A stretch of 64,000 nucleotides of DNA, taken from positions 26,681 to 90,680 of the IMG/VR virus record IMGVR_UViG_3300029841_000117; one strand, 5' to 3'. Shown piece after piece: positions 1-64,000 of the stretch. Made by a program: the position numbers and the translations under genes. Position 1 is the stretch's first letter, and the number at the start of each line of letters is the position of its first letter. The notes under the pieces are model-generated. The model did not search any database and had not been told where the DNA came from. It saw only the letters and a list, made by a program, of their open reading frames with translations. Source of the DNA: a virus (Duplodnaviria > Heunggongvirae > Uroviricota > Caudoviricetes).

Positions 1-476
1 TCATCCATGAACGTTGTGAGGTGCTTTGGTGCCTGATTATTGTAGTTTTTGAGGAAGAAAAGACCCTCGGTTGCCAGTCTGGTCAGGTCATAGGCATAGC
101 AGTACGGCAGATATGTAGAAGTAGACGCATCATGCAGATAAAACCCGCCGTTATACTCTGTTTCAAGCCATTCACGGGCTGTTTTCAGGTTGTAGCGCTT
201 CTTCATCTCATAGAAAATCTTGTTGAAAGCGAACAGCTTATCGTGAGATTTACCCTTTTCATTCAAAAGACTGCGAATATCCTTGTTGGATGCGTTCGCA
301 TTGGCATCGATGGTCACATCGGCGACATTCTTGTCAATAAAACCATCGATGAAATCCGAAAAGTTCAGTTGCGTTTCGTGGAAACCGTTCAGGTACTCGA
401 AATCTTCGCCATAACGCTCATTGAGTGTGGTCATAGCCTTTTCAAAGTCCCTGTTCATTTTGAGTGGAATGTTCAT
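1..476 (-). CDS. nrdD: Anaerobic (class III) ribonucleotide reductase NrdD-like, N-terminal part; gene runs off left edge
   Basis: Minus-strand ATG at 476-474 opens a frame with no stop before the window edge, so it is missing from the ORF track. Translation MNIPLKMNRDFEKAM...EWLETEYNGGFYLHDASTSTYLPYCYAYDL resembles the NrdD N-terminal motif (T4 NrdD GIIHVHDIDYS..PFTNCCLVDL). The overlapping plus ORF 21..539 has no protein-like features. Confidence 0.45.
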   Translation of the reverse strand, partial: MNIPLKMNRDFEKAMTTLNERYGEDFEYLNGFHETQLNFSDFIDGFIDKNVADVTIDANANASNKDIRSLLNEKGKSHDKLFAFNKIFYEMKKRYNLKTAREWLETEYNGGFYLHDASTSTYLPYCYAYDLTRLATEGLFFLKNYNNQAPKHLTTFMD

Positions 477-494
477 TGCTTAATCTCCCTTCGC

Positions 495-1280
495 TTATTG
501 TTGGTTCACCCAGTCATTTGCTGTCGAGAAGTCAAGTAATTTATTGTTCACACTAAGAACGGGCACCTGACTGATTCCAAGTGACAGCATCTCATCCACA
601 GAATTGTTCTCTGTGTACTTGATACCCTTTTCTTCCAGCTTCTTTTTCAGAACCTTGCACTTTGGACATCCTGTTGAGTACAAAGTAATTGCCATTGGCA
701 CCTCCTTCCAACCTTTAAGGTCGTCTTCCTCTGCAAGAAGCGTAATTGCTGAATAAACCTCAGCCCATGTTTCTACACGGAGCATCCCATTGGCTTCTGC
801 ATCATATTTTTTATTGTGTTGCGCAGTCATAAGGATTTTGAAATAGTTCCCACCCTCAAGATTGTGTGTACCATCATCGATGAGAACATCACCATTCACA
901 AGCTGCTTGTGGGAAGTGATAATGACATCGTTCCACGTTAGGAACGGGAAGTATTTGAATAACACCCGTTCCATTTTTGATGCGAGCGTATGGTAGTTCG
1001 ATGTGGTTACAATCAAGACCTTATGCCCATCTGCAATAAGCTTTTGCAAAGTTTCTGATGCACCATCAATTGGTTTAACACAATCCCAGAAATCATCCTC
1101 GAACAGTGGTGCGTACACCTGTTCATTCGTGAGCGTCGGGAATGCTTTAGAAATATCCCAACCGGTGATGTCTGTCAGCTTTGTAGTCGTCCCGTGTCGT
1201 GCATTTAAGTAATCAACCCAAGCACTCGCCAGTGACTCAATCGTGTCATCCATGTCAACCAAGATTGTCAGATGCTTCAT
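495..1280 (-). CDS. HAD-family 5'(3')-deoxyribonucleotidase fused to a C-terminal glutaredoxin/NrdH-like domain
   Basis: N-terminal DMDDT HAD motif. The last ~75 aa (ITLYSTGCPKCKVLKKKLEEKGIKY...VPVL) have a CPxC thioredoxin-fold signature. Confidence 0.55.
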   Translation of the reverse strand: MKHLTILVDMDDTIESLASAWVDYLNARHGTTTKLTDITGWDISKAFPTLTNEQVYAPLFEDDFWDCVKPIDGASETLQKLIADGHKVLIVTTSNYHTLASKMERVLFKYFPFLTWNDVIITSHKQLVNGDVLIDDGTHNLEGGNYFKILMTAQHNKKYDAEANGMLRVETWAEVYSAITLLAEEDDLKGWKEVPMAITLYSTGCPKCKVLKKKLEEKGIKYTENNSVDEMLSLGISQVPVLSVNNKLLDFSTANDWVNQQ

Positions 1281-1289
1281 TTAGCCTCC

Positions 1290-1847
1290 TTACAGTTCAT
1301 CAATCGTCATTTGGTGAGAACCAAGGTATTCGACCAACCAATCGATGACATTTCTTTTCAGGTCAGTCATTGACCCGTTATTCGTTATGTAATAATCTGG
1401 CTCAACATCGTCGAGCGCTGTCTCAGAAGGGTGTGCTTGCTGCTCTGGGGTGAGAGGACTCTTAAAGTTTTTTCTGACAACACGCAAATTAACTGTGTCC
1501 AATCCAGCTTCTTTGAGATAATCAATCTCATTTGGGAATCGGCAATCAGGAATCAGCACATAGTCCCACTCATTTGGGAATAGCTCCAAAATTGATGTAA
1601 CAAACCCTACCCAATAGTCAGGGCGTTTCTGCCGAATGATGTCTGTTCCGACATATTGAAGAATATGCCGACCAGCATCATCTTTCTGTCCGTCCCATCC
1701 AAAGAACTGCTTGCAAATATATTTGAGCAGGTCTGCGTAATGGGTAATCAAGACTTTATATCCGTCTGCTTCTAAAGCCGCTTTAAGCAATCCAGCAGTG
1801 GTGTCTTTGCCGTTTTGCGCTTTACCAGAAATCGTAATGACTTTCAC
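1290..1847 (-). CDS. Deoxynucleoside monophosphate kinase (phage dNMP kinase-like P-loop kinase)
   Basis: P-loop ISGKAQNGKDT at the N-terminus. Size and pattern resemble phage dNMP kinases. Confidence 0.5.
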   Translation of the reverse strand: MKVITISGKAQNGKDTTAGLLKAALEADGYKVLITHYADLLKYICKQFFGWDGQKDDAGRHILQYVGTDIIRQKRPDYWVGFVTSILELFPNEWDYVLIPDCRFPNEIDYLKEAGLDTVNLRVVRKNFKSPLTPEQQAHPSETALDDVEPDYYITNNGSMTDLKRNVIDWLVEYLGSHQMTIDEL

Positions 1848-1850
1848 CTG

Positions 1851-2327
1851 TCAACCTCCTTTGTGTTGCTTCGCATACTTTCGGAATTTGTCTATGGCTT
1901 GTCGAACATTCATTGGCGAATCTGGCGGTCGCCACTTGTGTTCGCCGCCGTAGTACAGCTCTCTGACCTTGCAAAATGCCGCAACCACAGGCTTGTCTGT
2001 ATCATCCACTTTGTGTTCACAAACAATTGCAACTGCCTTCTTACCAGCCTTCGTAAAGTCATCGACCATTCTTTGGATAGCAAGTCGTTGCCCGTATGGT
2101 ACTCTTGCATCCTTGTGTTTTACTTCGAGGAGTATGTATTCTGAGTCGTGATACTCAATTAGCCCATCGATATCCGTAGGGTAAATCCCGTTATCAAGTT
2201 CAAGCCCTTTGAAGTCGATGAGTTGTTTCATACGTTTGGGGTTCAGTATCTTGCTTTTCATAAGACCTCCAAATTCAGGCAGGTCTTGGTCGGTTGTCGT
2301 CATTGCCGAATAGCAATACAGCCGCAA
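1851..2327 (-). CDS. VRR-NUC / PD-(D/E)xK-type nuclease
   Basis: PTDIDGLIEY...ILLEVKHKD...GQRLAIQ...GKKAVAIV matches the PD..(D/E)xK..Q..G pattern of VRR-NUC domains. Confidence 0.4.
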   Translation of the reverse strand: MRLYCYSAMTTTDQDLPEFGGLMKSKILNPKRMKQLIDFKGLELDNGIYPTDIDGLIEYHDSEYILLEVKHKDARVPYGQRLAIQRMVDDFTKAGKKAVAIVCEHKVDDTDKPVVAAFCKVRELYYGGEHKWRPPDSPMNVRQAIDKFRKYAKQHKGG

Positions 2328-2357
2328 GAATCACAACGGCAACCGAAAGCGCCCCAT

Positions 2358-3032
2358 TCATTGTTTGCGCGGCATCATACCGCAGGTCTTTTTCTCTGAG
2401 CAAAAACCCATGAGCTTGCATTTGGGCATGAAGTAGTGGTCTACGATGTATTTCCATTCCTCCGAATAGTTCCCCAAAGCATCGCATACGTCGTTGAATA
2501 GCCCCCTGTATTCATGGTAGGCTCGATTGCACATTCTCTGATGCGACATATCCATCAGGTTGCGCATATTGTGCTTACACACAATTTTCGTCTCCATGCC
2601 AAGCGGAAGCCCTAATGCTGAGTCCTCACGAGGAACGCCAATAGTGTCGAGGCTCTCTAAGTATGATTTGATATGTTCCATCAAATCTTCATAGACTTCT
2701 TTCGCTTCTGGATTACCTTCGATGCTTGGCGGCGTAACATATCCAAAACCATGTTCATAGTCGATATATCGCGTACTCGCCTGAAGGCGTGTGGGCAGAC
2801 CGCCGATATGGGTGTACCACTCACGGATGACCCGTGCCGAATACCCTTCAAGAGTCAAATACACATCAGGGAACTCAAATGTTCTCCCATGTCCGCTCTC
2901 AAGACAGTCAATGCCTCTGAGATAATTCTTCTCATCATTACTGGTATTTGCTCCCCAGCAAATACCAGCCTCTACACCAATCATCGTGATTGGCTTTTTG
3001 TATGTATAATCTTGAACAATTACCTTTCCCAT
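2358..3032 (-). CDS. thyX: Flavin-dependent thymidylate synthase ThyX homologue (divergent active-site motif)
   Basis: HGRTFEFPDVYLTLEGYSARVIREWYTHIGG...QASTRY aligns with ThyX HETPFEH..F...ARQWFRHR..S...SGRY, and the C-terminal RNLMDM..R block aligns with RSLMNFL.LR. The RHR triad is replaced by YTH. Confidence 0.55.
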   Translation of the reverse strand: MGKVIVQDYTYKKPITMIGVEAGICWGANTSNDEKNYLRGIDCLESGHGRTFEFPDVYLTLEGYSARVIREWYTHIGGLPTRLQASTRYIDYEHGFGYVTPPSIEGNPEAKEVYEDLMEHIKSYLESLDTIGVPREDSALGLPLGMETKIVCKHNMRNLMDMSHQRMCNRAYHEYRGLFNDVCDALGNYSEEWKYIVDHYFMPKCKLMGFCSEKKTCGMMPRKQ

Positions 3033-3039
3033 TCGTTAC

Positions 3040-3777
3040 TTAACCTCCGTAAAGTTCTGGGTAACTGCTATAACACAAATAGGTATAGCCGTAATAGCTG
3101 CTGTACAGTTCAAGATAAACGCCGCTACCTTGTACCCCACCAGACTGGAATACGACTGACGGTTCATTCAAAACACGTTCGCCACTTAAAAGGCAGGCTG
3201 CTGCTTCAACGCAGGGTTCAAACGGAGTCAGGTTTTTGAAATAGTCTGTATTCGCGTTAGCATATTGTCCCTCTGCGTGAATGACCTCTTTGATTGTGTC
3301 TGGGAACTCTGGCGAGTCAGCTCTGTTGATAACCACCTCGCCAACAGCCAGCTTCCACTCAAAGGGCAAACGCTTGTCGCCACATTCTGCCGTGATAATC
3401 TTTGATAGCTCAAGCAAGTCTTCAAAGAAAACCTTTGTCACGTTTAAGCCGAGCACATCGATTTTCTTGTTTCTGGCTTTCTCTGCAACCACGCCCGCTT
3501 CATAATCACCGTTTAAGCAACTCTGCTTCATTATGCTGAGATAATCAATGTCATCAGAGAAGCCGTCTACTCCCTCCGTGTGGCGCACTGCCTCCTCTTC
3601 TGGCTCCTCAATTGTCTGGTTTGCGTCTGTTGCTGTGATAGCGGTTTCCAACGCATCGACTTCCGTTTTCTCCTCAATGGTCAACAGCGTTTCTTGTCTG
3701 GCAGATGCGCTACTGCATCCGCAGATTGAAACGCACATCATAGATACCAGCAAGAAGATAGTGAAAATTTTTCGCAT
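3040..3777 (-). CDS. Secreted lipoprotein with SleB/CwlJ-type (Hydrolase_2) cell-wall hydrolase domain
   Basis: N-terminal signal peptide with lipobox LVSMMCVSICGCSS. EVVINRADSPEFPDTIKEVIHAEGQY resembles the Hydrolase_2 core. Confidence 0.5.
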   Translation of the reverse strand: MRKIFTIFLLVSMMCVSICGCSSASARQETLLTIEEKTEVDALETAITATDANQTIEEPEEEAVRHTEGVDGFSDDIDYLSIMKQSCLNGDYEAGVVAEKARNKKIDVLGLNVTKVFFEDLLELSKIITAECGDKRLPFEWKLAVGEVVINRADSPEFPDTIKEVIHAEGQYANANTDYFKNLTPFEPCVEAAACLLSGERVLNEPSVVFQSGGVQGSGVYLELYSSYYGYTYLCYSSYPELYGG

Positions 3778-3801
3778 TGTTCTACCTCTCTACTGCCTAC
3801 G

Positions 3802-3838
3802 AAAAAAGAGCTCCAGAGTGTTTTACTCTGGGCTCTTC
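3802..3838 (-). terminator. Rho-independent terminator (also hairpin-forming on the plus strand)
   Basis: aaaaaagagctccagagtgttttactctgggctcttcc. On the minus strand the hairpin is followed by a T6 run, directly downstream of the CDS ending at 3868. Confidence 0.45.
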
Positions 3839-3867
3839 CACATAGTATGTTTAGCCTCTTACTTTTC

Positions 3868-4686
3868 TTATGCGTGCTGGAGAGTTTCTTTAATGGCAAA
3901 ACTGCCAAGGAACTCATCCAACATTTTTGTATCGCCGGGATTCAGCGGTTCTTCTGCCCGTGGTGCTCTCGGACGTGCCGCTCTCTGTGCTCGCACCGGT
4001 CGTGTGGGTTCAGTAGCAGCGACCGGAACAGCACCGAACCAATCAACTGTCGCACGACCAGTGGCATTCCAATCAAGCTGCGGTGTCGTTACCGGTGTCG
4101 TTACTCCTACGAGGTCTTCCATTGCAAGGTCTACAAGCGGGAGGTCAATCGGAATCCCATCGACAAACAACTGCCCATCTCTATAGTTCATTTCTACTGG
4201 ACGCGCAGCATTAACTGCTGCAGCAGTTACCGTCTCCGCCGCATTTGTCTCATTGATGGCATCAACAGCGGTATTTGTTACGGTTACATTGGCTGTTGCC
4301 CTTGTACCATTCCCAAAACTGACGGTTAACCCCATGTCCCGGAAGCAAATCGGTTCTCTGCTCTCAAGCTGGAACAGTCTGTTCTCATCGCCGACAACGA
4401 TAATGTCATTTACCTCCATACCGTTGTAATACTCCATTCCGAGCATAGCCGGTTTGAGAATATCGCTGTACCCCTGCTCATTGACAATACCAATTCTGTA
4501 CCCACGATAAATACCGTGGTCAGTATTGCGAACATCAAACGTGACACCTGCGTGTTCAGAGAGGAATCTATAAACGTCTCTCGTTACAATCAACGCAATT
4601 TCGCATCCTCCACCCGTATAGGCTCGTACTCGCGCTGCTTTCTGAAGAGCCTCCTCCAAAGCATTGTTGAACTCTGCTCTCGTCAC
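3868..4686 (-). CDS. Hypothetical protein (Thr/Ala/Pro-rich C-terminal half)
   Basis: Long ORF in the co-directional minus-strand array with 4-nt overlap coupling to the next gene. No recognisable motif. Confidence 0.4.
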   Translation of the reverse strand: MTRAEFNNALEEALQKAARVRAYTGGGCEIALIVTRDVYRFLSEHAGVTFDVRNTDHGIYRGYRIGIVNEQGYSDILKPAMLGMEYYNGMEVNDIIVVGDENRLFQLESREPICFRDMGLTVSFGNGTRATANVTVTNTAVDAINETNAAETVTAAAVNAARPVEMNYRDGQLFVDGIPIDLPLVDLAMEDLVGVTTPVTTPQLDWNATGRATVDWFGAVPVAATEPTRPVRAQRAARPRAPRAEEPLNPGDTKMLDEFLGSFAIKETLQHA

Positions 4687-4898
4687 TCGTCATCGACCTC
4701 CTCAATTGGAGACACATTACACTCGCTTACGAGCTTGTCGAAGCAGTCACAGCAAAGCTGCAAATCAACATTGTCTCCGTCATGGATACTGCCGTATCCG
4801 ATATGTTGTCTATGTATAGAGAAATCTTCCTGCAGGTCAAAGAGGTCAAGCTCCTTGCCGCAATAATTGCAGACACGTTTGTCTGACAAGTTTCGCAC
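4683..4898 (-). CDS. Small CxxC...CxxC zinc-ribbon protein
   Basis: Paired Cys motifs CNYCG ... CCDCFD. Translationally coupled to the downstream gene. Confidence 0.35.
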   Translation of the reverse strand: MRNLSDKRVCNYCGKELDLFDLQEDFSIHRQHIGYGSIHDGDNVDLQLCCDCFDKLVSECNVSPIEEVDDE

Positions 4899-4925
4899 CT
4901 CCTATGCACTTATAAAATCTGTGTT

Positions 4926-5378
4926 TTATATCACCCTTACTGTTGAAGCAGCAGGTTTGATTTTGAAACCACTGAGGAAGTCGTCCAGTTCCTCACCGCC
5001 ATATGTTCCATCGGTAAACCGCAATGGCTGTTCACAGCGTTCAATCTCAGACAGGATGACCGTGTTCAAGTCACTTAGGTATAGGATGCGGTTAAATGTG
5101 CGTCCCTTGAAATCCCGCGTGTCATATGCGGTAACGAAATACATAGCGGATGATTTCTTCGTGTTTAGAATGGAGTATGTATTAGAGAAGGACGCTACAT
5201 CAAATCCTCTTTGCATTACCCATCCCGGAAGATTCCCCAACTCTATTTCCCTCCAAAGAGTCTCAACCAGTTCTTTAGTATTACGCATATTATCAAGTAC
5301 GACACACACTGAAACATTCTCTTGTTGAGAGCAGAACAATAGTGCTTCTGCCAATGTGTCCCCGGTTAACACTTCCAT
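4926..5378 (-). CDS. Hypothetical protein
   Basis: ORF in the minus-strand array immediately upstream of dnaE. No motif recognised. Confidence 0.35.
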   Translation of the reverse strand: MEVLTGDTLAEALLFCSQQENVSVCVVLDNMRNTKELVETLWREIELGNLPGWVMQRGFDVASFSNTYSILNTKKSSAMYFVTAYDTRDFKGRTFNRILYLSDLNTVILSEIERCEQPLRFTDGTYGGEELDDFLSGFKIKPAASTVRVI

Positions 5379-5392
5379 GTTTTCACCTCCAA

Positions 5393-8300
5393 TTACAGAA
5401 CCTTGTCATACGCTGTCAGCTTGAAATACTCACCATCGCGCTGGTAGCCTTTACAGTAAATAATGTCACCGACTTTAACCGGCTCTTTCTTAAACTCACG
5501 ATTGAATAACGTGAACCTACTTTCCTTGCCGCTACCGATTGATTTCGTGAAGACGCTGTAAGCAAATTGCTCACCATCTCTTCTCCGAACCAGTGGCTTC
5601 ATATCTGTTATGTATAGCTTGCGTCTGTCTGCTTCATTGCCAGACACATATCCGATATAGCCCATCACATCATAGAAGTTACGGACTTTGATAATATCGC
5701 TTAGGTCGTCCATGCCAACTGCTTTTACCGCATCTTCTGCGCCACGCAAAATCGACATCACATCAAGAAGTGTGTAGCTCTTAGCTTCGCCACCAGACTT
5801 TGTAACACCGACTGCGTATCGCTTCACAATTTCTTCGAGTGGTGTTCCATCAACCTCAGTCTTTTTGATTTGCTTCGCTTGACCTCTCTTGAAGATATTA
5901 AAGAACAGGTCAACCATCCGAAGCAGCTCACGCTGATTGCCGAAATCAGAGAAGAAATCAAGCTTAATCAGAATATCAAGCTGCCTTGAGTTAATACTCG
6001 TTTTTTCATCGAGGTCTTTCAACAAATCCATAAAACAGGAATACTTGTTTTTTGCTGCAAGGTTGTACAGTTCATCGGCAAGACCAGCGCTCATATACTT
6101 GATTGACGTGAGACCCTTGGCGATGATTTTCCGCTCTCTATCGAAGAAGTATTCACCTCTGGACAACCCCCATTTAGGCAACGTAACTCGAATACCGACC
6201 TTATGGGCATAGCTTGTAATGTCAGCAGTCTTGTCCATATTGTCCCCGAAGATATTCAATGCTGCTGTTAAGAACTCCAATGGGTAATAGTAGCGCAAAT
6301 ATCCGCAGATATAACCGATGGACGAATAAGCGTCTGAGTGGTTCCACGAGAAGCCATACGCTGATGCATCCAGAATGATTTGCAGGAACGGCTTAATAAC
6401 CTCTTCGCAACGCTCTGCACTCATCTTGTACGCCTTTGAGCAATAAGCCACAAAGCGTTCTTCAATCTCCGGCAAGAGCTTTTCTGTTCCTTTTTTCTTG
6501 GCAATCGCTCGGCGGACGTTGTCTGATTCCGCGCTTGAGTAGCCGCAGAACTTAACCAAGAACTGCATAATGGTTTCCTGCATTGCGATTCGTCCTGCCT
6601 CTGGAGCAAGGAACTCATTCAGTGCGTCAAAACCGTTATCGTAAAACTCACCTTTGGCTACACTATCACGGAAGCTGGCACACGCAGGTCGGAGCAAGCC
6701 GTTACCAAACGACATCCACTTTAGCATTGAGAAATTCGGAATCTTTGACCGAGCAATATCGAGCGTGGCATCAGACATGAACTGCTTTAGATAATGCTGT
6801 GCGCTGTCAGACTCCCATTGGAAGATAAGCGTCGTATCGTCTCGGATACTTCTCCACACATCCATGTCCTCCATATCAGTGTTGTCTGGTGTCAAGCGCT
6901 CAATCCCAAGCATTTTACAGGTATCGTTGATGACACCGATATTATCCAAGCCAAGGATGTCAAGCTTGACATACATCAAGTCGTCCAGCTCTTTCATGTT
7001 AATCATGGATACCGGATACTCGGATGTGGAGATACTGCACAGACCAACCGTTTGGTCAATAGGCAGGTCACTGATAAGGACTCCACTCGGGTGTGTACCG
7101 ATGGAGACGATTGTTCCATTAACGATATCTACATACTTGAAGACATCTGGATACTTCTTTCGGATAACATCTTCATGGAGCTCCGCTTCTTTGCAGATGT
7201 GGTTTGCCACTTGAAGATAGTTCATGTCTGCGCGGTCTTTATAGAGAGCGCGGCAAACATCGCGGATTGCGCCTTTGAGTGCAATGGTATTAAAGGTAAT
7301 AATTTCTGCTGAACGAATACTCGGCAGATTCATCTTATCTTTAAGCAGGAACCGCTTAATTGTTTCTCTGTCCTTGCCAGAATAGTCCGTGTCAATATCA
7401 GCGTTTGTAACACGGGACGGATTCATAAAGCGGAAGAAATTCAAACCATACCTCATACTATCCATCTGCGTAATCCCCAAGAGATACGCAATCATGCTAC
7501 CTGAAACTGAGCCACGACCATAGCCGCACTGGATACCATTTTGCTTTTCCCACTCACGCAAGTAAGTTTGGAGCAGCATAAAGTCAATTGACTTCGTTGC
7601 CTTGTAAACATCGAACTCTTCATCGATAGTTTTCTGCAACTCTTCCTTTGTGTGATGCTTGAGTGCATATGGGTGGTTCTCAACTGCTGTCTGAATCTTG
7701 TCACGGAACGTCTTCTCTGGTTCAGAGTAGATATGTGGGTACTTTGTACCTCTATCTAATTCAAACGGCTCTACCATATCTGCCATCACATTGGTGTTTT
7801 CAATGGCTTGCATATATTCTGCCTCTGGAAGCGACCCTTGCTCTCTATATGCAGCAACTAACTCGTCGTAAGTCTTAAACTTCAAGTCCCAACGTTCTTC
7901 GCCATCAAACGTAATGTTTTTAGATGCCTGTAAGATACTTCTTCCTTTTTCATGCTCTGCATTGAGGACGTGCGTATCAGTTCCTGCAATCAAAGGGACA
8001 CCGGTACTCTTGCTAAGCAATAACAGTTTTTCGTTGTAGGTGACCTGCTTCTCATCCATGTGGTGACCGACTTCTAAGAAACAGCGGTGCTTATTTCGTT
8101 CAAGAAAATCCAGATAATACTGCTGAACCTGTTCGTCACCTTTCCCGAGAACGCCACCGACACAAGCCGTAGTGATGATAATGTTGTCAGATGTCGCAAA
8201 CAATTCGTTGAACGTGATTCGTGGGACATAGTAAAAGTGGTTGTCGGTTCTGCAGAAACTCTTAGACACAAGGCTGTTGAGTTCTAAGAACCCGTCGTAG

Positions 8301-8584
8301 TTCTTCGCAAGCAAGACACAGTGGTAGTTGTCTCTGATTTTTTCGTCGATGTTAAGCGTAAGATATGCCTCGATGCCGTGGATATACTTCATTCCAGCAG
8401 CTTCGATAGCACTTTTCTTGTGCCACCACTCAAAAACAGAGCCATGCTCCGTAAACGCCATTGCTTTCATGCCGCACTCTTTGGCACGCTCTATGTATTC
8501 GCCGTACTTTGTAACGGAGTCAATATTGGTAACACCGTTTGAAAGGTCACTATGCAAGTGGTATAGGGTGTATTGATTGCTCAT
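5393..8584 (-). CDS. dnaE: DNA polymerase III alpha subunit (PHP domain + polymerase core)
   Basis: N-terminal PHP signature YTLYHLHSDLSNGV...AFTEHGSVFEW and overall length about 1060 aa. The start is placed at the internal Met (MSNQYTLYHLHSD) because that ATG overlaps the primase stop as ATGA at 8581-8584. Confidence 0.85.
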   Translation of the reverse strand: MSNQYTLYHLHSDLSNGVTNIDSVTKYGEYIERAKECGMKAMAFTEHGSVFEWWHKKSAIEAAGMKYIHGIEAYLTLNIDEKIRDNYHCVLLAKNYDGFLELNSLVSKSFCRTDNHFYYVPRITFNELFATSDNIIITTACVGGVLGKGDEQVQQYYLDFLERNKHRCFLEVGHHMDEKQVTYNEKLLLLSKSTGVPLIAGTDTHVLNAEHEKGRSILQASKNITFDGEERWDLKFKTYDELVAAYREQGSLPEAEYMQAIENTNVMADMVEPFELDRGTKYPHIYSEPEKTFRDKIQTAVENHPYALKHHTKEELQKTIDEEFDVYKATKSIDFMLLQTYLREWEKQNGIQCGYGRGSVSGSMIAYLLGITQMDSMRYGLNFFRFMNPSRVTNADIDTDYSGKDRETIKRFLLKDKMNLPSIRSAEIITFNTIALKGAIRDVCRALYKDRADMNYLQVANHICKEAELHEDVIRKKYPDVFKYVDIVNGTIVSIGTHPSGVLISDLPIDQTVGLCSISTSEYPVSMINMKELDDLMYVKLDILGLDNIGVINDTCKMLGIERLTPDNTDMEDMDVWRSIRDDTTLIFQWESDSAQHYLKQFMSDATLDIARSKIPNFSMLKWMSFGNGLLRPACASFRDSVAKGEFYDNGFDALNEFLAPEAGRIAMQETIMQFLVKFCGYSSAESDNVRRAIAKKKGTEKLLPEIEERFVAYCSKAYKMSAERCEEVIKPFLQIILDASAYGFSWNHSDAYSSIGYICGYLRYYYPLEFLTAALNIFGDNMDKTADITSYAHKVGIRVTLPKWGLSRGEYFFDRERKIIAKGLTSIKYMSAGLADELYNLAAKNKYSCFMDLLKDLDEKTSINSRQLDILIKLDFFSDFGNQRELLRMVDLFFNIFKRGQAKQIKKTEVDGTPLEEIVKRYAVGVTKSGGEAKSYTLLDVMSILRGAEDAVKAVGMDDLSDIIKVRNFYDVMGYIGYVSGNEADRRKLYITDMKPLVRRRDGEQFAYSVFTKSIGSGKESRFTLFNREFKKEPVKVGDIIYCKGYQRDGEYFKLTAYDKVL

Positions 8585-9561
8585 CGCCATGACAGCCTCC
8601 CGTCGTAGAGTTTTTTCCAAGTGTCTTGACCTCTATCGACAGGACTGTCCTTATCGCCAAGCAAATCTTCCTTGTCCCAAATGTATTCAACGTTGACAAA
8701 CTGCTTTAACCGCTTGATATTGTGGTCGTCCCTGATGCAAACATCCTTGTCAAGGGCGAAAACCACCCTGCACCCAAGGGAGACCAGCAGTTTCATCTGA
8801 TTCGGATTAAGATGCGATGTCAAAATCGCACCAGTGTTGTGTACCCCATATGTATCTGCGAGTAAAACTGACTTACATCCTTCGAAAAGAATGATTTCTC
8901 CCTTTTTCCTGATGCCCTCCATGTTTTCTGCAAGACCATAAATAGTTTTCAGCTCACCCCACGCCATAAAGTAGGTGTATTTACGCAAACCTTTTTCTTT
9001 CCATGCCGGGTCAAGCGTTCTACCACCTACATTTACGATTTTTCCATCTGGATTCCGTATTGGATAGACCAATCTATCCGAAAAGCTGTCGTAGTACACG
9101 TCAAACTTGTCGAGTGAGCCTTTGGATATGCCCTCGCGCTCCCAAACAGCTAATTTGTCTGGTCTTTTTTCGTACCGTTCCATATAATCGTCTGGGAGCA
9201 CAGTTGATTTTGACTGCTTCTGCACTTTTTTCGGCGGCATAAACCTCTTGGCGACCTCAACTGTCGCCAATTTCTTTCTGGTGACCACATTACCATCGAC
9301 TCCGCTGTAATTCTTCAATTTTTCGATAGCTTCGGCATAACCACACTTGTCGTAATACCGAATGAATGTCAGTACGTTACCGCCGATACCCGATGAAAAG
9401 TCGTAGAATGAGTTTGTTTCCTTACGAACGGAGAAGGAGGGGGTTTTCTCATCTTTGAATGGCGACAATGCCCAATATTCTCCGTTCTTTTCTGTGAACT
9501 CTGTATATTGCGAGATGTATTCAAGGATATCGACTGATTCAATCAGCTCAGATAGCTCCAC
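8581..9561 (-). CDS. dnaG: DNA primase (DnaG-like, Toprim) with degenerate zinc-finger
   Basis: Toprim block ILFEGCKSVLLADTYGV...VVFALDKD. The N-terminal segment SPFKDEKTPSFSV...FYDFSSGIGGNVLTF aligns with CPFH.EKTPSF...CFGCG but lacks all four zinc ligands. GTG start preceded by GGAAGGAGGGG. Confidence 0.65.
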   Translation of the reverse strand: MELSELIESVDILEYISQYTEFTEKNGEYWALSPFKDEKTPSFSVRKETNSFYDFSSGIGGNVLTFIRYYDKCGYAEAIEKLKNYSGVDGNVVTRKKLATVEVAKRFMPPKKVQKQSKSTVLPDDYMERYEKRPDKLAVWEREGISKGSLDKFDVYYDSFSDRLVYPIRNPDGKIVNVGGRTLDPAWKEKGLRKYTYFMAWGELKTIYGLAENMEGIRKKGEIILFEGCKSVLLADTYGVHNTGAILTSHLNPNQMKLLVSLGCRVVFALDKDVCIRDDHNIKRLKQFVNVEYIWDKEDLLGDKDSPVDRGQDTWKKLYDGRLSWR

Positions 9562-9602
9562 CCCACCCCTCCTTCCGTATTTTATTTAATTATGTTGACA
9601 GC

Positions 9603-10916
9603 TTAAAAAGGTGTCTGTGGAATATGCTGTTTCGCCTGTTCATAGAGGATGTGATTTCCATCGAACAGCAAATCTATGTATTCGTCCTGCGTCATCTGCA
9701 TACCATTACGGTTTACAGTTACACGGAGTTTTTTGTTGCCGCACTCAGCACCATCAGCTTCGATTTCCTCTGGGGTTTTATCGGAAATCATTGCAATGGT
9801 TGATGCGTTACGAGCAATTTTTGCACTATCGGCAAGCTTACCGGTAATCGTTGCTTGAGCGGCGCCAATACCAGCAATATTCATCTCACCGCAAATCTGA
9901 TTCTTCACCATATCTACAAATCTGCCAAGCTCTTGGTAGCTGTCAAACGCATCGCCCTCGCCCTTACCCTTGAAGTAATCAACAATAAGAACATCAAGCC
10001 CTTGCGTATGTTTCACCTTATTCACAGCCGTAAAAATGCTCTGTTGGTCAAACATTGGGATATAGATATGTGTGAACTTGCGCGTTTTTAACCATTCCTT
10101 TGCATCCAGAATACGCTTTTCCTCTTCGTCGCTGTAATTGCCAGATGTCAATCGCTTGTACTCAATACCAGATAGGTGTGCCAAGATTCTTGATGTAAAC
10201 AGTCGCGTGTTTAGCTCACTGTCCAGATAGAGGACTGCGTAATCCTGCTTCAGCAAGTCAACTGCACAATTCAAAAGCATCATACTCTTGCCCTGCTTTT
10301 GCTCTGCGCCAAAGATGAACAGTTCTCCACGCTCAATGGTCGCATAATCGTTCAATGCAGGAAACTTAAAGGGAATACCTGCGTATCCAGCGCCTTGCCT
10401 ACCTTTGATTTCTTCCCAGCATTTATCTACGACATCTTTGTATGGCGGGACTTCATTTGTTGCTGAGAACTCCATCATCACATCATCCAGCATCTTGTAG
10501 ATTTTCTGTTCGATGTTTTCTTCGGACGGCTGAGTGCAAAGCTTCTGGCACTCTTTGAGTTGCTGGAAAGTATCCCGCCTAAAAGCCGCATCCATAACAT
10601 TGTTGACAAGCAGCTTGTACTCTTCAACAGTATTTCGAGCAATGCTGTCACTGTTGTCCATCAATGTATAGAGCTGGTCGATGCTGAGCTCATCTGCAAA
10701 ACGCCTTGTTGCTTCTTTAGCGGACAACGCTTGGATAATGTTATACGGGTCAATCGTCGTAATCCCGTCTCGTGCAAGAGAACAAATTGCCTGATAGATG
10801 TAGCGGTTCTCCTCGTTAGTGAAATGGTTTGGCAACAGTTGCTCTGAGTAATATGAGAACTCCGGGTGATGAATCAGCGTAGCGATAATGCCAGCTTCGC
10901 TCTCAACCCTTGCCAT
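9603..10916 (-). CDS. dnaB: Replicative DNA helicase, DnaB family
   Basis: N-terminal DnaB-like helical domain. Walker A GAEQKQGKS in a RecA-like C-terminal domain with the DnaB motif order. Confidence 0.7.
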   Translation of the reverse strand: MARVESEAGIIATLIHHPEFSYYSEQLLPNHFTNEENRYIYQAICSLARDGITTIDPYNIIQALSAKEATRRFADELSIDQLYTLMDNSDSIARNTVEEYKLLVNNVMDAAFRRDTFQQLKECQKLCTQPSEENIEQKIYKMLDDVMMEFSATNEVPPYKDVVDKCWEEIKGRQGAGYAGIPFKFPALNDYATIERGELFIFGAEQKQGKSMMLLNCAVDLLKQDYAVLYLDSELNTRLFTSRILAHLSGIEYKRLTSGNYSDEEEKRILDAKEWLKTRKFTHIYIPMFDQQSIFTAVNKVKHTQGLDVLIVDYFKGKGEGDAFDSYQELGRFVDMVKNQICGEMNIAGIGAAQATITGKLADSAKIARNASTIAMISDKTPEEIEADGAECGNKKLRVTVNRNGMQMTQDEYIDLLFDGNHILYEQAKQHIPQTPF

Positions 10917-10940
10917 GTCTTCACTTGCCCTAATAATTCA

Positions 10941-11726
10941 TCACCTCTTTCTCATCAACTCGTAATACTCACACATATCCTGCATCTCACACAGGTGTGT
11001 GCATTTGAAAAACTCTACTGATGGTTTGAAATCTGATTCCTCACGAATCTTTCCGATGCTCTTTGCAAGCCATTCTTTAGATTCGGCGTATGCCTGTTCC
11101 TTAAATGGCTCTATGATAAACAGCTTATCTCTAAAACAGTTGAAGCAAAGACTCTTTGGCGTCTTACCATATTCTTCTTCAACTGCCGCAGAGTAGATAT
11201 AAAGCTGTCTTAAATAAGCATCCAACTCTTCGTCAGCCTTAGTTGGTTTTGCTCTGCTGCTTCGTGGTTTCAAAATCCTCGACTTGTTGTCTACGACATA
11301 TAGGTCACCATCTTTTTCCCCAAGGAAGTCTATGTAACCAACAAACGGGATACCGTTTACTACGAAGTCAACTTTCTTTTCGACACCAACCATGCCATAC
11401 GGGAATGGCTGAAGTGCTTTAAGATATTGCAAGCCGCCAGTAAAGTAACTACTGAACACCTTCCTGTTTGGAGCACGTCCCACAACTTCAGTTTTGAAGT
11501 CTTGCAAGTACATATCGACAATCTGCCTTGGCGTTTTTTCACCTTTGTGATACAACTCAATAAGCTTGTGCATAAAAGTACCATAGCTTGAAAAGAACAT
11601 ATCCTTACCATGAAACTTCTTTATGTACTTCAAGTACCACCTATACGGGCAATCCTCAAAAGCCTTTATTCGTGAGTAGCTCCACACCATGTCATCAATG
11701 AGTGGTGCGTAGTTTACTTCTCCCAT
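10941..11726 (-). CDS. Cas4/RecB-like PD-(D/E)xK exonuclease with C-terminal Fe-S cysteines
   Basis: YSRIKAFEDCPYRWYLKY, GYIDFLGEKDGDLYVVDNKS (D..D.K) and a C-terminal cysteine cluster (CFNCF ... CTHLCEMQDMCEYY) with a spacing typical of Cas4-like nucleases. Confidence 0.6.
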   Translation of the reverse strand: MGEVNYAPLIDDMVWSYSRIKAFEDCPYRWYLKYIKKFHGKDMFFSSYGTFMHKLIELYHKGEKTPRQIVDMYLQDFKTEVVGRAPNRKVFSSYFTGGLQYLKALQPFPYGMVGVEKKVDFVVNGIPFVGYIDFLGEKDGDLYVVDNKSRILKPRSSRAKPTKADEELDAYLRQLYIYSAAVEEEYGKTPKSLCFNCFRDKLFIIEPFKEQAYAESKEWLAKSIGKIREESDFKPSVEFFKCTHLCEMQDMCEYYELMRKR

Positions 11727-11737
11727 AGGCGATTACC

Positions 11738-12109
11738 TTAGAATGGCAACCGGCTGTCATCAATTTCGCCATCATCAACCGTAGGCTGAGGGTCTGTGGT
11801 TTGAGAGCTACTCTCGTCGCCCTCAACTTCAAAGGAGAACATCTTGAAGTTGGTGTACGTCACCTTTTTCTCCTTGTCGTACTTTGTCGTGACATCAACG
11901 TCTCCAAGCTTAATACGCTCGCCCTCTTTCAGACAAGCAGCTTTCTTTGCCGCCGCAGTCCCAATGGCAAGAACAAAACCAGAAAAGTCTTGCTCGTACT
12001 CATTGGTCTGCTTGTTCTTTCTGCTGACCGACAACCGAACCTTTGTGCTCGTGTCGCTCATGGGAGTTACTTCCCAAATTTTTGCATAGGCACCTGTACG
12101 AAAACCCAT
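11738..12109 (-). CDS. ssb: Single-stranded DNA-binding protein
   Basis: OB-fold-sized protein with an acidic C-terminal tail ending DDGEIDDSRLPF, like the SSB DDDIPF tail. Confidence 0.6.
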   Translation of the reverse strand: MGFRTGAYAKIWEVTPMSDTSTKVRLSVSRKNKQTNEYEQDFSGFVLAIGTAAAKKAACLKEGERIKLGDVDVTTKYDKEKKVTYTNFKMFSFEVEGDESSSQTTDPQPTVDDGEIDDSRLPF

Positions 12110-12115
12110 AGTGTA

Positions 12116-12811
12116 TCACTCCTCAATCTTAAACGTTTCCTTGAAATCCGACAGAAGTTTTCCTGCCAACACGGACTCTGTAATTGCAAAGTAGTTGCCG
12201 CCCTTTGCGTACTTGGATACAAACTTTTTAACATCGTCTGTTTTATCCTTATGCACACTGAGATACTCTTTCAGTGTCTCATCAAAACTCTGAATGATTT
12301 GCTCGGCAATCATTTTGTCCTCTGCTGTTTCCGCCGCTCTCTGCTTGCTACGGAATGCATCAGGGTCTGCATCAGGTGTAGCAATATTGAAGAACTTGAG
12401 CAGGAAATAACGATTCGAATATGTCAAACCAGAGCCAAATGCCTGAGAAGCATCTCCCTGTTGCCCAACAAGCGCCCACTCAACATCGATACGCTCTTCC
12501 GGGTTGTCGTTATCAACCCAAGACCACATCATATCTGCGCTAACCAAGACCTCGTTGTTGTTTTCTTCATAGATATCACCCTTGCCGGTAGTCTTGGTCT
12601 TTTTGTATGTATATGGGGACACAATTGTGCTGCCCTGCTTGATATTCGGAATCAGAGACAGACCATACTTGTCCATAAATACCGAGATTTTTGCGAGAAT
12701 CTCATCCTCGGAAACATACTTGTAACCGTAGCCACTCTTGTTCTTCTGGATGACCTCCACTTGCTTTCTGATTCTGGCAAGTTTCTGATAAATGTTCATC
12801 TGTTCTGCCAT
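12116..12811 (-). CDS. erf: ERF-family single-strand annealing recombinase
   Basis: N-terminus MNIYQKLARIRKQVEVIQKNKSGYGYKYVSEDEILAKI is typical of ERF proteins. Confidence 0.6.
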   Translation of the reverse strand: MAEQMNIYQKLARIRKQVEVIQKNKSGYGYKYVSEDEILAKISVFMDKYGLSLIPNIKQGSTIVSPYTYKKTKTTGKGDIYEENNNEVLVSADMMWSWVDNDNPEERIDVEWALVGQQGDASQAFGSGLTYSNRYFLLKFFNIATPDADPDAFRSKQRAAETAEDKMIAEQIIQSFDETLKEYLSVHKDKTDDVKKFVSKYAKGGNYFAITESVLAGKLLSDFKETFKIEE

Positions 12812-12812
12812 T

Positions 12813-13391
12813 TCACCCCTCCATTAAATATGTCGCTCCCATGTCGGCAAGATGCAACAGGAGCGCCAGTTTGCTACGCTCAAAAATCTTACCAATGAAA
12901 GCGTTACCACCTTTTACTGCGGTGTCCCAACCGCCCATGTGGGCACGAATTGCCAAGATTTCTTCTGGCTCAAGGCGAATGAAATTCTGAAGGATGATAA
13001 TAGACTTATCTGCGTGTTCTCCACAGGGAAATTTTTCATCAACCTCATAAACCTCTTTTTTATACCACTGCCCAGTCTCTTCATCTTTGACATTCCGAAA
13101 GCCCTTTTTGTAGTAGTTGACTTTACAAAGGTCGTGCATCAAAGAAACAATTGCGATTGTTTCCTCGCTATAGGTGCCTTGTAGTCCGGCTGCCTCGATT
13201 CCGATTTTCAAACAATCATAAACATTAAGAGAGTGTTGCAAAAGCCCACCCTCATAGCATCCATGATACCTTGTCGAAGCCGGTGCCACGAAGAAATCAG
13301 AATGTTCGAGCCAGTCCAGTAAAGAATCCGAACCCTCTCGCGTAACTGTTTCCTTGTAGACCGCGAGGAATCTTTCCTTTAATTCGCTCAA
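12813..13391 (-). CDS. HD-domain phosphohydrolase (YfbR-like deoxynucleotidase family)
   Basis: H..H...HD pattern (RYHGCYEGGLLQHSLNV ... LMHDLCK). Confidence 0.55.
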   Translation of the reverse strand: MSELKERFLAVYKETVTREGSDSLLDWLEHSDFFVAPASTRYHGCYEGGLLQHSLNVYDCLKIGIEAAGLQGTYSEETIAIVSLMHDLCKVNYYKKGFRNVKDEETGQWYKKEVYEVDEKFPCGEHADKSIIILQNFIRLEPEEILAIRAHMGGWDTAVKGGNAFIGKIFERSKLALLLHLADMGATYLMEG

Positions 13392-13403
13392 TGAATCTCC
13401 TCC

Positions 13404-13679
13404 TTAATCAACGCACAACAGCTTGGCGAAGTTCTGCATGATTTTTTCATTCTTGTCGTGAGTGGTGCTGAGGCTGCTGCGAGTATCATTCAACCGCTGC
13501 ATATATGTATCGATTTCATCCATCGTGGTCTGGATGTCACTGTTGACCGCTTGCAGATTATCAATGGTGTTCTGAACCATCTGAACCGCATATGCGGACT
13601 CTTCTGTCAATTCAGCCAGACGCTTTTCCTTTTCCTGCAGCAAGTCCAATGCCTCTTGCTTTGTCTTCTTGAAAGCCAT
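13404..13679 (-). CDS. Hypothetical coiled-coil protein
   Basis: ORF preceded by RBS AAAGGAG. Helical, low-complexity sequence. Confidence 0.35.
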   Translation of the reverse strand: MAFKKTKQEALDLLQEKEKRLAELTEESAYAVQMVQNTIDNLQAVNSDIQTTMDEIDTYMQRLNDTRSSLSTTHDKNEKIMQNFAKLLCVD

Positions 13680-13744
13680 ACACTTTCTCCTTTCTTTCCA
13701 GATTTATACCTAAGCCGTTCGGCGATGTATGTTATTTAATTATG

Positions 13745-13769
13745 TTGATATATGTAAAAGAGAAACCCA
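13745..13769 (-). terminator. Rho-independent terminator
   Basis: Minus strand CCCACAGAAGTGGG followed by TTTCTCTTTT, 30 nt after the stop of the 13799..14749 gene. Confidence 0.45.
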
Positions 13770-13798
13770 CTTCTGTGGGAATCTCTTCATTCGCTTCG

Positions 13799-14749
13799 TT
13801 AGATTGAAAACGCCAGCTTCCAACGCTGATAATCTTCCATATAATTTTTTTCTATGCGGTTCTGCTTGTGCTCCAACTTGATTCTTCCGTTGAGCACATA
13901 AGTTCTGTCAGCGACAAAGTCTGTTGCTGCTTCTGAGAAATCGACCGGAATACCAGCTCGTTCTCTATCGTACATTCTGTAGAATAACCCTGACATCCAT
14001 ACTCTGTAGAAACTAAGTTGTTGCTGGGTGAGTCCATCTTCAATGGCTTTTGCTGATTTCTTAGATAAAATTGAACGAAGTGTCGCGGTCTTTTTTACTG
14101 CGCGAATACCACGCATCAAAGTATCGCCAGAAACTCTATCTCGTGTAATCGTTCGAGAGTAATTGGGATTCTTGTAGCAGAAGCTATTGAGTTCTGCTGC
14201 TTTATGGAACGCTGGCAGTGCTTCACGATAAAGCGGGACGTGCGTATCTTGATAGACAATTTCCATGTTGGCGAAGTCAATATCAGACGCTCTTACGAGA
14301 AGTGTATCATCTTCTTTGATGCCACCAAAAGCCATCCAATAATAACAACGGTAGGTGACATCGATTGTCTCTTCGCTCTCTTTGTCAAAGACCTCATCAA
14401 GAACACGTTGAAGATGGAGTGGGCTTGAGACCATCTGCCGCCTAACTTTTGCTAACCCCGCCGCCTCAATATTAAGCATCCCATCGCAAGCGTCTGGAAC
14501 CTTCATGGCAATACACCATTTTACATACTCTTTTAATATCGTGAGAGACATCCACTGGCTTCTGGAGCGCAGTGCAAGTATCTCATCGATAGCTGGCTGC
14601 AGTTCTTCTCTGTCTCTTGTACAGAGGTCTGCATTCCACGAAGTTTCATACGGTTCAAACGCTTCGAAAACTGTTGTGGCAACGTTAGCCGTGTTGATAC
14701 TCTTGGTATAGTCCTTAACGAATCTTGACTTTAACTCCGCATTGTACAT
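13799..14749 (-). CDS. Hypothetical protein, possibly a divergent tyrosine-recombinase/integrase-like protein
   Basis: RASDIDFANMEI ... THVPLYREALPAF loosely recalls the integrase catalytic-domain blocks (DIDL... TRTVPL). The HxxR and Y motifs are not convincing. Confidence 0.3.
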   Translation of the reverse strand: MYNAELKSRFVKDYTKSINTANVATTVFEAFEPYETSWNADLCTRDREELQPAIDEILALRSRSQWMSLTILKEYVKWCIAMKVPDACDGMLNIEAAGLAKVRRQMVSSPLHLQRVLDEVFDKESEETIDVTYRCYYWMAFGGIKEDDTLLVRASDIDFANMEIVYQDTHVPLYREALPAFHKAAELNSFCYKNPNYSRTITRDRVSGDTLMRGIRAVKKTATLRSILSKKSAKAIEDGLTQQQLSFYRVWMSGLFYRMYDRERAGIPVDFSEAATDFVADRTYVLNGRIKLEHKQNRIEKNYMEDYQRWKLAFSI

Positions 14750-14776
14750 AGCGAGCCTCCTACTTAGTATGTAGCA

Positions 14777-15214
14777 TTATGCTGGTACAACAGCGTTTAG
14801 GGCTGCGGCTTTCTTCCACACAGCAAGCAGCGCTTCGATGTCCAGATAGGCGATTGCACCCGTCGCCAGCAAGTTTGCTTCGGCAACTTGCTTCATGTGC
14901 TCCTCTGACAACGTAGTGATGTACTGCCCGAGGCGTTCTTTAGACATACGCTCTGGGTTTTCGCAAAGAACCATGCTGTCTCTGCGAAGCCCACTATCTG
15001 CTGCTTTGATGATAACGTGTGTAGGTTGGTTCGTCTTTTTGAGCGAACTGGTAAGTGGGAGTGCGATGATGTTGGGGCTGTATGCATTCCCCATGTTGTT
15101 CTGGAAGACGACGCCCGGACGCCAACCACTCTGTTCGCTGCCACTGCCACCGAACTTCATCAAATACACTTCACCAATCTGCGGAACCCGCTCTTTGTTA
15201 TTCTGAAAACCCAA
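14777..15214 (-). CDS. MazF/PemK-family toxin (mRNA interferase) with ~40-aa C-terminal extension
   Basis: ERVPQIGEVYLMKFGGSGSEQSGWRPGVVFQNNMGNAYSPNIIALPLTSS...THVII...SMVLCENPERMSKERL aligns across MazF (RYVPDMGDLIWVDFDPTKGSEQAGHRPAVVLSP...CLCVPCTTQ...). The track ORF starts at ATG 15283, but a TTGACT-18-TATACT promoter overlaps that ATG, so a TTG at 15214 with AAGGGG 9 nt upstream is the likelier start. Confidence 0.6.
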   Translation of the reverse strand: MGFQNNKERVPQIGEVYLMKFGGSGSEQSGWRPGVVFQNNMGNAYSPNIIALPLTSSLKKTNQPTHVIIKAADSGLRRDSMVLCENPERMSKERLGQYITTLSEEHMKQVAEANLLATGAIAYLDIEALLAVWKKAAALNAVVPA

Positions 15215-15253
15215 TATGCTAAACCCCTTAAATACAATTATGTTGATGTTTGG

Positions 15254-15283
15254 AGTATAGCACGTCCAATATGGCAGAGTCAA
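15254..15283 (-). promoter_or_regulatory. Sigma70-like promoter (-35 TTGACT, 18-nt spacer, -10 TATACT) for the MazF-like gene
   Basis: Read directly from the minus strand. Lies inside the long-ORF N-terminus, which supports the downstream TTG start. Confidence 0.45.
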
Positions 15284-15313
15284 GTCAATTATATAAACAA
15301 CATCAAAAAATAT

Positions 15314-15637
15314 TTAACCGGCTAACAAGGTGTAGGTGATTTCTTGTTCTTTGTCGTTTCTACCTCCACAAAAAACTGTGAAAACAGTTCCAATCACGGT
15401 CATTTCAGTGTCTATCTCGACACAACGTACTCGGTCAAAACATAAGGTATTTGCTCCAGATTTCAAGCAAATCATATTGGGGTTCTCGCATATCAACATA
15501 ACCGGGAATGATAACTTGAATTTGCATGGGTCTGAGACGCAATACCAACTCTGGTTCTCTGTGTAAAAGGAAATCTGCTGAGGCTTATGGTTTTCACAAT
15601 ACTCTTTAAGTTCCTTGACTGAGACTATCTTCTTCAT
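15314..15637 (-). CDS. Hypothetical Cys-rich protein; first gene of the leftward operon of the switch region
   Basis: ATG at 15637 preceded by GGAGG. No recognisable domain; not MazE/AbrB-like. Confidence 0.45.
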   Translation of the reverse strand: MKKIVSVKELKEYCENHKPQQISFYTENQSWYCVSDPCKFKLSFPVMLICENPNMICLKSGANTLCFDRVRCVEIDTEMTVIGTVFTVFCGGRNDKEQEITYTLLAG

Positions 15638-15656
15638 CCTGTAGTAAAAACCTCCA

Positions 15657-15685
15657 TTGATTTACGAGAAATCCCGTGTTATACT
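15657..15685 (+). promoter_or_regulatory. Sigma70-like promoter TTGATT-17-TATACT reading rightwards into a non-coding segment
   Basis: Near-consensus hexamers with a 17-nt spacer. Only a 6-codon ORF lies downstream. Confidence 0.5.
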
Positions 15686-15691
15686 ACAAGT

Positions 15692-15826
15692 GAGTCATTG
15701 CTGAGTGGTGTCAACGATGACTTCGACCTGTCGTTAACGGGTCGTTGCACGCTGTTATTACGTTGGTGTTCATGGCAGTGTGCGTTTTGTGGTAGCTCGT
15801 CTATATTGGCGAGCTACCTTTTTTAA
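15692..15826 (+). ncRNA. Candidate ~135-nt small RNA between the promoter at 15657 and the terminator at 15792
   Basis: Bounded by a strong promoter and an intrinsic terminator. No meaningful ORF. Confidence 0.35.
15792..15826 (+). terminator. Rho-independent terminator
   Basis: GTAGCTCG-tctatattgg-CGAGCTAC hairpin followed by CTTTTTT. Confidence 0.5.
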
Positions 15827-15829
15827 TTA

Positions 15830-15877
15830 TTGACAGAAACAGTTGTTTGTGTTAATCTGTCAATAGAAACAGTTGTT
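15830..15877 (+). promoter_or_regulatory. Repressor promoter (TTGACA-17-TAATCT) overlapped by two direct repeats AGAAACAGTTGTT (15835-15847, 15865-15877) as putative operators
   Basis: Read directly from the sequence. A third tgtcaac half-site occurs at 15908-15915. Confidence 0.5.
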
Positions 15878-15951
15878 GCGGTTTTATGCTACCACAAACA
15901 CAGTGGTCTGTCAACATCAAAACTTGGGCTATTTTTTTGGAGGACTTTAAC

Positions 15952-16755
15952 ATGGACTTCGGGCAGAGGCTAAAGAGCCTTCGTGCAGAACGGAACCTCA
16001 CACAGCAAAATCTTGGAGATGCAGTAGGTGTTTCCACGGTTACAATTCGCGCTTGGGAACGCAACGCTAAGAAACCCGCAATGGATGCGCTGCTTTCTCT
16101 CGGGCGGGCTCTCAATATATCGATAGACACGCTACTGGACTTCCATTTGGAGAACACACCAAACTACGCTTTGGTTCTCACTCCTGCCGAAAAAAAACTT
16201 TTGTCCAGCTATCAAGCTCTTGACAACTATGGCAAAAAAGCAGTTGACGCAATCTGTGTACTTGAGAAGGAAAGGGTCGATGCCGCTAAAACAATTCGTG
16301 TCATTCCAAAGGTCATAGATTTTCAGCAGGTCAACAGCGAGCGATTCATTCCACGCTATACTACTCCATCTGCTGCCGGTAGCTCTGTACCTCTCGACGG
16401 GGTTGACTTCGAGATGATTCTTGTTGATAGCTCCGTACCAGAGGAAGCAGACTACGCTGTTTATATCCAAGGTAACAGTATGTACCCATATATACATGAT
16501 GGTGATATGGTATATGTAAAAAAAGACGCAGAGCTTTCAGTTGGAGATGTTGGCATCTTCTGTGTCGATGGAGCAATGTATTGTAAGCAATACTATCTTG
16601 ATGATAATAACAATCTGGTTTTGGTTTCTGCAAACCCAGAGCTTCGCCATACAAACATCTTCGTCTCAGCCGACAGCGGACGTTCTGTAAAAGCCTGCGG
16701 TAAGGTGCTGCTGAAAGAAAAAATTGACCTTCCAGATTATTTGTTTGAGGATTGA
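15952..16755 (+). CDS. CI/LexA-like repressor: N-terminal XRE helix-turn-helix + C-terminal S24 peptidase domain
   Basis: HTH block QRLKSLRAERNLTQQNLGDAVGVSTVTIRAWERN. S24 motifs GNSMYP (Ser) and AMYCKQY (Lys). The real start is ATG 15952 with GGAGG 8 nt upstream (the track ORF begins at an upstream in-frame Met). Confidence 0.75.
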   Translation: MDFGQRLKSLRAERNLTQQNLGDAVGVSTVTIRAWERNAKKPAMDALLSLGRALNISIDTLLDFHLENTPNYALVLTPAEKKLLSSYQALDNYGKKAVDAICVLEKERVDAAKTIRVIPKVIDFQQVNSERFIPRYTTPSAAGSSVPLDGVDFEMILVDSSVPEEADYAVYIQGNSMYPYIHDGDMVYVKKDAELSVGDVGIFCVDGAMYCKQYYLDDNNNLVLVSANPELRHTNIFVSADSGRSVKACGKVLLKEKIDLPDYLFED

Positions 16756-16784
16756 AAAAGTAGGGCTCACGCCCTACTTTTTTA
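16756..16784 (+). terminator. Bidirectional rho-independent terminator
   Basis: aaaaag-GTAGGGC-tcac-GCCCTAC-ttttttat. Serves the repressor gene, and the leftward gene ending at 16782 on the other strand. Confidence 0.6.
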
Positions 16785-17369
16785 TAATTCCCAATGGATA
16801 TTACCTGCTCCATATTTACCGATTGATGGAACAATAAACTCATTTGGCACCCCATGCTCCTTTATAGCTTTCGCACACCAGATAAGAACATACGCCGTCA
16901 ATGGAGAGTCTGCTGAGATACCACTTGATATTACACTGGGGCTGTAAGACGCGCTTCTGTCTGCGTCATAGTCCAAAATCTTCCCGCGCTTTGCCATCAT
17001 AATTCTAAGCGCGTTTTCTGAATTCTTCATACATACTTCTCGCTGGACTTGCTCGTGATACTCTGGCGTCCATCCTGCTTTTGGTTTGCACCACCGTTCT
17101 TTTGGAAACAACTCGCAAAGTTGCTTACCGGCGAAGATTCCCTCATATACAGGAGCAACTTCCTCAGAAACTTGTTCTTTATTGTCTGGATTATGGATAA
17201 AGCTTTTCAGTCGCTGCTCAAGGCTGCGGTCTGTCACTACACTTTTCCACTCCGAAATTACCTGCTGTTTCTTGTCATACGCCTTTCGAGTGTTCCTCAC
17301 TGCGTTTTTATCTGACCCAAATTTAATGAGCAAGATAACTCCGAGAATCACAGCAATCACAAGTTCCAT
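16782..17369 (-). CDS. Membrane-anchored hypothetical protein (N-terminal TM helix)
   Basis: Hydrophobic N-terminus MELVIAVILGVILLIKF. No catalytic motif. Confidence 0.45.
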   Translation of the reverse strand: MELVIAVILGVILLIKFGSDKNAVRNTRKAYDKKQQVISEWKSVVTDRSLEQRLKSFIHNPDNKEQVSEEVAPVYEGIFAGKQLCELFPKERWCKPKAGWTPEYHEQVQREVCMKNSENALRIMMAKRGKILDYDADRSASYSPSVISSGISADSPLTAYVLIWCAKAIKEHGVPNEFIVPSIGKYGAGNIHWEL

Positions 17370-17384
17370 AAAGCCACCACTACA

Positions 17385-17615
17385 TCAGCCTAACGCAGAC
17401 TGGATATGTCCTTTCGCATCATCAATCTTTTCGAGCGCATCACTGAGACTATCAACCGCATCTTCCATACGCTCAAACTTCTCTGTTCCTTGCAAGTTTT
17501 CAGGATAGTTATCCATACAGTCTTGCTCACTGTCGCAGACTGTTTCCACAATGGATGCAGCATTGCTCAGCATTTTCAAGGCGTCTCTTAGCCGCCCTCT
17601 TCTTTTCTCATTCAC
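17385..17615 (-). CDS. Hypothetical small protein
   Basis: ORF in the minus-strand array. Confidence 0.3.
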   Translation of the reverse strand: MNEKRRGRLRDALKMLSNAASIVETVCDSEQDCMDNYPENLQGTEKFERMEDAVDSLSDALEKIDDAKGHIQSALG

Positions 17616-17967
17616 TCATACGCTCCCATACATTCGAAATGTTCAACTCAATTTTGATGAACTCTCGACCCTGCTTTGAAAAGCTAAAAGAGTTCAGTTT
17701 CGTAATTAGCTTGAAGAACCCGTTGGTTCTTCCCCCGTGAAGCTCAAGCTCATCACACACAATGACAATACGGAGTGTCTTTGTTTTTTCTTCAATATCT
17801 GCATGGACACTTTCGCATTCAATTTCAGATACCAACTCATCCACGCCATCACAAATCTCATCGATTTTAGAAAGCATTTCTTCTGAAATCTTATAGTCGC
17901 GTCCAAAGACCTTAGAACCATCGCTAATCAACTCCATGACGGAGTCTTTGCAAGTTGTGTACTCCAT
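17608..17967 (-). CDS. Hypothetical protein
   Basis: ORF in the minus-strand array. Confidence 0.35.
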   Translation of the reverse strand: MEYTTCKDSVMELISDGSKVFGRDYKISEEMLSKIDEICDGVDELVSEIECESVHADIEEKTKTLRIVIVCDELELHGGRTNGFFKLITKLNSFSFSKQGREFIKIELNISNVWERMSE

Positions 17968-17979
17968 TCCAGCCTCCTC

Positions 17980-18369
17980 TTATTCAATCGGTTTAGTGAG
18001 ACCGTGGAATGTAAATGTCAAACGGACTCGGTTCTTAACCAATGGATAGACCTCCATGTTGTTTGCAAACTCTGCTACTCTCGCAAACCACTCCGGTTTG
18101 TCAAAAGCCAGCGTCTCTCCCTCGACACTGATGCTCCCCATCGTTTTGAACGGTGTATTTAATTTGTAGGAAACTTCAACGTCAGAATCCCTTGTAATGT
18201 ATTTTAGTGCCGCATGAGCAAACTGCATCTGCTGCAGCTTCATCGGATTCAAAACCGTTGTCTTTTCTTCATCTGCTGCGACATCGTCCTTAACGCTATC
18301 GATGAACTCATCCATTGCGTTTCGCAGCTCCTCGTCTGACATAAACTTCAAGTCAAAGCCGTTATCCAT
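17980..18369 (-). CDS. Hypothetical protein
   Basis: ORF in the minus-strand array. Confidence 0.4.
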   Translation of the reverse strand: MDNGFDLKFMSDEELRNAMDEFIDSVKDDVAADEEKTTVLNPMKLQQMQFAHAALKYITRDSDVEVSYKLNTPFKTMGSISVEGETLAFDKPEWFARVAEFANNMEVYPLVKNRVRLTFTFHGLTKPIE

Positions 18370-18423
18370 TTGACCACTCCTTCAATTCAATTCTATCACA
18401 AAGATACAGATTATCAAGGCAAA

Positions 18424-19044
18424 TCAACCAAGGTTGCACACAATTTCAACCTCTCCAACTGCATTGTCGCCCAAGATATGTAGCAAAGAATTCGCAATCA
18501 TGTTGACATCAATTCTCCCGTTAAAGCACAATGAAAAGCGCTTCATATCCATACTCTGTTTGGAAGCTACTTCGTCCAACTTGGTAGCTGGTACATCTTC
18601 TACTTCTACTTCGGCATCCTCATCAGATGTTTTCCCATGCAGCAATTCATCCCACGCATCCTTTTGCGCTGTACTCATAGAGTGACCAACTGGGAACTTG
18701 ATATTCAGCTTGTTCATTTGGATATGCCGACGAATCGTAAGTGGTTGCACTCCGAACATGGCGGCAAAACTCGTTGCGTTAGCGCCATAGTTTTCCATCA
18801 TGTGTTTGAGATACTCTTCTTGCATTGAAGCCGTCAGTGCCTTGAAGTCATCCCATGTAATTGGCTGGTTCAAATTAACGGTCACAACTTTCCCATTCCT
18901 TTCCTTCCATTGTTTTTGCGTCATGTGGTCTGTTGACATTGAGCATTTCTTGCTCTTGCTTCCGCACTTGCGGTACTTTGCTTGCTGTGCAATACGTTTA
19001 CGCTGCCAGCAATCATACTCAAAATCAGACATCATTGCGCACAC
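18424..19044 (-). CDS. Hypothetical protein with possible C-terminal HTH (SFAAMFGVQPLTIRRHIQ)
   Basis: ORF in the minus-strand array. Cys-rich N-terminus. Confidence 0.4.
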   Translation of the reverse strand: MCAMMSDFEYDCWQRKRIAQQAKYRKCGSKSKKCSMSTDHMTQKQWKERNGKVVTVNLNQPITWDDFKALTASMQEEYLKHMMENYGANATSFAAMFGVQPLTIRRHIQMNKLNIKFPVGHSMSTAQKDAWDELLHGKTSDEDAEVEVEDVPATKLDEVASKQSMDMKRFSLCFNGRIDVNMIANSLLHILGDNAVGEVEIVCNLG

Positions 19045-19250
19045 CTCATTCTCTTCGAAACTTCGAACTTATCCTCAAGTTCTTTCGGTGTCCGTGCTTT
19101 TCCAAGCTTCTTAAACTCTCCGTCAACAAGCTCATACAGGAAATAAAACTCACGGCTCTCTTTACTGGTAAGAATAAAGCAGAGCTCATGCTCGGCATTA
19201 TAATATCCAACCCAGACTCTTTCACCTTTGGGGTATTTGGGTTCAGCCAA
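19032..19250 (-). CDS. Hypothetical small protein
   Basis: ORF overlapping its neighbours by a few nt (translational coupling). Confidence 0.3.
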   Translation of the reverse strand: MAEPKYPKGERVWVGYYNAEHELCFILTSKESREFYFLYELVDGEFKKLGKARTPKELEDKFEVSKRMRCAQ

Positions 19251-20589
19251 GAAGCTCCACCGCCCTCTGCATCAAAGCATTGTGTTCGTTTTCTAAAGCA
19301 CCCGAAATCACTTCATCTAAAAGGCTGTTAAGGATTTCGCCAACACGTTTCCCTTGTTCAATGCCGAGGTTCACAATATCTCTTCCGTTGATTTGCAAGT
19401 CTTTTAATGCGAAACACTGCTCCGCTTCTAAAACCTCAGACATAATGGAACCGAGTGCAATGCATCTTTCGATTCTGGACTCCTGTGTACCCTCTGCATG
19501 GGCAAGAATATCAGCCATCCGCACATCCAAAAACTGTGAGAACCGACGTTCACCGAGTTTATGCAGCCATTTGCGGACTGTGCGGGGTGTTGGCTCAATC
19601 ATAGTGTCGTGATAAAGCACGAGTTCAAGAACTTCCTGCTTTGTCTTATTATCGAACCGCAGTCTATCCAAAACTTGTTCTGCAATATCACGGCTTGGTA
19701 CCCCATGACCGTGGAAGTGCCCACCGTTTTCATCTTCAGTGTAGCATTGTGGCTTTCCGATGTCGTGGAGTAGTAAGGCTACCTTAACAGACACATCGGT
19801 ACCCTTGTAGTTCGCAACAGCGTGGGCAATATGCTCGTACACAGTGTATTGATGATACTTGTTGTTCTGTTCAAACCCAATGCAAGGCTCCATTTCTGGA
19901 ATAATCGTCGCAATAACATCTGAGAAATTCAGCAGCACATTTAAGATGCCGTCGCCGAGCAGCATTTTGCAAAGCTCGCCATTGATTCGCTCTGCAGCAA
20001 TACGTTTTAGCATCCAAGCATCCTTGTGGATGGCAGCGGCTGTCTGTTCTTCGATAGAAAAGCCATAGGTCGCTGCGAATCTCAGCGCTCGCAAAATGCG
20101 AAGCGCATCTTCTTCAAAACGCTCATCAGGATTGCCAACACAGCGAATAATCCCTGCTTGTAAATCATCTCTCCCGTGGAAGGGGTCAATCAATCCAGCA
20201 CTGTTGTACGCCATAGCGTTGATGGTGAAATCCCTGCGAGACAAGTCCTTATAAATGCTCTCGGTAAACTCCACATAATCAGGGTGCCTCCCGTCTGTAT
20301 AGTTTCCATCAATTCGAAACGTTGTGACCTCATACTTCCCAACAGTGCCCATGTCAACCGTTACTGTTCCATGCTGCAGCCCAGTATCAATTGTCTTTAT
20401 GCCACGACGATGCATTAGTTCCTTAACTTCGTCCGGTGTAGCAGAGGTACAGATATCCCAATCTTTTGGTTCTTTCCCAAGCAGACTGTCTCGGACACAT
20501 CCGCCAACCACATATGCCTCATGGTTTTCATATCGGAGATTCAGCAGAACTGCTCGCGCACCTTTAGGGATAGAAATCCTATGCATCAA
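19243..20589 (-). CDS. cca: tRNA nucleotidyltransferase (CCA-adding enzyme) with HD domain
   Basis: GGCVRDSLLG + DWD Pol-beta head motif of class II CCA enzymes. C-terminal HD motif LLLHDIGKP. Confidence 0.75.
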   Translation of the reverse strand: MMHRISIPKGARAVLLNLRYENHEAYVVGGCVRDSLLGKEPKDWDICTSATPDEVKELMHRRGIKTIDTGLQHGTVTVDMGTVGKYEVTTFRIDGNYTDGRHPDYVEFTESIYKDLSRRDFTINAMAYNSAGLIDPFHGRDDLQAGIIRCVGNPDERFEEDALRILRALRFAATYGFSIEEQTAAAIHKDAWMLKRIAAERINGELCKMLLGDGILNVLLNFSDVIATIIPEMEPCIGFEQNNKYHQYTVYEHIAHAVANYKGTDVSVKVALLLHDIGKPQCYTEDENGGHFHGHGVPSRDIAEQVLDRLRFDNKTKQEVLELVLYHDTMIEPTPRTVRKWLHKLGERRFSQFLDVRMADILAHAEGTQESRIERCIALGSIMSEVLEAEQCFALKDLQINGRDIVNLGIEQGKRVGEILNSLLDEVISGALENEHNALMQRAVELLG

Positions 20590-21601
20590 TCGCCCTCCTG
20601 TTTACACTCATAACGAACTCCTCAACTTTCTTCATATCCGGGTTATCTGGGAGGCTCGTGTTTTGCTTTGCATAATTGAGTCGTTTTTCAAAGTCAGAAA
20701 CCATTTCAAAAAACTCTGGTCTATATGTTCCATCTTCCAGTTGATAGTCACCCTTACGGATACTCATCAGCAGAGGCAGGTCATCACCACGATATGTGAC
20801 AATATCCTCTTTCTCCAGAATATCCAAGCAGAGAAGGTACAAGCGAATAAGATGCATCGCGTGTTTGTTCAAATGCTCATCGTCCTTCTTGTGGTTTCTG
20901 TGGTTGAGCTTCTCATACGTCCCGATAACATTCGTCAGGTCGTTGATTACACTATTGAACTCTCTGACCGGATACTTTTTAAGCTGGATATCTGCAAAAA
21001 TCTCACGGTCTAAATCCTCTCGCGGACTCTCATCTGTATAGAGAACAATGCTGCCGTTTTCAAAAATTGTGTATCGACTCTCAAATGATTTAACGGCGCC
21101 TTTCATAGAGTTGAGAATATGTTCCTCTCTTCTTGCCTGTGACAGCCTATCTCGCGCAAGAGCATTCTCCAAGCGCCGGAGCTGCTGATTCGCATAACCT
21201 CCAAAAGAATGAACTGCTCGTTTGGACAGAAACATTTTTCTGTTGGCAATCATTTCTCTGCCAATGTCTGAGATATAGAAATAGTGCTCTGGCTTACACC
21301 CAAGCATTTCAATCGTATTTGGATTACAATTTAGGAGCAGGCTCACCAGCTTATTAAAAGCATAGATTGTCGTATCCGTTTGTGTATTAACGACCTGCTC
21401 AAAGCTCGTCAGACCAAGCAAATCTGATTCGCTGTTCAACGCACACCCTCTTACATCAACATCGGATGTTTCGACGTTTGTTCCATAGGAATAGCTGCCA
21501 CCAAGCGTAAGAAAGATAATCTTGCTCCCGAGGTGCTCGTTTGTTCTAAGGAAATCATAAGCAGAACCGTTGACCATCTCTTTGATTTGCTCAATCGTCA
21601 T
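20579..21601 (-). CDS. Pol-beta-superfamily nucleotidyltransferase of unknown specificity
   Basis: GGSYSYGTNVETSDVDVRG fits the GS-x10-DxD minimal NTase signature. Long helical C-terminal region. Confidence 0.5.
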   Translation of the reverse strand: MTIEQIKEMVNGSAYDFLRTNEHLGSKIIFLTLGGSYSYGTNVETSDVDVRGCALNSESDLLGLTSFEQVVNTQTDTTIYAFNKLVSLLLNCNPNTIEMLGCKPEHYFYISDIGREMIANRKMFLSKRAVHSFGGYANQQLRRLENALARDRLSQARREEHILNSMKGAVKSFESRYTIFENGSIVLYTDESPREDLDREIFADIQLKKYPVREFNSVINDLTNVIGTYEKLNHRNHKKDDEHLNKHAMHLIRLYLLCLDILEKEDIVTYRGDDLPLLMSIRKGDYQLEDGTYRPEFFEMVSDFEKRLNYAKQNTSLPDNPDMKKVEEFVMSVNRRAIDA

Positions 21602-21605
21602 AACC

Positions 21606-22820
21606 TTACTCCTTTTCTTCTCTCGCCCTGAGTGCTGAAATGCACCCAGCTAAAATCTGTGCAGCTCTTACGGCTTCATCAGCCGTGTTTTTCTTTGAGA
21701 ACGAAATTCTGATGGAAGACCGCGCTTCATCTTTGGACAATCCCATTGCAGATAAAACGTGACTTGGTTCTGCTTCGTGACTCCTACACGCAGACCCGGC
21801 AGAAACACAAACTCCCTTGCCGTCCAACATAAGCAAGAGCGTTTCGCCATCGACGCCGTCCATTCTCAAGTTAATTGTCTTTCCGGGTGTAAGAATCGAC
21901 ATACCATTTACATGGACGCAGCTTTCATCACCCGTATCTTTAAGCGCTTCATTCAGCGCCATGAAAAATCGCTGTTTCAATGTTGAAACCCACACCGTAT
22001 CTTCGTGCAAACTCTTCGATGAAATCTCACAAGCCTTTCCGAATCCTACGATACCAGCAACATTTTCTGTTCCACCCCTCAGCCCGAACTCTTGCTCTGA
22101 ACCACCATATACAATGGGCGTAAGTTTGGACTTATCCTTTGCGTACAAAGCTCCAATGCCTTTACACCCATGAATCTTATGTGATGACACCGAAAGGAAA
22201 TCGCAACCGATTTTCACTACATCAATAGGATAGCATCCTGCAGCTTGCACGCAATCTGTGTGGAACAGAATCCCGCGCTTCATGCAAATCGTTCCAATAT
22301 CTTCGATTGGGTTGATTGCGCCTGTTTCATTGTTCGCAAACATCACAGATACGAGCCCCGTATCTGCCCGTAATGCGTCCTCAATGACAGCAGGAGAGAC
22401 CCTGCACTCACTGGATACCGGAATATACTCTACATGAAACCCGTCTTTTATAAGCGATTCTGCGGCTCGTAGGACGGAATCATGCTCAACAGCCGATACC
22501 AAAATGTGCGTCTTACCGATACTCTTCAGATAGTCCTTCAAACCCCGAAAGACTAAATTGTTTGCTTCGCTACCACCAGATGTAAAAATGATTTGCTCTG
22601 GTTCTGCGTTGATTAAAGCTGCCACTTGCGCTCTGGCTTTCTGCACAGCCTCATTCGCAGCTCGTCCAAACTTATAGAGGGTTCCTGCATTACCATACTC
22701 CGTTGTCAGGTATGGCATCATTGCTTCAAGAACCCGTTCATCCATTTGTGTGGTGGCAGCATTGTCAAGGTAAATCACAAGTGACCACTCCTTTTGTTTT
22801 ATATGATGCACTAATACCAC
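21606..22820 (-). CDS. iscS: Cysteine desulfurase (IscS/NifS class V aminotransferase)
   Basis: IYLDNAATTQ N-terminus, PLP-lysine block SVSSHKIHGCKG and a C-terminal active-site Cys loop. Confidence 0.8.
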   Translation of the reverse strand: MVLVHHIKQKEWSLVIYLDNAATTQMDERVLEAMMPYLTTEYGNAGTLYKFGRAANEAVQKARAQVAALINAEPEQIIFTSGGSEANNLVFRGLKDYLKSIGKTHILVSAVEHDSVLRAAESLIKDGFHVEYIPVSSECRVSPAVIEDALRADTGLVSVMFANNETGAINPIEDIGTICMKRGILFHTDCVQAAGCYPIDVVKIGCDFLSVSSHKIHGCKGIGALYAKDKSKLTPIVYGGSEQEFGLRGGTENVAGIVGFGKACEISSKSLHEDTVWVSTLKQRFFMALNEALKDTGDESCVHVNGMSILTPGKTINLRMDGVDGETLLLMLDGKGVCVSAGSACRSHEAEPSHVLSAMGLSKDEARSSIRISFSKKNTADEAVRAAQILAGCISALRAREEKE

Positions 22821-22866
22821 TCATCAAGCGCCTTTCAAAGCCTTGTGGCACAAGTGATTCAAGCCA

Positions 22867-23457
22867 TCATTTATTTCTAACAGCCTCGTTATGCGAATTT
22901 GCCGCAATGATTTCATCAAGCGTCCGAGGCGTGTAGTCCATCCACGGCATCATTGCTCCGACATTAAACATCTGGCAAGGTGTCGTGTACAGTTCCTCCA
23001 TCAGATACTTGTCATGCTCCATCATGTTCCACTCGAAAGAATTGTGGACGTGTCCATACAAGTGGAAGGAACCGTAAAAGTGATTCTTAAAGCACGGAAT
23101 TGGGTAATGGCAAAGAATCACTGTTCGACCGCTGTCCTTCACTTCGAGATACTCTGTGACCTTAACAAACTCCCGCAAGAACTTGTTGTCATTGCACCGG
23201 TCATGGTTCCCTTTAATCAGGAACTTCTGTCCTTTTAAGGAACGCAAAATAGGGATAGCATCTTGTGCCTTACACCAGAACATATCCCCAAGAACATACA
23301 CAATATCGCCCGGAGAAACCACTGCATTCCACCGGTCAACCAGTGCTTCGTCCATCTCCAGAAGCGATTTGAACGGACGGTTATCAAAGGCAATCACGTT
23401 TGCATGACCATAATGCCAATCTGAAATGTAGAACTGTTTATTGCTTTGTTCTTGCAT
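22867..23457 (-). CDS. Calcineurin-like metallophosphoesterase
   Basis: ISDWHYGH, GDMF, GNHD and a conserved His-rich C-terminus. Confidence 0.6.
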   Translation of the reverse strand: MQEQSNKQFYISDWHYGHANVIAFDNRPFKSLLEMDEALVDRWNAVVSPGDIVYVLGDMFWCKAQDAIPILRSLKGQKFLIKGNHDRCNDNKFLREFVKVTEYLEVKDSGRTVILCHYPIPCFKNHFYGSFHLYGHVHNSFEWNMMEHDKYLMEELYTTPCQMFNVGAMMPWMDYTPRTLDEIIAANSHNEAVRNK

Positions 23458-23740
23458 TTTTTAACTCCTCGATTCTGTCTGCCGCAAGAACGAGCAGCCA
23501 CTTTGGAACACGACTCTCATCTCCCATTCGTCCCGGTGCAAGCGTTGTTCCGTATTGACGGAGGAGAATGACCACTTCGTCATCCAGAATCTGCTTGGCT
23601 ACGTCGTGCAGGTTTCCGATTGCCTGTAATCTTTGCGGCTCGCGCGACTTTCTTTTAAGGTACTCCGGCTTGCTTGCTGGACATTCATAGCAAGAATACA
23701 TCTCATAAATACCACAGCCACCGTCTTTATAGCAACTCAT
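23438..23740 (-). CDS. Hypothetical Cys-containing small protein
   Basis: ORF in the array. Confidence 0.3.
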   Translation of the reverse strand: MSCYKDGGCGIYEMYSCYECPASKPEYLKRKSREPQRLQAIGNLHDVAKQILDDEVVILLRQYGTTLAPGRMGDESRVPKWLLVLAADRIEELKNARTKQ

Positions 23741-23751
23741 ATTTTTCCTCC

Positions 23752-24066
23752 TTAGAACGGAAGGCGTTCGTCTTGCTCAACACGAATAAGCTCCCGAACC
23801 CTTAGCAAAAACTCTTCCTCATCCAAAGCTTGGATGTCTTGGTATCGTAGATACTCAATCAATTCATGGACAGCCGTTGTCAGGGCTATATCGATTTTGT
23901 TTTCGATATCTGTCTGCTGGTTCAGGAACTCTTCTGTGTGCTGCCTGTTTCGTTCTATTGTGGTGACTAAATCTCCTCGTGTATTTTCGAGGCGGCATTC
24001 TAAACGTCCGAGTTTCTCATAGATATCGCAAATACAAGTAGCAACTTCAGCCGGTGTCATATCCAT
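23752..24066 (-). CDS. Hypothetical protein
   Basis: ORF in the array. Confidence 0.35.
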   Translation of the reverse strand: MDMTPAEVATCICDIYEKLGRLECRLENTRGDLVTTIERNRQHTEEFLNQQTDIENKIDIALTTAVHELIEYLRYQDIQALDEEEFLLRVRELIRVEQDERLPF

Positions 24067-24881
24067 TTTTCAACATACTCTCTTTCTTGCGAGAAAATGG
24101 GAGGCTCTCGGTCAATAACCCAACGGTTTCTGAAAACTTCAACCGTTTCAGTCTTATTGAGGATAGAGACGGTCTCTCTAACTCTTGTTTTGTAACAAGC
24201 CGAACCACGCTTACAGTCAACAGGGAAGTCATTCCAGTTGATACCGCAGTCCTTCCAGAGCATATCTTGAATAACGTTACAGCTTTTACCATGAAGCTCT
24301 TTCTGGCTAAAGTTTGCCTGCCCAACTGCCTCGATACTGTTGCGGGTTGCATCTTGCTGACGCCAAATCAGGCAGTTGCAAACTTCGTCTTTGGGAATAG
24401 AAAAAACTCTGGCATCAAACATGGCTGTACCCATCTTTGCGACCAGAGTTTCAATGTACTTATTTGTGCCATTGTTACTGTTGCGCATCGCTTCTGGGAA
24501 GTTTTTCCACAGCTCAGCAGTATAGGCATTTGAAAAAGCGAGCGTAGCCATTGAAGCGGAAACGCTGCACATCTTTTGGATGTTGTATCCGAACCATGCA
24601 TCCGTTGTGATTGTCGCATAGTCTGTAAGCACCAACGTGATTTCATCTGACTGCGTATATCCGAAGACACAGCCCTGAATGTTTTCACACAGGTACTTCA
24701 TTGTATTTTGCATCGTTGTCATCAAGATACGGTCAAATGGCTTTTCCATACCTCTTGTGAATGTATGAAACGCCTTGCCGTCCACTCTGATAATGGTTGG
24801 AATCCGACGAGTCAAATAGTTGCGAGCAATATTCTCGTAGCCTTTCATTCTGTCGCCGAGTGAATCATATTTCTTACTCAA
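24057..24881 (-). CDS. Thg1-like protein (tRNA-His guanylyltransferase family 3'-5' nucleotidyltransferase)
   Basis: TIIRVDGKAFHTF, GYTQSDEITLVL and the SVSASMATLAFSNAY block align with the human THG1 motifs VVVRLDGRNFHRF, AYGQSDEYSFVF and THVASQFASSY. Confidence 0.75.
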   Translation of the reverse strand: MSKKYDSLGDRMKGYENIARNYLTRRIPTIIRVDGKAFHTFTRGMEKPFDRILMTTMQNTMKYLCENIQGCVFGYTQSDEITLVLTDYATITTDAWFGYNIQKMCSVSASMATLAFSNAYTAELWKNFPEAMRNSNNGTNKYIETLVAKMGTAMFDARVFSIPKDEVCNCLIWRQQDATRNSIEAVGQANFSQKELHGKSCNVIQDMLWKDCGINWNDFPVDCKRGSACYKTRVRETVSILNKTETVEVFRNRWVIDREPPIFSQEREYVEKWI

Positions 24882-24924
24882 GTGGGTTCACCTCCAAAGT
24901 ATGTATGCAGGCTTGCACCTGCAA

Positions 24925-25425
24925 TTATGATGCGAAGTATCCAGACGGCATCTCAACAAATGGATATGCCGGAGTGGGAATCAGGCACAGACCAGTTTCT
25001 GTGCAAGCATTTGGTTGGTTCATGTCAGTTGCTTGTTTGAGGTCGAAGATGATGACGCCTTCATCTGCGAAGCGAACACCCGGCGCCTTTAACGGAACAT
25101 TCATCTCGACACCAATACCGGCTTTTACAAGCGCCGTCAGCGCACGATTTCCAACCGGAATCATTCTCTTCTTGGGCTTTCCGTCTTTCGTAGAATCCGA
25201 TGTAAAGAACTTCATCGCGTTCGGCGTTTCTTTGGCACAAGGCTGCAACGCAATCTGCGTTTTGTCTCTGCTGATAAACAGCCGCACAAACGGCGGATAG
25301 CCAATCTCGGAAGCTGTTGCAAGGTTAAAGGAGATGCGGTTCTTCAGGATTCGAACCTCTGCAATACTGAATGTACGAGGAACACCAACCACATCAAAGT
25401 TGTCTAAGATACTCATTGTTTCCAT
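24925..25425 (-). CDS. Hypothetical protein
   Basis: ORF in the array. Confidence 0.35.
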   Translation of the reverse strand: METMSILDNFDVVGVPRTFSIAEVRILKNRISFNLATASEIGYPPFVRLFISRDKTQIALQPCAKETPNAMKFFTSDSTKDGKPKKRMIPVGNRALTALVKAGIGVEMNVPLKAPGVRFADEGVIIFDLKQATDMNQPNACTETGLCLIPTPAYPFVEMPSGYFAS

Positions 25426-26476
25426 CCTTTCGAGGTTTAATTACAAAAAAGCCATCCAATATCCGAGGGACATCAGATGCAGACAAATCTGCCACCTCAT
25501 CAACTGATGGAACCGGAACGACATTTTCGCCCTTTAGAATCTGTTGCACCTCAAGCCAAAGTTCTCTCGGAATAATCGCTTCGTGATAGCCTTGGATAAA
25601 AAACTGGTTAGCACGTCCGTCGTTCCGAATAGAGCGATGCGAAAAGATATCCACGGTAACGGTCTTCTGCATCAAAACGTCACCGGAATATTTCTCATTT
25701 GTCAAGATTGTCTTTACCGTAGAGTATGTCCACTGACCACCTCGTGGGGATGGAATACCTTGCTGGTTTAAGATGTAGCAGATTTCAGGAATCGTTTTGT
25801 CATCGTAGAACATTTGATAAATCAGCCGCACAACATTCGCTTCAGGTTCGTAAATCTCCAGCAGCCTCTTATCTCTGGTGTACCCATAGAGGTCTGCGAG
25901 CTTTGGGAGCCCCTTCTCAAATCTTTTCTGGAACCCCCATTTCACGCTCTCAGACTTTGCTTCTGACTCGCCTTGCGCAATAGCAGCCATAACGACCATC
26001 AGAAGCTCGCCGGTCTGTGTCAAGGTATTGATTGCAATATCCTCAAAATAAACAGCAACCGGCTTGTCCAGTGCCTTGAGCATACGCACAGTGGCAACGC
26101 AGTCAACAACATTTCGTGCGAACCTTGCAATGTTCTTCACGATAATCATGTCGATTTTGCCTGCTTTACAATCATCAATCATCCGTAAGAAGTCCGTGCG
26201 TTTCTTTACGGAAGTCCCAGAAATCCCTTCATCGGCGTAGATGTCATAAAGCCGCCACCCCGGATGCTTCGACACATATTCTTTGTAATACTGGCACTGC
26301 AGCTCGTAGCTTGCGAGCTGGTCTTTGTTGTCCGTACTGACTCTGCAATACGGCGCGACCACCAATGGGTCTTCTTCGCTGTGCTCAGTAGTCTTTTTAA
26401 TCGAAGCGGGAATACACTGGACTTGTGCGCTATGCTCATAAGCATTGCGTATCTCATTTTGTTTATTTGTTTCCAA
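25394..26476 (-). CDS. Serine recombinase (resolvase/invertase catalytic domain + recombinase domain)
   Basis: Catalytic-serine block APYCRVSTDNKDQLASYELQ followed by a recombinase-domain-like region. No obvious C-terminal zinc ribbon. Confidence 0.7.
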   Translation of the reverse strand: METNKQNEIRNAYEHSAQVQCIPASIKKTTEHSEEDPLVVAPYCRVSTDNKDQLASYELQCQYYKEYVSKHPGWRLYDIYADEGISGTSVKKRTDFLRMIDDCKAGKIDMIIVKNIARFARNVVDCVATVRMLKALDKPVAVYFEDIAINTLTQTGELLMVVMAAIAQGESEAKSESVKWGFQKRFEKGLPKLADLYGYTRDKRLLEIYEPEANVVRLIYQMFYDDKTIPEICYILNQQGIPSPRGGQWTYSTVKTILTNEKYSGDVLMQKTVTVDIFSHRSIRNDGRANQFFIQGYHEAIIPRELWLEVQQILKGENVVPVPSVDEVADLSASDVPRILDGFFVIKPRKDGNNEYLRQL

Positions 26477-26527
26477 CTTGTGTCACCCCTTTCGAATATG
26501 TATCTGTAACTTAGGGTGACCTATCGA

Positions 26528-26687
26528 GATGCGGGTGGGGATTTGCACCCCACAACCATTAGTCGTGCACTTTCAACACGATTGACGCTTGCAACCGCCG
26601 CGCAGTATGTCTTGCGCCGCCCTGACTGCCGTTTCTATGGGTGTTTATTAACACCAGCAGCGCGTCTACCTGTTCCGTCACCGCATC
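26528..26687 (-). other. Oversized tRNA-like element A (160 nt)
   Basis: Minus strand: acceptor GATGCGG pairs perfectly with the 3' CCGCATC. D-arm-like ACGGAACAGGTAGACGCG. A T-arm-like hairpin GTGGGGTGCAAATCCCCAC with G at loop position 55. About 115 nt lie between the D-arm and T-arm. No CCA. Confidence 0.4.
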
Positions 26688-26691
26688 ATCG

Positions 26692-26991
26692 TTATCTCAG
26701 GGTATTGAACAGAGGAGGAGCTGTTACCTGCGCAGGAGTATCTCGCTCAATGGCGAAGATTTTCCAGTCAAAGTTCTTACCATACCGTTCAGCCCACGCA
26801 ATGTCCTCAAGAACCACGGCGTTCTCATTCAGGTCTTCGCCTTCAAGATAAGACTCTTTGACTTCGTCAGGAGAGATATCGTAAACCTCGGCGACACGTC
26901 GGCACATCTCATCATGCGCCGCATCGTGCGTATCGAAATACTCAGGCTCGGAAATTTCTCGCTCCATTACTTCAATCAGCATATACTTCAT
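26692..26991 (-). CDS. Hypothetical acidic protein
   Basis: ORF in the array. Confidence 0.35.
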   Translation of the reverse strand: MKYMLIEVMEREISEPEYFDTHDAAHDEMCRRVAEVYDISPDEVKESYLEGEDLNENAVVLEDIAWAERYGKNFDWKIFAIERDTPAQVTAPPLFNTLR

Positions 26992-27019
26992 AGCATTTTC
27001 TCCTTATAAAACTCAGGTT

Positions 27020-27328
27020 TTATTCGTAACATACGAACACATGACCCACGAAATCACCGCCACCAATGAGATACGAGCCAACATATTTCAGTCTGTCCTT
27101 CTCATCTTCCCGGATTTCCTCGCCGGTCATTTTTGTTACAACCTTCATTGGATATGTCTGATTCTCGGTATCAACCATGCACCAAAGGCAAGGTCGAATC
27201 ACGTCTTGAACATCCACATGAAGAACTTGTTCGTTGCATCTTGCAACGCGGTCATCGAAGTACAACATCGGGATATTGATTACCTGTTCTGCTGTAATCT
27301 CCAATGGATACTTGTAGATTACTCTCAC
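27020..27328 (-). CDS. Hypothetical protein
   Basis: ORF in the array. Confidence 0.35.
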   Translation of the reverse strand: MRVIYKYPLEITAEQVINIPMLYFDDRVARCNEQVLHVDVQDVIRPCLWCMVDTENQTYPMKVVTKMTGEEIREDEKDRLKYVGSYLIGGGDFVGHVFVCYE

Positions 27329-27337
27329 GTTTGCCTC

Positions 27338-27886
27338 CTATAGATTTAGAGATTCCAAAAGCTCTCGTTGCGGCGAGAACTCTTTATACAATTCGACCTC
27401 CTTGGTCAGCCGAGCCAAGATTGCTTCTTCCTTGACCGCGTACCTGCCCAAGTAAACTTTCTTATGGTTATAAGTAATGCTGGCAACCCACTTCTTACGT
27501 TGTTTGTCGAAGTAGACGCCAGCGACACCAGACGTATTGCACGAATACAGGCTGCGGTTTCTGTCGTTCTCAGAACGCTCGCAACACCGCAAGTTTTTCT
27601 TCCTGTTATCCGCTTTGTTTTTGTTGATGTGGTCAACGCATTGACCGGGCTTTGCGTGCATCACAAGTCGATGGAACCGGACAAAGCGTCGAACGCCATT
27701 ATAAAAGTAGCTGCTGACAAGATAACCGTCCTTGTCACAGTACCAACTGTCGCGCCCCTTGATAAGGGGGAGGTCTTCCAAATCAAAAAGGAATTCGGTC
27801 GTCTTGATTCGCAGGATACCGTATGTATCGAGAAGTTCAATCCGCATTATGTTCTGTCCAATCCGGCTTGAAGGCGTGTAAAACAT
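27338..27886 (-). CDS. HNH homing endonuclease with AP2 DNA-binding domain
   Basis: HNH_3-like block CVDHINKNKADNRKKNLR and AP2-like block SGVAGVYFDKQRKKWVASITYNHKKVYLGRY. Confidence 0.6.
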   Translation of the reverse strand: MFYTPSSRIGQNIMRIELLDTYGILRIKTTEFLFDLEDLPLIKGRDSWYCDKDGYLVSSYFYNGVRRFVRFHRLVMHAKPGQCVDHINKNKADNRKKNLRCCERSENDRNRSLYSCNTSGVAGVYFDKQRKKWVASITYNHKKVYLGRYAVKEEAILARLTKEVELYKEFSPQRELLESLNL

Positions 27887-28034
27887 GGTATGCCATCTCG
27901 GTAACTATCTCCAACCTAATTCCAATAGCGTCTGCCATTGTCTTATTCACACTACACGCCAAGAACCTGTCGAAAGACCCGTTCTCTTCGTAATCACAAA
28001 TGGCATTCTCAATCAAGTGTTCTGCATCACTCAT
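27837..28034 (-). CDS. Hypothetical small protein
   Basis: Short ORF overlapping the HNH gene start by about 50 nt. Confidence 0.25.
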   Translation of the reverse strand: MSDAEHLIENAICDYEENGSFDRFLACSVNKTMADAIGIRLEIVTEMAYHVLHAFKPDWTEHNAD

Positions 28035-28151
28035 TCTTCACCACCTCCCACAACATTGTTTGTAACCGCTTTCCGCATCGGTCGTTTCTCTAAACCCCTC
28101 AACCGATGTGCATGGGCATTGGTCGTAAACCAGAACTCACGAGCGTTGCTT

Positions 28152-28176
28152 GCAATGCGAGTGAGTAAAAGAAAAA
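28152..28176 (-). terminator. Rho-independent terminator
   Basis: Minus strand GCCCGC-tac-GCGGGC followed by GGTTTTTCTTTT. Confidence 0.45.
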
Positions 28177-28225
28177 CCGCCCGCGTAGCGGGCTTCTGGT
28201 TTACGAGCATAGTGCCGAATTCTTG

Positions 28226-28245
28226 CTTTTGCCTTTGGCGAAAAG
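28226..28245. repeat. Dispersed hairpin family, copy 1: CTTTT-GCCTTTGGCG-AAAAG
   Basis: Same 10-nt loop as the copies at 49077 and 50604, with a different but complementary stem. Lies about 50 nt downstream of a leftward gene stop. Confidence 0.5.
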
Positions 28246-28293
28246 CTGCTGAGAGAAATATGTATAACAGCAAATCTACAAAGCGGTCGTTGC

Positions 28294-28545
28294 CTACATC
28301 CATTCGGAGACAGTCCAGTATGTCAAACTGCCATTCTCTTCGTACTCGTATTTTGAAATAACCTCATCCACAGAATAGTAATCGCCATCAGCAGGAATGA
28401 GCTTATCACCATCCCAAGAACAATAACCAACCAACAATCCCTGTTCAATTCTCTCGCTGCTTAGATACGGCAAAAGGCTTTCTGGATAGTTGGTTCTAAC
28501 CATAATTTCAACTGGATGATTTGGAAGGACATCCCTGACTGTCAT
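28294..28545 (-). CDS. Hypothetical protein
   Basis: ORF in the array. Confidence 0.35.
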   Translation of the reverse strand: MTVRDVLPNHPVEIMVRTNYPESLLPYLSSERIEQGLLVGYCSWDGDKLIPADGDYYSVDEVISKYEYEENGSLTYWTVSEWM

Positions 28546-28750
28546 TGGTTCTTCTCCTGTTAATTACCCCATCGATATGTCCAACTTTAATGAAGCCTTC
28601 CGGCTCGTCCAAGTCAATCGCATATCCGTTATTGATTTTAATGAACGATGTGCCATCCACAACCCACAGGTCACCGAAGCATGGATTCAAATAGATGTCA
28701 CCATCTTGGTATTTTTCGTTCTTGTGCTCGTTGCGCTCAGTCACAGCCAC
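28508..28750 (-). CDS. Hypothetical protein
   Basis: ORF in the array. Confidence 0.3.
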   Translation of the reverse strand: MAVTERNEHKNEKYQDGDIYLNPCFGDLWVVDGTSFIKINNGYAIDLDEPEGFIKVGHIDGVINRRRTNDSQGCPSKSSS

Positions 28751-28771
28751 ACCTCCAATCGGTCATCTTAA

Positions 28772-28884
28772 ATGTGGGCGAGGATTTGCACCTCGCATGG
28801 AAAGAAAATTGGTTTGACGGGTTTATCAGGTCTGCAGCACTGTCTCTCCCACCCGCTCGGCGTCTACCTATTCCGCCACCACAT
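28772..28884 (-). other. Oversized tRNA-like element B (113 nt), paralogue of element A
   Basis: Minus strand: D-arm TGGCGGAATAGGTAGACGCC identical in pattern to bacterial tRNA-Leu. T-arm-like CGAGGTGCAAATCCTCG. Acceptor ATGTGGT/CCCACAT pairs 6 of 7. About 60 nt between the arms have no canonical anticodon stem-loop. Confidence 0.4.
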
Positions 28885-28895
28885 ATGTTCTATGT

Positions 28896-29216
28896 TCAGC
28901 TTAATCCATCCACAAAATCCCACTCGATATTGTAACGGAATTCATCGTTCAAAATTCCGTCCAGCAGTTCGTCGATATACTCCTCATCGTCTCGGTCTGT
29001 CGGGACGGGAATAATCATCTCAAACTCTGGAGCAAACGTGGACGGTTTCACCCAAATCGTTCTTTTCTCCATAGCTGGAACCTCCTTGTCGCATAAGGGG
29101 CAATACCCTGCAGTTTCGCCAAACTGTATATTCACATGATGCCCGCATCTTGGGCAGTGGATAATGCCGCTCATGCAAATCAACCTTTCACAAATCTCTT
29201 TCCGCACAGCGGACAA
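28896..29216 (-). CDS. Zinc-ribbon hypothetical protein
   Basis: CPRCGH...CPLC motifs. Confidence 0.35.
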   Translation of the reverse strand: MSAVRKEICERLICMSGIIHCPRCGHHVNIQFGETAGYCPLCDKEVPAMEKRTIWVKPSTFAPEFEMIIPVPTDRDDEEYIDELLDGILNDEFRYNIEWDFVDGLS

Positions 29217-29383
29217 CTGCGTATCTCGACAATGTCTTGGGTTGTAAAACCACCGTCATCGTCAAGCACTCTTACTCTCAACATCCCTTGTCTGTTTACG
29301 GACATCTCAATGCCGCTATATTCAGCGGTCTGGTTCATTGGAACAAAATCATTTGTCCCAGATTCACAATATGGACATTTCAT
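29180..29383 (-). CDS. Zinc-ribbon hypothetical protein
   Basis: CPYC...CPLCG motifs. Confidence 0.35.
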   Translation of the reverse strand: MKCPYCESGTNDFVPMNQTAEYSGIEMSVNRQGMLRVRVLDDDGGFTTQDIVEIRSCPLCGKRFVKG

Positions 29384-29586
29384 CTGACTACCCTCGTCTC
29401 TCTTTGCAAGAACTTTTTAATGCAGTCTCCACAATCATAGCTGACCTTGCAATTGTTCCCGCAACAATCGCCATCGCTCACAAAAGAGCAAAGCACATTC
29501 TCGCAAGTATCCCCGCCGCAAAACTCTATCAGCTCATCGGTATTCATAGTGGCTATTTTCCTTTTGATTTCCTCGAAATTAGTCAT
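29380..29586 (-). CDS. Small Cys-rich hypothetical protein
   Basis: 10 Cys in 68 aa. Confidence 0.3.
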   Translation of the reverse strand: MTNFEEIKRKIATMNTDELIEFCGGDTCENVLCSFVSDGDCCGNNCKVSYDCGDCIKKFLQRETRVVR

Positions 29587-29590
29587 CGAA

Positions 29591-30370
29591 TTAACCTTTC
29601 ATATCTTTCCAGTAGCAGTAGAGACACCCGTAGGGGCATCTCGTCTTATGTTTCAGCAGTTCAGTTTTCCCTGCATAACACATACAGCCCTTTCGTTGAT
29701 AGCCAGCCCCGCTTGATTCTGCATCCTCAGAAAATCCGAGCAGATTGAGGTCGTAGTCTGAAATGCAGCCACAGGCAATCGGCTCCGTAAGACCGGGTTC
29801 TGCACAGGACTCAATTCGGAGAACTTTGCCGTTATCCAGCCCTTCCCAGAACTGCTTTGCTTGCCGCAGCATATCGTCCACTTTTGAAAGCTGTGCTTGA
29901 GACGGAGCGAAACCGCTATCGCCATAGGGAAGCGGCAATCCAGCCTTTTTGAACCGGCTTCTTGCGTGTGGATACATATCAATAACGCTCACTCTGTATC
30001 GCTGAAATCCCATTTCCATAAAGGAAATCATTGTACGGTATGCAACTGAAAGTCCTTTCTCTGTGGGGATGATGGGGTCGATGCGAATGACGATTTTCTC
30101 CATCGGGAACCCAGCTTTAACCAACTCCATAATTGCGGCAAACTCCTCGTATGGAGTTGGTACATTAGGTTCCAAAGCAGAGTGCCCGTATCCAGTGATT
30201 GTTGCATGGACAATGAGTCTGTCTTTGTGTTCAAGAGCGGCATCGAAGAAATCCGGCGACACACACTTCGTAATTAGAACAGCAGCATCAACTCTGTCTA
30301 ATTTCTCGACCCAAGACAAATCAACGCCTGCGTCTCCCGCTTCTGTAATTCCAATCTTGTATAATGCCAT
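29591..30370 (-). CDS. Hypothetical protein with C-terminal Cys cluster (possible Fe-S, DUF1848-like)
   Basis: C-terminal GCMCYAGKTELLKHKTRCPYGCLYCYW. The family assignment is uncertain. Confidence 0.4.
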   Translation of the reverse strand: MALYKIGITEAGDAGVDLSWVEKLDRVDAAVLITKCVSPDFFDAALEHKDRLIVHATITGYGHSALEPNVPTPYEEFAAIMELVKAGFPMEKIVIRIDPIIPTEKGLSVAYRTMISFMEMGFQRYRVSVIDMYPHARSRFKKAGLPLPYGDSGFAPSQAQLSKVDDMLRQAKQFWEGLDNGKVLRIESCAEPGLTEPIACGCISDYDLNLLGFSEDAESSGAGYQRKGCMCYAGKTELLKHKTRCPYGCLYCYWKDMKG

Positions 30371-30376
30371 ATCAAA

Positions 30377-30733
30377 TCAGCCTTTCATCCATTCGTGTAT
30401 GAATTTAATTGCCGCGCCTTCACTTTTTTGTTCTGCATTAAACTCCATGTCGTCGAAACCAAGCTGCTCAAAAATACATTCTGCCATAATCTGCAACGCT
30501 CCACGAAAACCGTAGTCAGCAACCATCTGTTCCAGAGAAGCATAGTATGAGGAGCAGTATGTGCAAATTTCGTCCAGAGTATAGTCCTGTAGGTCAACAA
30601 CAGCGTGACACACAATATAATTCCCAAACCATTCTCTGTACTCGATGTAGCTGTATCTTGTATCCGTCACCTTTGCCATATACTGGGCGCAATCTGGGTC
30701 TGTGCAGGTATAGTTAAGCTTCAGTTTCTTCAT
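30377..30733 (-). CDS. Hypothetical protein
   Basis: ORF in the array. Confidence 0.35.
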   Translation of the reverse strand: MKKLKLNYTCTDPDCAQYMAKVTDTRYSYIEYREWFGNYIVCHAVVDLQDYTLDEICTYCSSYYASLEQMVADYGFRGALQIMAECIFEQLGFDDMEFNAEQKSEGAAIKFIHEWMKG

Positions 30734-30734
30734 G

Positions 30735-30998
30735 TCAGCCGTTTACCCCGTTTACCAGCGATTCCAGCATATCTTTTAGCTCTGTGTCGTCTGGCATAAT
30801 GACATCGTAGTTGAACGGGAAGAGGCGCTTGATGCCAAGAATCTGTTCCTTATTGGAATAGACGACCTCGGTCACCGAAACCATACACATTTCCATGTAC
30901 TTCTTTGTAAGCTCGTCTTTTGTATCGCCAACGACTTTGAACCAATAGTCTTCATACTCATCATCCATATGGTCAAAGATAAAATCTTCTCTCTTCAT
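30735..30998 (-). CDS. Hypothetical protein
   Basis: ORF in the array. Confidence 0.3.
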   Translation of the reverse strand: MKREDFIFDHMDDEYEDYWFKVVGDTKDELTKKYMEMCMVSVTEVVYSNKEQILGIKRLFPFNYDVIMPDDTELKDMLESLVNGVNG

Positions 30999-31013
30999 AA
31001 ATTCTCCTTCCGC

Positions 31014-31211
31014 TCATTCTCCAACTTGTTTATCCGATGCGCTATAAACAAGTTCTTTCCGTAGCTCATTCTTCAATCTGCACTTAGCCAACCGCTTGTT
31101 GGACTTTTTGGCTTTTGCCCACCCATTGTGGTTGTTCGCCCAGCAAGCATATCTGTGGCTGAACTCAGACTGCCAGCCGAGTTTTCCTTTATAAGTGTTA
31201 GCCTTCTTCAT
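31014..31211 (-). CDS. Hypothetical small basic protein
   Basis: Short ORF. Confidence 0.25.
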   Translation of the reverse strand: MKKANTYKGKLGWQSEFSHRYACWANNHNGWAKAKKSNKRLAKCRLKNELRKELVYSASDKQVGE

Positions 31212-31219
31212 AGTTCACA

Positions 31220-31633
31220 TCACATTTCTGCTCTGACCCGCATAAGGATTTTACCAAGGCGATTTTCTCCAACGCCATCACAGACGCCCCAGATGCGGTC
31301 GCCCCAAGTGTTGCCTTCAATGAGTTCGGCATCCTTGGTCGCAACAAGCTTGTCTGCCAAATCAGGATTCTGTGAGAACTTTGCCTTGCAAATCTCATAC
31401 ATAACGGTATCTTTGACCGCCTCCCAGTCACCACGGAGCTTAACCCTACGCCCAAGCCTCTTTGCCTCTGACGGATTCAGACGGCAAAACTCAGTCATAC
31501 GTTCTGGGCATTTAGCCGCTTGAAACGCCGCCTCGTTATTCTCAAAACACATTCCGTTGTAGGTAACTGGTGCCGAGTAGAAGTTACTCAGAAAATAATA
31601 CTCACCTCTAAACTCGCTGATACTTACTCCCAT
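31220..31633 (-). CDS. NADAR-domain protein (YbiA/DUF1768 family; NAD and ADP-ribose associated)
   Basis: FRGEYYFLSNFY ... ENNEAAFQAAK ... EGNTWGDRIWG matches the NADAR core. Confidence 0.6.
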   Translation of the reverse strand: MGVSISEFRGEYYFLSNFYSAPVTYNGMCFENNEAAFQAAKCPERMTEFCRLNPSEAKRLGRRVKLRGDWEAVKDTVMYEICKAKFSQNPDLADKLVATKDAELIEGNTWGDRIWGVCDGVGENRLGKILMRVRAEM

Positions 31634-31645
31634 GTTATACCCCCA

Positions 31646-31861
31646 TCATTTCGTATCGATATATACAGAGCATATGTCCGGTTCTTTTGTCGTCAGACGC
31701 TGCGCCAACCACTCTTTCCCGATGAATTTATCGAATAGGGAGCACGTTACCATGTCGGCATTAACTTCTCGTACAAATCCAACCGGTGTGTAGTCCACAA
31801 GAACTGGGATTCCCACTGTTGATTGACTGTATGAACCATCGTTCTTAAAAAATATATCCAT
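31646..31861 (-). CDS. Hypothetical protein
   Basis: ORF in the array. Confidence 0.3.
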   Translation of the reverse strand: MDIFFKNDGSYSQSTVGIPVLVDYTPVGFVREVNADMVTCSLFDKFIGKEWLAQRLTTKEPDICSVYIDTK

Positions 31862-31867
31862 AGCGGC

Positions 31868-32308
31868 TTAGCTCCTCCAGCATTTCAGGTCTTCGTCCCA
31901 CCACTCCGTAGTTGTGTACGGTGACTTTTTGCGGTAAGTTATCCTGTGCAGATAGTTCCGTCCACAGTGATGGAATTCTTCAAAGGCACGCTCTTCATCA
32001 GGGAAATATACAACATTGCTGTACGTTGACCCGGAGCCAAGGATTTCTGGCTCCTCAATGCCAGTTTCATAAAGCACCCTACAATCAGAGTCGGTGTCTT
32101 CCTCCTCGTCGAAGTCGCAGTTCTCTTCATCGAGCTCATCGCTGTCTGAAATGTACTCAAGTTCGCCAAGGTTAATCTCGTCAATATGTTCTTTGGCATA
32201 TTTGATTGCCTCTTCAAACGTCAGTTCGCGTGGAACCATAATACTGCTGTTATACACAGCCATACATTGGACGGTCACATTGAGCTTCCGCATATTTTTA
32301 TTCTCCAT
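31868..32308 (-). CDS. Hypothetical acidic protein
   Basis: ORF in the array. Confidence 0.35.
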   Translation of the reverse strand: MENKNMRKLNVTVQCMAVYNSSIMVPRELTFEEAIKYAKEHIDEINLGELEYISDSDELDEENCDFDEEEDTDSDCRVLYETGIEEPEILGSGSTYSNVVYFPDEERAFEEFHHCGRNYLHRITYRKKSPYTTTEWWDEDLKCWRS

Positions 32309-32931
32309 TAGTCAACCTCCCACGCATAATCGAAATGTCTCCGGTACGAATTTCCTTTACGAACGTCGCCCTTATAGCGTCTGATTTTTCTATTGGAATA
32401 TGCCTTCCAAAACGTCTGCCTGTTTGAGTTCTTGGGGTACTGGATGTAACTTCCGACCGGCTGATAAACGCCGTCTTTCCAACCCCAGTCTGTATAGCCG
32501 ATACTTGACTTATATCCGTAGGTCATAATACGCATCAGCTTTTCTTTCTTCTGTTTGCGCATCTTGCGCCGATATGCTCTCCCGGTTTTTCTCGGTTCAC
32601 ACAGTTTGCCCTGCGGCTTGTCCGCCTCAAAAGCATCACTGCAATAACCACTGATAAAAAACTCAGTCTGGACTTTATCGCAACCGCAGTATTCAAGCTG
32701 CGGTTCGTAGCCACCTTCTCTTGCAACCCTGAGCCTATGCTCAATGCCTTCACAAATTGGGCATTCATCACAAGTGAACTTTCTTCCACAGAACTCAAGC
32801 ATGATTGACCTCCTGATGAAAAGTCTTACTGCTTCGTCAAGATATACTCCGTATTTGCTGTTTGGATAGTAATTGTGTCTTCGCCGTTTCCCCACGGAGT
32901 AAAATCCAAAACAGTAGATGTATGTAGGCAA
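32308..32931 (-). CDS. Hypothetical Cys-rich basic protein (start may be the internal Met near 32802)
   Basis: The longest frame overlaps the upstream ORF by about 100 nt. An internal Met (MLEFCGRKF) avoids the overlap. Confidence 0.35.
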   Translation of the reverse strand: MPTYIYCFGFYSVGKRRRHNYYPNSKYGVYLDEAVRLFIRRSIMLEFCGRKFTCDECPICEGIEHRLRVAREGGYEPQLEYCGCDKVQTEFFISGYCSDAFEADKPQGKLCEPRKTGRAYRRKMRKQKKEKLMRIMTYGYKSSIGYTDWGWKDGVYQPVGSYIQYPKNSNRQTFWKAYSNRKIRRYKGDVRKGNSYRRHFDYAWEVD

Positions 32932-33137
32932 TGATACCGGTCGTCATAATCGGGCAAATACTTGATAAAGCCACGCTCTCCGACCTCCAAGTAAACAACG
33001 TATGCCTTTCGACCGAGCACCTCGTCATGCAATGGATTTGCTCTGCCGTTTTTGCTCTTAATCGATGTAATCGTGTAATAAGCCGCTGGGACATATGTCC
33101 TGCTTAGCTCATATCCCTTCCACAAATCCATAATCAT
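32826..33137 (-). CDS. Hypothetical protein
   Basis: ORF in the array. Confidence 0.3.
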   Translation of the reverse strand: MIMDLWKGYELSRTYVPAAYYTITSIKSKNGRANPLHDEVLGRKAYVVYLEVGERGFIKYLPDYDDRYHCLHTSTVLDFTPWGNGEDTITIQTANTEYILTKQ

Positions 33138-33282
33138 CCTCCATCAATTGCAGTTTCGTCCGCGCTACTCGCTTTGCGCTGGCGTGTCTTCCTTGCAGTT
33201 ATTTCTTTGTTTGCAGAACCAGCACCCGTCTTGCCCCCACCAAAACCAGTCTGGCATTGATGGTCTTGGTTTTCTTTTCGCC

Positions 33283-33528
33283 TTACCCACAATTATGCCT
33301 CTCACAAGGGAACGGACAACTATCGCACTGCGAATAGTCACAAGCATTTTCATAGTCGCACAGGCAAAGACACTTCAACCAATATGCAAGACCGCCAATG
33401 ACTGCTGCTGTTGCCAGCGCAAACAGAATTACACGAAAAATCATGTCCACCACCTCACCAGCAATCGTAGTCAGTAATGTCTTTTTCTTCGCCGCAGACA
33501 GGACACTTAATTGTAATCGCCGTTCCAA
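33283..33528 (-). CDS. Small membrane protein with Cys-rich tail
   Basis: TM helix ILFALATAAVIGGLAYWL. Confidence 0.3.
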   Translation of the reverse strand: MERRLQLSVLSAAKKKTLLTTIAGEVVDMIFRVILFALATAAVIGGLAYWLKCLCLCDYENACDYSQCDSCPFPCERHNCG

Positions 33529-33817
33529 TGCCTGTTCCGGTCAACTCGTACAAATACTTGCTGCCATTCTTACATGACTTGTAGTGACTGTCTCTGAACG
33601 CTCTTTCTGCTTTCTTCTCGTTATCTGACATCTGACATAAGGAATGGGTGCGACAATACTCAGTCATCTCCACTGCCCTTTGAATCTCTTCATCCTTGTT
33701 CCATTCGGCGACCTTCTTTTGCAGGCTCTTATTCAGTTCAGCGAGGAAATCATATTCGTCCTGCACATCTTTCAACAACCCCTTGAAATCTCTGTGAACT
33801 CTGAGCATTTGTGTCAC
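33455..33817 (-). CDS. Hypothetical protein with C-terminal CPVCG zinc ribbon
   Basis: ORF in the array. Confidence 0.35.
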   Translation of the reverse strand: MTQMLRVHRDFKGLLKDVQDEYDFLAELNKSLQKKVAEWNKDEEIQRAVEMTEYCRTHSLCQMSDNEKKAERAFRDSHYKSCKNGSKYLYELTGTGIGTAITIKCPVCGEEKDITDYDCW

Positions 33818-33891
33818 TCCTTTCGATTCTTTTCTTCAAGCAATCATAGGCTGGATTGCTCAAAGAAAAGAGCCGAATAACTCGGCTCTGT

Positions 33892-34347
33892 TTATATGTA
33901 AGCGGCTTGTAATGAGCCGCTCCGTTCTCTTCGTAACATTCCGAGAAGCCTGTCTGCGTCTACGTCTGTCAAAATCCTGTACCATTCAGAATGGAAGAAC
34001 AGCTCCAGACTTTTTAACAACCCCTCGTCTTCATTACGAAGTGCCGAACGATAATCATCTGCTGCGACTGCAACAATGGCATTTGCCAAATTATGCCACG
34101 GGTCGTCTCCACTGCGATTTAGTCTGTGTAAACTAATAGAGTCTGTTGGTTTTCGCTTGCTCAAACAACCACAAGAATTTCTTCGTCCAGCCTTTAAGTT
34201 GAGCGCATATTCAACAAATATTTTTCCGCACTCGCATTGGCATAGCCACTTGGCGTGTCTGGTATTTCCGTTATCAGCACGAGAAATAACCTTTACCATG
34301 CCATTACCAAACTCCATTCCTGTCAAATCTTCTACTGCTCTTGGCAT
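33892..34347 (-). CDS. Hypothetical protein with CQCECG...CGC zinc-binding motif
   Basis: ORF in the array. Confidence 0.35.
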   Translation of the reverse strand: MPRAVEDLTGMEFGNGMVKVISRADNGNTRHAKWLCQCECGKIFVEYALNLKAGRRNSCGCLSKRKPTDSISLHRLNRSGDDPWHNLANAIVAVAADDYRSALRNEDEGLLKSLELFFHSEWYRILTDVDADRLLGMLRRERSGSLQAAYI

Positions 34348-34353
34348 TAAAAA

Positions 34354-34623
34354 TCAGTCCTTTTCTGCGAGAAGGAAGTCAGGGTTGATAACCTTGAAGC
34401 TGATGTTGCTTCGGACATTGCGCATAACTACACCTTCTCGTTTTTGTTCCTTACGAACCACTGATTTTCCCTTGGAATACTCGACCAGCTCAGCGATAGT
34501 TTCGGGCAGGGTTTTGTCCTCCTCAACAATCGGAACAGTCTTAATTCCATACGGCTCAAGCAGTTTCTTGATTTCTGCCGTGCCACACTTGTGGTCTGGA
34601 TAAATCAGGTTAAAGGCAAACAA
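34354..34623 (-). CDS. Hypothetical protein
   Basis: ORF in the array. Confidence 0.3.
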   Translation of the reverse strand: MFAFNLIYPDHKCGTAEIKKLLEPYGIKTVPIVEEDKTLPETIAELVEYSKGKSVVRKEQKREGVVMRNVRSNISFKVINPDFLLAEKD

Positions 34624-34721
34624 GTCGTACCCACTAATGTGGTACTTGTTGCCCTGAATCTGGTTGCCGCAAATCTCACCTTGTAAAACGATGGTTTTAA
34701 TAATTCAAAGGAGGGTGTCCT

Positions 34722-35489
34722 ATGCGACATTTGGCAACAATCCGTGAGATTGCATCTCTTCGCCCGATTGCAGGAGCTGACCGCATTGAAGTTGCGCAGG
34801 TCGATGGTTGGGAATGTGTGGTTCAGAAAGGCGAGTTCCATACAGGAGAGCATATCGTTTACATTGAGGTCGATTCTATCGTCCCAGAGCGCCCAGAGTT
34901 CGAGTTCTTGAGAGACAGAAAGTTCAGAGTTCGCACCATTAAGCTGCGTGGTCAGGTCAGTCAGGGTTTGGTTCTCCCGCTGTCCATTCTGCCGAATGGC
35001 GCTCCCGCCGATTTGGGTGCCGATGTGACCGATGTTTTGGGCATCAAGAAATATGACCCTGAAGCACAGCAGGAGGCGCAGCTCTTAACAAAGCAACCTC
35101 AGAAACCACAAAGTGCAATCGCTCATTTCTTGATGCGGTTTAAGTGGTATCGTAAGTTGTTTATGAAACCCAAACGCAAGGGTGGATTTCCTGATTGGAT
35201 TGTCAAGACGGATGAAACCCGCATTCAAAACCTTACGACGCTCTTTGAGATGGAGCGTAACAAGGGAACGAAGTTCTCTGTCACAGAGAAAGTTGATGGG
35301 CAGTCAGCGACGTATTACCTGCGCAAAATTTCCAAGCGCAAGTATGAGTTTGGTGTTTGCAGCCGTAATATCTATCTCGGAACGCCGGATAACAGTTCTT
35401 ACTGGACGATTGCTAAGAAGTACAATATCGAAAACGTACTGCGGCAGCTTATCGGTGATTATGAAACCATCGTTTTTAGCTTCTGCTGA
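34722..35489 (+). pseudogene. Truncated Rnl-type ATP-dependent RNA ligase (N-terminal OB module + motifs I and Ia only)
   Basis: Strong RBS AAAGGAGGG then ATG. MRHLATIREIASLRPIAGADRIEVAQVDGWECVV matches the N-terminal module of DraRnl/Rnl5-type ligases, followed by motif I TEKVDGQSATYY and motif Ia FGVCSRN. A stop follows immediately, so motifs III-V are absent and no downstream frame continues the gene. Confidence 0.5.
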
Positions 35490-35967
35490 TAACTCTTTTG
35501 AACTTCAATGAGCTATTTGCGATGTAATCATCAATCAGTTTGCTCTGTGCTTTTGTCTCTGCATAGGCAGTGATGGTGATGGACTTTTTGCTCCAGTCCA
35601 AGGTATAGCTGTCTGCAGCGACATTCGTGATGTGATGTGTTGCCAGAAAATCTCGAAACTCTTGCATCGCCTCCAAATTATCCGACATAATGACGTTCAC
35701 ATAGGTCTTGTCTTTTGAGAACCTGTTGCTTAATGCGACAGCTAAACAGCAGCCAACACCGCTTGCAATGGAAACAGTTGCAAGGGCGAGGCTGCTGTCA
35801 CTTGTTACGATATCTTTTGTGATGCTAAGGTAGATAAAATTTGACAAGCCGAGAGCGACTCCGGCAAGGACACAACGATTTCTCTGTACCAAGATTGTCT
35901 TGGCTGTACCAAGCGTGTTGTCCAGCACCTTAGCGAAAAATAAAATGACCAGATATACGGCTGTCAA
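35476..35967 (-). CDS. Membrane protein (DUF2179/YitT-like C-terminal domain)
   Basis: Three predicted TM helices, then NVIMSDNLEAMQEFRDFL...HHITNV. Confidence 0.45.
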   Translation of the reverse strand: MTAVYLVILFFAKVLDNTLGTAKTILVQRNRCVLAGVALGLSNFIYLSITKDIVTSDSSLALATVSIASGVGCCLAVALSNRFSKDKTYVNVIMSDNLEAMQEFRDFLATHHITNVAADSYTLDWSKKSITITAYAETKAQSKLIDDYIANSSLKFKRVISRS

Positions 35968-35983
35968 ATAATCTCCTCCTTAT

Positions 35984-36199
35984 TTAGAAATCAAAAAATT
36001 CTTGGTAAGCCCATACGCCGACAAAGATACCAGCGGGGATGCACCACAAAAGCAGAAAGGCTGGGTTATGCAGCTTGATGCTCCAAACAATTGGCATAAT
36101 CATCGTAAGAATGATTAGCGCAATCGAGACGATGGAGACAGCAATGCAAATTAGAACTTTAACCCAATCTTTTGCATTGTCCCACCATTTTTCCATCAC
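35984..36199 (-). CDS. Small membrane protein
   Basis: Two hydrophobic helices. Confidence 0.35.
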   Translation of the reverse strand: MMEKWWDNAKDWVKVLICIAVSIVSIALIILTMIMPIVWSIKLHNPAFLLLWCIPAGIFVGVWAYQEFFDF

Positions 36200-37086
36200 G
36201 GTTCGAGACTAATGATGGGCGTTGAGCCAGTCACCGTAGGCAGCTCGCCGTTCCACTGCTCATACTTGATTTTTTCAATCAACTCATTGGTAAGTGAAGC
36301 CGCAATCTTGCGGTTTGCGTCGGCTTCTGCCTCCGCAGCAATACGCAATGTCTCTGCTTTTGCTTCTGCTTCAATAACTGCTTTCTCTGCGTTAATCTGT
36401 GCGACCTCTCTGTCTTTCTCAGCCTGAACCTTGGCGGTTTGCTTTTCAATATTCGCCAACTCAAGCTCCTGCTGAGCAGTGACTTTCTTCTGGATAGCCG
36501 CAGCCGTTTCATCGTCAACTGAGATATCCGTAAAGTTTACAGTGTCAATAATGATGCCATACTGGTCGAACTTCTCACGCAAATAGGTATCCAACTCGGC
36601 ATTGATTTCAGTACGCTTGTCGCCAAAGATGTCGGTGACAGGGTAGTTTGCGGAAACTTCCTGCGTCCACGCCACAACCTTGGGCTTAATAAACGAATCC
36701 TTGATTGCCTCGCCAGATTTTCCTTTGAACATTGCAAAGGTTTCGGAGACTCGTGCCTCATCAAAACGATATGAGAACTCAATATTCACTCGGACAGTCT
36801 TACCATCAGAGGTAGGGATGTTGAAACTCTCATCCTTGGGTGAGTCGCCCTTATCCTCAGCCGTCAGATATGACTGCTCAATACCGATAGAATACTTGGT
36901 CACCTTTTTGGTCGGAGCAACCAGATGCCAGCCCTGTTCCAAGACCTCGCCATCAACGCCGCCGTTCATGTTATACACGACGCCGACGTAACCTGCGGGA
37001 ATCTTCTCCAGACACACAACGCAGCAAACCAAGCCGATAATCAGCACAAGTGCCAGCAAGATTGCGCCAAGTTTACCCTTCTTCAT
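36196..37086 (-). CDS. SPFH/band-7 (prohibitin/HflC-like) membrane protein
   Basis: N-terminal TM helix, SPFH-like core, and a long C-terminal coiled coil rich in A/E/K. Confidence 0.6.
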   Translation of the reverse strand: MKKGKLGAILLALVLIIGLVCCVVCLEKIPAGYVGVVYNMNGGVDGEVLEQGWHLVAPTKKVTKYSIGIEQSYLTAEDKGDSPKDESFNIPTSDGKTVRVNIEFSYRFDEARVSETFAMFKGKSGEAIKDSFIKPKVVAWTQEVSANYPVTDIFGDKRTEINAELDTYLREKFDQYGIIIDTVNFTDISVDDETAAAIQKKVTAQQELELANIEKQTAKVQAEKDREVAQINAEKAVIEAEAKAETLRIAAEAEADANRKIAASLTNELIEKIKYEQWNGELPTVTGSTPIISLEP

Positions 37087-37258
37087 TCTTTTACTTCCTT
37101 TTCTTCGTCAGTTTTTTTCTCCGTTTCCTCGGAGATTTCTTTCTTCGCATCATTGTACAATCGCATTCCAACTCCGCCGACGCCCTTAAAGGCGAAACTC
37201 AAACAGAACCAGATAAGCACAAGCACAATGACTACGATGAGCCAGAACACGATGTTCA
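37086..37258 (-). CDS. Small membrane protein (57 aa, below the ORF-track size cutoff)
   Basis: MNIVFWLIVVIVLVLIWFCLSFAFKG... read from the minus strand between two annotated genes. Confidence 0.25.
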
Positions 37259-37654
37259 TGTTGTTGCCTCCTGCTCTAAGACTCTTGGTATGTATGTGCG
37301 GGTTTCCATACGCTCTTCGACCTTTCTGGTCTTACCCAGCGCTTCACGCACAAGGTTCAAAAGGTTTTTGCCTTTGTCGCTTTCAAGAAACTGAACGAGC
37401 GGCTCAAGAATTTCTACCGTATCCTTGCACTCGCGCCGTGCTTGACGACACTTTGCAAGCTGTGTAGCAACTTTGGCTCGCTCTTTGTAATCAAGACCGT
37501 CAAGCTCCAGTTTGTGAAGGTAGTCCTGCGTGAGCCTATCCATGCGGTTCACCTCATCATAGTTCCACGCATAGTCCCTTTGCGCATTCTCCATCAGCTT
37601 ACAGAAGCTACTGATAGATTCTGAAAACTGTGGTGCCGCCTTTACTTTACCCAC
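37256..37654 (-). CDS. Hypothetical protein
   Basis: ORF in the array. Confidence 0.35.
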   Translation of the reverse strand: MGKVKAAPQFSESISSFCKLMENAQRDYAWNYDEVNRMDRLTQDYLHKLELDGLDYKERAKVATQLAKCRQARRECKDTVEILEPLVQFLESDKGKNLLNLVREALGKTRKVEERMETRTYIPRVLEQEATT

Positions 37655-37668
37655 GCAAGCCCCCTTTC

Positions 37669-38943
37669 TCAGCCGTAGCTGACCTCGTCTTTGTCTGTTC
37701 GGATAGAAATAAACACCGGGAACTGTAAGCTCTCAGCACCGGTGTTTTTGTCATATGATATTTCCTTGTATTTTACCTCGCACAACCGTCCGGGCATTTC
37801 ATCTTTAGCCGCCCAAAAAGCTGTACGCTGCTCATCGGAAAAGCCAGACCCAACATTTACTTCGTTGCCTTTGTAGTCCAGCACAAATGCGCCCAACGTT
37901 CCTGCAAGCCTGCCGCTTCCTTCTTCACAACGCAAGATATGCAAATCCATAGTGTAGAAGCGTTTGACTTTGAGGATTCCGTTGTGACGCTTTCGCTTAT
38001 ATGGAACATCAAAGTTGACCATCAAGCCCTCTTTGTCCTCCCGAACCATTTGCTCTAATAGCTCATCGATTTTTGTCTGGTCTTTACCGTGATATAAAAC
38101 AGGGAGGATGTTGACTCGACCATCTTGCGGAATGAAGCGATGAAGCTGGTCTAAGAAAGACCGGCGATACCCATAGCCTCCCTCGCTTACACCAGCATCA
38201 AATTCTTCTGTCGTCAGCACGTCGAAGATGGTGTAGCAAACTGCCGTTTTATCAGTGTCATCTGAGTTGATAATGCCCGTTGCCTTGCGGAATGCCTCAT
38301 TGTCAGACAGCGCTCCTTTATCGCGCAAGGTAAGTTCACCGTCAAAAACATAGCTATCGTTATCGTCGATTTTGAGCGCGTCCAGAATGTGCCCGAACCC
38401 TTCGTAGGGAACTCCGCTTCTTGCGAACAGTTGCCCTTTGTAGTATGTTGCTCTGACACCATTCAGTTTTTGAGTGAGCCAAAACTCTGTGCCGTCCTTG
38501 ACTGGGTATTTGTCGATTGGATATGCCTGCTGAACCTCCCATTCGGGAATCAGTCCGGGGATAACCTTGTTCACAGTTTTCGCTGTGACACCCAACCGAA
38601 GTGTTTTTGACAGAAGTTCAATGTAAAACTCGGATGACTCCGGGTCAGTTAAACACTGCACGAAGACCCGCACTTGATATACAGTTGCTGCGTCCAATGC
38701 TTTTCGCTTTGCCAGCAGCTCACAAATTTCGAAGATGTCGGTCATTGTGATTGTAATTGCTGGGTCATACTCGACAGGCGTTCGCAATGTTTGTTCCGAA
38801 ATCTTGTACGTTAGCATTGGATTCAAAGCGTAGTACAAAATCTTACGGAAATTCTCAACATCTTTGAAGGCTTGCAAGACCCGCATTTTACTAATCGCGC
38901 CGCTTGCGTTCTGCAAACAGCGGACGATTGCTATTTCTTCCAT
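37669..38943 (-). CDS. ATP-dependent DNA ligase
   Basis: Motif I WLTQKLNGVRATYY (KxxGxR), EGLMVN-type motif IV and a C-terminal OB domain. Length 424 aa. Confidence 0.65.
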   Translation of the reverse strand: MEEIAIVRCLQNASGAISKMRVLQAFKDVENFRKILYYALNPMLTYKISEQTLRTPVEYDPAITITMTDIFEICELLAKRKALDAATVYQVRVFVQCLTDPESSEFYIELLSKTLRLGVTAKTVNKVIPGLIPEWEVQQAYPIDKYPVKDGTEFWLTQKLNGVRATYYKGQLFARSGVPYEGFGHILDALKIDDNDSYVFDGELTLRDKGALSDNEAFRKATGIINSDDTDKTAVCYTIFDVLTTEEFDAGVSEGGYGYRRSFLDQLHRFIPQDGRVNILPVLYHGKDQTKIDELLEQMVREDKEGLMVNFDVPYKRKRHNGILKVKRFYTMDLHILRCEEGSGRLAGTLGAFVLDYKGNEVNVGSGFSDEQRTAFWAAKDEMPGRLCEVKYKEISYDKNTGAESLQFPVFISIRTDKDEVSYG

Positions 38944-38952
38944 ACAATCACC

Positions 38953-39699
38953 TTACGGCTGTGAGCCGTAGGCTGGCATCGGATTGAGCTTGTGCAGGTT
39001 CTGCGTATGCTTCTTTGCAATTACTTTGTCGATGTCTTCATCCCCACTACTACCGTGCATGATGTAGTTGTCGAGCTGCATATAGGTAAAGCCCAGATTG
39101 TCTTCGTCTGTCTTACCGCAAAGACCGTCCGATGGAGTCTTGTCCACCAGCTCACGAGGAATGGGGAGTTCGTAGCCAATCTGACGAACCTCATGCACCA
39201 TGATATTTGCGAGTGGGCTGAAGTCACCAGCGCTGTCACCGAATTTTGTGGAGTATCCAACATAATCTTCAGAGCGATTGCAGGTGTTTGCCACCCGACC
39301 TCCGCGAGCCAAAGACTGCGCGACCATATAGAGCGTCGCCATACGCAGCCTTGGAGGGAGATTGACCGCTGCCTGATTGCTTACTCCAGATGGCATTGCT
39401 CTGCCGACTACATCAACCATCTTGCTGTATGCGCCGCCAATGTCAACTGTAATACTTGCAATGCCAAGCGTATCGACCAGCAGCTTGGAGTCTGCGATAT
39501 CTTTCTGCCGACCATTCGGCATCAGCACACCGATAACCCGCTCTGCGCCAAGGGCTTCAACACAAAGTGCTGCGACCACGCTGCTATCTTTGCCACCGGA
39601 AATGCCGATAACAGCACAGCAGTCGTTGCCGTTTGCAGCGAAATATTCTCGAATCCACTGCACGATTTCATCTTTTGTTCTTTTCGGATTTGCCAGCAT
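38953..39699 (-). CDS. nadE: NH3-dependent NAD+ synthetase
   Basis: PP-loop GISGGKDSSVVAALC, NLPPRLRMATLY, and TKFGDSAGDFSPL...DEDNLGFTYMQLDNYI, co-linear with E. coli NadE TKYGDGGTDINPL...DEVALGVTYDNIDDYL. Confidence 0.8.
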   Translation of the reverse strand: MLANPKRTKDEIVQWIREYFAANGNDCCAVIGISGGKDSSVVAALCVEALGAERVIGVLMPNGRQKDIADSKLLVDTLGIASITVDIGGAYSKMVDVVGRAMPSGVSNQAAVNLPPRLRMATLYMVAQSLARGGRVANTCNRSEDYVGYSTKFGDSAGDFSPLANIMVHEVRQIGYELPIPRELVDKTPSDGLCGKTDEDNLGFTYMQLDNYIMHGSSGDEDIDKVIAKKHTQNLHKLNPMPAYGSQP

Positions 39700-39700
39700 A

Positions 39701-40126
39701 CTATACCTCTTTTCTCCACAACTCTACTGTGTACTTATCGGACAGTTCCTTTTGGATAAGACCCAAAATCACATTCCAGTCCCCACCGCCAAGACCGCAT
39801 CCAATCTTAAACGGCATGGCAATTGTTTCTCCTGCAGGTATGGTCAACTTAATCCGTTTTAAGCAGCTCTGAAATGCGGTGTAATCTGTGTACAGTTTCC
39901 CATCATATCCGTAGTTGCTCTGCGCAAACATATTGACAACGACTTTACCGTCGTTAGCTTGAACGAACTGCGTCTGACCGAACGCATTGCGCTCTTCGTT
40001 GCAGAAGCCAACATAGGCGTTATAGACTTCTGGATACTTGGCTCGAACCTGTTTCGCCACACCACTACCCATTCTCGCCTGACAGTTAACCTGATGGCAA
40101 ATATATTTGGCGTGGGTCTGAAACAA
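39701..40126 (-). CDS. Macro-domain protein (ADP-ribose binding/hydrolase)
   Basis: ICHQVNCQARMGSGVAKQV and the GCGLGGGDW glycine-rich loop are typical of macro domains. Confidence 0.6.
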   Translation of the reverse strand: MFQTHAKYICHQVNCQARMGSGVAKQVRAKYPEVYNAYVGFCNEERNAFGQTQFVQANDGKVVVNMFAQSNYGYDGKLYTDYTAFQSCLKRIKLTIPAGETIAMPFKIGCGLGGGDWNVILGLIQKELSDKYTVELWRKEV

Positions 40127-40152
40127 ATCTCCATCAATAATTTGTACCGGTA

Positions 40153-41643
40153 TCAGAACGTTCCTCCGTGAAGATTCTTACGAACCTCATCCAGCGTGAA
40201 CTGCTTTTCAAACTTTCCATCTCTAAACACGGTGCGCAGCTCATTGCTGTCCTGTGCTTCAGCCCAAGTAAGACCATCAACGTAATCGTAGCCGTCATTA
40301 GTTTTGACTACGCGGCAGCAACCACGCTGAGACTTCTTAAAATGTCCTGTGTCTGTCTTGGGGTTCTTGAAAATCATAATCGGTTTGCCGTCGGCATCTT
40401 CTGCATATGTCGCTTTAACTGCAATGCCGAATGTATCCCTTGTGTACGGATTGTACTGTTTGCTTCCATCGCTCTCGATTGTCTCTAAGCACTCCATTGA
40501 GAATGAACCGACACCGAGCGAAACATTATTGATTGCAAAGCCGTTTTTCTCCAAAAGAGAATAGATTTGCTCACAGCGCTGCGGAGTAATGCTGTCCCCG
40601 TAAATTGCCTTGACGTGCGGATTCAGCACCTTGTACCCCTTGCTATTTACTGTGCCGCCAAAGATGTCCCACAGACGATATACGGTCTCAGTGATTACAC
40701 TAACAGGGTCACCGCTGTCGCCGCGAATTGAGATGAAGCCATCGTGATTTAGGATGTCATCTTTGAGCTGAGGGAGGACTTTTTCAACAAGATTCCAATA
40801 GTCATAGCTGTCGCTAACCATTGAGAAGCTTTGATGCGGATACACCTCACAAAGAAGTCGTCGAATCTGTGTCACCTCATCACCGTCAACAGCAAAGTTG
40901 GAACACATTACGCTGTGTTCTGTTGAGAGCGCACCATATGCGACAGGTTCCTTGCTACAATCACAGTTGTAATTATGCTCAAGCCACAAAATCGCAGGAA
41001 CTGTCGCCGTATTCAAGAAGCTCAGGCAGAAAGCCGCTGCGCTCTTTGTTGCACTTTCAACGCTCTCTTGCCCGCGCATAGAAAAATCGCCAAGGAGCCT
41101 CGCACGAACCACACTGTCATCGCAAGTGCGTTCTGCATACTCATTGACGATTTTACGATATCTGTACCCAACCTCAGCGGAGACTTGCGTATGCCACATT
41201 GTGCAAGAGAGCATCGTCTCGATGGTGTTGACCAGCCATACGAAGTTAGGGTGTGTATTTGAGATTTCAATTTGTGGGACTTTGATATTGGTTCTCGTTC
41301 CTTCGGGAACAGCACGAATCTGTAACGGAAGATAGCCGAGGTCATGCAATTCACGAAGCCGTTTCTCTCCAACGCCTTTCGTTCTAATTGTTGCCCCAAG
41401 AACTCTGGTGTACTCCTTGAGTACACTATCAAACGGGACATTAAAGAAGTGGTCGTTGAATGCCTCAATGAGATATTCCTGAATGAATGCCTGAAGCCCA
41501 AACAGTGTAACCTTATCGGTATCACCGAGGCGACTCATGCGTGGCGTGTAGTAGGAGACCATTTTGGTCAAGCCATTCGGATACTGTTCAGCGTGACACG
41601 TCTTATAGAAGTCCAGACACAGGAGCGGATTATATGTAATCAT
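40153..41643 (-). CDS. NAMPT-family phosphoribosyltransferase (NadV-like nicotinamide PRTase or Namat-like enzyme)
   Basis: Co-linear with human NAMPT: DFYKTCHAEQYP (DSYKVTHYKQYP), IRAVPEG, GDFSMRG (HDFGYRG), VSDSYD, IRGDSGDP (IRPDSGNP), KGYKVL...IYGD, TLDEVRKN (SFDEIRKN). Confidence 0.8.
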   Translation of the reverse strand: MITYNPLLCLDFYKTCHAEQYPNGLTKMVSYYTPRMSRLGDTDKVTLFGLQAFIQEYLIEAFNDHFFNVPFDSVLKEYTRVLGATIRTKGVGEKRLRELHDLGYLPLQIRAVPEGTRTNIKVPQIEISNTHPNFVWLVNTIETMLSCTMWHTQVSAEVGYRYRKIVNEYAERTCDDSVVRARLLGDFSMRGQESVESATKSAAAFCLSFLNTATVPAILWLEHNYNCDCSKEPVAYGALSTEHSVMCSNFAVDGDEVTQIRRLLCEVYPHQSFSMVSDSYDYWNLVEKVLPQLKDDILNHDGFISIRGDSGDPVSVITETVYRLWDIFGGTVNSKGYKVLNPHVKAIYGDSITPQRCEQIYSLLEKNGFAINNVSLGVGSFSMECLETIESDGSKQYNPYTRDTFGIAVKATYAEDADGKPIMIFKNPKTDTGHFKKSQRGCCRVVKTNDGYDYVDGLTWAEAQDSNELRTVFRDGKFEKQFTLDEVRKNLHGGTF

Positions 41644-41864
41644 TCAGTTTTTCCTCTTTTCTTTAGCTTTTCACCATATTTTTCAAAAAACACAGCAAAC
41701 GCAAACGGTGCTGCAACAATCCAGAAAACGCCTACCATAATATACCCGTCTTCGAACCCATTATATTTGTTATATGGTTCTACGATAACGTACAAGCGGC
41801 AAAGTGCGAATGTTACAATCGCACCAATGCAGAGGTACAGGAGCACCAAAAGGACTATCATCAT
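41640..41864 (-). CDS. Small membrane protein
   Basis: Two TM helices. Coupled between rtcB and the NAMPT-like gene. Confidence 0.35.
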   Translation of the reverse strand: MMIVLLVLLYLCIGAIVTFALCRLYVIVEPYNKYNGFEDGYIMVGVFWIVAAPFAFAVFFEKYGEKLKKRGKTE

Positions 41865-43066
41865 TCCTCTTCACCCGCCTTAAAGTTATAAATCGGCTTG
41901 ATGATGGCATCAATGGTCACTGTTGGTTCGACATTGTTTACGATATCATCCATACCTTTGTATGCCATCGGGCATTCATCGAGCGTGCTTCTTCCAACAG
42001 ATGTAGTGTAGATACCCTCCATCTGCTTCTTGAACTCAGAAACTGTGAATGTCTCTTTCGCCGCGCTGCGGCTCATCAAACGCCCAGCTCCATGCGGGGC
42101 AGAGAAGTTCCAGTCTTCATTTCCTTTGCCGGTACACAGCAAACTACCGTCTCTCATGTTGATAGGAATCAGCAGCCGCTCACCAGCTTGTGCAGAGACC
42201 GAGCCCTTGCGAAGAATCATATTCTCTACATCGATGTAGTTGTGAATAGTCGTAAACTGCTCTTCGACATGGAAGCCCATACCCTTAACAATGGTGTCCA
42301 TCATTGCTTGGCGGTTAAGTTCAGCAAAACGTTGAGCAATTTTCATGTCATGGATATACTGCTCAAACAATTCTCCCTCAACGTATGCAAGCTGCTTTGG
42401 AACTCCCGGCTTCTTTGCCTTCATGCCTTTAAGAACAGCTTGGATTTCTTTTTGTCTTCCAGCCGCTTTTAACTCGTTGACGACCTCCTCGATTTCTTCC
42501 TTGGAATACGAGGTTAACGCCTTGAACGCAGCTTCCTGATAGAAGTTAGCAATCTCCAGACCAAGGTGTCTACTGCCGGAATGCACCACAATATAGATGT
42601 GCCCATCATCATCTTTGTTGGCTTCGATGAAATGATTTCCTCCACCAAGCGTACCGATGCTTTTATATGCGCGGTCTACATTGACCATCTTTGCACAGCA
42701 CAGTTCCGACAGGTCGATGCTACTTGCATATCTATGAGCTTCTGTGCGAATCTCAAAACCGGACGGAACTCCTGCACGAATAACTTTGTCCAGCTTCTGC
42801 GGTTCAATATGCGTTTCTTTGATACGGATAGTTTCCATGCCGCATCCAATGTCAACGCCGACAAGGTTCGGGCAAATCTTATCCTTGATGGTCATCGTGG
42901 TTCCGATTGTACAACCAGCCCCAGCATGAATGTCTGGCATCATACGGACTTTGCTTCCCTCGATGTACGGTTGATTCAAAAGATTGATAACCTGAGAGAT
43001 AGACTCATTATCGACCACGTCGGTAAACACCTTTGCAGTGCCAAACTTACCCTGTAACTCAAGCAT
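41861..43066 (-). CDS. rtcB: RtcB-family RNA ligase (3'-phosphate/5'-OH)
   Basis: MPDIHAGAGCTIG, VGVDIGCGM, HNYID and NFSAPHGAGR signatures. Confidence 0.8.
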   Translation of the reverse strand: MLELQGKFGTAKVFTDVVDNESISQVINLLNQPYIEGSKVRMMPDIHAGAGCTIGTTMTIKDKICPNLVGVDIGCGMETIRIKETHIEPQKLDKVIRAGVPSGFEIRTEAHRYASSIDLSELCCAKMVNVDRAYKSIGTLGGGNHFIEANKDDDGHIYIVVHSGSRHLGLEIANFYQEAAFKALTSYSKEEIEEVVNELKAAGRQKEIQAVLKGMKAKKPGVPKQLAYVEGELFEQYIHDMKIAQRFAELNRQAMMDTIVKGMGFHVEEQFTTIHNYIDVENMILRKGSVSAQAGERLLIPINMRDGSLLCTGKGNEDWNFSAPHGAGRLMSRSAAKETFTVSEFKKQMEGIYTTSVGRSTLDECPMAYKGMDDIVNNVEPTVTIDAIIKPIYNFKAGEEE

Positions 43067-43085
43067 TTGCCCGCCTCCTTTAAGA

Positions 43086-43898
43086 TTAAATGAGCGAAAT
43101 CATCTCGCTATTTCCGCGATAGATACTATCTGTGGTAAACACACGACTGATTAAGCCGTCTGTGAGAACCGTTCCACTGTGAATTGTGTTTTCACAATGG
43201 GTCACATACAAATACACCTCATTCGCGCCAGCCTCTTTTAGTGCCTTAGCTGTAAAAGTGAATGTGCCTCCGCGAGAACAAATATCATCGACAATCAGCA
43301 CATTTCTATCGGTAACCTTTTCTGGGCTCGTCAGTTCCAGCCGTTCAATTTTCCCGGTGCGCCAGTCTCTGTGCTTGATGCAGAACACATACTCTCTGCC
43401 AGCTTGCGATGAATATCGTTTTGCTGCTCCTTCATCAGGATAGCACAGCAACACATTTTTGTCATTCAACTTGTCCAAGACTCTTCGAATATTTGACTGC
43501 GCATCTATCACACAGACCCTATCAAACAGTGCTGTTGAAACATTCGAGTGCGGGTCGCTGACAAGCACCCGGTCAAAGCCTAATGCGTTGATGAACTCTG
43601 CAAACCATTTCAACGTAAAGACTTCATCTGCATTTTTTACTCTATCCATTCTGGCGTTTGGAATATACGGCAGACTCAAACGGATGATAGGTCTTTGGTT
43701 ATTCTCTCGAATATGGTTTGTCAAGTACCACAAGAGAATACACTCTTCATCGTTGTCGTATTTCCATGTGATACTGAAAATGGGCGATTCCATTGGTTGA
43801 GCAAACATCCGTGGGGGAAGATGCGGAGAGAATCTGAAAGAGGTTGTTCCATCAGGGAACTTTGTAAACTCGACCTGCTTGTCGTTGACAAGAATCAT
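43086..43898 (-). CDS. Ribose-phosphate pyrophosphokinase family enzyme (Prs-like; PRPP synthetase or ADPR-PP synthetase-type homologue)
   Basis: PYIPNARMDR (PYFGYARQDR), DRVLVSDPH, and the PRPP-binding loop VLIVDDICSRGGT. Confidence 0.7.
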   Translation of the reverse strand: MILVNDKQVEFTKFPDGTTSFRFSPHLPPRMFAQPMESPIFSITWKYDNDEECILLWYLTNHIRENNQRPIIRLSLPYIPNARMDRVKNADEVFTLKWFAEFINALGFDRVLVSDPHSNVSTALFDRVCVIDAQSNIRRVLDKLNDKNVLLCYPDEGAAKRYSSQAGREYVFCIKHRDWRTGKIERLELTSPEKVTDRNVLIVDDICSRGGTFTFTAKALKEAGANEVYLYVTHCENTIHSGTVLTDGLISRVFTTDSIYRGNSEMISLI

Positions 43899-44455
43899 GC
43901 CGTGACCCCCTCGTTCTCGATGTTAATCTGGCACATTTTCATTGCCGACAGTGCAGTCTTGTGACTCTCTGGTGTCACGCCAGCGCAGCAGGAAGCATCG
44001 ACCGTAATCTTAACTTCCGGCATAAACGCCTTGAGCAGCAAGGCATTTGAGATAACACAGATATCGGTACAAAGACCAACAAGGACAATTTCTTCTATGC
44101 CATCACCAAACGCAACTTTTGGATATAGGCGACCAGCAAGTGCTAATGAACCAAACGTTTTCTTCTCGAAACCATTCAACTTGTCATCCGCTGGATGCTT
44201 GCTCTGAATTGCTGCTTTGACTGAGCTATGAATCTGCCAGCCATTACTTGCAGATATACAGTGTTTTACCGGCAACAGTCTTCCTTCTTGCGTTTCGAGG
44301 TAATCATCAGAATGGGTGTCTTGTGTCCACAAAACTTCCCCATCAAACTCTTCAATTTTCTTGACGACCTTCGGCACAATAGCCTGTGCCTCCGGTGTCC
44401 CGAGCGCACCATCAATAAAGTCGTTCTGCATATCAACGACAACAAGAACCTTCAT
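43895..44455 (-). CDS. Isochorismatase-family hydrolase, nicotinamidase (PncA)-like
   Basis: VVVDMQNDF N-terminus and catalytic Cys block VGLCTDICV. Confidence 0.55.
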   Translation of the reverse strand: MKVLVVVDMQNDFIDGALGTPEAQAIVPKVVKKIEEFDGEVLWTQDTHSDDYLETQEGRLLPVKHCISASNGWQIHSSVKAAIQSKHPADDKLNGFEKKTFGSLALAGRLYPKVAFGDGIEEIVLVGLCTDICVISNALLLKAFMPEVKITVDASCCAGVTPESHKTALSAMKMCQINIENEGVTA

Positions 44456-44470
44456 TCTTCACCCTCCATC

Positions 44471-44992
44471 TCACAGCGACGTTTGTTTGCTAATAAAGTT
44501 TATCGCTTTGCCTGTTTTCTTGTTTACACCATGTCCAACAACATGGACGAGGTAATCTTCCCAAGTTTCTCCCGCTTTCCAATACTCGGAGTCCTTTTCG
44601 TATGTACCGGTTTCTCTTACAACTTCGATTTGAATAGTCCCTTTGAAGTCTGGAATTATCGTAGTCGTCCACGGTCTCTCTAAGTGATAATTGAAGTTTG
44701 GGTTATAGGCAAGAACTTCATGCAGCAGAAATACAGATACAAGACCGGCATCTGCACAGAACCGCCCCAACGGCTTCTTTGTGTCAGAATCAAAAACTGT
44801 GCATCCCCAGTCTCCATAGATGGTGTCATGGGTCAAATAATTTTTAATCCCAAGTCGCTCCATATATTCACCGTACTCACAATAATGCCAGTCGTTCTTA
44901 GTTATCCCGTTTTCATTGCGAATAATGTAGCAGGGGTCTGTAATGATAATGTCACCATCAAACTCTTTTTCCGGGGTACTCTGATATCTCAT
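44471..44992 (-). CDS. Hypothetical protein
   Basis: ORF in the array. Confidence 0.4.
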   Translation of the reverse strand: MRYQSTPEKEFDGDIIITDPCYIIRNENGITKNDWHYCEYGEYMERLGIKNYLTHDTIYGDWGCTVFDSDTKKPLGRFCADAGLVSVFLLHEVLAYNPNFNYHLERPWTTTIIPDFKGTIQIEVVRETGTYEKDSEYWKAGETWEDYLVHVVGHGVNKKTGKAINFISKQTSL

Positions 44993-45189
44993 TCTTGCTC
45001 GCCCTCCTTATACTTACAGCGAATATCTTTCTCACGCTTACGATTATAGGCTCGTTTGTTTGGAACAATTTGAGTAACGGGGCGAGCACAAGTCCAGAAA
45101 TTGCGTGCTCTCTTCGCTTGAAGTTTTCGCCTATTCTTGTCTGTCATTGAACTCGCCTCCGTTCTCAATTTGCCGACCGCTTTCCGCAT
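44989..45189 (-). CDS. Small basic hypothetical protein
   Basis: Arg/Lys-rich 66 aa. Confidence 0.3.
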   Translation of the reverse strand: MRKAVGKLRTEASSMTDKNRRKLQAKRARNFWTCARPVTQIVPNKRAYNRKREKDIRCKYKEGEQE

Positions 45190-45428
45190 GGGGCGTGATT
45201 GTTACAGAAGCCCCATGTGCACAAAGTGACATTTTTAGCAAGCAATTTCCGGGTTATTATTTTTATTCGCTGAATAAAAATTATAACCTCGGAAATGCGA
45301 GGCTAAAAATGAAGAACTCAAATCTTTTCTTCTGCTTTAAGCGAGAAGATACTACACGTTTTGCTGAGACATATGTATGTAGTCAATCTTCAAAGCGGTC
45401 TGTATCATAGCGGTTATCCGCTTATGTT

Positions 45429-45983
45429 TTAGGTTGCAATACGTCTCCCATCCATGCTCAGGAGCTGTGCGAACGCCTCGTCTTCTTCTTGCTGCTTTTC
45501 CACTTCATCATTCTGGATAGCCACAAACACTACACTGCACATACCGATGAGGTCATCGATGGAGAAATCCTCTTCCTCAATGGTTTCATCTTCGTCGGGT
45601 TCCTCTTCCAGAGAATCGAGGAAGTCGTCATCTGCATCGGCGTACTCTTCATCTTCATCTTCCTCGTCGTCCCATGCGCCGTAGTCATCGCCCCATTCGA
45701 GGACATCCTCTTTGTAGTCTTCGAAGTCATCGTCATCGAGACCATCATAATCAAAGGCGCTGTTACGACGGTAGTAATAGTACCCGCTGGGGAGGTTGCC
45801 AAGGAAGTCTCGGATGTCCCTCCAGCCGTAGTCGGCGATAGCATCGCGGATATCTTCTTCGACGCTGTCATCGTAATCATCATCGTCATAGATGTCCTCA
45901 CAGATATCGCAGTCAAAGTCGTTGCAAAAGTCTTTCAGTTCACACCACTCAGTGATATTGTCAATAAATTCATTCCTTGTCAT
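45429..45983 (-). CDS. Highly acidic Asp/Glu-rich protein (candidate DNA mimic)
   Basis: About 40% D+E with long DDDDYDD / EDEDEEYADADDD runs. Aromatic residues interspersed. Confidence 0.45.
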   Translation of the reverse strand: MTRNEFIDNITEWCELKDFCNDFDCDICEDIYDDDDYDDSVEEDIRDAIADYGWRDIRDFLGNLPSGYYYYRRNSAFDYDGLDDDDFEDYKEDVLEWGDDYGAWDDEEDEDEEYADADDDFLDSLEEEPDEDETIEEEDFSIDDLIGMCSVVFVAIQNDEVEKQQEEDEAFAQLLSMDGRRIAT

Positions 45984-45986
45984 GTT

Positions 45987-46469
45987 TTAATCCTCCATTT
46001 CCACTATTTCAGTTGAGACCCTAACGAGCTTGGACAATGCTTTTTCTGTCAGGAACGCATATTGTACGCCAAGCTGCGTACTGGTTAACTCTTTTCGCAT
46101 TGCTGTAGCCGCCACGTCAATCGACACATTGCTATTTCTCAGCTTTGTAAATTTACTTTTCAAATTACTTCCTCCGCCAGCCATATATCCGATTACCAAA
46201 TCGACATTTGGAGCGGTGCCGAGCCTTGAAGAAACCACGAACCGAAGCCAATCCTCAGACCTTTCATCAAACTCCAGAACAGAGAGTCCATCCAAGTCTG
46301 TGAGCAGATATGTTTGGACATATCCCACCCGAGAGTTTTTGACTGCCATCGGCAAGGCATCGAAATAATTTGTGGCAAGATAAAAGCCGCATCCGAAATC
46401 TCGGTGCGGCTTACACTTGTTCAGGGTTGGTACATCGAAATCTGCCGGAGTACCGTGATACAGATACAT
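45987..46469 (-). CDS. Hypothetical protein (MYLYHGT...GFYLAT N-terminus)
   Basis: ORF in the array. Family uncertain. Confidence 0.4.
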   Translation of the reverse strand: MYLYHGTPADFDVPTLNKCKPHRDFGCGFYLATNYFDALPMAVKNSRVGYVQTYLLTDLDGLSVLEFDERSEDWLRFVVSSRLGTAPNVDLVIGYMAGGGSNLKSKFTKLRNSNVSIDVAATAMRKELTSTQLGVQYAFLTEKALSKLVRVSTEIVEMED

Positions 46470-46490
46470 GGCAACCCTCCTCTATAAAAT

Positions 46491-46566
46491 TGGTCTGGGT
46501 GAGAGGACTCGAACCCCCGACATCTTGCTCCCAAAGCAAGCGCACTACCATCTGTGCTACACCCAG
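46491..46566 (-). tRNA. tRNA-Pro (anticodon TGG), CCA encoded
   Basis: Manual cloverleaf. Acceptor CTGGGTG/CACCCAG, anticodon arm CTTGC-TTTGGGA-GCAAG, T-loop TTCGAGT. Confidence 0.8.
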
Positions 46567-46595
46567 ATATAATGGTTTTGTTTCCGAACACACAC

Positions 46596-46656
46596 GCACT
46601 ACTGATGGGTTCGAACCATCCTCACCATAAGCATCGCCATCAATGCTTAGTAGTGC
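46596..46656 (-). tRNA. Degenerate 61-nt tRNA-like gene lacking an anticodon arm (probable pseudo-tRNA)
   Basis: Acceptor GCACTAC/GTAGTGC (7/7), D-arm AGCA-TTGATGGCGA-TGCT, T-arm GATGG-TTCGAAC-CCATC. Only 9 nt lie where the anticodon and variable arms should be. No CCA. Confidence 0.35.
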
Positions 46657-46694
46657 GTGCCGGGGCAAAAAGGAAAACGGATATGTCAGTCCGT

Positions 46695-46770
46695 TGGAGC
46701 TGGTGACAGGGCTCGAACCCGCGACCCAGTGAGTACAAATCACTTGCGCTACCAATTACGCTACACCAGC
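46695..46770 (-). tRNA. tRNA-Thr (anticodon TGT), CCA encoded
   Basis: Acceptor GCTGGTG/CACCAGC, anticodon arm AGTGA-TTTGTAC-TCACT. Confidence 0.8.
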
Positions 46771-46814
46771 GTGCACCCTCGTCTTTCCGAGGTGTCAGCT
46801 TTTAGCTAAAAGGC

Positions 46815-46883
46815 TGCTGATGACTGGACTTGAACCAGCGGCTCGCACTTCCGGTGCTGCTCTACCAACTGAGCTACATCAGC
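46815..46883 (-). tRNA. Atypical 69-nt tRNA-like gene (standard acceptor, D and T arms; anticodon arm reduced to GCAC-CGGAA-GTGC; no CCA)
   Basis: GCTGATG-TA-GCTCAGTTGGTAGAGC ... GCTGG-TTCAAGT-CCAGT-CATCAGC. Four nt short of a canonical tRNA. Confidence 0.4.
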
Positions 46884-46997
46884 ATAGATACGCCCTGCGC
46901 CCGTAGGACTCCGTGTGCACCCGGCTGTGTCTCTTACAGAGATAACAGTTGAGTGATGAACTAACCGTACAAACGTAAGCATGACCAACAGAGCAGA

Positions 46998-47073
46998 TGG
47001 AGCTGGAACTCGGAGTCGAACCGAGAACCCACGCTGTACGAAAGCGTCACTCTACCAGTTGAGCTATTCCAGC
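46998..47073 (-). tRNA. tRNA-Thr (anticodon CGT), CCA encoded
   Basis: Acceptor GCTGGAA/TTCCAGC, anticodon arm ACGCT-TTCGTAC-AGCGT. Confidence 0.8.
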
Positions 47074-47232
47074 ATATATGCCATCCTGAAACTATGGCGA
47101 TGTCATTAACACCGCCAATACAAACTCACTATGATGGCAGTTTTGATAGCGTGAAAGGAGAATCATGGATAAATCATCGTGGCACAAGGGATTGCAGGGA
47201 TAAAAAACAAGCTCTAATACCGAAGATGATTT

Positions 47233-47307
47233 TGGCAGGGGCAGTAGGATTCGAACCTACGAATAACGGAGTCAAAGTCCGCTGTGTTACCGCTTCACCA
47301 TACCCCT
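47233..47307 (-). tRNA. tRNA-Gln (anticodon TTG), CCA encoded
   Basis: Acceptor AGGGGTA/TGCCCCT, anticodon arm GCGGA-CTTTGAC-TCCGT, T-arm GTAGG-TTCGAAT-CCTAC. Confidence 0.8.
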
Positions 47308-47425
47308 ATATCTGCAGGCTCATGCAGCGGCGTCCCGCCAAACCAACCTGTAACCGACTTCCAGAGCAGGCTCTGGCGTGTCGTAAAGGCATTTCCTTTA
47401 ACGCATAATTTAATGGTTTCTTACT

Positions 47426-47502
47426 TGGAGCGGCGTACCAGACTCGAACTGGCACCACCGGTTTGGAAGACCGGAGTGCTAACCGTTGAACACCAACGCC
47501 GC
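47426..47502 (-). tRNA. tRNA-Gly (anticodon TCC), CCA encoded
   Basis: Acceptor GCGGCGT/ACGCCGC, anticodon arm CCGGT-CTTCCAA-ACCGG. Confidence 0.8.
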
Positions 47503-47688
47503 ATGGTCGGCTTCTCGCTTAGATTGTCACACGCTACCGGCAACTACGCTCCGAAAAGTCGTAGCCCCTATTCCGTCAGGTCAAACCGGTCTTGACGCAT
47601 CAAGACAAGCGCAGTTTTCAGCAAGCATTTTCATTCTTTGTGAGGTAAGCCGATAATCGCTCACATCAGTTGGGAGCTACCCAACAAC

Positions 47689-47764
47689 TGGCAGGGGTGA
47701 ATGGATTCGAACCACCATCTGACGGTTTTGGAGACCGCTATGTTAGCCATTGCACCACACCCCT
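47689..47764 (-). tRNA. tRNA-Trp (anticodon CCA), CCA encoded
   Basis: Acceptor AGGGGTG/CACCCCT, anticodon arm GCGGT-CTCCAAA-ACCGT. Confidence 0.8.
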
Positions 47765-47854
47765 TGGCGGAGTGGACAGGACTTGAACCTGCACATCCTT
47801 TCGGATTACTCACGGTTTAGCAAACCGCTGCCTTACCGTTAGGCTTACCACTCC
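47765..47854 (-). tRNA. tRNA-Ser (anticodon GCT), type II, CCA encoded
   Basis: Acceptor GGAGTGG/CCACTCC, anticodon arm GCGGT-TTGCTAA-ACCGT, long variable arm. Directly abuts tRNA-Trp. Confidence 0.8.
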
Positions 47855-48543
47855 ATTGGAATTACTTTATTATACAGAGCAATAAATTTCTCATTGACCT
47901 GCTTATCCACATGATAATGTCCAAAGAACCACCGCTTGAATGTGAGGTCGGAACAAACCCTATCCAAAAAGCTGACCATCGGGTCGTTCTCGTACCAGCT
48001 TGCGAGCAGAGTTTGAACACTCCTTGGCGCACAATGTGTAATTACATAGTCAACTCGCCAATTATTTTCTTCGAGCGCTGCAATCGCTCGTTCCATTTCT
48101 TCTCTGGACGGCATTTCCTCTTTCCACCATGAGATATGTTCCACGCGATACTCTTTATCAACAGAGCGAGCACCGCCCATGCAGAAGATTTTCTTTCCAT
48201 CAATCGTGAGCACCTGCCCTCTGTCCAGATGATAGATGTCAGGAGCGATTTCACGCACCTTTCCGCCAAATTTGTCAATCAGCGGGAACTGGTAGAGCAT
48301 ATCAAAGTTCTCATGGTTGCCATCAATCCAAAGTGTCGTAAAGTTTTTCGCTGTCAGCCAGTCTTGCCACCACATCTCTCGATGCGAACCGTCCCAGCAG
48401 AGTCCAAAATCGCCACATATGATTACGAAATCATTCTTCGTCAATTCCTTTTGTTGTGGGAACTTTGTTGTATTAAGCTTGGCAATATCAATGTTTGCGT
48501 GTGTATCTCCAGTGACATAAATCATGCTCAGTTCCTTTCTCAT
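47845..48543 (-). CDS. Calcineurin-like metallophosphoesterase (second copy of this family)
   Basis: GDTHAN, GDFG, GNHE motifs. The 3' end overlaps the 5' end of tRNA-Ser by about 10 nt. Confidence 0.55.
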   Translation of the reverse strand: MRKELSMIYVTGDTHANIDIAKLNTTKFPQQKELTKNDFVIICGDFGLCWDGSHREMWWQDWLTAKNFTTLWIDGNHENFDMLYQFPLIDKFGGKVREIAPDIYHLDRGQVLTIDGKKIFCMGGARSVDKEYRVEHISWWKEEMPSREEMERAIAALEENNWRVDYVITHCAPRSVQTLLASWYENDPMVSFLDRVCSDLTFKRWFFGHYHVDKQVNEKFIALYNKVIPMEW

Positions 48544-49076
48544 CTGCAGTCCATATGTATATTCTGTTCTGGTCTCTTCGGTTATCTCCTGTAGCGACGG
48601 GATTTAGATGAGCTGAAAGCGAGTTCAAATCCCAAGCGGCGATGATGAAATCATTGGGAGACAATGGGTTCGACGGTCGCTCATCGGATGGAGATGACAA
48701 GACATCGAGAATAGTTTTAATGAGCTGTACAGCGAGCTTAGGCGCCTTCGCAGCAGGCTGCGGGCGGGGAATTGTGCTGTCCAGCAAAGTGATACTTCAG
48801 CCTTTGGCGTGAAGCACATTCCTTACGAAATGTTATTCACTGCAAATGATAATTTGATTATCCTGTAATCTACATGGAGGTAGCTCCCTACGAGGAGGAG
48901 CTCCGGCACCCAGTGACTGGCGTGCGACATCTTTTGGTCGTCTCGTTGAATCCATTGTGGCACAATGGATTCAAGTGATTCGGGCTGCTCACCGTGTGGT
49001 TCGCAGCCTCGAAGGATGACTTGAGTCTGCAGGTGAATGCGCCTCCGGGGAGGTTTTCCTCCCTATCAAGTTGTTA

Positions 49077-49096
49077 CTTATGCCTTTGGCGATAAG
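49077..49096. repeat. Dispersed hairpin family, copy 2: CTTAT-GCCTTTGGCG-ATAAG, inside a ~60-nt repeat also present upstream of the RT
   Basis: Lies 50 nt downstream of the RT stop. The flanking TTGTTACTT and CCTCCGGGG..CCTCCC blocks are shared with the copy at 50560-50625. Confidence 0.55.
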
Positions 49097-49145
49097 CATT
49101 GCTTTCGCAATTATGCATTACAGGATTGCGGGTTATTTATAGACG

Positions 49146-50282
49146 TTACCGCAGGTCGTCCTTCATCATGCGGATTACATCCACATTCATTTTCTTGTTG
49201 ATGTAAGCTACAATTGCGTCGATGGTCTCTTTTTCGACCATACGATAATAGCTATGCAGACCATACATTACCTGTACATCATTCCGCTCCCAAGCGACAC
49301 CATTGTTCTTATCTGTGATGTAATTGTACAGCATTGACTGGAACTGCTTTTTCTTTTTATGACCGACCGTAATCTCGTTGTCCTTATTCAGCATAACGCC
49401 AAGATTCCAGTTGCGTCCCGCTGATGAACCATACCGAGTCTTGCTTGCATTGATTGTGAACGGGGCACCAAAGCTGTTCAATGTACTTACTACCAGCTCT
49501 TCAACAGAACGAACATCAAAATCATACTTGGATGAAATGATGAAGTCATCCGCATATCTGGTATAAATGAAGCTCTGTTTTTCAAAATTACGGAGCGTAT
49601 TCGACAGTTTGAAATCAACCGGAATCATCATTACGTTTGTGATAAGCGGTGAAATTGGGGTACCTTGCGGTAGCCCACCATTTAAGAACGCTAACGACAT
49701 AGCTGCCCGCAATGCTGCCTCGCCCTGTGGCTCTTTAACAATCTCACTAAAAGGAAAAACCATCGAGAACATTGAGATGGCATAATCCAATGTTGTGCTG
49801 CCAAAAAAGTCGTGCAGGTCAAGCTTTGCGAACCATTTGCTGCTGTTCTTCTGGTGACGCTTAACCGCATCGACTGTACTCCGCTTCTTTACATAAGCAA
49901 ACGCGGCAGTATGATAGAGTGCATGGAAATCATCCTCGAAAATCGTTTTGAGTCTTCTCAGGGCGTCCATCAGCTCTGCCTTTGGCGCATCGATTCTACG
50001 AAGACCACCAGATTTCTTTGGGATGTAAAAGGTCTCATACAACTCGCTCCGTTCCTTTGCACGAAGCTCTGCTGTATCGTTATTAAATCGCACGAGTTTT
50101 CCGATTAAAGCTTCAACACCAATCTTGCTGGAAAAATGTTCACTGACATTTTCGACCTCGTATGTTCTTGTGTTTGCAATATTGGCATTGACAACCGGAG
50201 GTGTCTGATAGTTTTGAAACAGGTACTCTTCCAGTGTCATCTGATGATAAATCGGTGACTGCCTAACAGTGATATAGACCAT
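49146..50282 (-). CDS. Reverse transcriptase, retron-type (RT domain only; no maturase or endonuclease domains)
   Basis: IPKKSGGLRRIDAP, LDLHDFFGS, GLPQGTPISPLITNV, IYTRYADDFIISS and INASKT align with retron Ec86 RT (IDLEDFF, LLPQGAPSSPKLANL, IYTRYADDLTLS, INSKKT). RBS AAGGAGGGG upstream. Confidence 0.8.
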   Translation of the reverse strand: MVYITVRQSPIYHQMTLEEYLFQNYQTPPVVNANIANTRTYEVENVSEHFSSKIGVEALIGKLVRFNNDTAELRAKERSELYETFYIPKKSGGLRRIDAPKAELMDALRRLKTIFEDDFHALYHTAAFAYVKKRSTVDAVKRHQKNSSKWFAKLDLHDFFGSTTLDYAISMFSMVFPFSEIVKEPQGEAALRAAMSLAFLNGGLPQGTPISPLITNVMMIPVDFKLSNTLRNFEKQSFIYTRYADDFIISSKYDFDVRSVEELVVSTLNSFGAPFTINASKTRYGSSAGRNWNLGVMLNKDNEITVGHKKKKQFQSMLYNYITDKNNGVAWERNDVQVMYGLHSYYRMVEKETIDAIVAYINKKMNVDVIRMMKDDLR

Positions 50283-50603
50283 TTCTTCCCCTCCTTGTCC
50301 AATAACTAACTGTAACCTACATATGTCTGCTGCTTCCCAGAATTCCTAAGTCTGAAGACTACGTCGTCCTTGTGGGAGGTGGTGCGAGCTCTTGCAAGAT
50401 GCGAGATTTTTTTTCTTTGATTTCTTGCGACTGACAGCATGAGTTTGATGTTAGTACATTTCGCCCATGTATCGAAGAATTGGCGAAAAGTGCTTGACAT
50501 TTGGTTGGTTTTGTGGCGCGATGCTGCCGACCCGTGGCAGCCGGTTTGCTTTCAGGGTTCCGCCGCGTCATCCTCCGGGGGTCATCCTCCCGACAATTTG
50601 TTA

Positions 50604-50623
50604 CTTTAGCCTTTGGCGTAAAG
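50604..50623. repeat. Dispersed hairpin family, copy 3: CTTTA-GCCTTTGGCG-TAAAG
   Basis: In the 378-nt non-coding region upstream of the RT and 40 nt downstream of the stop of the 50661..51467 gene. The stem differs from copy 2 by compensatory AT/TA swaps. Confidence 0.55.
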
Positions 50624-50660
50624 CTCTCTTACGAGAAAATCCGTTACAGTCTGTGGCGCA

Positions 50661-51467
50661 TTAAGGCTGCGCCATACCTAATAATTCAAACAGTTCTTCG
50701 TCCGTAAAGACATTTTGAGTTGTGAATGGCTTGATGAAAAACACGCCGTCCTCTCGTTGTTCGACAATCGTGTCAGGGCTCAACGTGCACACCGGTCTTA
50801 CCCCGGAACAGCTTGATGCTGTCAGCCTGTTTAACACACCAGAGCGATTCGAAATCGCCGCTCTTTCGGTCTCAACATCGTCTAACAGCCAGAAGCTCAT
50901 AAATCCACGGTCTGAATCAAGCCCTGCATAACGAGCTTTCAGGTCGAACAAGTCGGCTGTCGGATTCGGACGAATGCCTTTTCTTTTGAATAAGTCAAAG
51001 CGCCGCCCATCTTGGAGGCTAAAAATGTCTGCAATTGATGGTAGGCGAATCAACGAAGACACTCGGTTCTCTCCGACCACATACTCTTTCCTGACCAAAG
51101 AAGCAATCTCGTGGTCTTCAAAGAAATACAGAAACCCGTAATGGTCTTCATAGCGAGCATAACTATACCTCACAAAGGCACCGGGCGAAGAATCATTATC
51201 GTGCATTGCGTGATACCACATCATCTGGTCACTGTTCAAGAACGAAAACAGATTTGACACTGGATACTTCGCATTATTAACACGCCTATAATGCCCAGTC
51301 TCTTCCGCCGCATCGAAGCACAGGTAGTCGATAGCTTTTTCTGTGATAAAATCACAGTTTGGATTGCCTTTCAGCCAAACAATCGGGTACGGGTTGTCTT
51401 TGTCCACACCGTACTTGCCCATCACGAGTTGTGCACCTACTTTGAGAGCACCAACGGTTGTGTCCAT
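50661..51467 (-). CDS. Hypothetical protein
   Basis: ORF between the E1-like gene and the RT upstream region. Confidence 0.4.
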   Translation of the reverse strand: MDTTVGALKVGAQLVMGKYGVDKDNPYPIVWLKGNPNCDFITEKAIDYLCFDAAEETGHYRRVNNAKYPVSNLFSFLNSDQMMWYHAMHDNDSSPGAFVRYSYARYEDHYGFLYFFEDHEIASLVRKEYVVGENRVSSLIRLPSIADIFSLQDGRRFDLFKRKGIRPNPTADLFDLKARYAGLDSDRGFMSFWLLDDVETERAAISNRSGVLNRLTASSCSGVRPVCTLSPDTIVEQREDGVFFIKPFTTQNVFTDEELFELLGMAQP

Positions 51468-51498
51468 ACCTTACCCCTCCCTTCGTTCTTTTTGAAAA

Positions 51499-52176
51499 TT
51501 AAAACGCATCCAACAGCGGCTGGAATGCGTCACAAATAATCAGCTTATTCAGCCCCTTGCCCCTGATGTACTTGACGAAGTTGCTCACGCCCAGAGCACA
51601 AATCACTCTGACCGTAGTCACAACGCCAAGCGTGATGCCACAAGCTGAGACCGGAGTTTCTTCCGCCGCCTCATCGTGTGTAAAATTCATGGAGTTGAGG
51701 AGGTCTTTCTTCATCTTGTAGTCAGACCAATCAGCAGCATAGTGCTGACCAGCCTCCAGCAGAGTTCTGAAATCAAACATCGCCTTTACATACGGATTGT
51801 CGAAGTGTTTCTCAACAATCTTTTTTCTCAGCTCGATGTTATCGACGCACAAGAACACATAGCCGGATAACTGCTGCCCGTCCCACCCATCCTTGTAAAG
51901 CTTCAGGTCATCCTTAACATCAGGATTGATGTCGAAAAGAATATCCGCCAATGCCTCGACCTTAGAGCGCCCAATGTCCTGCTGACGGAAAATCTGATTT
52001 GCCAGATTGTGCGGACTTACTGTGTCCATATCCCACAGTGCGATGTTCGTGAGTCCTAAGCGAACCAGCAGCTCCGCAACCGTCGCGCCGACAGAACCAC
52101 ACCCGACGATGTGGATTCTACAATCAACCTTCTCGGGCTGGAAATATTCATAGCTCTTTGACAGGTCAATAGCCAT
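51499..52176 (-). CDS. E1-like (ThiF/MoeB family) adenylyltransferase, minimal 225-aa form
   Basis: Rossmann motif IHIVGCGSVGATVAELLVRLGL and WDMDTVSPHNLANQ (ThiF D.D.VE.SNLNRQ). Confidence 0.6.
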   Translation of the reverse strand: MAIDLSKSYEYFQPEKVDCRIHIVGCGSVGATVAELLVRLGLTNIALWDMDTVSPHNLANQIFRQQDIGRSKVEALADILFDINPDVKDDLKLYKDGWDGQQLSGYVFLCVDNIELRKKIVEKHFDNPYVKAMFDFRTLLEAGQHYAADWSDYKMKKDLLNSMNFTHDEAAEETPVSACGITLGVVTTVRVICALGVSNFVKYIRGKGLNKLIICDAFQPLLDAF

Positions 52177-52177
52177 A

Positions 52178-53134
52178 TTACTTACCTCCTAAGTATGCAT
52201 AAGGGTCGTAGTCATCTTCGTCTTCCCAGCCATTCATTGATTCTTGGCAGGCATTCTGTCCATGCCAACCAGCTCCAATTCTGGTTCTGGGTTTCTCTCC
52301 CTCGTTCTTTTTACCAGATGACTTATCCTTGTTTTCTTCTTTCTTACTGTCCTTCTTGTCGTCGGACTTACCCGCAAGCGGATTGTACGGAGCACCTGCC
52401 GGAGCCCCCTTGTATCCCTGATTGTAGTAACCGCCGTATCCGCTCTGACCGCCATATGCATAGGACTTTGACTTCACCATATCCTTCGCGTTTTTGATAA
52501 ACTCATCAAGTCCTTCATTCTGACCGATAATCTTGACCGTGATATCTTTATCCTCAAACATCACGTTCTTCTTGAGGTCATAGATTTTATTTGTGCTTGC
52601 AAATGACTTGTTCCAAATCATAAAGATGTAGAAGTCATTATCGCCAAGCATCCCGAGGATTTCCTCTTGATGATTGAGGTCAACAGAGGATGGAGACGTA
52701 CCCATATTTACATGGGAATGTCCCTGCATATAGATGTGGTTGAAACGCTCATCTTCGATGTTTTCCTGAATCCACAGAGCATATTTCTCGGTGTCCATCT
52801 CAACCGTTGCGCCGGTTACCTCCTGCGGATAGACAACGATGTCATCGATGACATACTCGTCAAGCGATTCATCTTCAGTTCGACGTGCGACACCATGCCA
52901 TGCGACCTCTTTATCGAACTCTTTGATAAGCATAGTCATCTTTGCCCACGCCTCTGCGCTGAAGTAAACTACTGCCTTTCTGTCACCACATGAGAACGCT
53001 TTGGTAAAAGAAAGCTTTCCATCCGAGAGCTTTGTAAGTGACAAAGCCTTCTCAAAATCTTGACGGCACTCATCAATGAGTTCCTGCGTCAACTTAATTG
53101 GTCTGCTCATTTTGCGCCTCCTCCGTCTGCTCAT
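52178..53134 (-). CDS. JAB/MPN (JAMM) metalloprotease with Gly/Tyr/Lys-rich low-complexity tail
   Basis: JAMM motif E...HIYMQGHSHVNMGTSPSSVD (HxHx7Sx2D). Ends 2 nt before the E1-like gene. Confidence 0.6.
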   Translation of the reverse strand: MSRRRRRKMSRPIKLTQELIDECRQDFEKALSLTKLSDGKLSFTKAFSCGDRKAVVYFSAEAWAKMTMLIKEFDKEVAWHGVARRTEDESLDEYVIDDIVVYPQEVTGATVEMDTEKYALWIQENIEDERFNHIYMQGHSHVNMGTSPSSVDLNHQEEILGMLGDNDFYIFMIWNKSFASTNKIYDLKKNVMFEDKDITVKIIGQNEGLDEFIKNAKDMVKSKSYAYGGQSGYGGYYNQGYKGAPAGAPYNPLAGKSDDKKDSKKEENKDKSSGKKNEGEKPRTRIGAGWHGQNACQESMNGWEDEDDYDPYAYLGGK

Positions 53135-54587
53135 TCATTGCCTCCTGCTCATCAAGCCATCTAATTGCTTCGTTCGGCTTTACAACGCGACCATCTGGCA
53201 ACTCAATACAACGACTGACCGTGTTATTTGACCACATGGTTCTCATAAACTCGCCCATAACTGCACTGTCGCCGAAGTTCAGACTCTTACAGGACGCAAT
53301 ACACTGCTCAAGTGCACCGATATAATTTCGTTTTCTCAGCAGTTCATTGATAGTCCTGCTGTAATTGCCCATGCAATGATAACGGTCAATATGCGTATTA
53401 GGCATATAACCATCAAATGTGTAATCAGAAAAATCACCAGTCTGCGCAGAAACACTACCATTCAGGTCGAATCTATATGCTGCGCAAAAGCGGATTCTAA
53501 GCCGAGGATTTTCACTTACGAAAATCTCCTGCATCAGCTTCTGCATTTTCTCTGAAGCTGCCGCATTGTGACCGTTGCCACCATCCGGTCGATACACATA
53601 ACTGCTTCTATTGTTGATTGCTCGCTCAGCCATATCTCTGTCAAAGTATTCAAGGTAGTCTTTAACCGAGAAATACATATCCGTATTGCTAACATGAGAC
53701 AGGACAAGTCTGTTGTTGCAGAGGAAATAATCCATGATTTCAGAATCTCCACCGCCCTCTGCAATTCTTTGCTCAAGCCCCAACAATCTGATGCACTTGT
53801 CATTGCGGCGCGACAGATACGCGCCGATAGAATCATTGAGTCGCTGAATCTCCATGTCAATAGATTGGATTTCATTGCGAACAGTATCGCATTCGATGCG
53901 CTCATATCTGGTTTCAAAATCACCCAGCAACTGACGAATCCGCGCTGTTCTGAAATCATATCCCTCGGCAAGCTTTGCAATGTACTTCTCATAGTTTGCC
54001 GAATTTGTTTCTCGCAAGGATTGCATCAATGCAAGCTCATCTTCTGTCAAACCATCATCCTGATTCAGGTACCACGGCATGAATGCAAGAATAGATACCT
54101 GAAGGTAATGCATTTTCTTAACATCAAGATTGTCAACGAAGACAATCACCGACTTCTTGTCAGGGTTGATATAACAATCAACATTGAATGACTTCCGATA
54201 AAACGCTTTGACCTTATCAAGACGGTGATACTCTGGGTAGATAGAAGTAAACTTGTCCTCCACAATCTGCATACAAGCCAGATTGCTATTTTGGTCAGCA
54301 TTGAAGCTATGGACTATGAGCGCACCGCTGGCATTCATTTGATAACTGCTACAGATAGCACTAACCGCACGTTCTGCTGGAACGTTACGGATAGTGTTCC
54401 CATCATAATTGGTCGAACCGAAAGTCAGGTAGACACTTTCGTCCTCTTTGATTCGAGGTGCAACCAGTGCACGAAGCGTTGAAAGGAACGAACAGTCATT
54501 GCCAAAATAGCTTCCGGTAATGTTCTGGAAAAAGCTATTAGCCGCCTCTGACGTAAACGGTGTCGATGTAATGCTTGTCTTGAACAC
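53094..54587 (-). CDS. Hypothetical 497-aa protein, first gene of the JAB-E1 operon
   Basis: Overlaps the JAB gene start by about 40 nt. No recognisable domain. Confidence 0.4.
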   Translation of the reverse strand: MFKTSITSTPFTSEAANSFFQNITGSYFGNDCSFLSTLRALVAPRIKEDESVYLTFGSTNYDGNTIRNVPAERAVSAICSSYQMNASGALIVHSFNADQNSNLACMQIVEDKFTSIYPEYHRLDKVKAFYRKSFNVDCYINPDKKSVIVFVDNLDVKKMHYLQVSILAFMPWYLNQDDGLTEDELALMQSLRETNSANYEKYIAKLAEGYDFRTARIRQLLGDFETRYERIECDTVRNEIQSIDMEIQRLNDSIGAYLSRRNDKCIRLLGLEQRIAEGGGDSEIMDYFLCNNRLVLSHVSNTDMYFSVKDYLEYFDRDMAERAINNRSSYVYRPDGGNGHNAAASEKMQKLMQEIFVSENPRLRIRFCAAYRFDLNGSVSAQTGDFSDYTFDGYMPNTHIDRYHCMGNYSRTINELLRKRNYIGALEQCIASCKSLNFGDSAVMGEFMRTMWSNNTVSRCIELPDGRVVKPNEAIRWLDEQEAMNEQTEEAQNEQTN

Positions 54588-54613
54588 AGAAACACCTCAA
54601 TTCATTTTTATCT

Positions 54614-54698
54614 TGGTGGGGAATATCGGATTTGAACCGATACGGCATACGCCAACAGAACTTAAATCTGTTGTGTCTTCCAATTCCACCAATTCCCC
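54614..54698 (-). tRNA. tRNA-Leu (anticodon TAA), type II, CCA encoded
   Basis: Acceptor GGGGAAT/ATTCCCC, anticodon arm ACAGA-TTTAAGT-TCTGT, variable stem GGCGTATGCC. Confidence 0.8.
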
Positions 54699-54699
54699 A

Positions 54700-54730
54700 T
54701 GAAAAGAGCCGCCCCATGAAGGGCGGCTCT
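54700..54730 (-). terminator. Rho-independent terminator
   Basis: AGAGCCGCCC-ttcatg-GGGCGGCTCT then TTTTC on the minus strand, downstream of the 54741..55019 gene. Confidence 0.55.
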
Positions 54731-54740
54731 AATCTAAAAC

Positions 54741-55019
54741 TTAGGCGTTGTCCGCCTTAACGACGTTCAGCAGGAAGCACTTCTCGGTAATGCCGAACTG
54801 CTGGAAGGTCTTATCGAGGTCGCCGGGGTTCAGAGAAGAACCATCGAGGTGCATGACACCACGAGTGTAATCAACGCCGTTTGCCTCAAGGCAGGAGCGC
54901 AGGGTGGTATTCTCATCGATGATGACAGCCTCACGCTTAACATTGTTGCCAACAGTAACCTTAATCATTATGTATTCTCCTTTTATTCGTTTTTTGTTTT
55001 TTGGGTGGTGGGGCGGCAT
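54741..55019 (-). CDS. Small hypothetical protein, possibly beta-grasp/ubiquitin-like (true start probably MIKVTVGNN)
   Basis: About 76-aa core beginning MIKVTV. Does not end in GG. Confidence 0.35.
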   Translation of the reverse strand: MPPHHPKNKKRIKGEYIMIKVTVGNNVKREAVIIDENTTLRSCLEANGVDYTRGVMHLDGSSLNPGDLDKTFQQFGITEKCFLLNVVKADNA

Positions 55020-55041
55020 AGCCGCCCCGTTGCAGTGTCTC

Positions 55042-55533
55042 TTACTGAGCGACAGTGATGTTGCTCATCACGGTTGCCTTCTCAGCCGCAATCTCTTCGA
55101 GAACAGTGGGGAGCTTCTCTTCGAGCTTGTTGAGGTTGATGATGGCAGCGCCAAGGCGGTCAGCGACCCAATCCTTCACATCGCCGGTAACACCGTCGAG
55201 GAACAGGGTGATGCACGCCAGCTTGTCATCGTCACGGGTCTCGGAGCCGAAGGATGCGCCAACTGCGTTGATATTGCCTGCACCATGAGTTGTGCCGACA
55301 CCGAAGATGGGCTCCTTGCCATCCTCGCCGCCCTTCAGGACGAGCTCCTTGGGACGATACTTCTCGATGGTCTTGATGTCCTCAAGCTTCATTGCGGAAG
55401 TGACGACGACTGCGTCGCCTGCGATAACGATTTTTGCCATGTGTATGTACTCCTTGATTTCAAATGTACCCCTATTAGTTCGTCTTACGACTATCCGCCC
55501 ACACCACGAGGAGGTTGGAGCCATTGTGGACAT
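55042..55533 (-). CDS. Hypothetical protein (probable start at internal MAKIVIAGD)
   Basis: GGAG-like RBS before the internal Met. Gly/Ala/Val-rich. Confidence 0.35.
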   Translation of the reverse strand: MSTMAPTSSWCGRIVVRRTNRGTFEIKEYIHMAKIVIAGDAVVVTSAMKLEDIKTIEKYRPKELVLKGGEDGKEPIFGVGTTHGAGNINAVGASFGSETRDDDKLACITLFLDGVTGDVKDWVADRLGAAIINLNKLEEKLPTVLEEIAAEKATVMSNITVAQ

Positions 55534-55614
55534 AAAACCACTGAAGCAACTGCCCCAGTGGTTATGGTTTTATCTTGCACCACTTCCGTGGTGCTGATGC
55601 TTTTGATACACAGA

Positions 55615-56274
55615 TTAGAAACTGAAAGCCGGGGCGACGCCATAGGAATACCTTGCGTAGTAATTGTACGCGTTGCCGTTCGTGTACACAAAGCAGAAGC
55701 CGGTGCTGTAGTAGTAATAAGGAGAACGCAGCATAGTGTACTCAGCGGAACCATTACGCTTCTTGCCCCAAGGGACATCTTCTTGCCGGTAATATTCGTA
55801 CCAATGACCTTCGCCCGGTGCCGAATAGATGTTCCGTCCAAAGGTTTCTTTTTCGGACTTAATCCAAAACTTGCACTCCGTTTCGAGCAATTCGTTCGCT
55901 CCGTCATAGGTGTTTGCAGTAAGCTTGATTACTGGTTCGACCACCTCAAGAATCTCGTCTGGCATGAGCTGGTAAATTACGCCATCTTCGTCGTTCATCT
56001 TATGGAACAACTCTGTTGCACCCCAAGAGCCTCTGTTCGTGTCGTTGCTATTCCAACGATGCCGGTTTGGAAGGCAGTCAACCATCTCCCAAGTCAGTGG
56101 GAGGATACGACCACTTTTTGTAACATCGTGTTTGAATCCAATGATACGGAACTGAACCAGCGTATCGTCTTTTAATCTGACGTTTTTGAAATCTCCTAAT
56201 CTAAGGAAGTCGGGTGCCATATCCCCAAGCCCCTTCAGCGAACGCCACGGCATATTATCCAAACATTCAGGCAT
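55615..56274 (-). CDS. Hypothetical protein
   Basis: ORF in the array. Confidence 0.4.
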   Translation of the reverse strand: MPECLDNMPWRSLKGLGDMAPDFLRLGDFKNVRLKDDTLVQFRIIGFKHDVTKSGRILPLTWEMVDCLPNRHRWNSNDTNRGSWGATELFHKMNDEDGVIYQLMPDEILEVVEPVIKLTANTYDGANELLETECKFWIKSEKETFGRNIYSAPGEGHWYEYYRQEDVPWGKKRNGSAEYTMLRSPYYYYSTGFCFVYTNGNAYNYYARYSYGVAPAFSF

Positions 56275-56302
56275 ATGTTACCTCCATCCATTATCATTTA
56301 GT

Positions 56303-56392
56303 TGGCGGGGAGTGTAGGATTCGAACCCACGGACGGCTTTCACCGTCAACGGTTTTCAAGACCGCCACCATAAGCCACTCGGTCAACTCCCC
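56303..56392 (-). tRNA. tRNA-Ser (anticodon TGA), type II, CCA encoded
   Basis: Acceptor GGGGAGT/ACTCCCC, anticodon arm GCGGT-CTTGAAA-ACCGT, T-loop TTCGAAT. Confidence 0.8.
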
Positions 56393-56424
56393 AAATAAAA
56401 AGAGACGGGTCATTCGCCCGTCTC
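56393..56424 (-). terminator. Rho-independent terminator
   Basis: GAGACGGG-cgaatga-CCCGTCTC then TTTTTATTT on the minus strand, at the 3' end of the 56410..57072 gene. Confidence 0.55.
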
Positions 56425-57072
56425 AGTCTCAGTTTCATCTTCTTCATCTTCCGGCTCGTCCACGCCGTCGATGTCATATTCATCATACGGAAACTCTGTA
56501 AAGACTTCACAGCCGCTTTCTTTTTCCGTTATAATCATCGGTCGATAGATATGGAAACCGTAATCTTCTGAAAGCTCTTTCAAAAATCCATCAAGGATTT
56601 CATCGACAGCTTCATAGCCATACGCTTCTAAGATATTTGTTCCGTCGTTGTCACCCTCCTGCAGCGCGATTGCGAGGAAATCTGCCATAGCCAAACAGAG
56701 TTCATCATCTCGCTCATACATAGCATCCTCTATGTCCATCCATGTTTCATCGCTTTCTTCTTTGCCGCCATCTGGATTATCTCCCGGAACATACTTGTTG
56801 TCTGTAATCACAACAGGAAAGAGATAGCGTGTGTAGAATTTCTTCGACACCGCCGTACAGTCCTCCTCACTCACGCAAGGTTCTTTGTACTCAATTTTTT
56901 CGTTGCCCTTTGCAACAGCCAAAACTGGGAGGTCGTTTTCCTCGGTAAGATACACGGCGTACTCCGTGTCGGTGTTCTCAGCGATGAGAACCATTTCTTT
57001 GTTCAAACGTTTTCTGCTTGCTTGAAAAAACCCCCATACTGCATCAGCGGGGATATGAATATGAACTCCCAT
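56410..57072 (-). CDS. Hypothetical protein with strongly acidic C-terminus
   Basis: The track ORF extends to 57246, but its first 58 codons read through tRNA-Lys. The real start is ATG 57072, preceded by TAAGGAGG. Confidence 0.45.
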   Translation of the reverse strand: MGVHIHIPADAVWGFFQASRKRLNKEMVLIAENTDTEYAVYLTEENDLPVLAVAKGNEKIEYKEPCVSEEDCTAVSKKFYTRYLFPVVITDNKYVPGDNPDGGKEESDETWMDIEDAMYERDDELCLAMADFLAIALQEGDNDGTNILEAYGYEAVDEILDGFLKELSEDYGFHIYRPMIITEKESGCEVFTEFPYDEYDIDGVDEPEDEEDETETETGE

Positions 57073-57098
57073 AAGGAACCTCCTTATATATTTGACTT

Positions 57099-57174
57099 TG
57101 GTACTCCCGACGAGGCTCGAACTCGTGACCCCAGCATTAAAAGTGCCGTGCTCTACCAACTGAGCTACGGAAGT
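57099..57174 (-). tRNA. tRNA-Lys (anticodon TTT), CCA encoded
   Basis: Acceptor ACTTCCG/CGGGAGT, anticodon arm CGGCA-CTTTTAA-TGCTG. Confidence 0.8.
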
Positions 57175-57345
57175 ATATTGACCGGCTATTACGGTATGCC
57201 CAGAAAGGTGGACACGCTTGAGTTCCACAAACAGTTTTGCCCGCAAAAGATGGAGGTGAATATTTGATGGAGGTGTTTATCTTGATGCAGGTACGAAGAA
57301 AGGAACTTACAAATGAACGAAGGACACGCGCATGGCAAAACTGCA

Positions 57346-57429
57346 TGGTGCAGGATAAGAGACTTGAACTCTTACGCCGATGGCAGCGGGACTTGAATCC
57401 GCCGTGTCTGCCAATTCCACCAATCCTGC
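57346..57429 (-). tRNA. tRNA-Leu (anticodon CAA), type II, CCA encoded
   Basis: Acceptor GCAGGAT/ATCCTGC, anticodon loop TTCAAGT, variable stem GCCATCGGC, T-arm AGAG-TTCAAGT-CTCT. Confidence 0.7.
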
Positions 57430-57436
57430 ATATTTC

Positions 57437-57643
57437 TTATATCCAACCAGCTAATACTGCGATTGTCGTCACACTCAAAACGGTTAGTACAATGTTGTCA
57501 TACACTATTCGATTGTGGAGATTTTTGCTTGCTCGCTCAACCTTTCTTTGGAGTCGCTCAATTTCTTCTTTTTTGCTTTCGCGCTCAAATTTGTATTTGC
57601 ACCACGCTTCGCCTGATATGAAGTCACCACGCTCCACGTTCAT
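57437..57643 (-). CDS. Small tail-anchored membrane protein
   Basis: C-terminal TM helix LTVLSVTTIAVLAGWI. Confidence 0.3.
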   Translation of the reverse strand: MNVERGDFISGEAWCKYKFERESKKEEIERLQRKVERASKNLHNRIVYDNIVLTVLSVTTIAVLAGWI

Positions 57644-57666
57644 CCCTCCTTACCAAAGCCATGTTT

Positions 57667-57993
57667 TTATTGAATGCCGTCTACCCACAACTCTAACGTG
57701 CGACGATTTGCGTACTGTTTACAGAGCTCTTCGATGGACACACCATGTGCCTTTGCATCCGTTTTCATTGCCGTAAACTGGTCTCTGTATTTTTTGACTA
57801 TCTTTTCAACGGCAAGAAAATGCTCTTTGTCTTTAGGATAGAAGGCAATATCATCAAGGCAGACACTGCTTATATCTCCCGTGTGGCAAATTACTTTCCA
57901 GCAATTTTTGCATGGCGCATCATCTATGCTCACCATATGATTGATGCAGTCACTGCAGTGGACAACCACTCCATTTACCTTAATTGGTTTCAT
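57667..57993 (-). CDS. Hypothetical Cys-rich protein
   Basis: ORF in the array. Confidence 0.35.
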   Translation of the reverse strand: MKPIKVNGVVVHCSDCINHMVSIDDAPCKNCWKVICHTGDISSVCLDDIAFYPKDKEHFLAVEKIVKKYRDQFTAMKTDAKAHGVSIEELCKQYANRRTLELWVDGIQ

Positions 57994-58016
57994 TGGTTGC
58001 TCCTCCTTTTATGAGG

Positions 58017-58092
58017 TGGTGGAGATAGCCGGACTCGAACCGGCGACCCTCTGCTTGCAAAGCAGATGCTCTCCCAACTGAGCTATATCCCC
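58017..58092 (-). tRNA. tRNA-Ala (anticodon TGC), CCA encoded
   Basis: GGGGATATAGCTCAGTTGGGAGAGC... anticodon arm TCTGC-TTTGCAA-GCAGA. Confidence 0.8.
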
Positions 58093-58218
58093 ATACTTTA
58101 CGGCATAAAACCCAAGTCAACTCCGCCGTTTGATGTTCCCCACACTAATACCTCAATGCTTCGGATTGCATCAATAAGCCTTGCGCTCCGATACTCAAGG
58201 AATGAACATCGTTCCCAC

Positions 58219-58291
58219 TGGCGCCGAGAGCCGGTCTTGAACCGCCATTATAGCCTGCAGTGCTATGTTTTACCAGTTAAACTACCTCGGC
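58219..58291 (-). tRNA. Atypical tRNA-like gene (acceptor and CCA intact; anticodon loop ACTGCAG without U33; 3-nt variable region)
   Basis: GCCGAGG-TA-GTTTAACTGGTAAAAC-ATAGC-ACTGCAG-GCTAT-AAT-GGCGG-TTCAAGA-CCGGC-TCTCGGC-G-CCA. Confidence 0.4.
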
Positions 58292-58320
58292 AAAAAGCGC
58301 CGCCGAAGAATCGGCGGCGC
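58292..58320 (-). terminator. Rho-independent terminator
   Basis: GCGCCGCCGA-ttct-TCGGCGGCGC then TTTTT on the minus strand, just upstream of the atypical tRNA. Confidence 0.55.
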
Positions 58321-58807
58321 TAAAACTCATTCAATCTATTGCACTTAATCTCCGCTACACTTGGATTAGGGCTGGTCTCGTGCTTTTTTCATAGTAGAGC
58401 CTCCTAACTACATCCCATGTGGTGCGCCGAATGTCGGCGCTGTTGAAGCATTAGGTATTGCAGATTGAACTGCTTTATATAAACAACTCGCTACCGTCCA
58501 GCCAAGTGGTACTCCCTGCGGTCACATATACACCCGACGAACCATCAGTCTTGGATTTTATAAAAGGTTGGTGTTTATGCTTTAAGGCTTGAGCTTTGTT
58601 CAAAGAAAAAACTTTAAGCGTTGAGCCTTTAACCTTCAGTTTTGACTTTTGAGTTTTACAGTGATATTTCACCGGAACCAAGCCGACGTTCATCTTATGT
58701 CGCTTGGTTGCAGTGACTCTTTTCATCATAATTTGATTTTGTAAAACCCATTACAAAAAATAGACAGCTTAGCAGGCTGGAGCCAAATTCTTTTTTACTT
58801 TACTTAT

Positions 58808-58826
58808 CTGTATTTGGCGAAAACAG
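58808..58826. repeat. Dispersed hairpin family, degenerate copy 4: CTGT-ATTTGGCGAAA-ACAG, preceded by TTTACTTTACTTAT
   Basis: Shares TTACTTAT and TTTGGCGA with the other copies. Lies 45 nt downstream of the stop of the 58874..59515 gene. Confidence 0.35.
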
Positions 58827-58873
58827 AGAAGGCATATGATTCAGGGTTTTCGGACGGCAGCGAAGTTGATTGC

Positions 58874-59515
58874 TTAATAGGTAATTTCCAGCTCAGTCAG
58901 AGCGTTGGACACAGACAGCGCGGAATCAATCTCGACAACGAAGTCGTTGATTTCCTTTTCCAGCGTAGTCAACTCTGTCGTAATGTTGATGGGGTCAACA
59001 ATCTCCAACGTCTGAGCAGCGATGAAGTCAGCACGAACCTTTTTGATTTCGTCGCTGGCACCCTTCATATCGACATTGCCGTAAAGGGACTTGACATACT
59101 CATCGGCACGCATCTCCAGCATATCGCCGTTGTTCTTGTCCGCCTCAAGACGAGCACGGCGATTGTCATTGTCCAGCTTCTTGAGAAGCAACTGCTTCAG
59201 CGGGATACCGTGGTTCTTCATCTCGATTGCTTCGGCAACCGTGTACTCTTTGCCACCAATCGTTACCTTGACAGTAGCGTTGGACAGCGTAACCGCACGC
59301 TTGATAGCGTCGCGGCGAGCGATGAGGTCTTTTGCCGACTGATATGCAGCACGAATTTCTTCGCTATAAGTGCCGATGCTAACACCAGCAACCTTGTTGT
59401 TGCTGTGTTTATTTGCAAAAACGAACGTGCCCTGCTGGATGCTCTTCTGAATACGAGCGTCGAGCGTCTTCAGCTCACAGAGCGCCTTATGGACGGTCAT
59501 CTTTTCAGTAGTCAT
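58874..59515 (-). CDS. Hypothetical protein
   Basis: ORF in the array. Helical and charged. Confidence 0.4.
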   Translation of the reverse strand: MTTEKMTVHKALCELKTLDARIQKSIQQGTFVFANKHSNNKVAGVSIGTYSEEIRAAYQSAKDLIARRDAIKRAVTLSNATVKVTIGGKEYTVAEAIEMKNHGIPLKQLLLKKLDNDNRRARLEADKNNGDMLEMRADEYVKSLYGNVDMKGASDEIKKVRADFIAAQTLEIVDPINITTELTTLEKEINDFVVEIDSALSVSNALTELEITY

Positions 59516-59548
59516 TGATTTACTCTCCTAATCTTTGAAATTTGAAAA

Positions 59549-59845
59549 TCACTTGCTGTTTGCAACAGCAGATTTCAGGGTAGAACCCGGCTTAAACACC
59601 GGAACACGCTTGGCAGGGATATTCACTGGAATATTTGCCCTCGGATTGCGTCCAACTCTTGCTGCTCGTTCCTTACTCTCAAAGGTTCCGAACCCAACGA
59701 GCTGGACTTTGTCGCCAGATACAAGCGCATCAGAAATGATACTGAGAACCGCTTCGAGCGCGACCTCGGCACTCACTTTGGTTATTCCTGCCCTTTGCGC
59801 AAGTTCGCTAATCATATCTTCCTTGTTTATCGAAACCACCCTCAC
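59549..59845 (-). CDS. hup: HU/IHF-family histone-like DNA-binding protein
   Basis: GFGTFESKERAARVGRNPRANIPVNIPAKRVPVFKPG matches the HU arm signature. Confidence 0.7.
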   Translation of the reverse strand: MRVVSINKEDMISELAQRAGITKVSAEVALEAVLSIISDALVSGDKVQLVGFGTFESKERAARVGRNPRANIPVNIPAKRVPVFKPGSTLKSAVANSK

Positions 59846-60654
59846 TTCCAGTTTGTTGTGATGCGACCATCAGGATGGATGATGATGTTGGAGTAACCAT
59901 CCCCATAGTCATTATGGCGTTGCTGCCACATATCGCCCAGCGTTAAACGGGCGTGTTTTCCTGCATAATCAAAGGTTGCATAGACGAAGAAATCTCCGAT
60001 GCGGAATGTGTGAACATCAATTTCCGGGTCGTTCTGCAAATCGTTCCAAACATCCACTGGATAATCTTTCTTTTCGAGACCGCTCAAGAAGCGGAATGAA
60101 AAGCTACTCGCTTCCAGCTTCATATATTCTTTGATGAAAGCAAGTGTGGGATTCTCAACCACCGTTTGCACAGTGCATCCCGGATAACCAGATGGGTCTG
60201 CCCAGACATAATCGTTGCGGGAAAGGTTGATGTGAGCCAGCCCATTCAGCTCCGTGTTAAAGCCCGTAGTGTTGATAGAGCAAAACACGTTGTTGCTATT
60301 ATCCTTATAGGTCTGAATAATGTGTGCGATATGCTCAGGATACAAACCCGGCTCGCCGCCAGTGATTGACAGTCGGGCATCGGGGTGTTCGGCTAAAACC
60401 CGCTTTAACGCTTCGATTTGTGCGTCAAAGTCATTATCGCCAGACATCGGGTTCTGCCGCTCCAAGCAAAACGGGCAATAGAACGGACATTCCTGCGTTG
60501 TAATCATCTGAACATTGATGCGATAGTAAAGCGGGCGTCCGAGAGAAGTCCTCGCAGTACGACTGTTCAATCTGTACTGTAAATCTCTGTTCATTTCTGC
60601 CCGTACATCCTCGTAAGAACTGAGGAACGGTATCTGATTCATTTTGCTGCTCAT
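59842..60654 (-). CDS. Radical SAM enzyme (activase-like; CxxxCxxC + GGEP)
   Basis: ECPFYCPFC cluster and SITGGEPGLYPE SAM-binding motif. Confidence 0.55.
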   Translation of the reverse strand: MSSKMNQIPFLSSYEDVRAEMNRDLQYRLNSRTARTSLGRPLYYRINVQMITTQECPFYCPFCLERQNPMSGDNDFDAQIEALKRVLAEHPDARLSITGGEPGLYPEHIAHIIQTYKDNSNNVFCSINTTGFNTELNGLAHINLSRNDYVWADPSGYPGCTVQTVVENPTLAFIKEYMKLEASSFSFRFLSGLEKKDYPVDVWNDLQNDPEIDVHTFRIGDFFVYATFDYAGKHARLTLGDMWQQRHNDYGDGYSNIIIHPDGRITTNWK

Positions 60655-61225
60655 CTAAGGAACCCTCCATTCCTCTGTTAACTTGCGAAGTCTTGTAATT
60701 CCTCTTGCGCTTCGCTTACGGTGTCAGCGGAAAACTGAAAGACACCATTGAGAAAAACTTCAATATGCCCTCGGACATATCGGAACTCGTAATTCCCATA
60801 ACTCATGTCTCACACCTCCCGCAATTTTTTATGGGAGAAGGTTTTACCTCAATAGGTTCGGGCGCGACTCCGAAAAACTATTTTCAACTCCAGCCTTCCA
60901 AGGATGCACTTTCATGTTTGTTTTTCAACTCCCACGCGGTGGCAGCATTTCCTCCACTTGAACACTTTCGTAGTCCCGCACGCCCCGTAATGGCTTTCAG
61001 ATTTTGGATGCCTCCTCACTTACCTTCACCAATACAGGGTCTAAGCGTTAGGCAGGTTGTGCGCACAGGGTTCACATCCCATTAAACCCACCCCACGGAA
61101 TCGTACCGTGCCAGCCTTACGGCATCGAACCTCGCTTTAGCGTGAACCAAACCCGACCGACAACCAGATAGATTCCGCCATACCCGTACCACCGGAGTTC
61201 GATGAACCCCGGAAAACCGAGCCGT

Positions 61226-61624
61226 TTAACCATGTTCGACCAGCCGATTGAAAAGCTCGGTATCGACAAATGCTTTGTCGTTGCCGCCGATATTGTCGAA
61301 CATTTTTCTCGCCGCTTCACGCTTAATTACGACATAGCGACCAGTGGGATAAATGCCTTTCTGCATTTCGACCTTGGCTACGCTGTTCGGCTTGCTGGTA
61401 GCCTCTATCAGCGTTACGCCCAACGCCATTTTTGCGCGGCACTTTTCGCACGGCTCATAGTCGATAACCATGTGCCTCGGCGCTTCAAAATCCTCATGCT
61501 TCCGACCATCACCAATGTGACCGAGAAGCGCAACCTCGTTGCGTTCTTCACCACACCAGAAGCAAACCGGAATTGTTGGATTAAGACCGTGCTTCGGAGA
61601 TAACTTGATTCCTGCGTTTGACAT
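61226..61624 (-). CDS. Hypothetical zinc-binding protein (CFWCGEE ... PCEKC; weak deaminase-like pattern)
   Basis: Two Cys pairs with a cytidine-deaminase-like PCxxC. Not confidently assignable. Confidence 0.4.
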   Translation of the reverse strand: MSNAGIKLSPKHGLNPTIPVCFWCGEERNEVALLGHIGDGRKHEDFEAPRHMVIDYEPCEKCRAKMALGVTLIEATSKPNSVAKVEMQKGIYPTGRYVVIKREAARKMFDNIGGNDKAFVDTELFNRLVEHG

Positions 61625-61770
61625 TTATCAGACCTCCTAATGAAAATCGCTCAGCCACGCTAACACTCAACCCGTTCAAGAAACCTCAGACTTTTCATTG
61701 AGTAAAACTCTTTTGTATGATTGCAAGTTTTCGACGGTGTTGTAGTGAAAGGAGCTGAAACTTCGAGGCA

Positions 61771-62010
61771 TTACTGGATTACAATATGCCTCGTGAAAAG
61801 CAGATACAGACCGAACGGGAGAGTAATCAAAGCTGCTGTACAGTCTTTGTCCTCAAACGTTGTGCCTGTGGATGCCATCCAGAAAACTCCGATGGTGATG
61901 AGAAGAAGCACCGCGCCCATCAGCTTCTGTCTGGCAAAAAGTTTCCGGCGGCGCTGGTTTCTTGTTCTCGACCTTTGACGGGGATACGCGACCCCAGTAT
62001 ATGTAGCCAT
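61771..62010 (-). CDS. Small membrane protein
   Basis: Basic N-terminus and two TM helices. Confidence 0.3.
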   Translation of the reverse strand: MATYTGVAYPRQRSRTRNQRRRKLFARQKLMGAVLLLITIGVFWMASTGTTFEDKDCTAALITLPFGLYLLFTRHIVIQ

Positions 62011-62179
62011 ACAGAAACCTCCTGCTTTTGATTTTCCTCACTCTGCGTTTACACGGGCTTGTGACCGTTTATCAAAAACTCGATAAGCCGCATTACGGCG
62101 ACCGCGTTGGCTCCCCACCTCATTTAACGCCGCCAATTTCCCTTTTGCCTACGGCGTACCAGCATCGGTCGAATAAAAC

Positions 62180-62452
62180 TCAGATAGTGGCATAAGCGGT
62201 ATGACCGCTGCCCCATTTAACAAGAACCCTCGGGCAAAGCACATTACCAATGATGGTAACGCCATCAGAGCAGCGGGCAATGTGCTTTCCGTCCTCATGG
62301 TGAAAACTCACTTTGGAACCGGAGCGATTTACAAGCCCTCTCACTCGTTCTTTGAAAACATCATAGGACATATGAAAAACTCCTTTAGCGAATTGTCGGA
62401 TATCCGCAGACGGTGGCTTAAATGCCACCGTTTCGCCGTCATTACGGCTCAT
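62180..62452 (-). CDS. Hypothetical protein
   Basis: ORF in the array. Confidence 0.3.
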   Translation of the reverse strand: MSRNDGETVAFKPPSADIRQFAKGVFHMSYDVFKERVRGLVNRSGSKVSFHHEDGKHIARCSDGVTIIGNVLCPRVLVKWGSGHTAYATI

Positions 62453-62555
62453 CAGTGCGGCTCAGGGTATAAGAAAACCACCGGCGGAAGCCCATTAGAA
62501 AACAACTGCCATATGGCATGGACTCGCGGTGGTTCAAATACCCTCACTGAGATAT

Positions 62556-63305
62556 TTAGTTGTCTTTCTTGGTTTTGAAATCCAGCTCATAGGTCTTGCC
62601 GGTGACAATGCGGTGGCAAACCTCAGCCAGATAATTGCGGAAATACCGGTGATTTGCGCAGGTTACGGTCAGCGCCTTGCGGTTCTTCTTGGAATAAACC
62701 GACATCAGGAAGTTGACATCATGGCTCGTTGCCTTGTACTGCTCGCCGAGCATAGCGGTGATAACCGTCTGCAAAGTCTTGAGCAGGTTCGTCTTACTGG
62801 TCGGATTCTTGCCCATATCAAACTCGCGGGCGATTTCGCTCATAGCATAGCTGTCATTGACAGCCTTGGGGTCGATACCAAGGTCAACCGCTTTCTGCGC
62901 GGTCAACAGGAAGTTCATCTTCTGCGCGATACTCGACCAATTCTCATTGGCGCCGATAGAACCACAATACTTGTGGAGCTTGAGCAGGTCAATCTGCCGT
63001 TCCTTGTCCACGATAGCGCGAACCGGCACCTTGTCATCACCCTTCTGCTCGTCCTTAACCCCGATAGTCACAAAGGACAGGGTCGTGACGGCGGTAAGCA
63101 TGGGATTATCAGTGTTCTTGCAATCCTCGAAGCACATATCCCGAACGGTAGCGGTGTACTCATTGATTTTCTCGGTCATGGCTTTGTCGGCTTTGGAAGC
63201 GTCCTCAAACTTGCCATTCTGGATTGCATCATTGTAATCCTTGACAAGGGCTTCGGTTTCAGAGCGCAACTGTGCCAATTTAGCGGTGTTTTCTTCTCTG
63301 GTCAT
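62556..63305 (-). CDS. Hypothetical protein
   Basis: ORF in the array. Confidence 0.4.
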   Translation of the reverse strand: MTREENTAKLAQLRSETEALVKDYNDAIQNGKFEDASKADKAMTEKINEYTATVRDMCFEDCKNTDNPMLTAVTTLSFVTIGVKDEQKGDDKVPVRAIVDKERQIDLLKLHKYCGSIGANENWSSIAQKMNFLLTAQKAVDLGIDPKAVNDSYAMSEIAREFDMGKNPTSKTNLLKTLQTVITAMLGEQYKATSHDVNFLMSVYSKKNRKALTVTCANHRYFRNYLAEVCHRIVTGKTYELDFKTKKDN

Positions 63306-63860
63306 TTTGAAATGCCCCTTTCACAGATTTTTGGTGATAACAAAGTTTATCACTCAAGAAAGCCGCTGAAAGATTTCTCAGTCAGCGGCTCTATCAATGA
63401 TAAACTCAAGGACACGGCGGCGGCTCTGCACTCGGCTCATGGGGCATAACCCGCCCATGCAACTATTGCAGTATCGAACGCCGCTCATATCATTTCTAAT
63501 ACTCGCGTCGATTGAGTGAAGTTCTGCTTATTCACAATACTCAACCAAATCCGACTTTCATATCTATATGCCCTCATTTTCGGCTCCTCGGAGCGCAACA
63601 CCCTTGGGTGGAAAACTCGGACGATACTACTAACCATCAGAGGTCTTTCTCGTATAGCCATCAGTTATGCAAGCCGCACTTAGGTTCATAGGCACAAACC
63701 TCCGGGGATTTTCACTATCTCGTACCATGAGCCTAACTCTCATGCACCGGCGACGCCTTTGATAGCAAAGGTACTCACATTGACACTCACTCAATGGTGT
63801 GTTGGCTTACCATACCCGAAAGTGGCGGACATCTCCGCTTGTATTTCGTGGCTTGCCGTG

Positions 63861-64000
63861 CGGGGTCTTGCCCTGCACCCTTAACCGCAAGGGGTGTACC
63901 CTGTGTGCGGCGGGGCGGCGGGGTCTTGCCCTGCACCCTTAACCGCAAGGGGTGTACCCTGTGTGCGGCGGGGCGGCGGGGTCTTGCCCTGCACCCTTAA
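63861..64000. repeat. GC-rich 58-bp perfect tandem repeat (at least 2.4 copies, continues past the right edge)
   Basis: Unit cggggtcttgccctgcacccttaaccgcaaggggtgtaccctgtgtgcggcggggcgg recurs at 63861, 63919 and 63977 with period 58. Preceded by about 550 nt of non-coding DNA containing hairpins. Confidence 0.7.

Follow-up and report, generated by a model that had tools for sequence, protein, structure and literature searches.

A gut phage gene module that may rebuild NAD+ by a deamidated version of NARP1

The window, a 64-kb stretch of phage DNA, contains a cluster of genes related to NAD+ metabolism, which raises the question of what route to NAD+ they encode together. Several systems are available for comparison. 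NARP1 consists of Adps and Namat (Osterman et al. 2024, bioRxiv 10.1101/2024.02.11.579819), and structures have been described for Namat (PMC12774641) and Adps (PMC13586617). NARP1-AP consists of Adps, the macro phosphatase Adpp and Namat (Osterman et al. 2026, bioRxiv 10.64898/2026.01.28.702374). NARP2, found in Vibrio phage KVP40, is formed by Nampt and Nmnat, and NARP3 by PnuC and NadR (PMC13464706). The classical clostridial operon has the order nrtR-pncA-pncB-nadD-nadE (PMC2330246). The original prediction described the locus as an expanded NAD+ recycling and de-ADP-ribosylation island. This is supported in part: the locus contains a NARP1-related module for rebuilding NAD+, with an Adps-clade enzyme and a transferase closest to Namat, and the de-ADP-ribosylation element is weakened by the results on the macro and NADAR genes given below.

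Gene content and phage context

Six genes of the cluster and a NADAR gene had been named from the sequence. All are present as ORFs at exactly the predicted coordinates on the minus strand, and their profile matches agree with the names. The core module is composed of a PncA-like nicotinamidase, Adps, a variant Namat and NadE, to which an Adpp-like macro phosphatase is added in this phage. Genes overlap by 4 nt at the PncA/Adps junction and on either side of a 74-aa ORF that lies between RtcB and Namat, and the remaining gaps measure 1–26 nt, which is consistent with one transcription unit. The window is phage-like, with replication genes, ThyX, a dNMP kinase, 13 tRNAs and tRNA-repair genes, and IMG/VR contigs of 123–133 kb carry the same phage at 97–100% protein identity. 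The source appears to be a gut phage, in which the module most likely rebuilds NAD+ from the debris of bacterial NAD+-destroying defences.

The first gene of the conserved module (43895–44455, minus strand) encodes the PncA-like protein of 186 aa. It matches the isochorismatase family (PF00857, E=4e-25), and among proteins of solved structure it is closest to the pyrazinamidase/nicotinamidase of P. horikoshii (1ilw, 55.4 bits). The catalytic residues D8, K98 and C133 and the metal-site residues D46, H48 and H65 are invariant in all 21 module-linked homologues (21/21). The predicted reaction is the conversion of nicotinamide to nicotinate and NH3. The last gene of the module (38953–39699, minus strand) encodes NadE, 248 aa in length (PF02540, E=5e-51; TIGR00552, 167.7 bits, cutoff 63.65). 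The protein has no glutaminase domain and contains the ATP-pyrophosphatase motif SGGKDS, present in 22/22 module NadE proteins. It is predicted to be a standard NH3-dependent enzyme that forms NAD+ from NaAD, NH3 and ATP.

The gene at 43086–43898 (minus strand) encodes a Prs-like protein of 270 aa. It narrowly exceeds the cutoff of TIGR01251 (114.7 bits, cutoff 113), falls far under that of every Prs equivalog model and matches phrog_619 (E=2.9e-78). Its similarity to the characterised SPbetaL1 Adps extends over the full length (37% identity, 148 bits), that to E. coli Prs over the C-terminal part only (30% identity, 69 bits). Equivalents of ICP1 Adps residues F18, R87, H121, D161, K185, D212, D213, C215 and F221 are kept, whereas E. 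coli Prs has I at position 215 and L at 221; the C-terminal extension of the Prs type is missing. The Adps proteins of the module form a monophyletic clade nested within the Adps tree, and their mean distance from E. coli Prs (0.858) is no smaller than that of the canonical Adps proteins (0.855). It had been held that sequence could not separate Adps from Prs, and a phylogeny had been proposed as a check. The protein groups with characterised Adps rather than with housekeeping Prs, and its predicted reaction, as a putative ADPR-pyrophosphate synthetase, is ADPR + ATP to ADPR-PP + AMP.

The variant Namat-like transferase and its gene linkage

The transferase gene (40153–41643, minus strand) encodes 496 aa with matches to PF04095, PF18127, NF006629 (462.7 bits) and phrog_448 (E=4.7e-158). 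Here too the sequence is more informative than first claimed, as Namat can be told from NadV: the closest relative of solved structure is SPbetaL1 Namat (9w5x, 405.6 bits), against 169 bits for bacterial Nampt and ~145 for human NAMPT. The alignment with E. coli PncB by hhalign covers the C-terminal part only.

Two residues of the seven-residue nicotinamide pocket differ from SPbetaL1 Namat, D215 being replaced by A (A213 in the window enzyme) and A242 by S (S240). The remaining five residues of the pocket are retained, and so are the catalytic residues; the enzyme keeps F189, R192, R306, D308, D13, Y15, H245, R40, F392 and the TRD motif. D215 of SPbetaL1 Namat hydrogen-bonds nicotinamide, and its replacement by alanine lowers NAD+ output 8-fold (PMC12774641). 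It corresponds to D219 of human NAMPT, the Asp that binds the nicotinamide amide and sets substrate specificity; in the variant subfamily it is Ala or Ser. D219S is listed as an affinity switch between substrates. D219A is instead listed as losing activity, which counts against a nicotinate reading. In addition, a 14-aa insertion splits the SCH motif of the window enzyme in the alignment to SPbetaL1 Namat. This insertion lies inside the published Namat signature (GS-X-phi-X-phi-X-phi-TRD) and could alter or abolish adenine recognition.

The two pocket positions change together. In the best 150 cluster representatives at 50% identity and eight reference sequences, D215 occurs only where 242 is A or G, and A or S at 215 only with S242; 95 sequences are of the D type and 57 of the A/S/V type, references included. 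In a neighbour-joining tree from which both columns were left out, the A/S type forms a single pure clade of 52 tips. By these sequence criteria the enzyme is neither a canonical Namat nor NadV, and it represents a separate monophyletic subfamily nearest to Namat. The adenine-clamp residues are conserved in this clade (R40 in 48/53, F or Y392 in 54/55), as are T398, R399 and D400, and in the bacterial loci described below (R40 80/80, F392 78/80).

Gene linkage separates the two types. Viral Namat proteins were clustered at 90% identity, giving 22 A/S-type and 89 canonical (D/E-type) clusters, and neighbours were counted within 10 kb. NadE is near Namat in 22/22 A/S-type clusters and in 0/89 canonical ones. 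The PncA-like gene is near 20/22 and 0/89 respectively; both misses are truncated contigs, and it is found in 20/20 clusters with an intact upstream flank (Fisher p = 1e-23 for the association of NadE and PncA with the A/S type). Adps is common to both types (21/22 and 83/89). The presence of NadE and a PncA-like enzyme, originally read as a deamidated route added in this phage, holds up; it is an invariant trait of the whole A/S subfamily, exclusive to it among the viral clusters.

The same four-gene module is found in 65/80 sampled bacterial loci, mostly in Clostridia, and is a chromosomal resident of many gut members of this class. In 50/80 loci pncA-adps-namat*-nadE adjoins nrtR, which encodes a repressor that senses ADP-ribose and is released by it from DNA (PMC2330246). 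These NrtR-linked copies make the module a housekeeping recycling pathway in Clostridia, so an anti-defence role in the phage would follow only by analogy with NARP1. They resemble NrtR-regulated prs-nadV operons and chromosomal NARP1, which also combine a Prs-like and NAMPT-like pair with an ADPR-responsive Nudix-type repressor. They differ in that pncA and nadE flank an A215/S242 enzyme, an arrangement that was not found in PMC2330246 or PMC12774641.

A predicted route through nicotinate and NaAD

The original prediction saw no NMNAT, and this agrees with a wider search. Neither NMNAT/NadD nor a PncB-type enzyme was found in the window, ~200 viral flanks, 80 bacterial flanks or the complete 136-kb genome of Phass-1, a phage that carries the module; nor was an (H/T)xGH motif found in the window, any of the flanks or the Phass-1 genome. 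We lean, modestly, towards the reading that the module is a deamidated version of NARP1 that runs via nicotinate and NaAD. Defence NADases of the host would cleave NAD+ to ADP-ribose and nicotinamide. PncA would convert nicotinamide to nicotinate, and Adps would convert ADPR to ADPR-PP. The variant Namat, which has lost the amide-binding Asp and gained a Ser, is predicted to couple nicotinate and ADPR-PP directly to NaAD and PPi. NadE would convert NaAD to NAD+, and ammonia from the PncA step could be reused. The choice of nicotinate as base and ADPR-PP as donor, with NaAD as product, is suggested by the two pocket residues and the gene linkage. Removal of nicotinamide could also lift product inhibition of host NADases.

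The proposed route shares with NARP1 a phage-borne, co-directional pair formed by an Adps-clade enzyme and a homologue of NAMPT that resembles Namat. Catalytic residues, the adenine clamp (R40 and F392) and the TRD motif are common to both, as are the predicted inputs, ADPR and the pyridine base that remain after NADase defences have acted. Unlike NARP1, the proposed route has the altered pocket, the insertion in the SCH signature and a constant association with nicotinamidase and NadE; its transferase would yield NaAD instead of NAD+, and the route would take two more enzymatic steps and consume a further ATP. Like the classical clostridial operon, the module begins with PncA and ends with NadE, has NrtR-linked bacterial copies and would pass through nicotinate and NaAD. 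Unlike that operon, it has Adps and the variant Namat in place of the PncB and NadD of the Preiss-Handler route, so NMNAT would not be required, and the ADP-ribosyl part would come from ADPR and not from PRPP and ATP. Bacillus phage G has PncA, PncB-type, NadD and NadE genes. NARP2 and NARP3 are likewise phage-encoded systems that restore NAD+, but Nmnat, NadR and PnuC were not found in the window, and, in contrast to NARP2, the NAMPT-like enzyme falls with Namat and not with Nampt within its family. We found no description of a nicotinate-type NARP1 route in the searchable literature.

The donor could instead be PRPP, a reading that we consider unlikely. The Prs-like protein would be a dedicated PRPP synthetase, the variant enzyme would form NaMN from nicotinate and PRPP, host NadD would convert this to NaAD and the phage NadE would act last, giving a phage-boosted Preiss-Handler pathway with only NadD missing. 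Nicotinate as the base would fit the altered pocket and the linkage to PncA and NadE equally well in this case. Because NadD is an essential enzyme found throughout bacteria, and in essentially all hosts, its absence from the module is compatible with a route via host NadD; however, NadD was never recruited in ~100 independent module lineages, and classical operons contain it. In vitro, SPbetaL1 Namat accepts PRPP if no ADPR-PP is present, and the insertion interrupts the SCH adenine-clamp motif, but R40 and F/Y392 are at least as conserved as in canonical Namat. PRPP chemistry is intact in the R40A/F392G double mutant, so this conservation implies selection for an adenine-bearing donor. Although prs-nadV operons were first interpreted as PRPP-based (PMC2330246), the Prs-like protein is nested among Adps proteins, with Adps-type C215 and F221 and no closer relation to E. 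coli Prs, and cells already contain a housekeeping Prs.

The module could also combine two functions side by side, a nicotinamide-using NARP1-AP together with PncA and NadE that boost a host Preiss-Handler pathway through host PncB and NadD. Each part has a known stand-alone activity, NARP1 and NARP1-AP are experimentally established, and cyanophages and pelagiphages have NadE without Namat. This is nevertheless improbable, as it explains neither the joint change of residues 215 and 242 nor the restriction of NadE and PncA to the A/S type; a nicotinamidase would compete for substrate with a nicotinamide-using Namat, whose output in SPbetaL1 is reduced by D215A. Francisella NadE has been reported to amidate NaMN to NMN; an NMN-synthetase route, in which the module NadE would do likewise, would need an NMNAT from the host or from elsewhere in the phage to make NAD+, the window being about half of a ~125-kb genome; this is very improbable given the lack of NMNAT/NadD homologues and (H/T)xGH motifs in the window, the flanks and Phass-1, and a NadE that scores as a standard NAD synthetase.

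Additional genes of the locus

The macro-domain protein (39701–40126, minus strand, 141 aa) matches PF01661 (25.2 bits, cutoff 22) and phrog_335, annotated as phosphatase (E=2.9e-37). It is 30% identical to the characterised Adpp of Vibrio phage Gary (E=2e-15), and its phage homologues carry Poa1p-like or phosphatase annotations. Homologues are encoded no more than 10 kb from Namat in 14/22 A/S-type and 17/89 canonical clusters. The protein belongs to the Poa1p/Adpp family of ADPR-1''-phosphate phosphatases. As in NARP1-AP, it would trim ADPR-1''-phosphate, which RES-type NAD+ phosphorylases yield in place of ADPR, to ADPR; unlike in NARP1-AP, its gene sits between Namat and NadE in a nicotinate-type module. 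The NADAR-domain gene (31220–31633, minus strand, 137 aa; PF08719, E=7.5e-28) is 7 kb away, and only 3/22 A/S-type viral clusters have a NADAR gene at most 10 kb from the module. A macro protein of a family known from NARP1-AP operons and a distant NADAR gene make a de-ADP-ribosylation island a weak description.

RtcB (41861–43066, minus strand, 401 aa; PF01139, E=2.3e-65; phrog_1075, E=2.9e-142), originally counted as a member of the cluster, lies between Adps and Namat, which directly adjoin each other in most relatives. It is found within the module in 5/22 related viral clusters and 0/80 bacterial loci, and is a lineage-specific insertion that probably belongs to the tRNA-repair set of the phage rather than to the NAD module. 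Neither RtcB nor NADAR is conserved as a module member. The 74-aa hydrophobic ORF (41640–41864, minus strand), which the original prediction does not list, gave no significant family match in profile searches and is restricted to close relatives of the window; it was inserted together with RtcB, both being later arrivals unrelated to NAD chemistry.

The NAD+ gene cluster and the enzymes that it encodes

The cluster consists of six minus-strand open reading frames, for which the original prediction gave exact coordinates and family assignments that profile searches have upheld. These encode NadE (38953-39699, 248 amino acids; PF02540, E=5e-51; TIGR00552, 167.7 bits against a cutoff of 63.65), a macro domain protein (39701-40126; PF01661; phrog_335 'phosphatase', E=2.9e-37), a NAMPT-family protein (40153-41643; NF006629, 462.7 bits; phrog_448), RtcB (41861-43066), a Prs-like protein (43086-43898) and an isochorismatase-family protein (43895-44455). 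A 74-residue hydrophobic open reading frame at 41640-41864 had been missed, and the NADAR gene predicted at 31220-31633 is real. The junctions between the cluster genes are 4-nt overlaps or gaps of 1-26 nt. A scan for promoters and terminators gave no more matches than shuffled sequence, so the operon boundaries are taken from gene spacing only.

The window also encodes replication proteins (DNA polymerase III alpha, primase, DnaB helicase and ERF) and the nucleotide-metabolism enzymes ThyX and dNMP kinase. Together with its tRNA and tRNA-repair genes, the replication genes show that the window belongs to a large phage. IMG/VR contigs of 123-133 kb carry this phage at 97-100% protein identity, and the GenBank record nearest to it is a contig from human faeces that bears no annotation. 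No GenBank phage matched the cluster by megablast, and protein searches were therefore required.

Three routes of NAD+ reconstitution have been characterised in phages, all on the amidated side. In NARP1 the Prs homologue Adps makes ADPR-PP, which the NAMPT homologue Namat couples to nicotinamide; NARP2 consists of Nampt and Nmnat, and NARP3 of PnuC and NadR. The Prs-like protein scores narrowly over the broad TIGR01251 model and far under all Prs equivalog cutoffs. It aligns over its full length with SPbetaL1 Adps (37% identity, 148 bits), whereas only its C-terminal part aligns with E. coli Prs (69 bits), and at 270 residues it is without the C-terminal helices and extension of Prs. The structure of ICP1 Adps (PMC13586617) shows which residues bind ADPR and ATP. 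The catalytic lysine (K162 in SPbetaL1, K185 in ICP1) is retained in the Prs-like protein, as are ICP1 residues F18, R87, H121, D161, D212, D213, C215 and F221; the last two are replaced by Ile and Leu in E. coli Prs. The original prediction had proposed that a tree or profiles could place this protein, and these put it in the Adps clade characteristic of NARP1 and not with housekeeping Prs. The Namat homologue lies within ten genes of it, as in NARP1, with RtcB and the 74-residue frame between the two; in most relatives the two genes are directly adjacent.

The NAMPT-family protein is closest to Namat, scoring 405.6 bits against the SPbetaL1 enzyme, 169 against Xanthomonas Nampt and about 145 against human NAMPT. 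In SPbetaL1 Namat the nicotinamide pocket is formed by F189, R192, D215, A242, R306, D13' and Y15'; D215 hydrogen bonds to the amide, and the D215A substitution lowers output 8-fold (PMC12774641). Aligned to the Namat structure with HMMER, and also in MAFFT alignments, the window enzyme has Ala at D215 and Ser at A242, with all remaining pocket and catalytic residues kept. The aspartate that binds the nicotinamide amide in NARP1 is not present. D215 corresponds to D219 of human NAMPT; reviews of Khan et al. (2006) describe D219 as defining substrate specificity, and list D219S as a switch of substrate affinity and D219A as inactivating.

A second set of residues in SPbetaL1 Namat, R40, F392, Y396, T398 and D400, forms an adenine 'selectivity clamp' with the motif GSXphiXphiXphiTRD, and the R40A/F392G mutant loses only the ADPR-PP reaction, PRPP chemistry being kept (PMC12774641). 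The window enzyme departs from the NARP1 form of this SCH signature (G-S-X-phi-X-phi-X-phi-T-R-D, with aromatic X). Its motif reads GSFSM[ECLETIESDGSK]QYN[PY]TRD, in which GSF and TRD are intact and which is interrupted by a 14-residue insertion. When the profiles of Namat and E. coli PncB were aligned, the match covered the C-terminal third only, with a probability of 5%.

The closest solved relative of the isochorismatase-family protein is the P. horikoshii nicotinamidase, and the protein has both the Asp-Lys-Cys triad and the Asp-x-His...His metal site that mark a nicotinamidase. The triad D8, K98, C133 matches D10, K94, C133 of P. horikoshii PncA and the metal site D46, H48, H65 matches D52, H54, H71; none of these residues varies among the 21 module copies. 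The protein is a divergent member, since it reaches 32 bits against the NCBIfam PncA equivalog, for which the cutoff is 174. NadE contains a single NAD_synthase domain with the motif SGGKDS and is without a glutaminase domain, as in NH3-dependent NadE.

In the NARP1-AP pathway, found in about 15% of NARP1 phages, the Poa1p-like macro phosphatase Adpp converts ADPR-1''-phosphate from RES-type defences to ADPR (bioRxiv 10.64898/2026.01.28.702374). The window macro protein shares 30% identity (E=2e-15) with the assayed Adpp of Vibrio phage Gary, the sequence of which was taken from the supplementary table of the NARP1-AP paper; judged by sequence, the operon would thus include a Poa1p-like macro phosphatase as in NARP1-AP. 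An identity as a DarG-like de-ADP-ribosylase (50.8 bits against a cutoff of 250) was rejected in favour of the Adpp/Poa1p-like one.

The variant Namat family in phages and Clostridia

An earlier homologue search gave only relatives of at least 75% identity; 1.84 billion cluster representatives (50% identity) were instead searched exhaustively, and the best 150 relatives were aligned with 8 references. Among these sequences positions 215 and 242 covary with zero exceptions: D215 occurs in 95 sequences, with Ala (94) or Gly (1) at 242, and Ala, Ser or Val at 215 occurs in 57, all of which have Ser at 242. In a neighbour-joining tree made without these two columns, the type with Ala or Ser at 215 (A/S type) is a single pure clade of 52 tips. 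Of the 150 closest representatives of clusters at 50% identity, 52 are of this variant, and the protein cluster of the window enzyme holds 3374 member sequences in public assemblies. Most members of the A/S clade carry insertions of about 9-26 residues in the SCH motif, the short form being found in a minority. The adenine-clamp residues are nevertheless retained in the clade, R40 in 48 of 53 sequences and Phe or Tyr at 392 in 54 of 55.

Gene linkage was examined in approximately 200 viral loci with 10-kb flanks, retrieved from IMG/VR with the window protein and two family alignments as queries; six-frame open reading frames were searched with jackhmmer and the Namat homologues were clustered at 90% identity. 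NadE accompanies all 22 clusters with A/S215 Namat and none of the 89 with D/E215 (Fisher's exact p = 1e-23). A PncA-like gene is present in 20 of the 22 and in none of the 89, and both A/S clusters without it are contigs that end just upstream. Adps is linked to 21 A/S and 83 D/E clusters, and the macro gene to 14 and 17. Within the Adps tree, the proteins from the A/S modules make up a separate monophyletic clade. The common order is PncA, Adps, Namat, an optional macro gene and NadE, and it persists down to 44% Namat identity, in contigs of more than 400 kb. RtcB (5 of 22 A/S clusters) and NADAR (3 of 22) were both rejected as functional members of the module on grounds of conservation.

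Among 50,697 GenBank phage records NadE is found in 43, a PncA-like protein in 13 and a NAMPT-like protein in 2043. The complete gut phage Phass-1 bears the same module, its products being labelled nicotinamidase, ribose-phosphate pyrophosphokinase, nicotinamide phosphoribosyltransferase and two hypothetical proteins. Bacillus phage G was considered as a cultured example and rejected: it encodes a classical isochorismatase, PncB-type enzyme, NadD and NadE, and is without Adps.

The module is also found in bacteria. A scan of one genome per species gave 80 loci, mostly from Lachnospiraceae, Oscillospiraceae, Ruminococcus and other Clostridia, isolates included. All 80 have the A215/S242 type and 65 contain the complete four-gene module; R40 is kept in 80 of 80 copies and F392 in 78 of 80. 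In Pseudoruminococcus massiliensis (locus L240, 8632-14324) a pncA-like, adps-like, variant namat and nadE operon is flanked by ordinary chromosomal genes, and its NadE is the long glutamine-dependent form. The gene that follows is that for NrtR, in which a Nudix domain is joined to a winged helix. Of the 80 bacterial loci, 50 have a full-length NrtR homologue no more than 300 nt from the module, and the viral loci have none beside it. NrtR represses NAD genes and is freed from DNA by ADP-ribose, and the classical clostridial operon under its control is nrtR-pncA-pncB-nadD-nadE (PMC2330246). The module operon resembles this operon in its first and last genes but has Adps and variant Namat in place of PncB and NadD.

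Two further forms of Namat homologue were observed. Some canonical homologues of 778-822 residues (P0170, P0189 and P0198) carry an intein-like insertion of about 300 residues, beginning with Cys and ending with His-Asn, inside the clamp motif GS[FY]...TYQ.NTRD. A small group of homologues (at loci L156, L164, L179, L183, L195 and L196) has Glu215 and Ala242; these are linked to Adps and not to NadE or PncA.

A possible nicotinate-type route of NAD+ reconstitution

The original prediction noted that no NMNAT was visible, and none was found in the 64-kb window. Searches for a NadD/NMNAT homologue, an (H/T)xGH motif and a PncB-type enzyme found none in the window, the viral flanks, the 80 bacterial flanks or the whole 136-kb Phass-1 genome. 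The gene content differs from NARP2, the enzyme being Namat-like and not of the Nampt clade, with no Nmnat found in the window, and from the classical Preiss-Handler route, of which the PncA-like protein and NadE are present and the PncB-type enzyme and NadD were not found.

We consider that the module is, on balance, probably a deamidated NARP1. PncA would convert nicotinamide to nicotinate and Adps would convert ADPR to ADPR-PP, the variant Namat may then join nicotinate and ADPR-PP to give NaAD, and NadE would convert NaAD to NAD+; where present, the macro phosphatase would bring ADPR-1''-phosphate into the pathway. This is the simplest reading that accounts for the pocket, the linkage, the missing enzymes and the bacterial copies together. 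Compared with NARP1 it costs extra ATP. An anti-defence role for the phage module would follow by analogy with NARP1.

The main rival is a PRPP-based route that borrows NadD from the host; the gene content is compatible with it, since NadD is universal in bacteria. We regard it as unlikely, as the conservation of clamp residues R40 and F/Y392 in the variant clade points to a donor that still bears adenine. Ordinary NARP1 accompanied by unrelated boosters appears more doubtful still.

Deamidated NARP1 can be extended to a wider proposal, to which we give an even chance: that the formation of NaAD from nicotinate and ADPR-PP by variant Namat is an undescribed reaction, that this enzyme, together with PncA, Adps and NadE, bypasses PncB and NadD in an ADP-ribose-dependent manner, and that this bypass is the NrtR-controlled NAD+ recycling pathway of many gut Clostridia, captured by their phages as a nicotinate-type pathway. 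Neither a nicotinate-type Namat nor the PncA-Adps-Namat-NadE module is described in the NARP1, NARP1-AP, RyDEP and NARP3 literature, in the Namat and Adps structure papers, in a gut jumbo-phage survey or in the 2022 survey of viral NAD+-ADPr systems. In the jumbo-phage survey, pncB/nadD/nadE and NAMPT are reported solely from KEGG annotation. The nicotinate-type module thus appears undescribed in the searchable literature, the coverage of which is incomplete, so that absence there is not proof.

The module predicts a fourth logic of phage NAD+ reconstitution and a new enzymatic reaction. Namat residues 215 and 242 offer a simple sequence rule to distinguish it from NARP1, and this would correct tools that now label such loci NARP1, NadV or 'nicotinate phosphoribosyltransferase'. 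If the proposal is true, the reconstruction of NAD+/ADP-ribose recycling would change for a major part of the gut microbiota, and the reason for a virus to send NAD+ repair via nicotinate could be tested directly.

Genes surrounding the module

Thirteen minus-strand tRNA genes (Pro, two Thr, Gln, Gly, Trp, two Ser, two Leu, Lys and two Ala) lie just upstream of the module, at 46491-58291. The window also contains a tRNA-repair set comprising an HD-domain CCA-adding enzyme (19243-20589), an RlaP nucleotidyltransferase (20579-21601), a Thg1-like tRNA-His guanylyltransferase (24057-24881), a PHA02142-type RNA ligase (34722-35489, plus strand) and RtcB (41861-43066), which suggests a counter-measure to anticodon nucleases. 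RtcB is better explained by this full repair set than by the NAD module.

A 173-residue open reading frame (44471-44992), with no family match and conserved only in close relatives and MT835544, separates PncA from an adjoining pair just upstream of the module. This pair consists of a 184-residue protein with an extremely high Asp and Glu content (45429-45983), possibly a DNA mimic, and a DUF3990 protein (45987-46469). A reverse transcriptase gene (49146-50282; PF00078, E=1.2e-19) is surrounded by three copies of a 45-nt element (48772-48816, 49054-49098 and 50581-50625) with the core TTACTT.AGCCTTTGGCG..AAGC; the unit may be a diversity-generating retroelement, a retron-like unit or a repeated promoter. 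Two large open reading frames without a family match, 52178-53134 and 53094-54587, come after the gene for a ThiF/E1-like protein (51499-52176).

The window encodes a large serine recombinase (25394-26476) and an HNH-AP2 homing-type endonuclease (27338-27886). Relatives of the module at 76-77% identity occur on contigs of 368-388 kb from the Oscillospiraceae isolates Dysosmobacter segnis (locus L211) and strain 50-58 (L212). The recombinase and these relatives hint that the phage is temperate and that its host belongs to the Oscillospiraceae. Other genes include a class-V aminotransferase/cysteine desulfurase (21606-22820; PF00266, E=3.3e-80) and, at 35984-37259, an SPFH/Band-7 protein with a small membrane open reading frame on either side.

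What the first reader, a model, noticed from the sequence alone, without database searches (positions are those of the whole stretch)
48840..50660. Retron-type reverse transcriptase flanked on both sides by a ~60-nt structured repeat with compensatory stem changes
The RT (49146-50282) carries retron-like motifs (YTRYADD, LPQGTPISP, NASKT) and is only 378 aa, with no maturase or endonuclease domain. It is preceded by a 378-nt non-coding region and followed by 300 nt of non-coding DNA rich in perfect hairpins (for example TTGAATCCATTGTG-GC-ACAATGGATTCAA).

Both flanks carry the same repeat in direct orientation: CCTCCGGGG..CCTCCC..TTGTTACTT then hairpin-GCCTTTGGCG-hairpin. The hairpin stems differ between flanks (CTTAT/ATAAG versus CTTTA/TAAAG), but each pair stays complementary, which argues for selection on structure.

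This is a candidate retron, with its msr/msd non-coding RNA in the upstream region, carried by a phage. Alternatively it is a new RT-ncRNA arrangement. Retrons are usually defence modules, so which neighbouring gene acts as effector is an open question.
Basis: partly seen in the sequence, partly recalled or inferred. Interest (0 to 1): 0.75.

Follow-up and report, generated by a model that had tools for sequence, protein, structure and literature searches.

The report
Phage retron with three template RNAs
A gut-phage reverse transcriptase of the retron type sits among three complete copies of a retron-style template RNA rather than the usual one, so it may make several small DNAs, though no such DNA has been shown.

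Summary
The reverse transcriptase (RT) is at 49146-50282 on the minus strand. HMM comparison places it with retron RTs.

The "flanking repeat" is the conserved 5' module of three complete retron-like ncRNA units on the RT strand:
- U1, 50652-50307, upstream of the RT.
- U2, 49126-48860, downstream.
- U3, 48848-48541, downstream.

The evidence comes from relatives with RT identity from 100% down to 41%: 59 viral contigs, 12 metagenome-assembled genome (MAG) contigs and one GenBank record.
- The same units flank the RT, always on its strand.
- Covariation supports both hairpins and the 10-bp a1/a2 helix.

This is the defining anatomy of a retron msr-msd, with 2-3 units clustered at one RT. I found no description of that arrangement.

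The nearest analogue is the recently described phage UG27 RT with ncRNA arrays. It differs in RT active-site motif, RT HMM affinities and unit anatomy.

DNA synthesis, branching and biological role are untested. No standard retron effector is present. Conserved neighbours are a JAB protease, an E1-like protein and a metallophosphoesterase.

The parts
49146..50282 (-). Retron-clade reverse transcriptase (RT), 378 aa, with a conserved N-terminal extension of about 75 aa.
   Evidence: - Pfam RVT_1, E = 1e-19.
- PADLOC: the 25 best hits are all retron RT models, led by RT_II-A at 5.7e-46.
- NCBIfam retron_St85_RT: 2.4e-51, 174.7 bits, below its cutoff of 235.
- The best PDB sequence matches are all retron RTs.
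- Catalytic motifs are invariant across 21 diverse family members.
50307..50652 (-). ncRNA unit U1, 346 nt, immediately upstream of the RT.
- a1 50652-50643
- candidate branching G 50642
- SL1 50636-50625
- SL2 50624-50603
- ATGTAG 50322-50317
- a2 50316-50307
   Evidence: - Covariance model R1 hit at 50588-50654, 56 bits, E = 1.4e-9.
- The unconstrained MFE fold recovers a1/a2, SL1 and SL2.
- Orthologous units sit 273-389 nt upstream of the RT start in the related loci.
48860..49126 (-). ncRNA unit U2, 267 nt, immediately downstream of the RT.
- a1 49126-49117
- G 49116
- SL1 49111-49098
- SL2 49097-49076
- central hairpin 48974-48946
- ATGTAG 48875-48870
- a2 48869-48860
   Evidence: - R1 hit at 49061-49128, 69 bits, E = 2.5e-12.
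- Fold energy z-score -8.1.
- Orthologues keep the 5' module, the small hairpin and the 3' module while the body diverges.
48541..48848 (-). ncRNA unit U3, 308 nt, ending 15 nt before the phosphoesterase start codon.
- a1 48848-48839
- G 48838
- SL1 48833-48816
- SL2 48815-48794
- central hairpin 48668-48652
- a2 48550-48541
   Evidence: - R1 hit at 48779-48850, 60 bits, E = 1.7e-10.
- Fold energy z-score -4.4.
- Its a1/a2 pair (TGCAGT/ACTGCA) differs from that of orthologues (TGCAAT/ATTGCA) by a compensatory change.
47845..48525 (-). Calcineurin-like metallophosphoesterase. It is the gene directly served by the U3 leader in this window and in several relatives.
   Evidence: - Pfam Metallophos, 4.8e-14.
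- phrog_1649, 7.5e-41.
- The conserved start MIYVTGDTH is seen in relatives.
- Start coordinate.
51499..52176 (-). ThiF/E1-like adenylyltransferase. It is conserved upstream of the unit and RT in all related loci examined.
   Evidence: - Pfam ThiF, 3e-24.
- NCBIfam and PADLOC E1-type hits.
- Present in every locus examined, including the one with 41% RT identity.
52178..53134 (-). JAB/JAMM-type metalloprotease, part of the conserved block upstream of the RT.
   Evidence: - Alignment A5 of 14 orthologues has invariant E76 and H139-x-H141-x7-S149-x2-D152. I recognise this as the JAMM motif from my own knowledge.
- Weak PADLOC JAB hit, E = 0.0025.
53094..54587 (-). Conserved 497-aa protein of unknown family. 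It is the first gene of the conserved block: about 490 aa, then JAB, then E1, then ncRNA, then RT.
   Evidence: - No Pfam, NCBIfam, PHROG or PDB match.
45304..45400 (-). 'Class 2' element. It carries the same SL2 hairpin (45348-45329) without an msd-like body. Upstream are CCGCTTTGAAGATT and a stem. Downstream is a terminator-like hairpin that shares SL2's 3' arm.
   Evidence: - R1 partial hit, E = 0.18.
- Sequence read.
- Conserved 3.3-5 kb downstream of the RT in relatives.
28167..28288 (-). Second 'class 2' element. The order is CCGCTTTGTAGATT, a stem, SL2 (28246-28227), then an intrinsic terminator GCCCGC-TAC-GCGGGC-GGTTTTTCTTTT.
   Evidence: - R1 hit at 28210-28275, 21.7 bits, E = 0.02.
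- Sequence read.

Best explanation
This is a phage-encoded retron-type system in which one reverse transcriptase (RT) serves several template RNAs.

What is shown:
- The RT belongs to the retron clade.
- On its strand lie three complete ncRNA units, one upstream and two downstream.
- Each unit has a terminal helix a1/a2 of about 10 bp.
- An invariant G directly follows a1, and a conserved G directly precedes a2.
- Two covariation-supported hairpins, SL1 and SL2, sit where a retron has its msr.
- The body is 150-250 nt long, evolves fast, and carries a small conserved hairpin (CATTGYGnCACAAY). It sits where a retron has its msd.

What is inferred by analogy with characterised retrons:
- The RT recognises the shared SL1/SL2 module.
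- The a1/a2 helix places the 2'-OH of the invariant G next to the template end (..YATGTAG).
- The RT copies part of the variable body.
- One enzyme therefore yields two to four different small RNA-linked single-stranded DNAs during infection.

U1 and U3 end 15-25 nt before the ribosome-binding sites of the RT and the phosphoesterase. They are thus also the 5' leaders of those genes.

The biological role is not established. No standard retron toxin is adjacent. The surrounding genes suggest phage-host or phage-phage conflict, either counter-defence or exclusion of competing phages. These genes are tRNAs, RtcB, a CCA-adding enzyme, NAMPT and a JAB/E1-like module.
For: RT clade:
- PADLOC's 25 best hits are all retron RT models, with E from 5.7e-46 to 1e-26.
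- NCBIfam gives retron_St85_RT 2.4e-51 over the whole profile, group II RT 2.2e-24 and Drt2 6.7e-11.
- The PDB sequence search ranks Ec83, Ec78, Ec67, Kva2 and Ec86 RTs first.

Hairpins:
- 53 diverse 5' modules were aligned, and the G after a1 is invariant.
- SL1 and SL2 are paired in 94.6% of cells, against 68% in shuffles and 38-44% when slid. There are 219 double-change cells against 67 expected.
- U-G is the commonest pair at one SL2 position. This fits RNA on the RT strand only.

a1/a2 helix:
- 67 of 75 distinct units have a perfect 8/8 complement of a1.
- Where the partner was correctly located, it lies about 230-350 nt downstream, directly after YATGTAG.
- Controls using a1 from other units give a mean of 5.7 of 75 and a maximum of 12.
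- There are 26 different a1 octamers.
- The 10-bp helix is 95% paired, against 71% shuffled and 25-39% slid.
- The two outer pairs were not used to locate a2, yet they pair in 32 and 37 of 44 units with 4-6 pair types.

Association with the RT:
- All 162 covariance-model hits in the 59 viral loci are on the RT strand.
- 37 of 59 loci have one unit upstream and two downstream, and 11 have one and one.
- In the 64-kb window, searched with filters off, the only full hits are the three units next to the RT.
- Units are also found in 12 MAG contigs and in a record whose RT is only 41% identical.

Folding: unconstrained MFE folds of all three window units recover a1/a2, SL1 and SL2.

Retron definition used: complementary a1/a2, a branching G, two opposing G residues, one to three msr hairpins, and an msd hairpin (Mestre et al. 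2020, PMC7736814).
Against: - No DNA product, branch or transcript has been observed, so everything after RNA folding is analogy.
- The RT falls below the NCBIfam cutoff for its nearest named retron family (174.7 against 235 bits).
- Its region X reads DAVKRH rather than NAXXH, and its region Y reads NLG rather than VTG. Only the most conserved residues, H and G, are kept.
- The msd-like body does not form one conserved long hairpin. Orthologues barely align there, and RNAalifold finds only the small central hairpin.
- U1 is not thermodynamically unusual (z = -1.5).
- No recognised retron effector is adjacent.
- The a2 partner was located by complementarity, which biases eight of the ten helix pairs.
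- Elements carrying SL2 without a body (class 2) show that SL2 also has a use outside template units.
Confidence: 0.62

Rival explanations
1. It works like the phage UG27 systems rather than like a retron. The RT, perhaps with accessory proteins, copies a hairpin in each unit of an ncRNA array into short free cDNA hairpins. There would be no 2'-5' branch to a priming G.
For: - UG27 RTs of gut phages and prophages carry variable arrays of structurally conserved, sequence-diverse ncRNA units. They make 50-100-nt ssDNAs (bioRxiv 10.64898/2026.09.22.753630).
- Here too the setting is a gut phage with several units per RT. The bodies are sequence-diverse and the end motifs are conserved.
- RT lengths in this family (about 370-480 aa) overlap the 380-450 aa reported for UG27.
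- A conserved block of genes without known function accompanies the RT.
Against: - 138 of the 150 nearest 50%-cluster representatives have RYADD and only 3 have RYSDD. The tested UG27 RTs are described with YSDD.
- The RT matches retron models over its full length, at 1e-51 to 1e-26. It matches UG-type models only weakly and in part: Drt2 6.7e-11 and Drt3a 1.2e-7.
- Units here are 250-350 nt with a1-G-SL1-SL2, not about 150 nt. The UG27 motifs AUCN7UANAG and UUYA do not fit them by inspection.
- The conserved neighbours include recognisable ThiF and JAB proteins. The UG27 accessory proteins have no detectable domains.
- I could not obtain UG27 sequences for a direct comparison.
Confidence: 0.17
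2. The units are cis-regulatory 5' leaders or processing signals, not templates. A phage protein would bind SL2 to control transcription, translation or stability of the downstream genes.
For: - U1 and U3 end 15-25 nt before the RBS of the RT and of the phosphoesterase.
- SL2 also occurs in 'class 2' elements. There its 3' arm can pair instead into a terminator-like hairpin followed by a T-run, an attenuator-like layout.
- A type VI retron is reported to use reverse-transcribed DNA to derepress translation (bioRxiv 10.1101/2025.10.22.683967, abstract). Leader and template functions need not exclude each other.
Against: - U2 is followed by another unit, not by a gene.
- An invariant G after a1, a conserved G before a2, and a long-range closing helix next to a retron-clade RT are what a retron template needs. 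A leader has no known need for them.
- The units are found only beside this RT family on its strand.
Confidence: 0.1
3. The repeats are generic phage regulatory repeats, such as terminators, promoters or REP-like elements, with no functional link to the RT.
For: - The repeats lie in intergenic DNA.
- Two SL2-bearing elements lie far from the RT, at 28.2 kb and 45.3 kb.
- The simple scan lists some terminator-like sites in the region, all on the opposite strand.
Against: - No T-run follows SL2 in the three units.
- TGTAGATT is not enriched in the window: 55 matches against 55.6 expected.
- In the window, promoter-like hits on the RT strand do not coincide with the units.
- All 162 model hits in the 59 viral loci are on the RT strand. 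Most lie within about 1.6 kb of the RT and a few lie 2-7 kb downstream.
- The association persists down to 41% RT identity while the surrounding genes change.
Confidence: 0.03
4. The RT belongs to a diversity-generating retroelement (DGR) or a group II intron, and the repeats are TR/VR pairs or intron ends.
For: - Phage RTs are most often DGR RTs.
- A weaker NCBIfam match to group II RT/maturase exists (86 bits).
Against: - The RT has LPQGTPxSP and scores far better against retron models.
- No maturase or endonuclease domain is present.
- Rfam finds no group II intron RNA, either at gathering thresholds or at E up to 10.
- The longest local direct repeat is 45 nt at 67-71% identity. Its differences are compensatory stem changes, not adenine-specific substitutions.
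Confidence: 0.01

Closest known systems
Canonical bacterial retrons. The nearest RT family is retron St85/Sen2-type (type II-A), followed by types I-A, III-A and XIII.
   Same: - The RT is of the retron clade.
- The ncRNA is on the RT strand directly upstream.
- Complementary a1/a2 ends close the RNA.
- A conserved G follows a1 and an opposing G precedes a2.
- Two msr-type hairpins are supported by covariation.
- A variable msd-like region follows.
- The carrier is a phage. To my knowledge Ec73 and Ec67 are also on prophage-related elements.
   Different: - Two to four ncRNA units accompany one RT, including units downstream of the RT and some a few kb away.
- The msd-like body has several hairpins and no single conserved long stem.
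- The RT has a conserved N-terminal extension of about 75 aa. Its region X and region Y motifs deviate from the retron consensus.
- The RT scores below the curated cutoff of every named retron family tested.
- No recognised effector is adjacent.
- The host element is a 110-140 kb phage rich in tRNA genes, not a bacterial defence island.
UG27 reverse-transcriptase systems of human-gut phages and prophages (Mestre et al. 2022, PMC9226505; bioRxiv 10.64898/2026.09.22.753630).
   Same: - Both are phage-borne RTs accompanied by several structurally conserved but sequence-diverse ncRNA units.
- The number of units varies between relatives, and extra units occur in neighbouring intergenic regions.
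- Neither shows defence-island signatures.
- The biological role is unknown in both.
   Different: - UG27 is a class 2 UG/Abi RT described with a YSDD motif. It needs two domain-less accessory proteins.
- UG27 units are about 150 nt with AUCN7UANAG and UUYA motifs and a pseudoknot, about six per locus.
- Here the RT is retron-clade with YADD. Units are 250-350 nt with a1-G-SL1-SL2, and there are usually three per locus.
Retron-like RTs noted in Staphylococcus jumbo phages such as MarsHill (bioRxiv 10.1101/2020.12.14.422802).
   Same: - A retron-type RT in a large phage sits next to a long non-coding region suspected to hold the ncRNA.
- No effector is nearby and the function is unknown.
   Different: - The RT is only distantly related, at 26-28% identity over part of the protein.
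- That RT has a 200-aa N-terminal domain.
- Its ncRNA has not been defined.

Membership tests
Retron | The RT belongs to the retron/retron-like clade. | tested here: met
   - All 25 best PADLOC hits are retron RT models.
- The best NCBIfam hit is retron_St85_RT at 2.4e-51 over the full profile, but below its family cutoff of 235 bits.
- The top PDB sequence matches are retron RTs.
- No tree was built.
Retron | RT region X (NAXXH, H most conserved) and region Y (VTG, G most conserved), as defined in PMC7736814. | tested here: inconclusive
   - The family alignment shows D-x-x-K-R-H-Q with H invariant.
- It shows N-W-N-L-G with G invariant.
- The most conserved residues are kept, but the motifs are not literal matches.
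Retron | An ncRNA gene lies contiguous with the RT on the same strand. | tested here: met
   - A unit lies 273-389 nt upstream of the RT start in nearly all loci.
- All 162 hits in the 59 viral loci are on the RT strand.
Retron | Complementary a1/a2 ends close the transcript. | tested here: met
   - 67 of 75 units have a perfect 8-nt complement, against 5.7 of 75 in controls.
- The 10-bp helix is 95% paired, and all 10 pairs show changes on both sides.
Retron | A conserved branching G lies at the 3' end of a1, opposed by a G next to a2. | tested here: met
   - The G after a1 is invariant in 53 of 53 modules and 44 of 44.
- The G before a2 is at least 90% conserved.
- That this G is actually the branch point is not testable here.
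Retron | [quoted passage not shown] | tested here: met
   SL1 (6 bp) and SL2 (5 + 3 bp) are supported by covariation.
Retron | The msd folds into one or two long stable hairpins. | tested here: inconclusive
   - Bodies of 150-250 nt fold into several hairpins in single sequences.
- Orthologues are too divergent to align, so only a small central hairpin is conserved.
Retron | The system produces msDNA joined to the RNA by a 2'-5' bond. | not testable with these tools
   Requires expression and nucleic-acid analysis.
Retron | An effector gene or domain is associated, giving a tripartite system. | tested here: inconclusive
   - No known retron effector was found.
- The conserved neighbours are a protein of about 490 aa, a JAB protein and a ThiF/E1-like protein upstream. 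A metallophosphoesterase lies downstream in many loci.
- Shared ancestry of these phages could explain part of the synteny.
UG27 RT system | The RT is a class 2 UG/Abi RT with a YSDD active site. | tested here: not met
   - 138 of the 150 nearest cluster representatives have RYADD and 3 have RYSDD.
- Matches to Drt2 and Drt3a are weak and partial, against full-length matches to retron models.
- No UG27 sequence was available for a direct comparison.
UG27 RT system | Two conserved accessory proteins (sORF and bORF) without known domains are present. | not tested
- The conserved neighbours here include recognisable ThiF and JAB proteins, plus one domain-less protein of about 490 aa.
UG27 RT system | The locus carries an array of units of about 150 nt with AUCN7UANAG and UUYA motifs bracketing a central hairpin. 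| tested here: not met
   - Units are 250-350 nt.
- The 3' motif is YATGTAG directly followed by a2.
- The published motifs do not fit by inspection.
Diversity-generating retroelement | A template repeat and a variable repeat differ at adenines, with a DGR-type RT. | tested here: not met
   - No long near-identical repeat pair occurs around the RT.
- Differences between repeat copies are compensatory stem changes.
- The RT matches retron models.
- Only 48500-51000 was searched for repeats.
Group II intron | The RT carries a maturase domain inside a ribozyme with domains I-VI. | tested here: not met
   - Only RVT_1 is found in the 378-aa protein.
- Rfam gives no intron hit at gathering thresholds or at E up to 10.

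The most novel reading that the evidence does not exclude
A large, undescribed family of phage retrons uses one RT and a shared msr-type handle (SL1/SL2) to make a set of different small DNAs from two to four fast-evolving templates.

These DNAs would not guard a toxin. They would act for the phage, for example as decoys or sponges against host nucleic-acid-sensing defences, or against competing phages.

The system might work together with the conserved neighbouring module (about 490 aa, JAB, E1-like). It might also include SL2-bearing attenuator-like RNAs elsewhere in the genome that respond to the same RNA-binding protein.
Probability: 0.2. Interest if true: 0.85.

Novelty: new variant of a known kind. 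Interest (0 to 1): 0.72.

Why it matters
Retrons are known as one RT with one template RNA and a toxin, guarding bacteria against phages. Four things would follow if this reading holds.

- **The architecture changes.** Here the phage carries the retron and one RT faces several templates. Those templates share a recognition module but have diverging bodies, and no toxin is evident.
- **It would be a second case in phages.** Together with the recently described UG27 systems, this would be a second, independently derived phage RT with multiple ncRNA units. That points to a still unknown use of small reverse-transcribed DNAs in phage biology.
- **It is directly testable.** The locus is compact, about 2.2 kb, with clear point mutations to try.
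- **It has practical promise.** A natural RT that serves several templates through a short conserved hairpin handle suggests a route to multiplexed in-cell DNA production for retron-based editing. It also offers a family of 441 diverse clusters from gut organisms to screen.

Tried and rejected
- **Rfam.** There was no family hit on the units at gathering thresholds or at E up to 10, so this is not a curated RNA family.
- **TGTAGATT as a phage promoter.** The motif is not enriched in the window, with 55 matches against 55.6 expected. The window's U3 has TGGACT in its place while a1/a2 complementarity is kept. Rejected as the main reason for conservation.
Folding the segment after the 5' module in 60 units shows no common hairpin, only a purine-rich tract.
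- **A conserved stem closing the msd-like body (GGAGG/CCUCC).** It is seen in the window's U1 and U2 folds. I could not find it in the relatives I inspected by eye, and RNAalifold did not predict it.
- **Locating a2 by sequence profile alone.** nhmmer was too weak on the short motif. I located a2 by complementarity instead. I controlled for the bias with mismatched a1 sequences, the adjacent YATGTAG motif and the two outer pairs.
- **Near-identical DNA in GenBank phages.** None was found. The protein search found only a 41% relative from a faecal metagenome and distant RTs.
- **Structure of the RT.** The AlphaFold2 model from a shallow alignment was poor, with mean pLDDT 57. No fold search was run.
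- **UG27 sequences for direct comparison.** No supplementary files are held for either paper.
- **The 497-aa neighbour.** It has no Pfam or PDB homology, even with a 14-sequence profile.
- **Literature.** Searches for phage-encoded retrons, or for retrons with several msr-msd units, found none.


Full report
**1. What is in the sequence**

The ORF 49146-50282 lies on the minus strand and encodes a 378-aa reverse transcriptase (RT) containing IYTRYADDF, LPQGTPISP and INASKT. Because the gene is on the minus strand, the 378-nt gap 50283-50660 is upstream of it and 49145 downward is downstream.

A third copy lies at 48772-48816. A 27-nt pattern built from the repeat gives 4 matches in the window, including one at 28220-28246. 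No match occurred in any of 100 shuffles. The four stems are CTTCA/TGAAG, CTTAT/ATAAG, CTTTA/TAAAG and CTTTT/AAAAG. Every one of them stays complementary.

**2. The RT**

- Pfam sees only RVT_1.
- PADLOC's 25 best hits are all retron RT models: RT_II-A 5.7e-46, then I-A, III-A, XIII and others.
- NCBIfam gives retron_St85_RT 2.4e-51 (174.7 bits over the whole profile, below the family cutoff of 235). It gives group II RT/maturase 2.2e-24 and Drt2 6.7e-11.
- The closest solved structures by sequence are retron RTs Ec83, Ec78, Ec67, Kva2 and Ec86.

The enzyme therefore belongs with retron RTs but to none of the named families tested.

In an alignment of 21 diverse family members, TRYADD and LPQGTP.SP are invariant. 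So are the H of region X and the G of region Y. The literal NAXXH and VTG motifs of retrons (PMC7736814) read DAVKRH and NLG here. A conserved extension of about 75 aa precedes the RT domain.

**3. Relatives**

- IMG/VR holds 59 loci whose RT is 55-100% identical, on contigs up to about 137 kb.
- Twelve MAG contigs, mostly binned with Clostridia (Oscillospiraceae, Acutalibacteraceae, Roseburia), carry it as well.
- One faecal 'Bacteriophage sp.' record has a 41% identical RT.
- In a library clustered at 50% identity, 441 clusters match at E up to 1e-30. The best 150 all score at least 247 bits.
- No cultured phage has a close relative.

**4. What the repeat is**

I read the flanks of 22 representative loci on the RT strand. 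The repeat is only the 5' part of a longer unit that recurs around every RT. The unit runs in this order:

1. a1, for example CTGTAAY, TTGCAAT or TGCAGT.
2. A G.
3. A variable hairpin, SL1, often with a GNRA loop.
5. TAACAAnTTG and a purine-rich tract.
6. A variable body of 150-250 nt, usually containing a small hairpin CATTGYGnCACAAY.
7. YATGTAG.
8. a2, the complement of a1.

The window has three such units:

| Unit | Span | Length | G after a1 | a2 |
|---|---|---|---|---|
| U1 | 50652-50307 | 346 nt | 50642 | 50316-50307 |
| U2 | 49126-48860 | 267 nt | 49116 | 48869-48860 |
| U3 | 48848-48541 | 308 nt | 48838 | 48550-48541 |

**5. Tests of the RNA structure**

*Hairpins.* Fifty-three diverse 5' modules align with the G after a1 invariant. 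For SL1 and SL2, 94.6% of cells form standard pairs. That compares with 68% in column shuffles and 38-44% when the partner is slid by 1-3 columns. There are 219 cells with changes on both sides, against 67 expected. At one SL2 position U-G is the commonest pair, which works only as RNA on the RT strand.

*The a1/a2 helix.* For 75 distinct units I searched 120-520 nt downstream for the best complement of the 8 nt before the G.
- 67 units have a perfect 8/8 match.
- Where the partner was correctly located, it lies about 230-350 nt downstream.
- It sits directly after the YATGTAG motif, which was not used in the search.
- Using a1 from other units gives 5.7 perfect matches on average and 12 at most.
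- There are 26 different a1 octamers.
- On a composite alignment of 44 distinct units, the 10-bp helix is 95% paired, against 71% shuffled and 25-39% slid.
- All ten pairs show double changes.
- The two outermost pairs played no part in locating a2, yet they pair in 32 and 37 of 44 units with four to six pair types.
- The G preceding a2 is at least 90% conserved.

*Single-sequence folds.* Unconstrained MFE folds of the three window units each recover a1/a2, SL1 and SL2. The z-scores are -1.5 (U1), -8.1 (U2) and -4.4 (U3).

**6. Association with the RT**

A covariance model of the 5' module (R1) was run over the whole 64-kb window with filters off.
- It finds the three units at 56-69 bits.
- It finds only two weak partial hits elsewhere.

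Over the 59 viral loci it gives 162 hits, every one on the RT strand. The commonest layout is one unit upstream and two downstream (37 loci), followed by one and one (11 loci). Some loci have a further unit 2-5 kb downstream. The MAG contigs and the 41% relative also carry units.

Between orthologous units of phages whose RTs are 71-79% identical to the window's, the body is barely alignable. The 5' module, the small central hairpin and the 3' module stay conserved.

**7. Interpretation**

Mestre et al. list the features that define a retron msr-msd transcript (PMC7736814). These are complementary ends a1/a2, a conserved G at the end of a1 opposed by a G next to a2, one to three msr hairpins, a variable msd, and a retron-clade RT alongside.

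All features that can be read from sequence are present. The exception is a single conserved long msd hairpin. The most likely mechanism is therefore the retron one:
- The RT binds the shared SL1/SL2 module.
- The a1/a2 helix presents the 2'-OH of the invariant G.
- The RT copies the body starting at ..YATGTAG.

This part is inference. No product has been observed.

What departs from known retrons is the number of templates per RT and their placement on both sides of the gene. U1 and U3 also serve as leaders. Their a2 ends 24 nt before the RT start and 15 nt before the phosphoesterase start at 48525.

**8. Alternatives**

- *Generic terminators or promoters.* These are excluded by the lack of T-runs, by strand and position specificity, and by the non-enrichment of TGTAGATT.
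- *DGR or group II intron.* These are excluded by RT type, the absence of a maturase domain, the absence of intron RNA in Rfam, and the nature of the repeat differences.
- *UG27-like behaviour.* This is the serious rival. UG27 RTs of gut phages have arrays of about 150-nt ncRNA units that template 50-100-nt cDNA hairpins, and they need two accessory proteins. The present family differs in several ways:
  - Its active site is YADD in 138 of 150 representatives, with YSDD in only 3.
  - It has full-length similarity to retron models.
  - Its unit size and anatomy differ.
  - Its conserved neighbours differ.

  I could not compare sequences directly. So I keep 'works like UG27, unbranched product' at about 0.17.
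- *Purely cis-regulatory units.* This fits U1, U3 and the class 2 elements. It does not fit U2, and it does not explain the G/a1/a2 geometry.

**9. Surroundings and possible function**

No known retron effector is adjacent. The surrounding genes differ between loci. The block reads:
1. A protein of about 490 aa with no detectable homology.
2. A JAB/JAMM protease, with invariant E and HxHx7Sx2D.
3. A ThiF/E1-like protein.
4. Sometimes one more gene.
5. The ncRNA unit and the RT.

A metallophosphoesterase follows the last unit in many loci.

The window also carries the following:
- 13 tRNA genes.
- An RtcB ligase.
- A CCA-adding enzyme.
- NAMPT.
- A DNA ligase.
- Replication genes.
- Two recombinase-like genes.

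This is the kind of accessory region where phages keep counter-defence and competition functions. That is association only. Whether the small DNAs would act as decoys, regulators or something else cannot be decided here.

**10. Novelty**

Retron-like RTs in lytic phages have been noted without analysis of the RNA. I found no report of a retron with several msr-msd units or of this family. The concept of a phage RT with an ncRNA array was published for UG27 in 2026.

I therefore rate this as a new variant of a known kind. It is well supported at the level of RNA anatomy and untested at the level of products and function.

Noticed in passing
window 45304-45400 (-) and 28167-28288 (-); relatives, e.g. 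L001 10889, L011 10273, L019 8465, L027 5419: 'Class 2' elements carry the same SL2 hairpin but no msd-like body. Their order is:
1. CCGCTTTG(T/A)AGATT, which resembles the motif that precedes a2 in full units.
2. A 6-8 bp stem with a TACATA loop.
3. ATC.
4. SL2.
5. A hairpin plus T-run that reuses SL2's 3' arm (AGAAGAA..TTCTTCATTTTT), or a separate intrinsic terminator.

They look like small RNAs or attenuators controlled by whatever binds SL2. They are conserved 3.3-5 kb downstream of the RT in relatives.
   Followed up: partly
window 51499-55019 (-): A conserved gene block lies upstream of the RT.
- A 497-aa protein of unknown family. Its C-terminal MPNTHIDRYHCMGNY recalls the HPN..C motif of E2 enzymes. 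This rests on memory only.
- A JAB/JAMM protease (52178-53134; invariant E76 and H139xH141x7S149xxD152).
- A ThiF/E1-like protein (51499-52176).
- A 92-aa ORF (54741-55019; MIKVTVG...) that looks like a small beta-grasp protein but lacks a C-terminal GG.

Together this may be a ubiquitin-like conjugation set carried by the phage.
   Followed up: partly
window 60957-61113, 63394-63524, 63700-63771 (all -): Three Rfam families of unknown function match well above their gathering scores: RAGATH-36 (132.8 bits), RAGATH-4 (149.7 bits) and RAGATH-16 (95.6 bits). They cluster within 3 kb.
   Followed up: no
window 46491-47854 and 54614-58291 (-); 19243-20589; 40153-41643; 41861-43066: The same region carries several genes linked to tRNA and NAD metabolism:
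- Thirteen tRNA genes in two clusters on the RT strand.
- A CCA-adding enzyme.
- An RtcB-type RNA ligase.
- A nicotinamide phosphoribosyltransferase.

This set is suggestive of countering tRNA-cleaving and NAD-depleting host defences.
   Followed up: partly
window 48488-48819 and 48526-48543: The ORFs 48488..48787 (99 aa, TTG start) and 48625..48819 (64 aa) overlap unit U3. They have no counterpart of at least 60 aa in relatives and are probably not genes. The listed phosphoesterase start at 48543 lies inside a2. The conserved start is ATG 48525, giving MIYVTGDTH.
   Followed up: yes
window 50655-50673 (-): A 6-bp hairpin, GGCGCA-GCCTTAA-TGCGCC, spans the stop codon of the gene upstream of U1 and ends just before a1. 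Similar hairpins are kept in L011, L019 and L023. An analogous hairpin follows the RT stop codon in several relatives (GGCGGTTTGAGGTTAAACCGCC). These may be processing or termination signals that delimit the units.
   Followed up: no
window 49978-49987 (+): The decamer GCCTTTGGCG also occurs inside the RT coding sequence, where it encodes APKAE. It has no flanking stem and is found only in the closest relatives. I take it as chance.
   Followed up: yes
L052, L053, L054 (RT at 6001-7365): A subgroup of the RT family carries an insertion of about 78 aa right after the IPKKxxG motif, giving proteins of about 456 aa. Many cluster representatives of 450-480 aa match the query in two stretches, which is consistent with the same insertion.
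   Followed up: no
window 45987-46469 (-): A DUF3990 protein of 160 aa matches several PADLOC 'phage defence candidate' models: PDC-M13B at 3.3e-21 and PDC-M10A at 6.8e-20. It lies between the tRNA cluster and the class 2 element.
   Followed up: no
L067 (MAG contig JAUNSG010000001.1, 358,930 bp): One relative of the RT (63% identity) lies on a 359-kb contig of a Eubacteriales MAG. This hints that some members are integrated prophages or belong to much larger elements. The window itself has a serine recombinase (25394-26476) and a weak integrase-like ORF (13799-14749).
   Followed up: no
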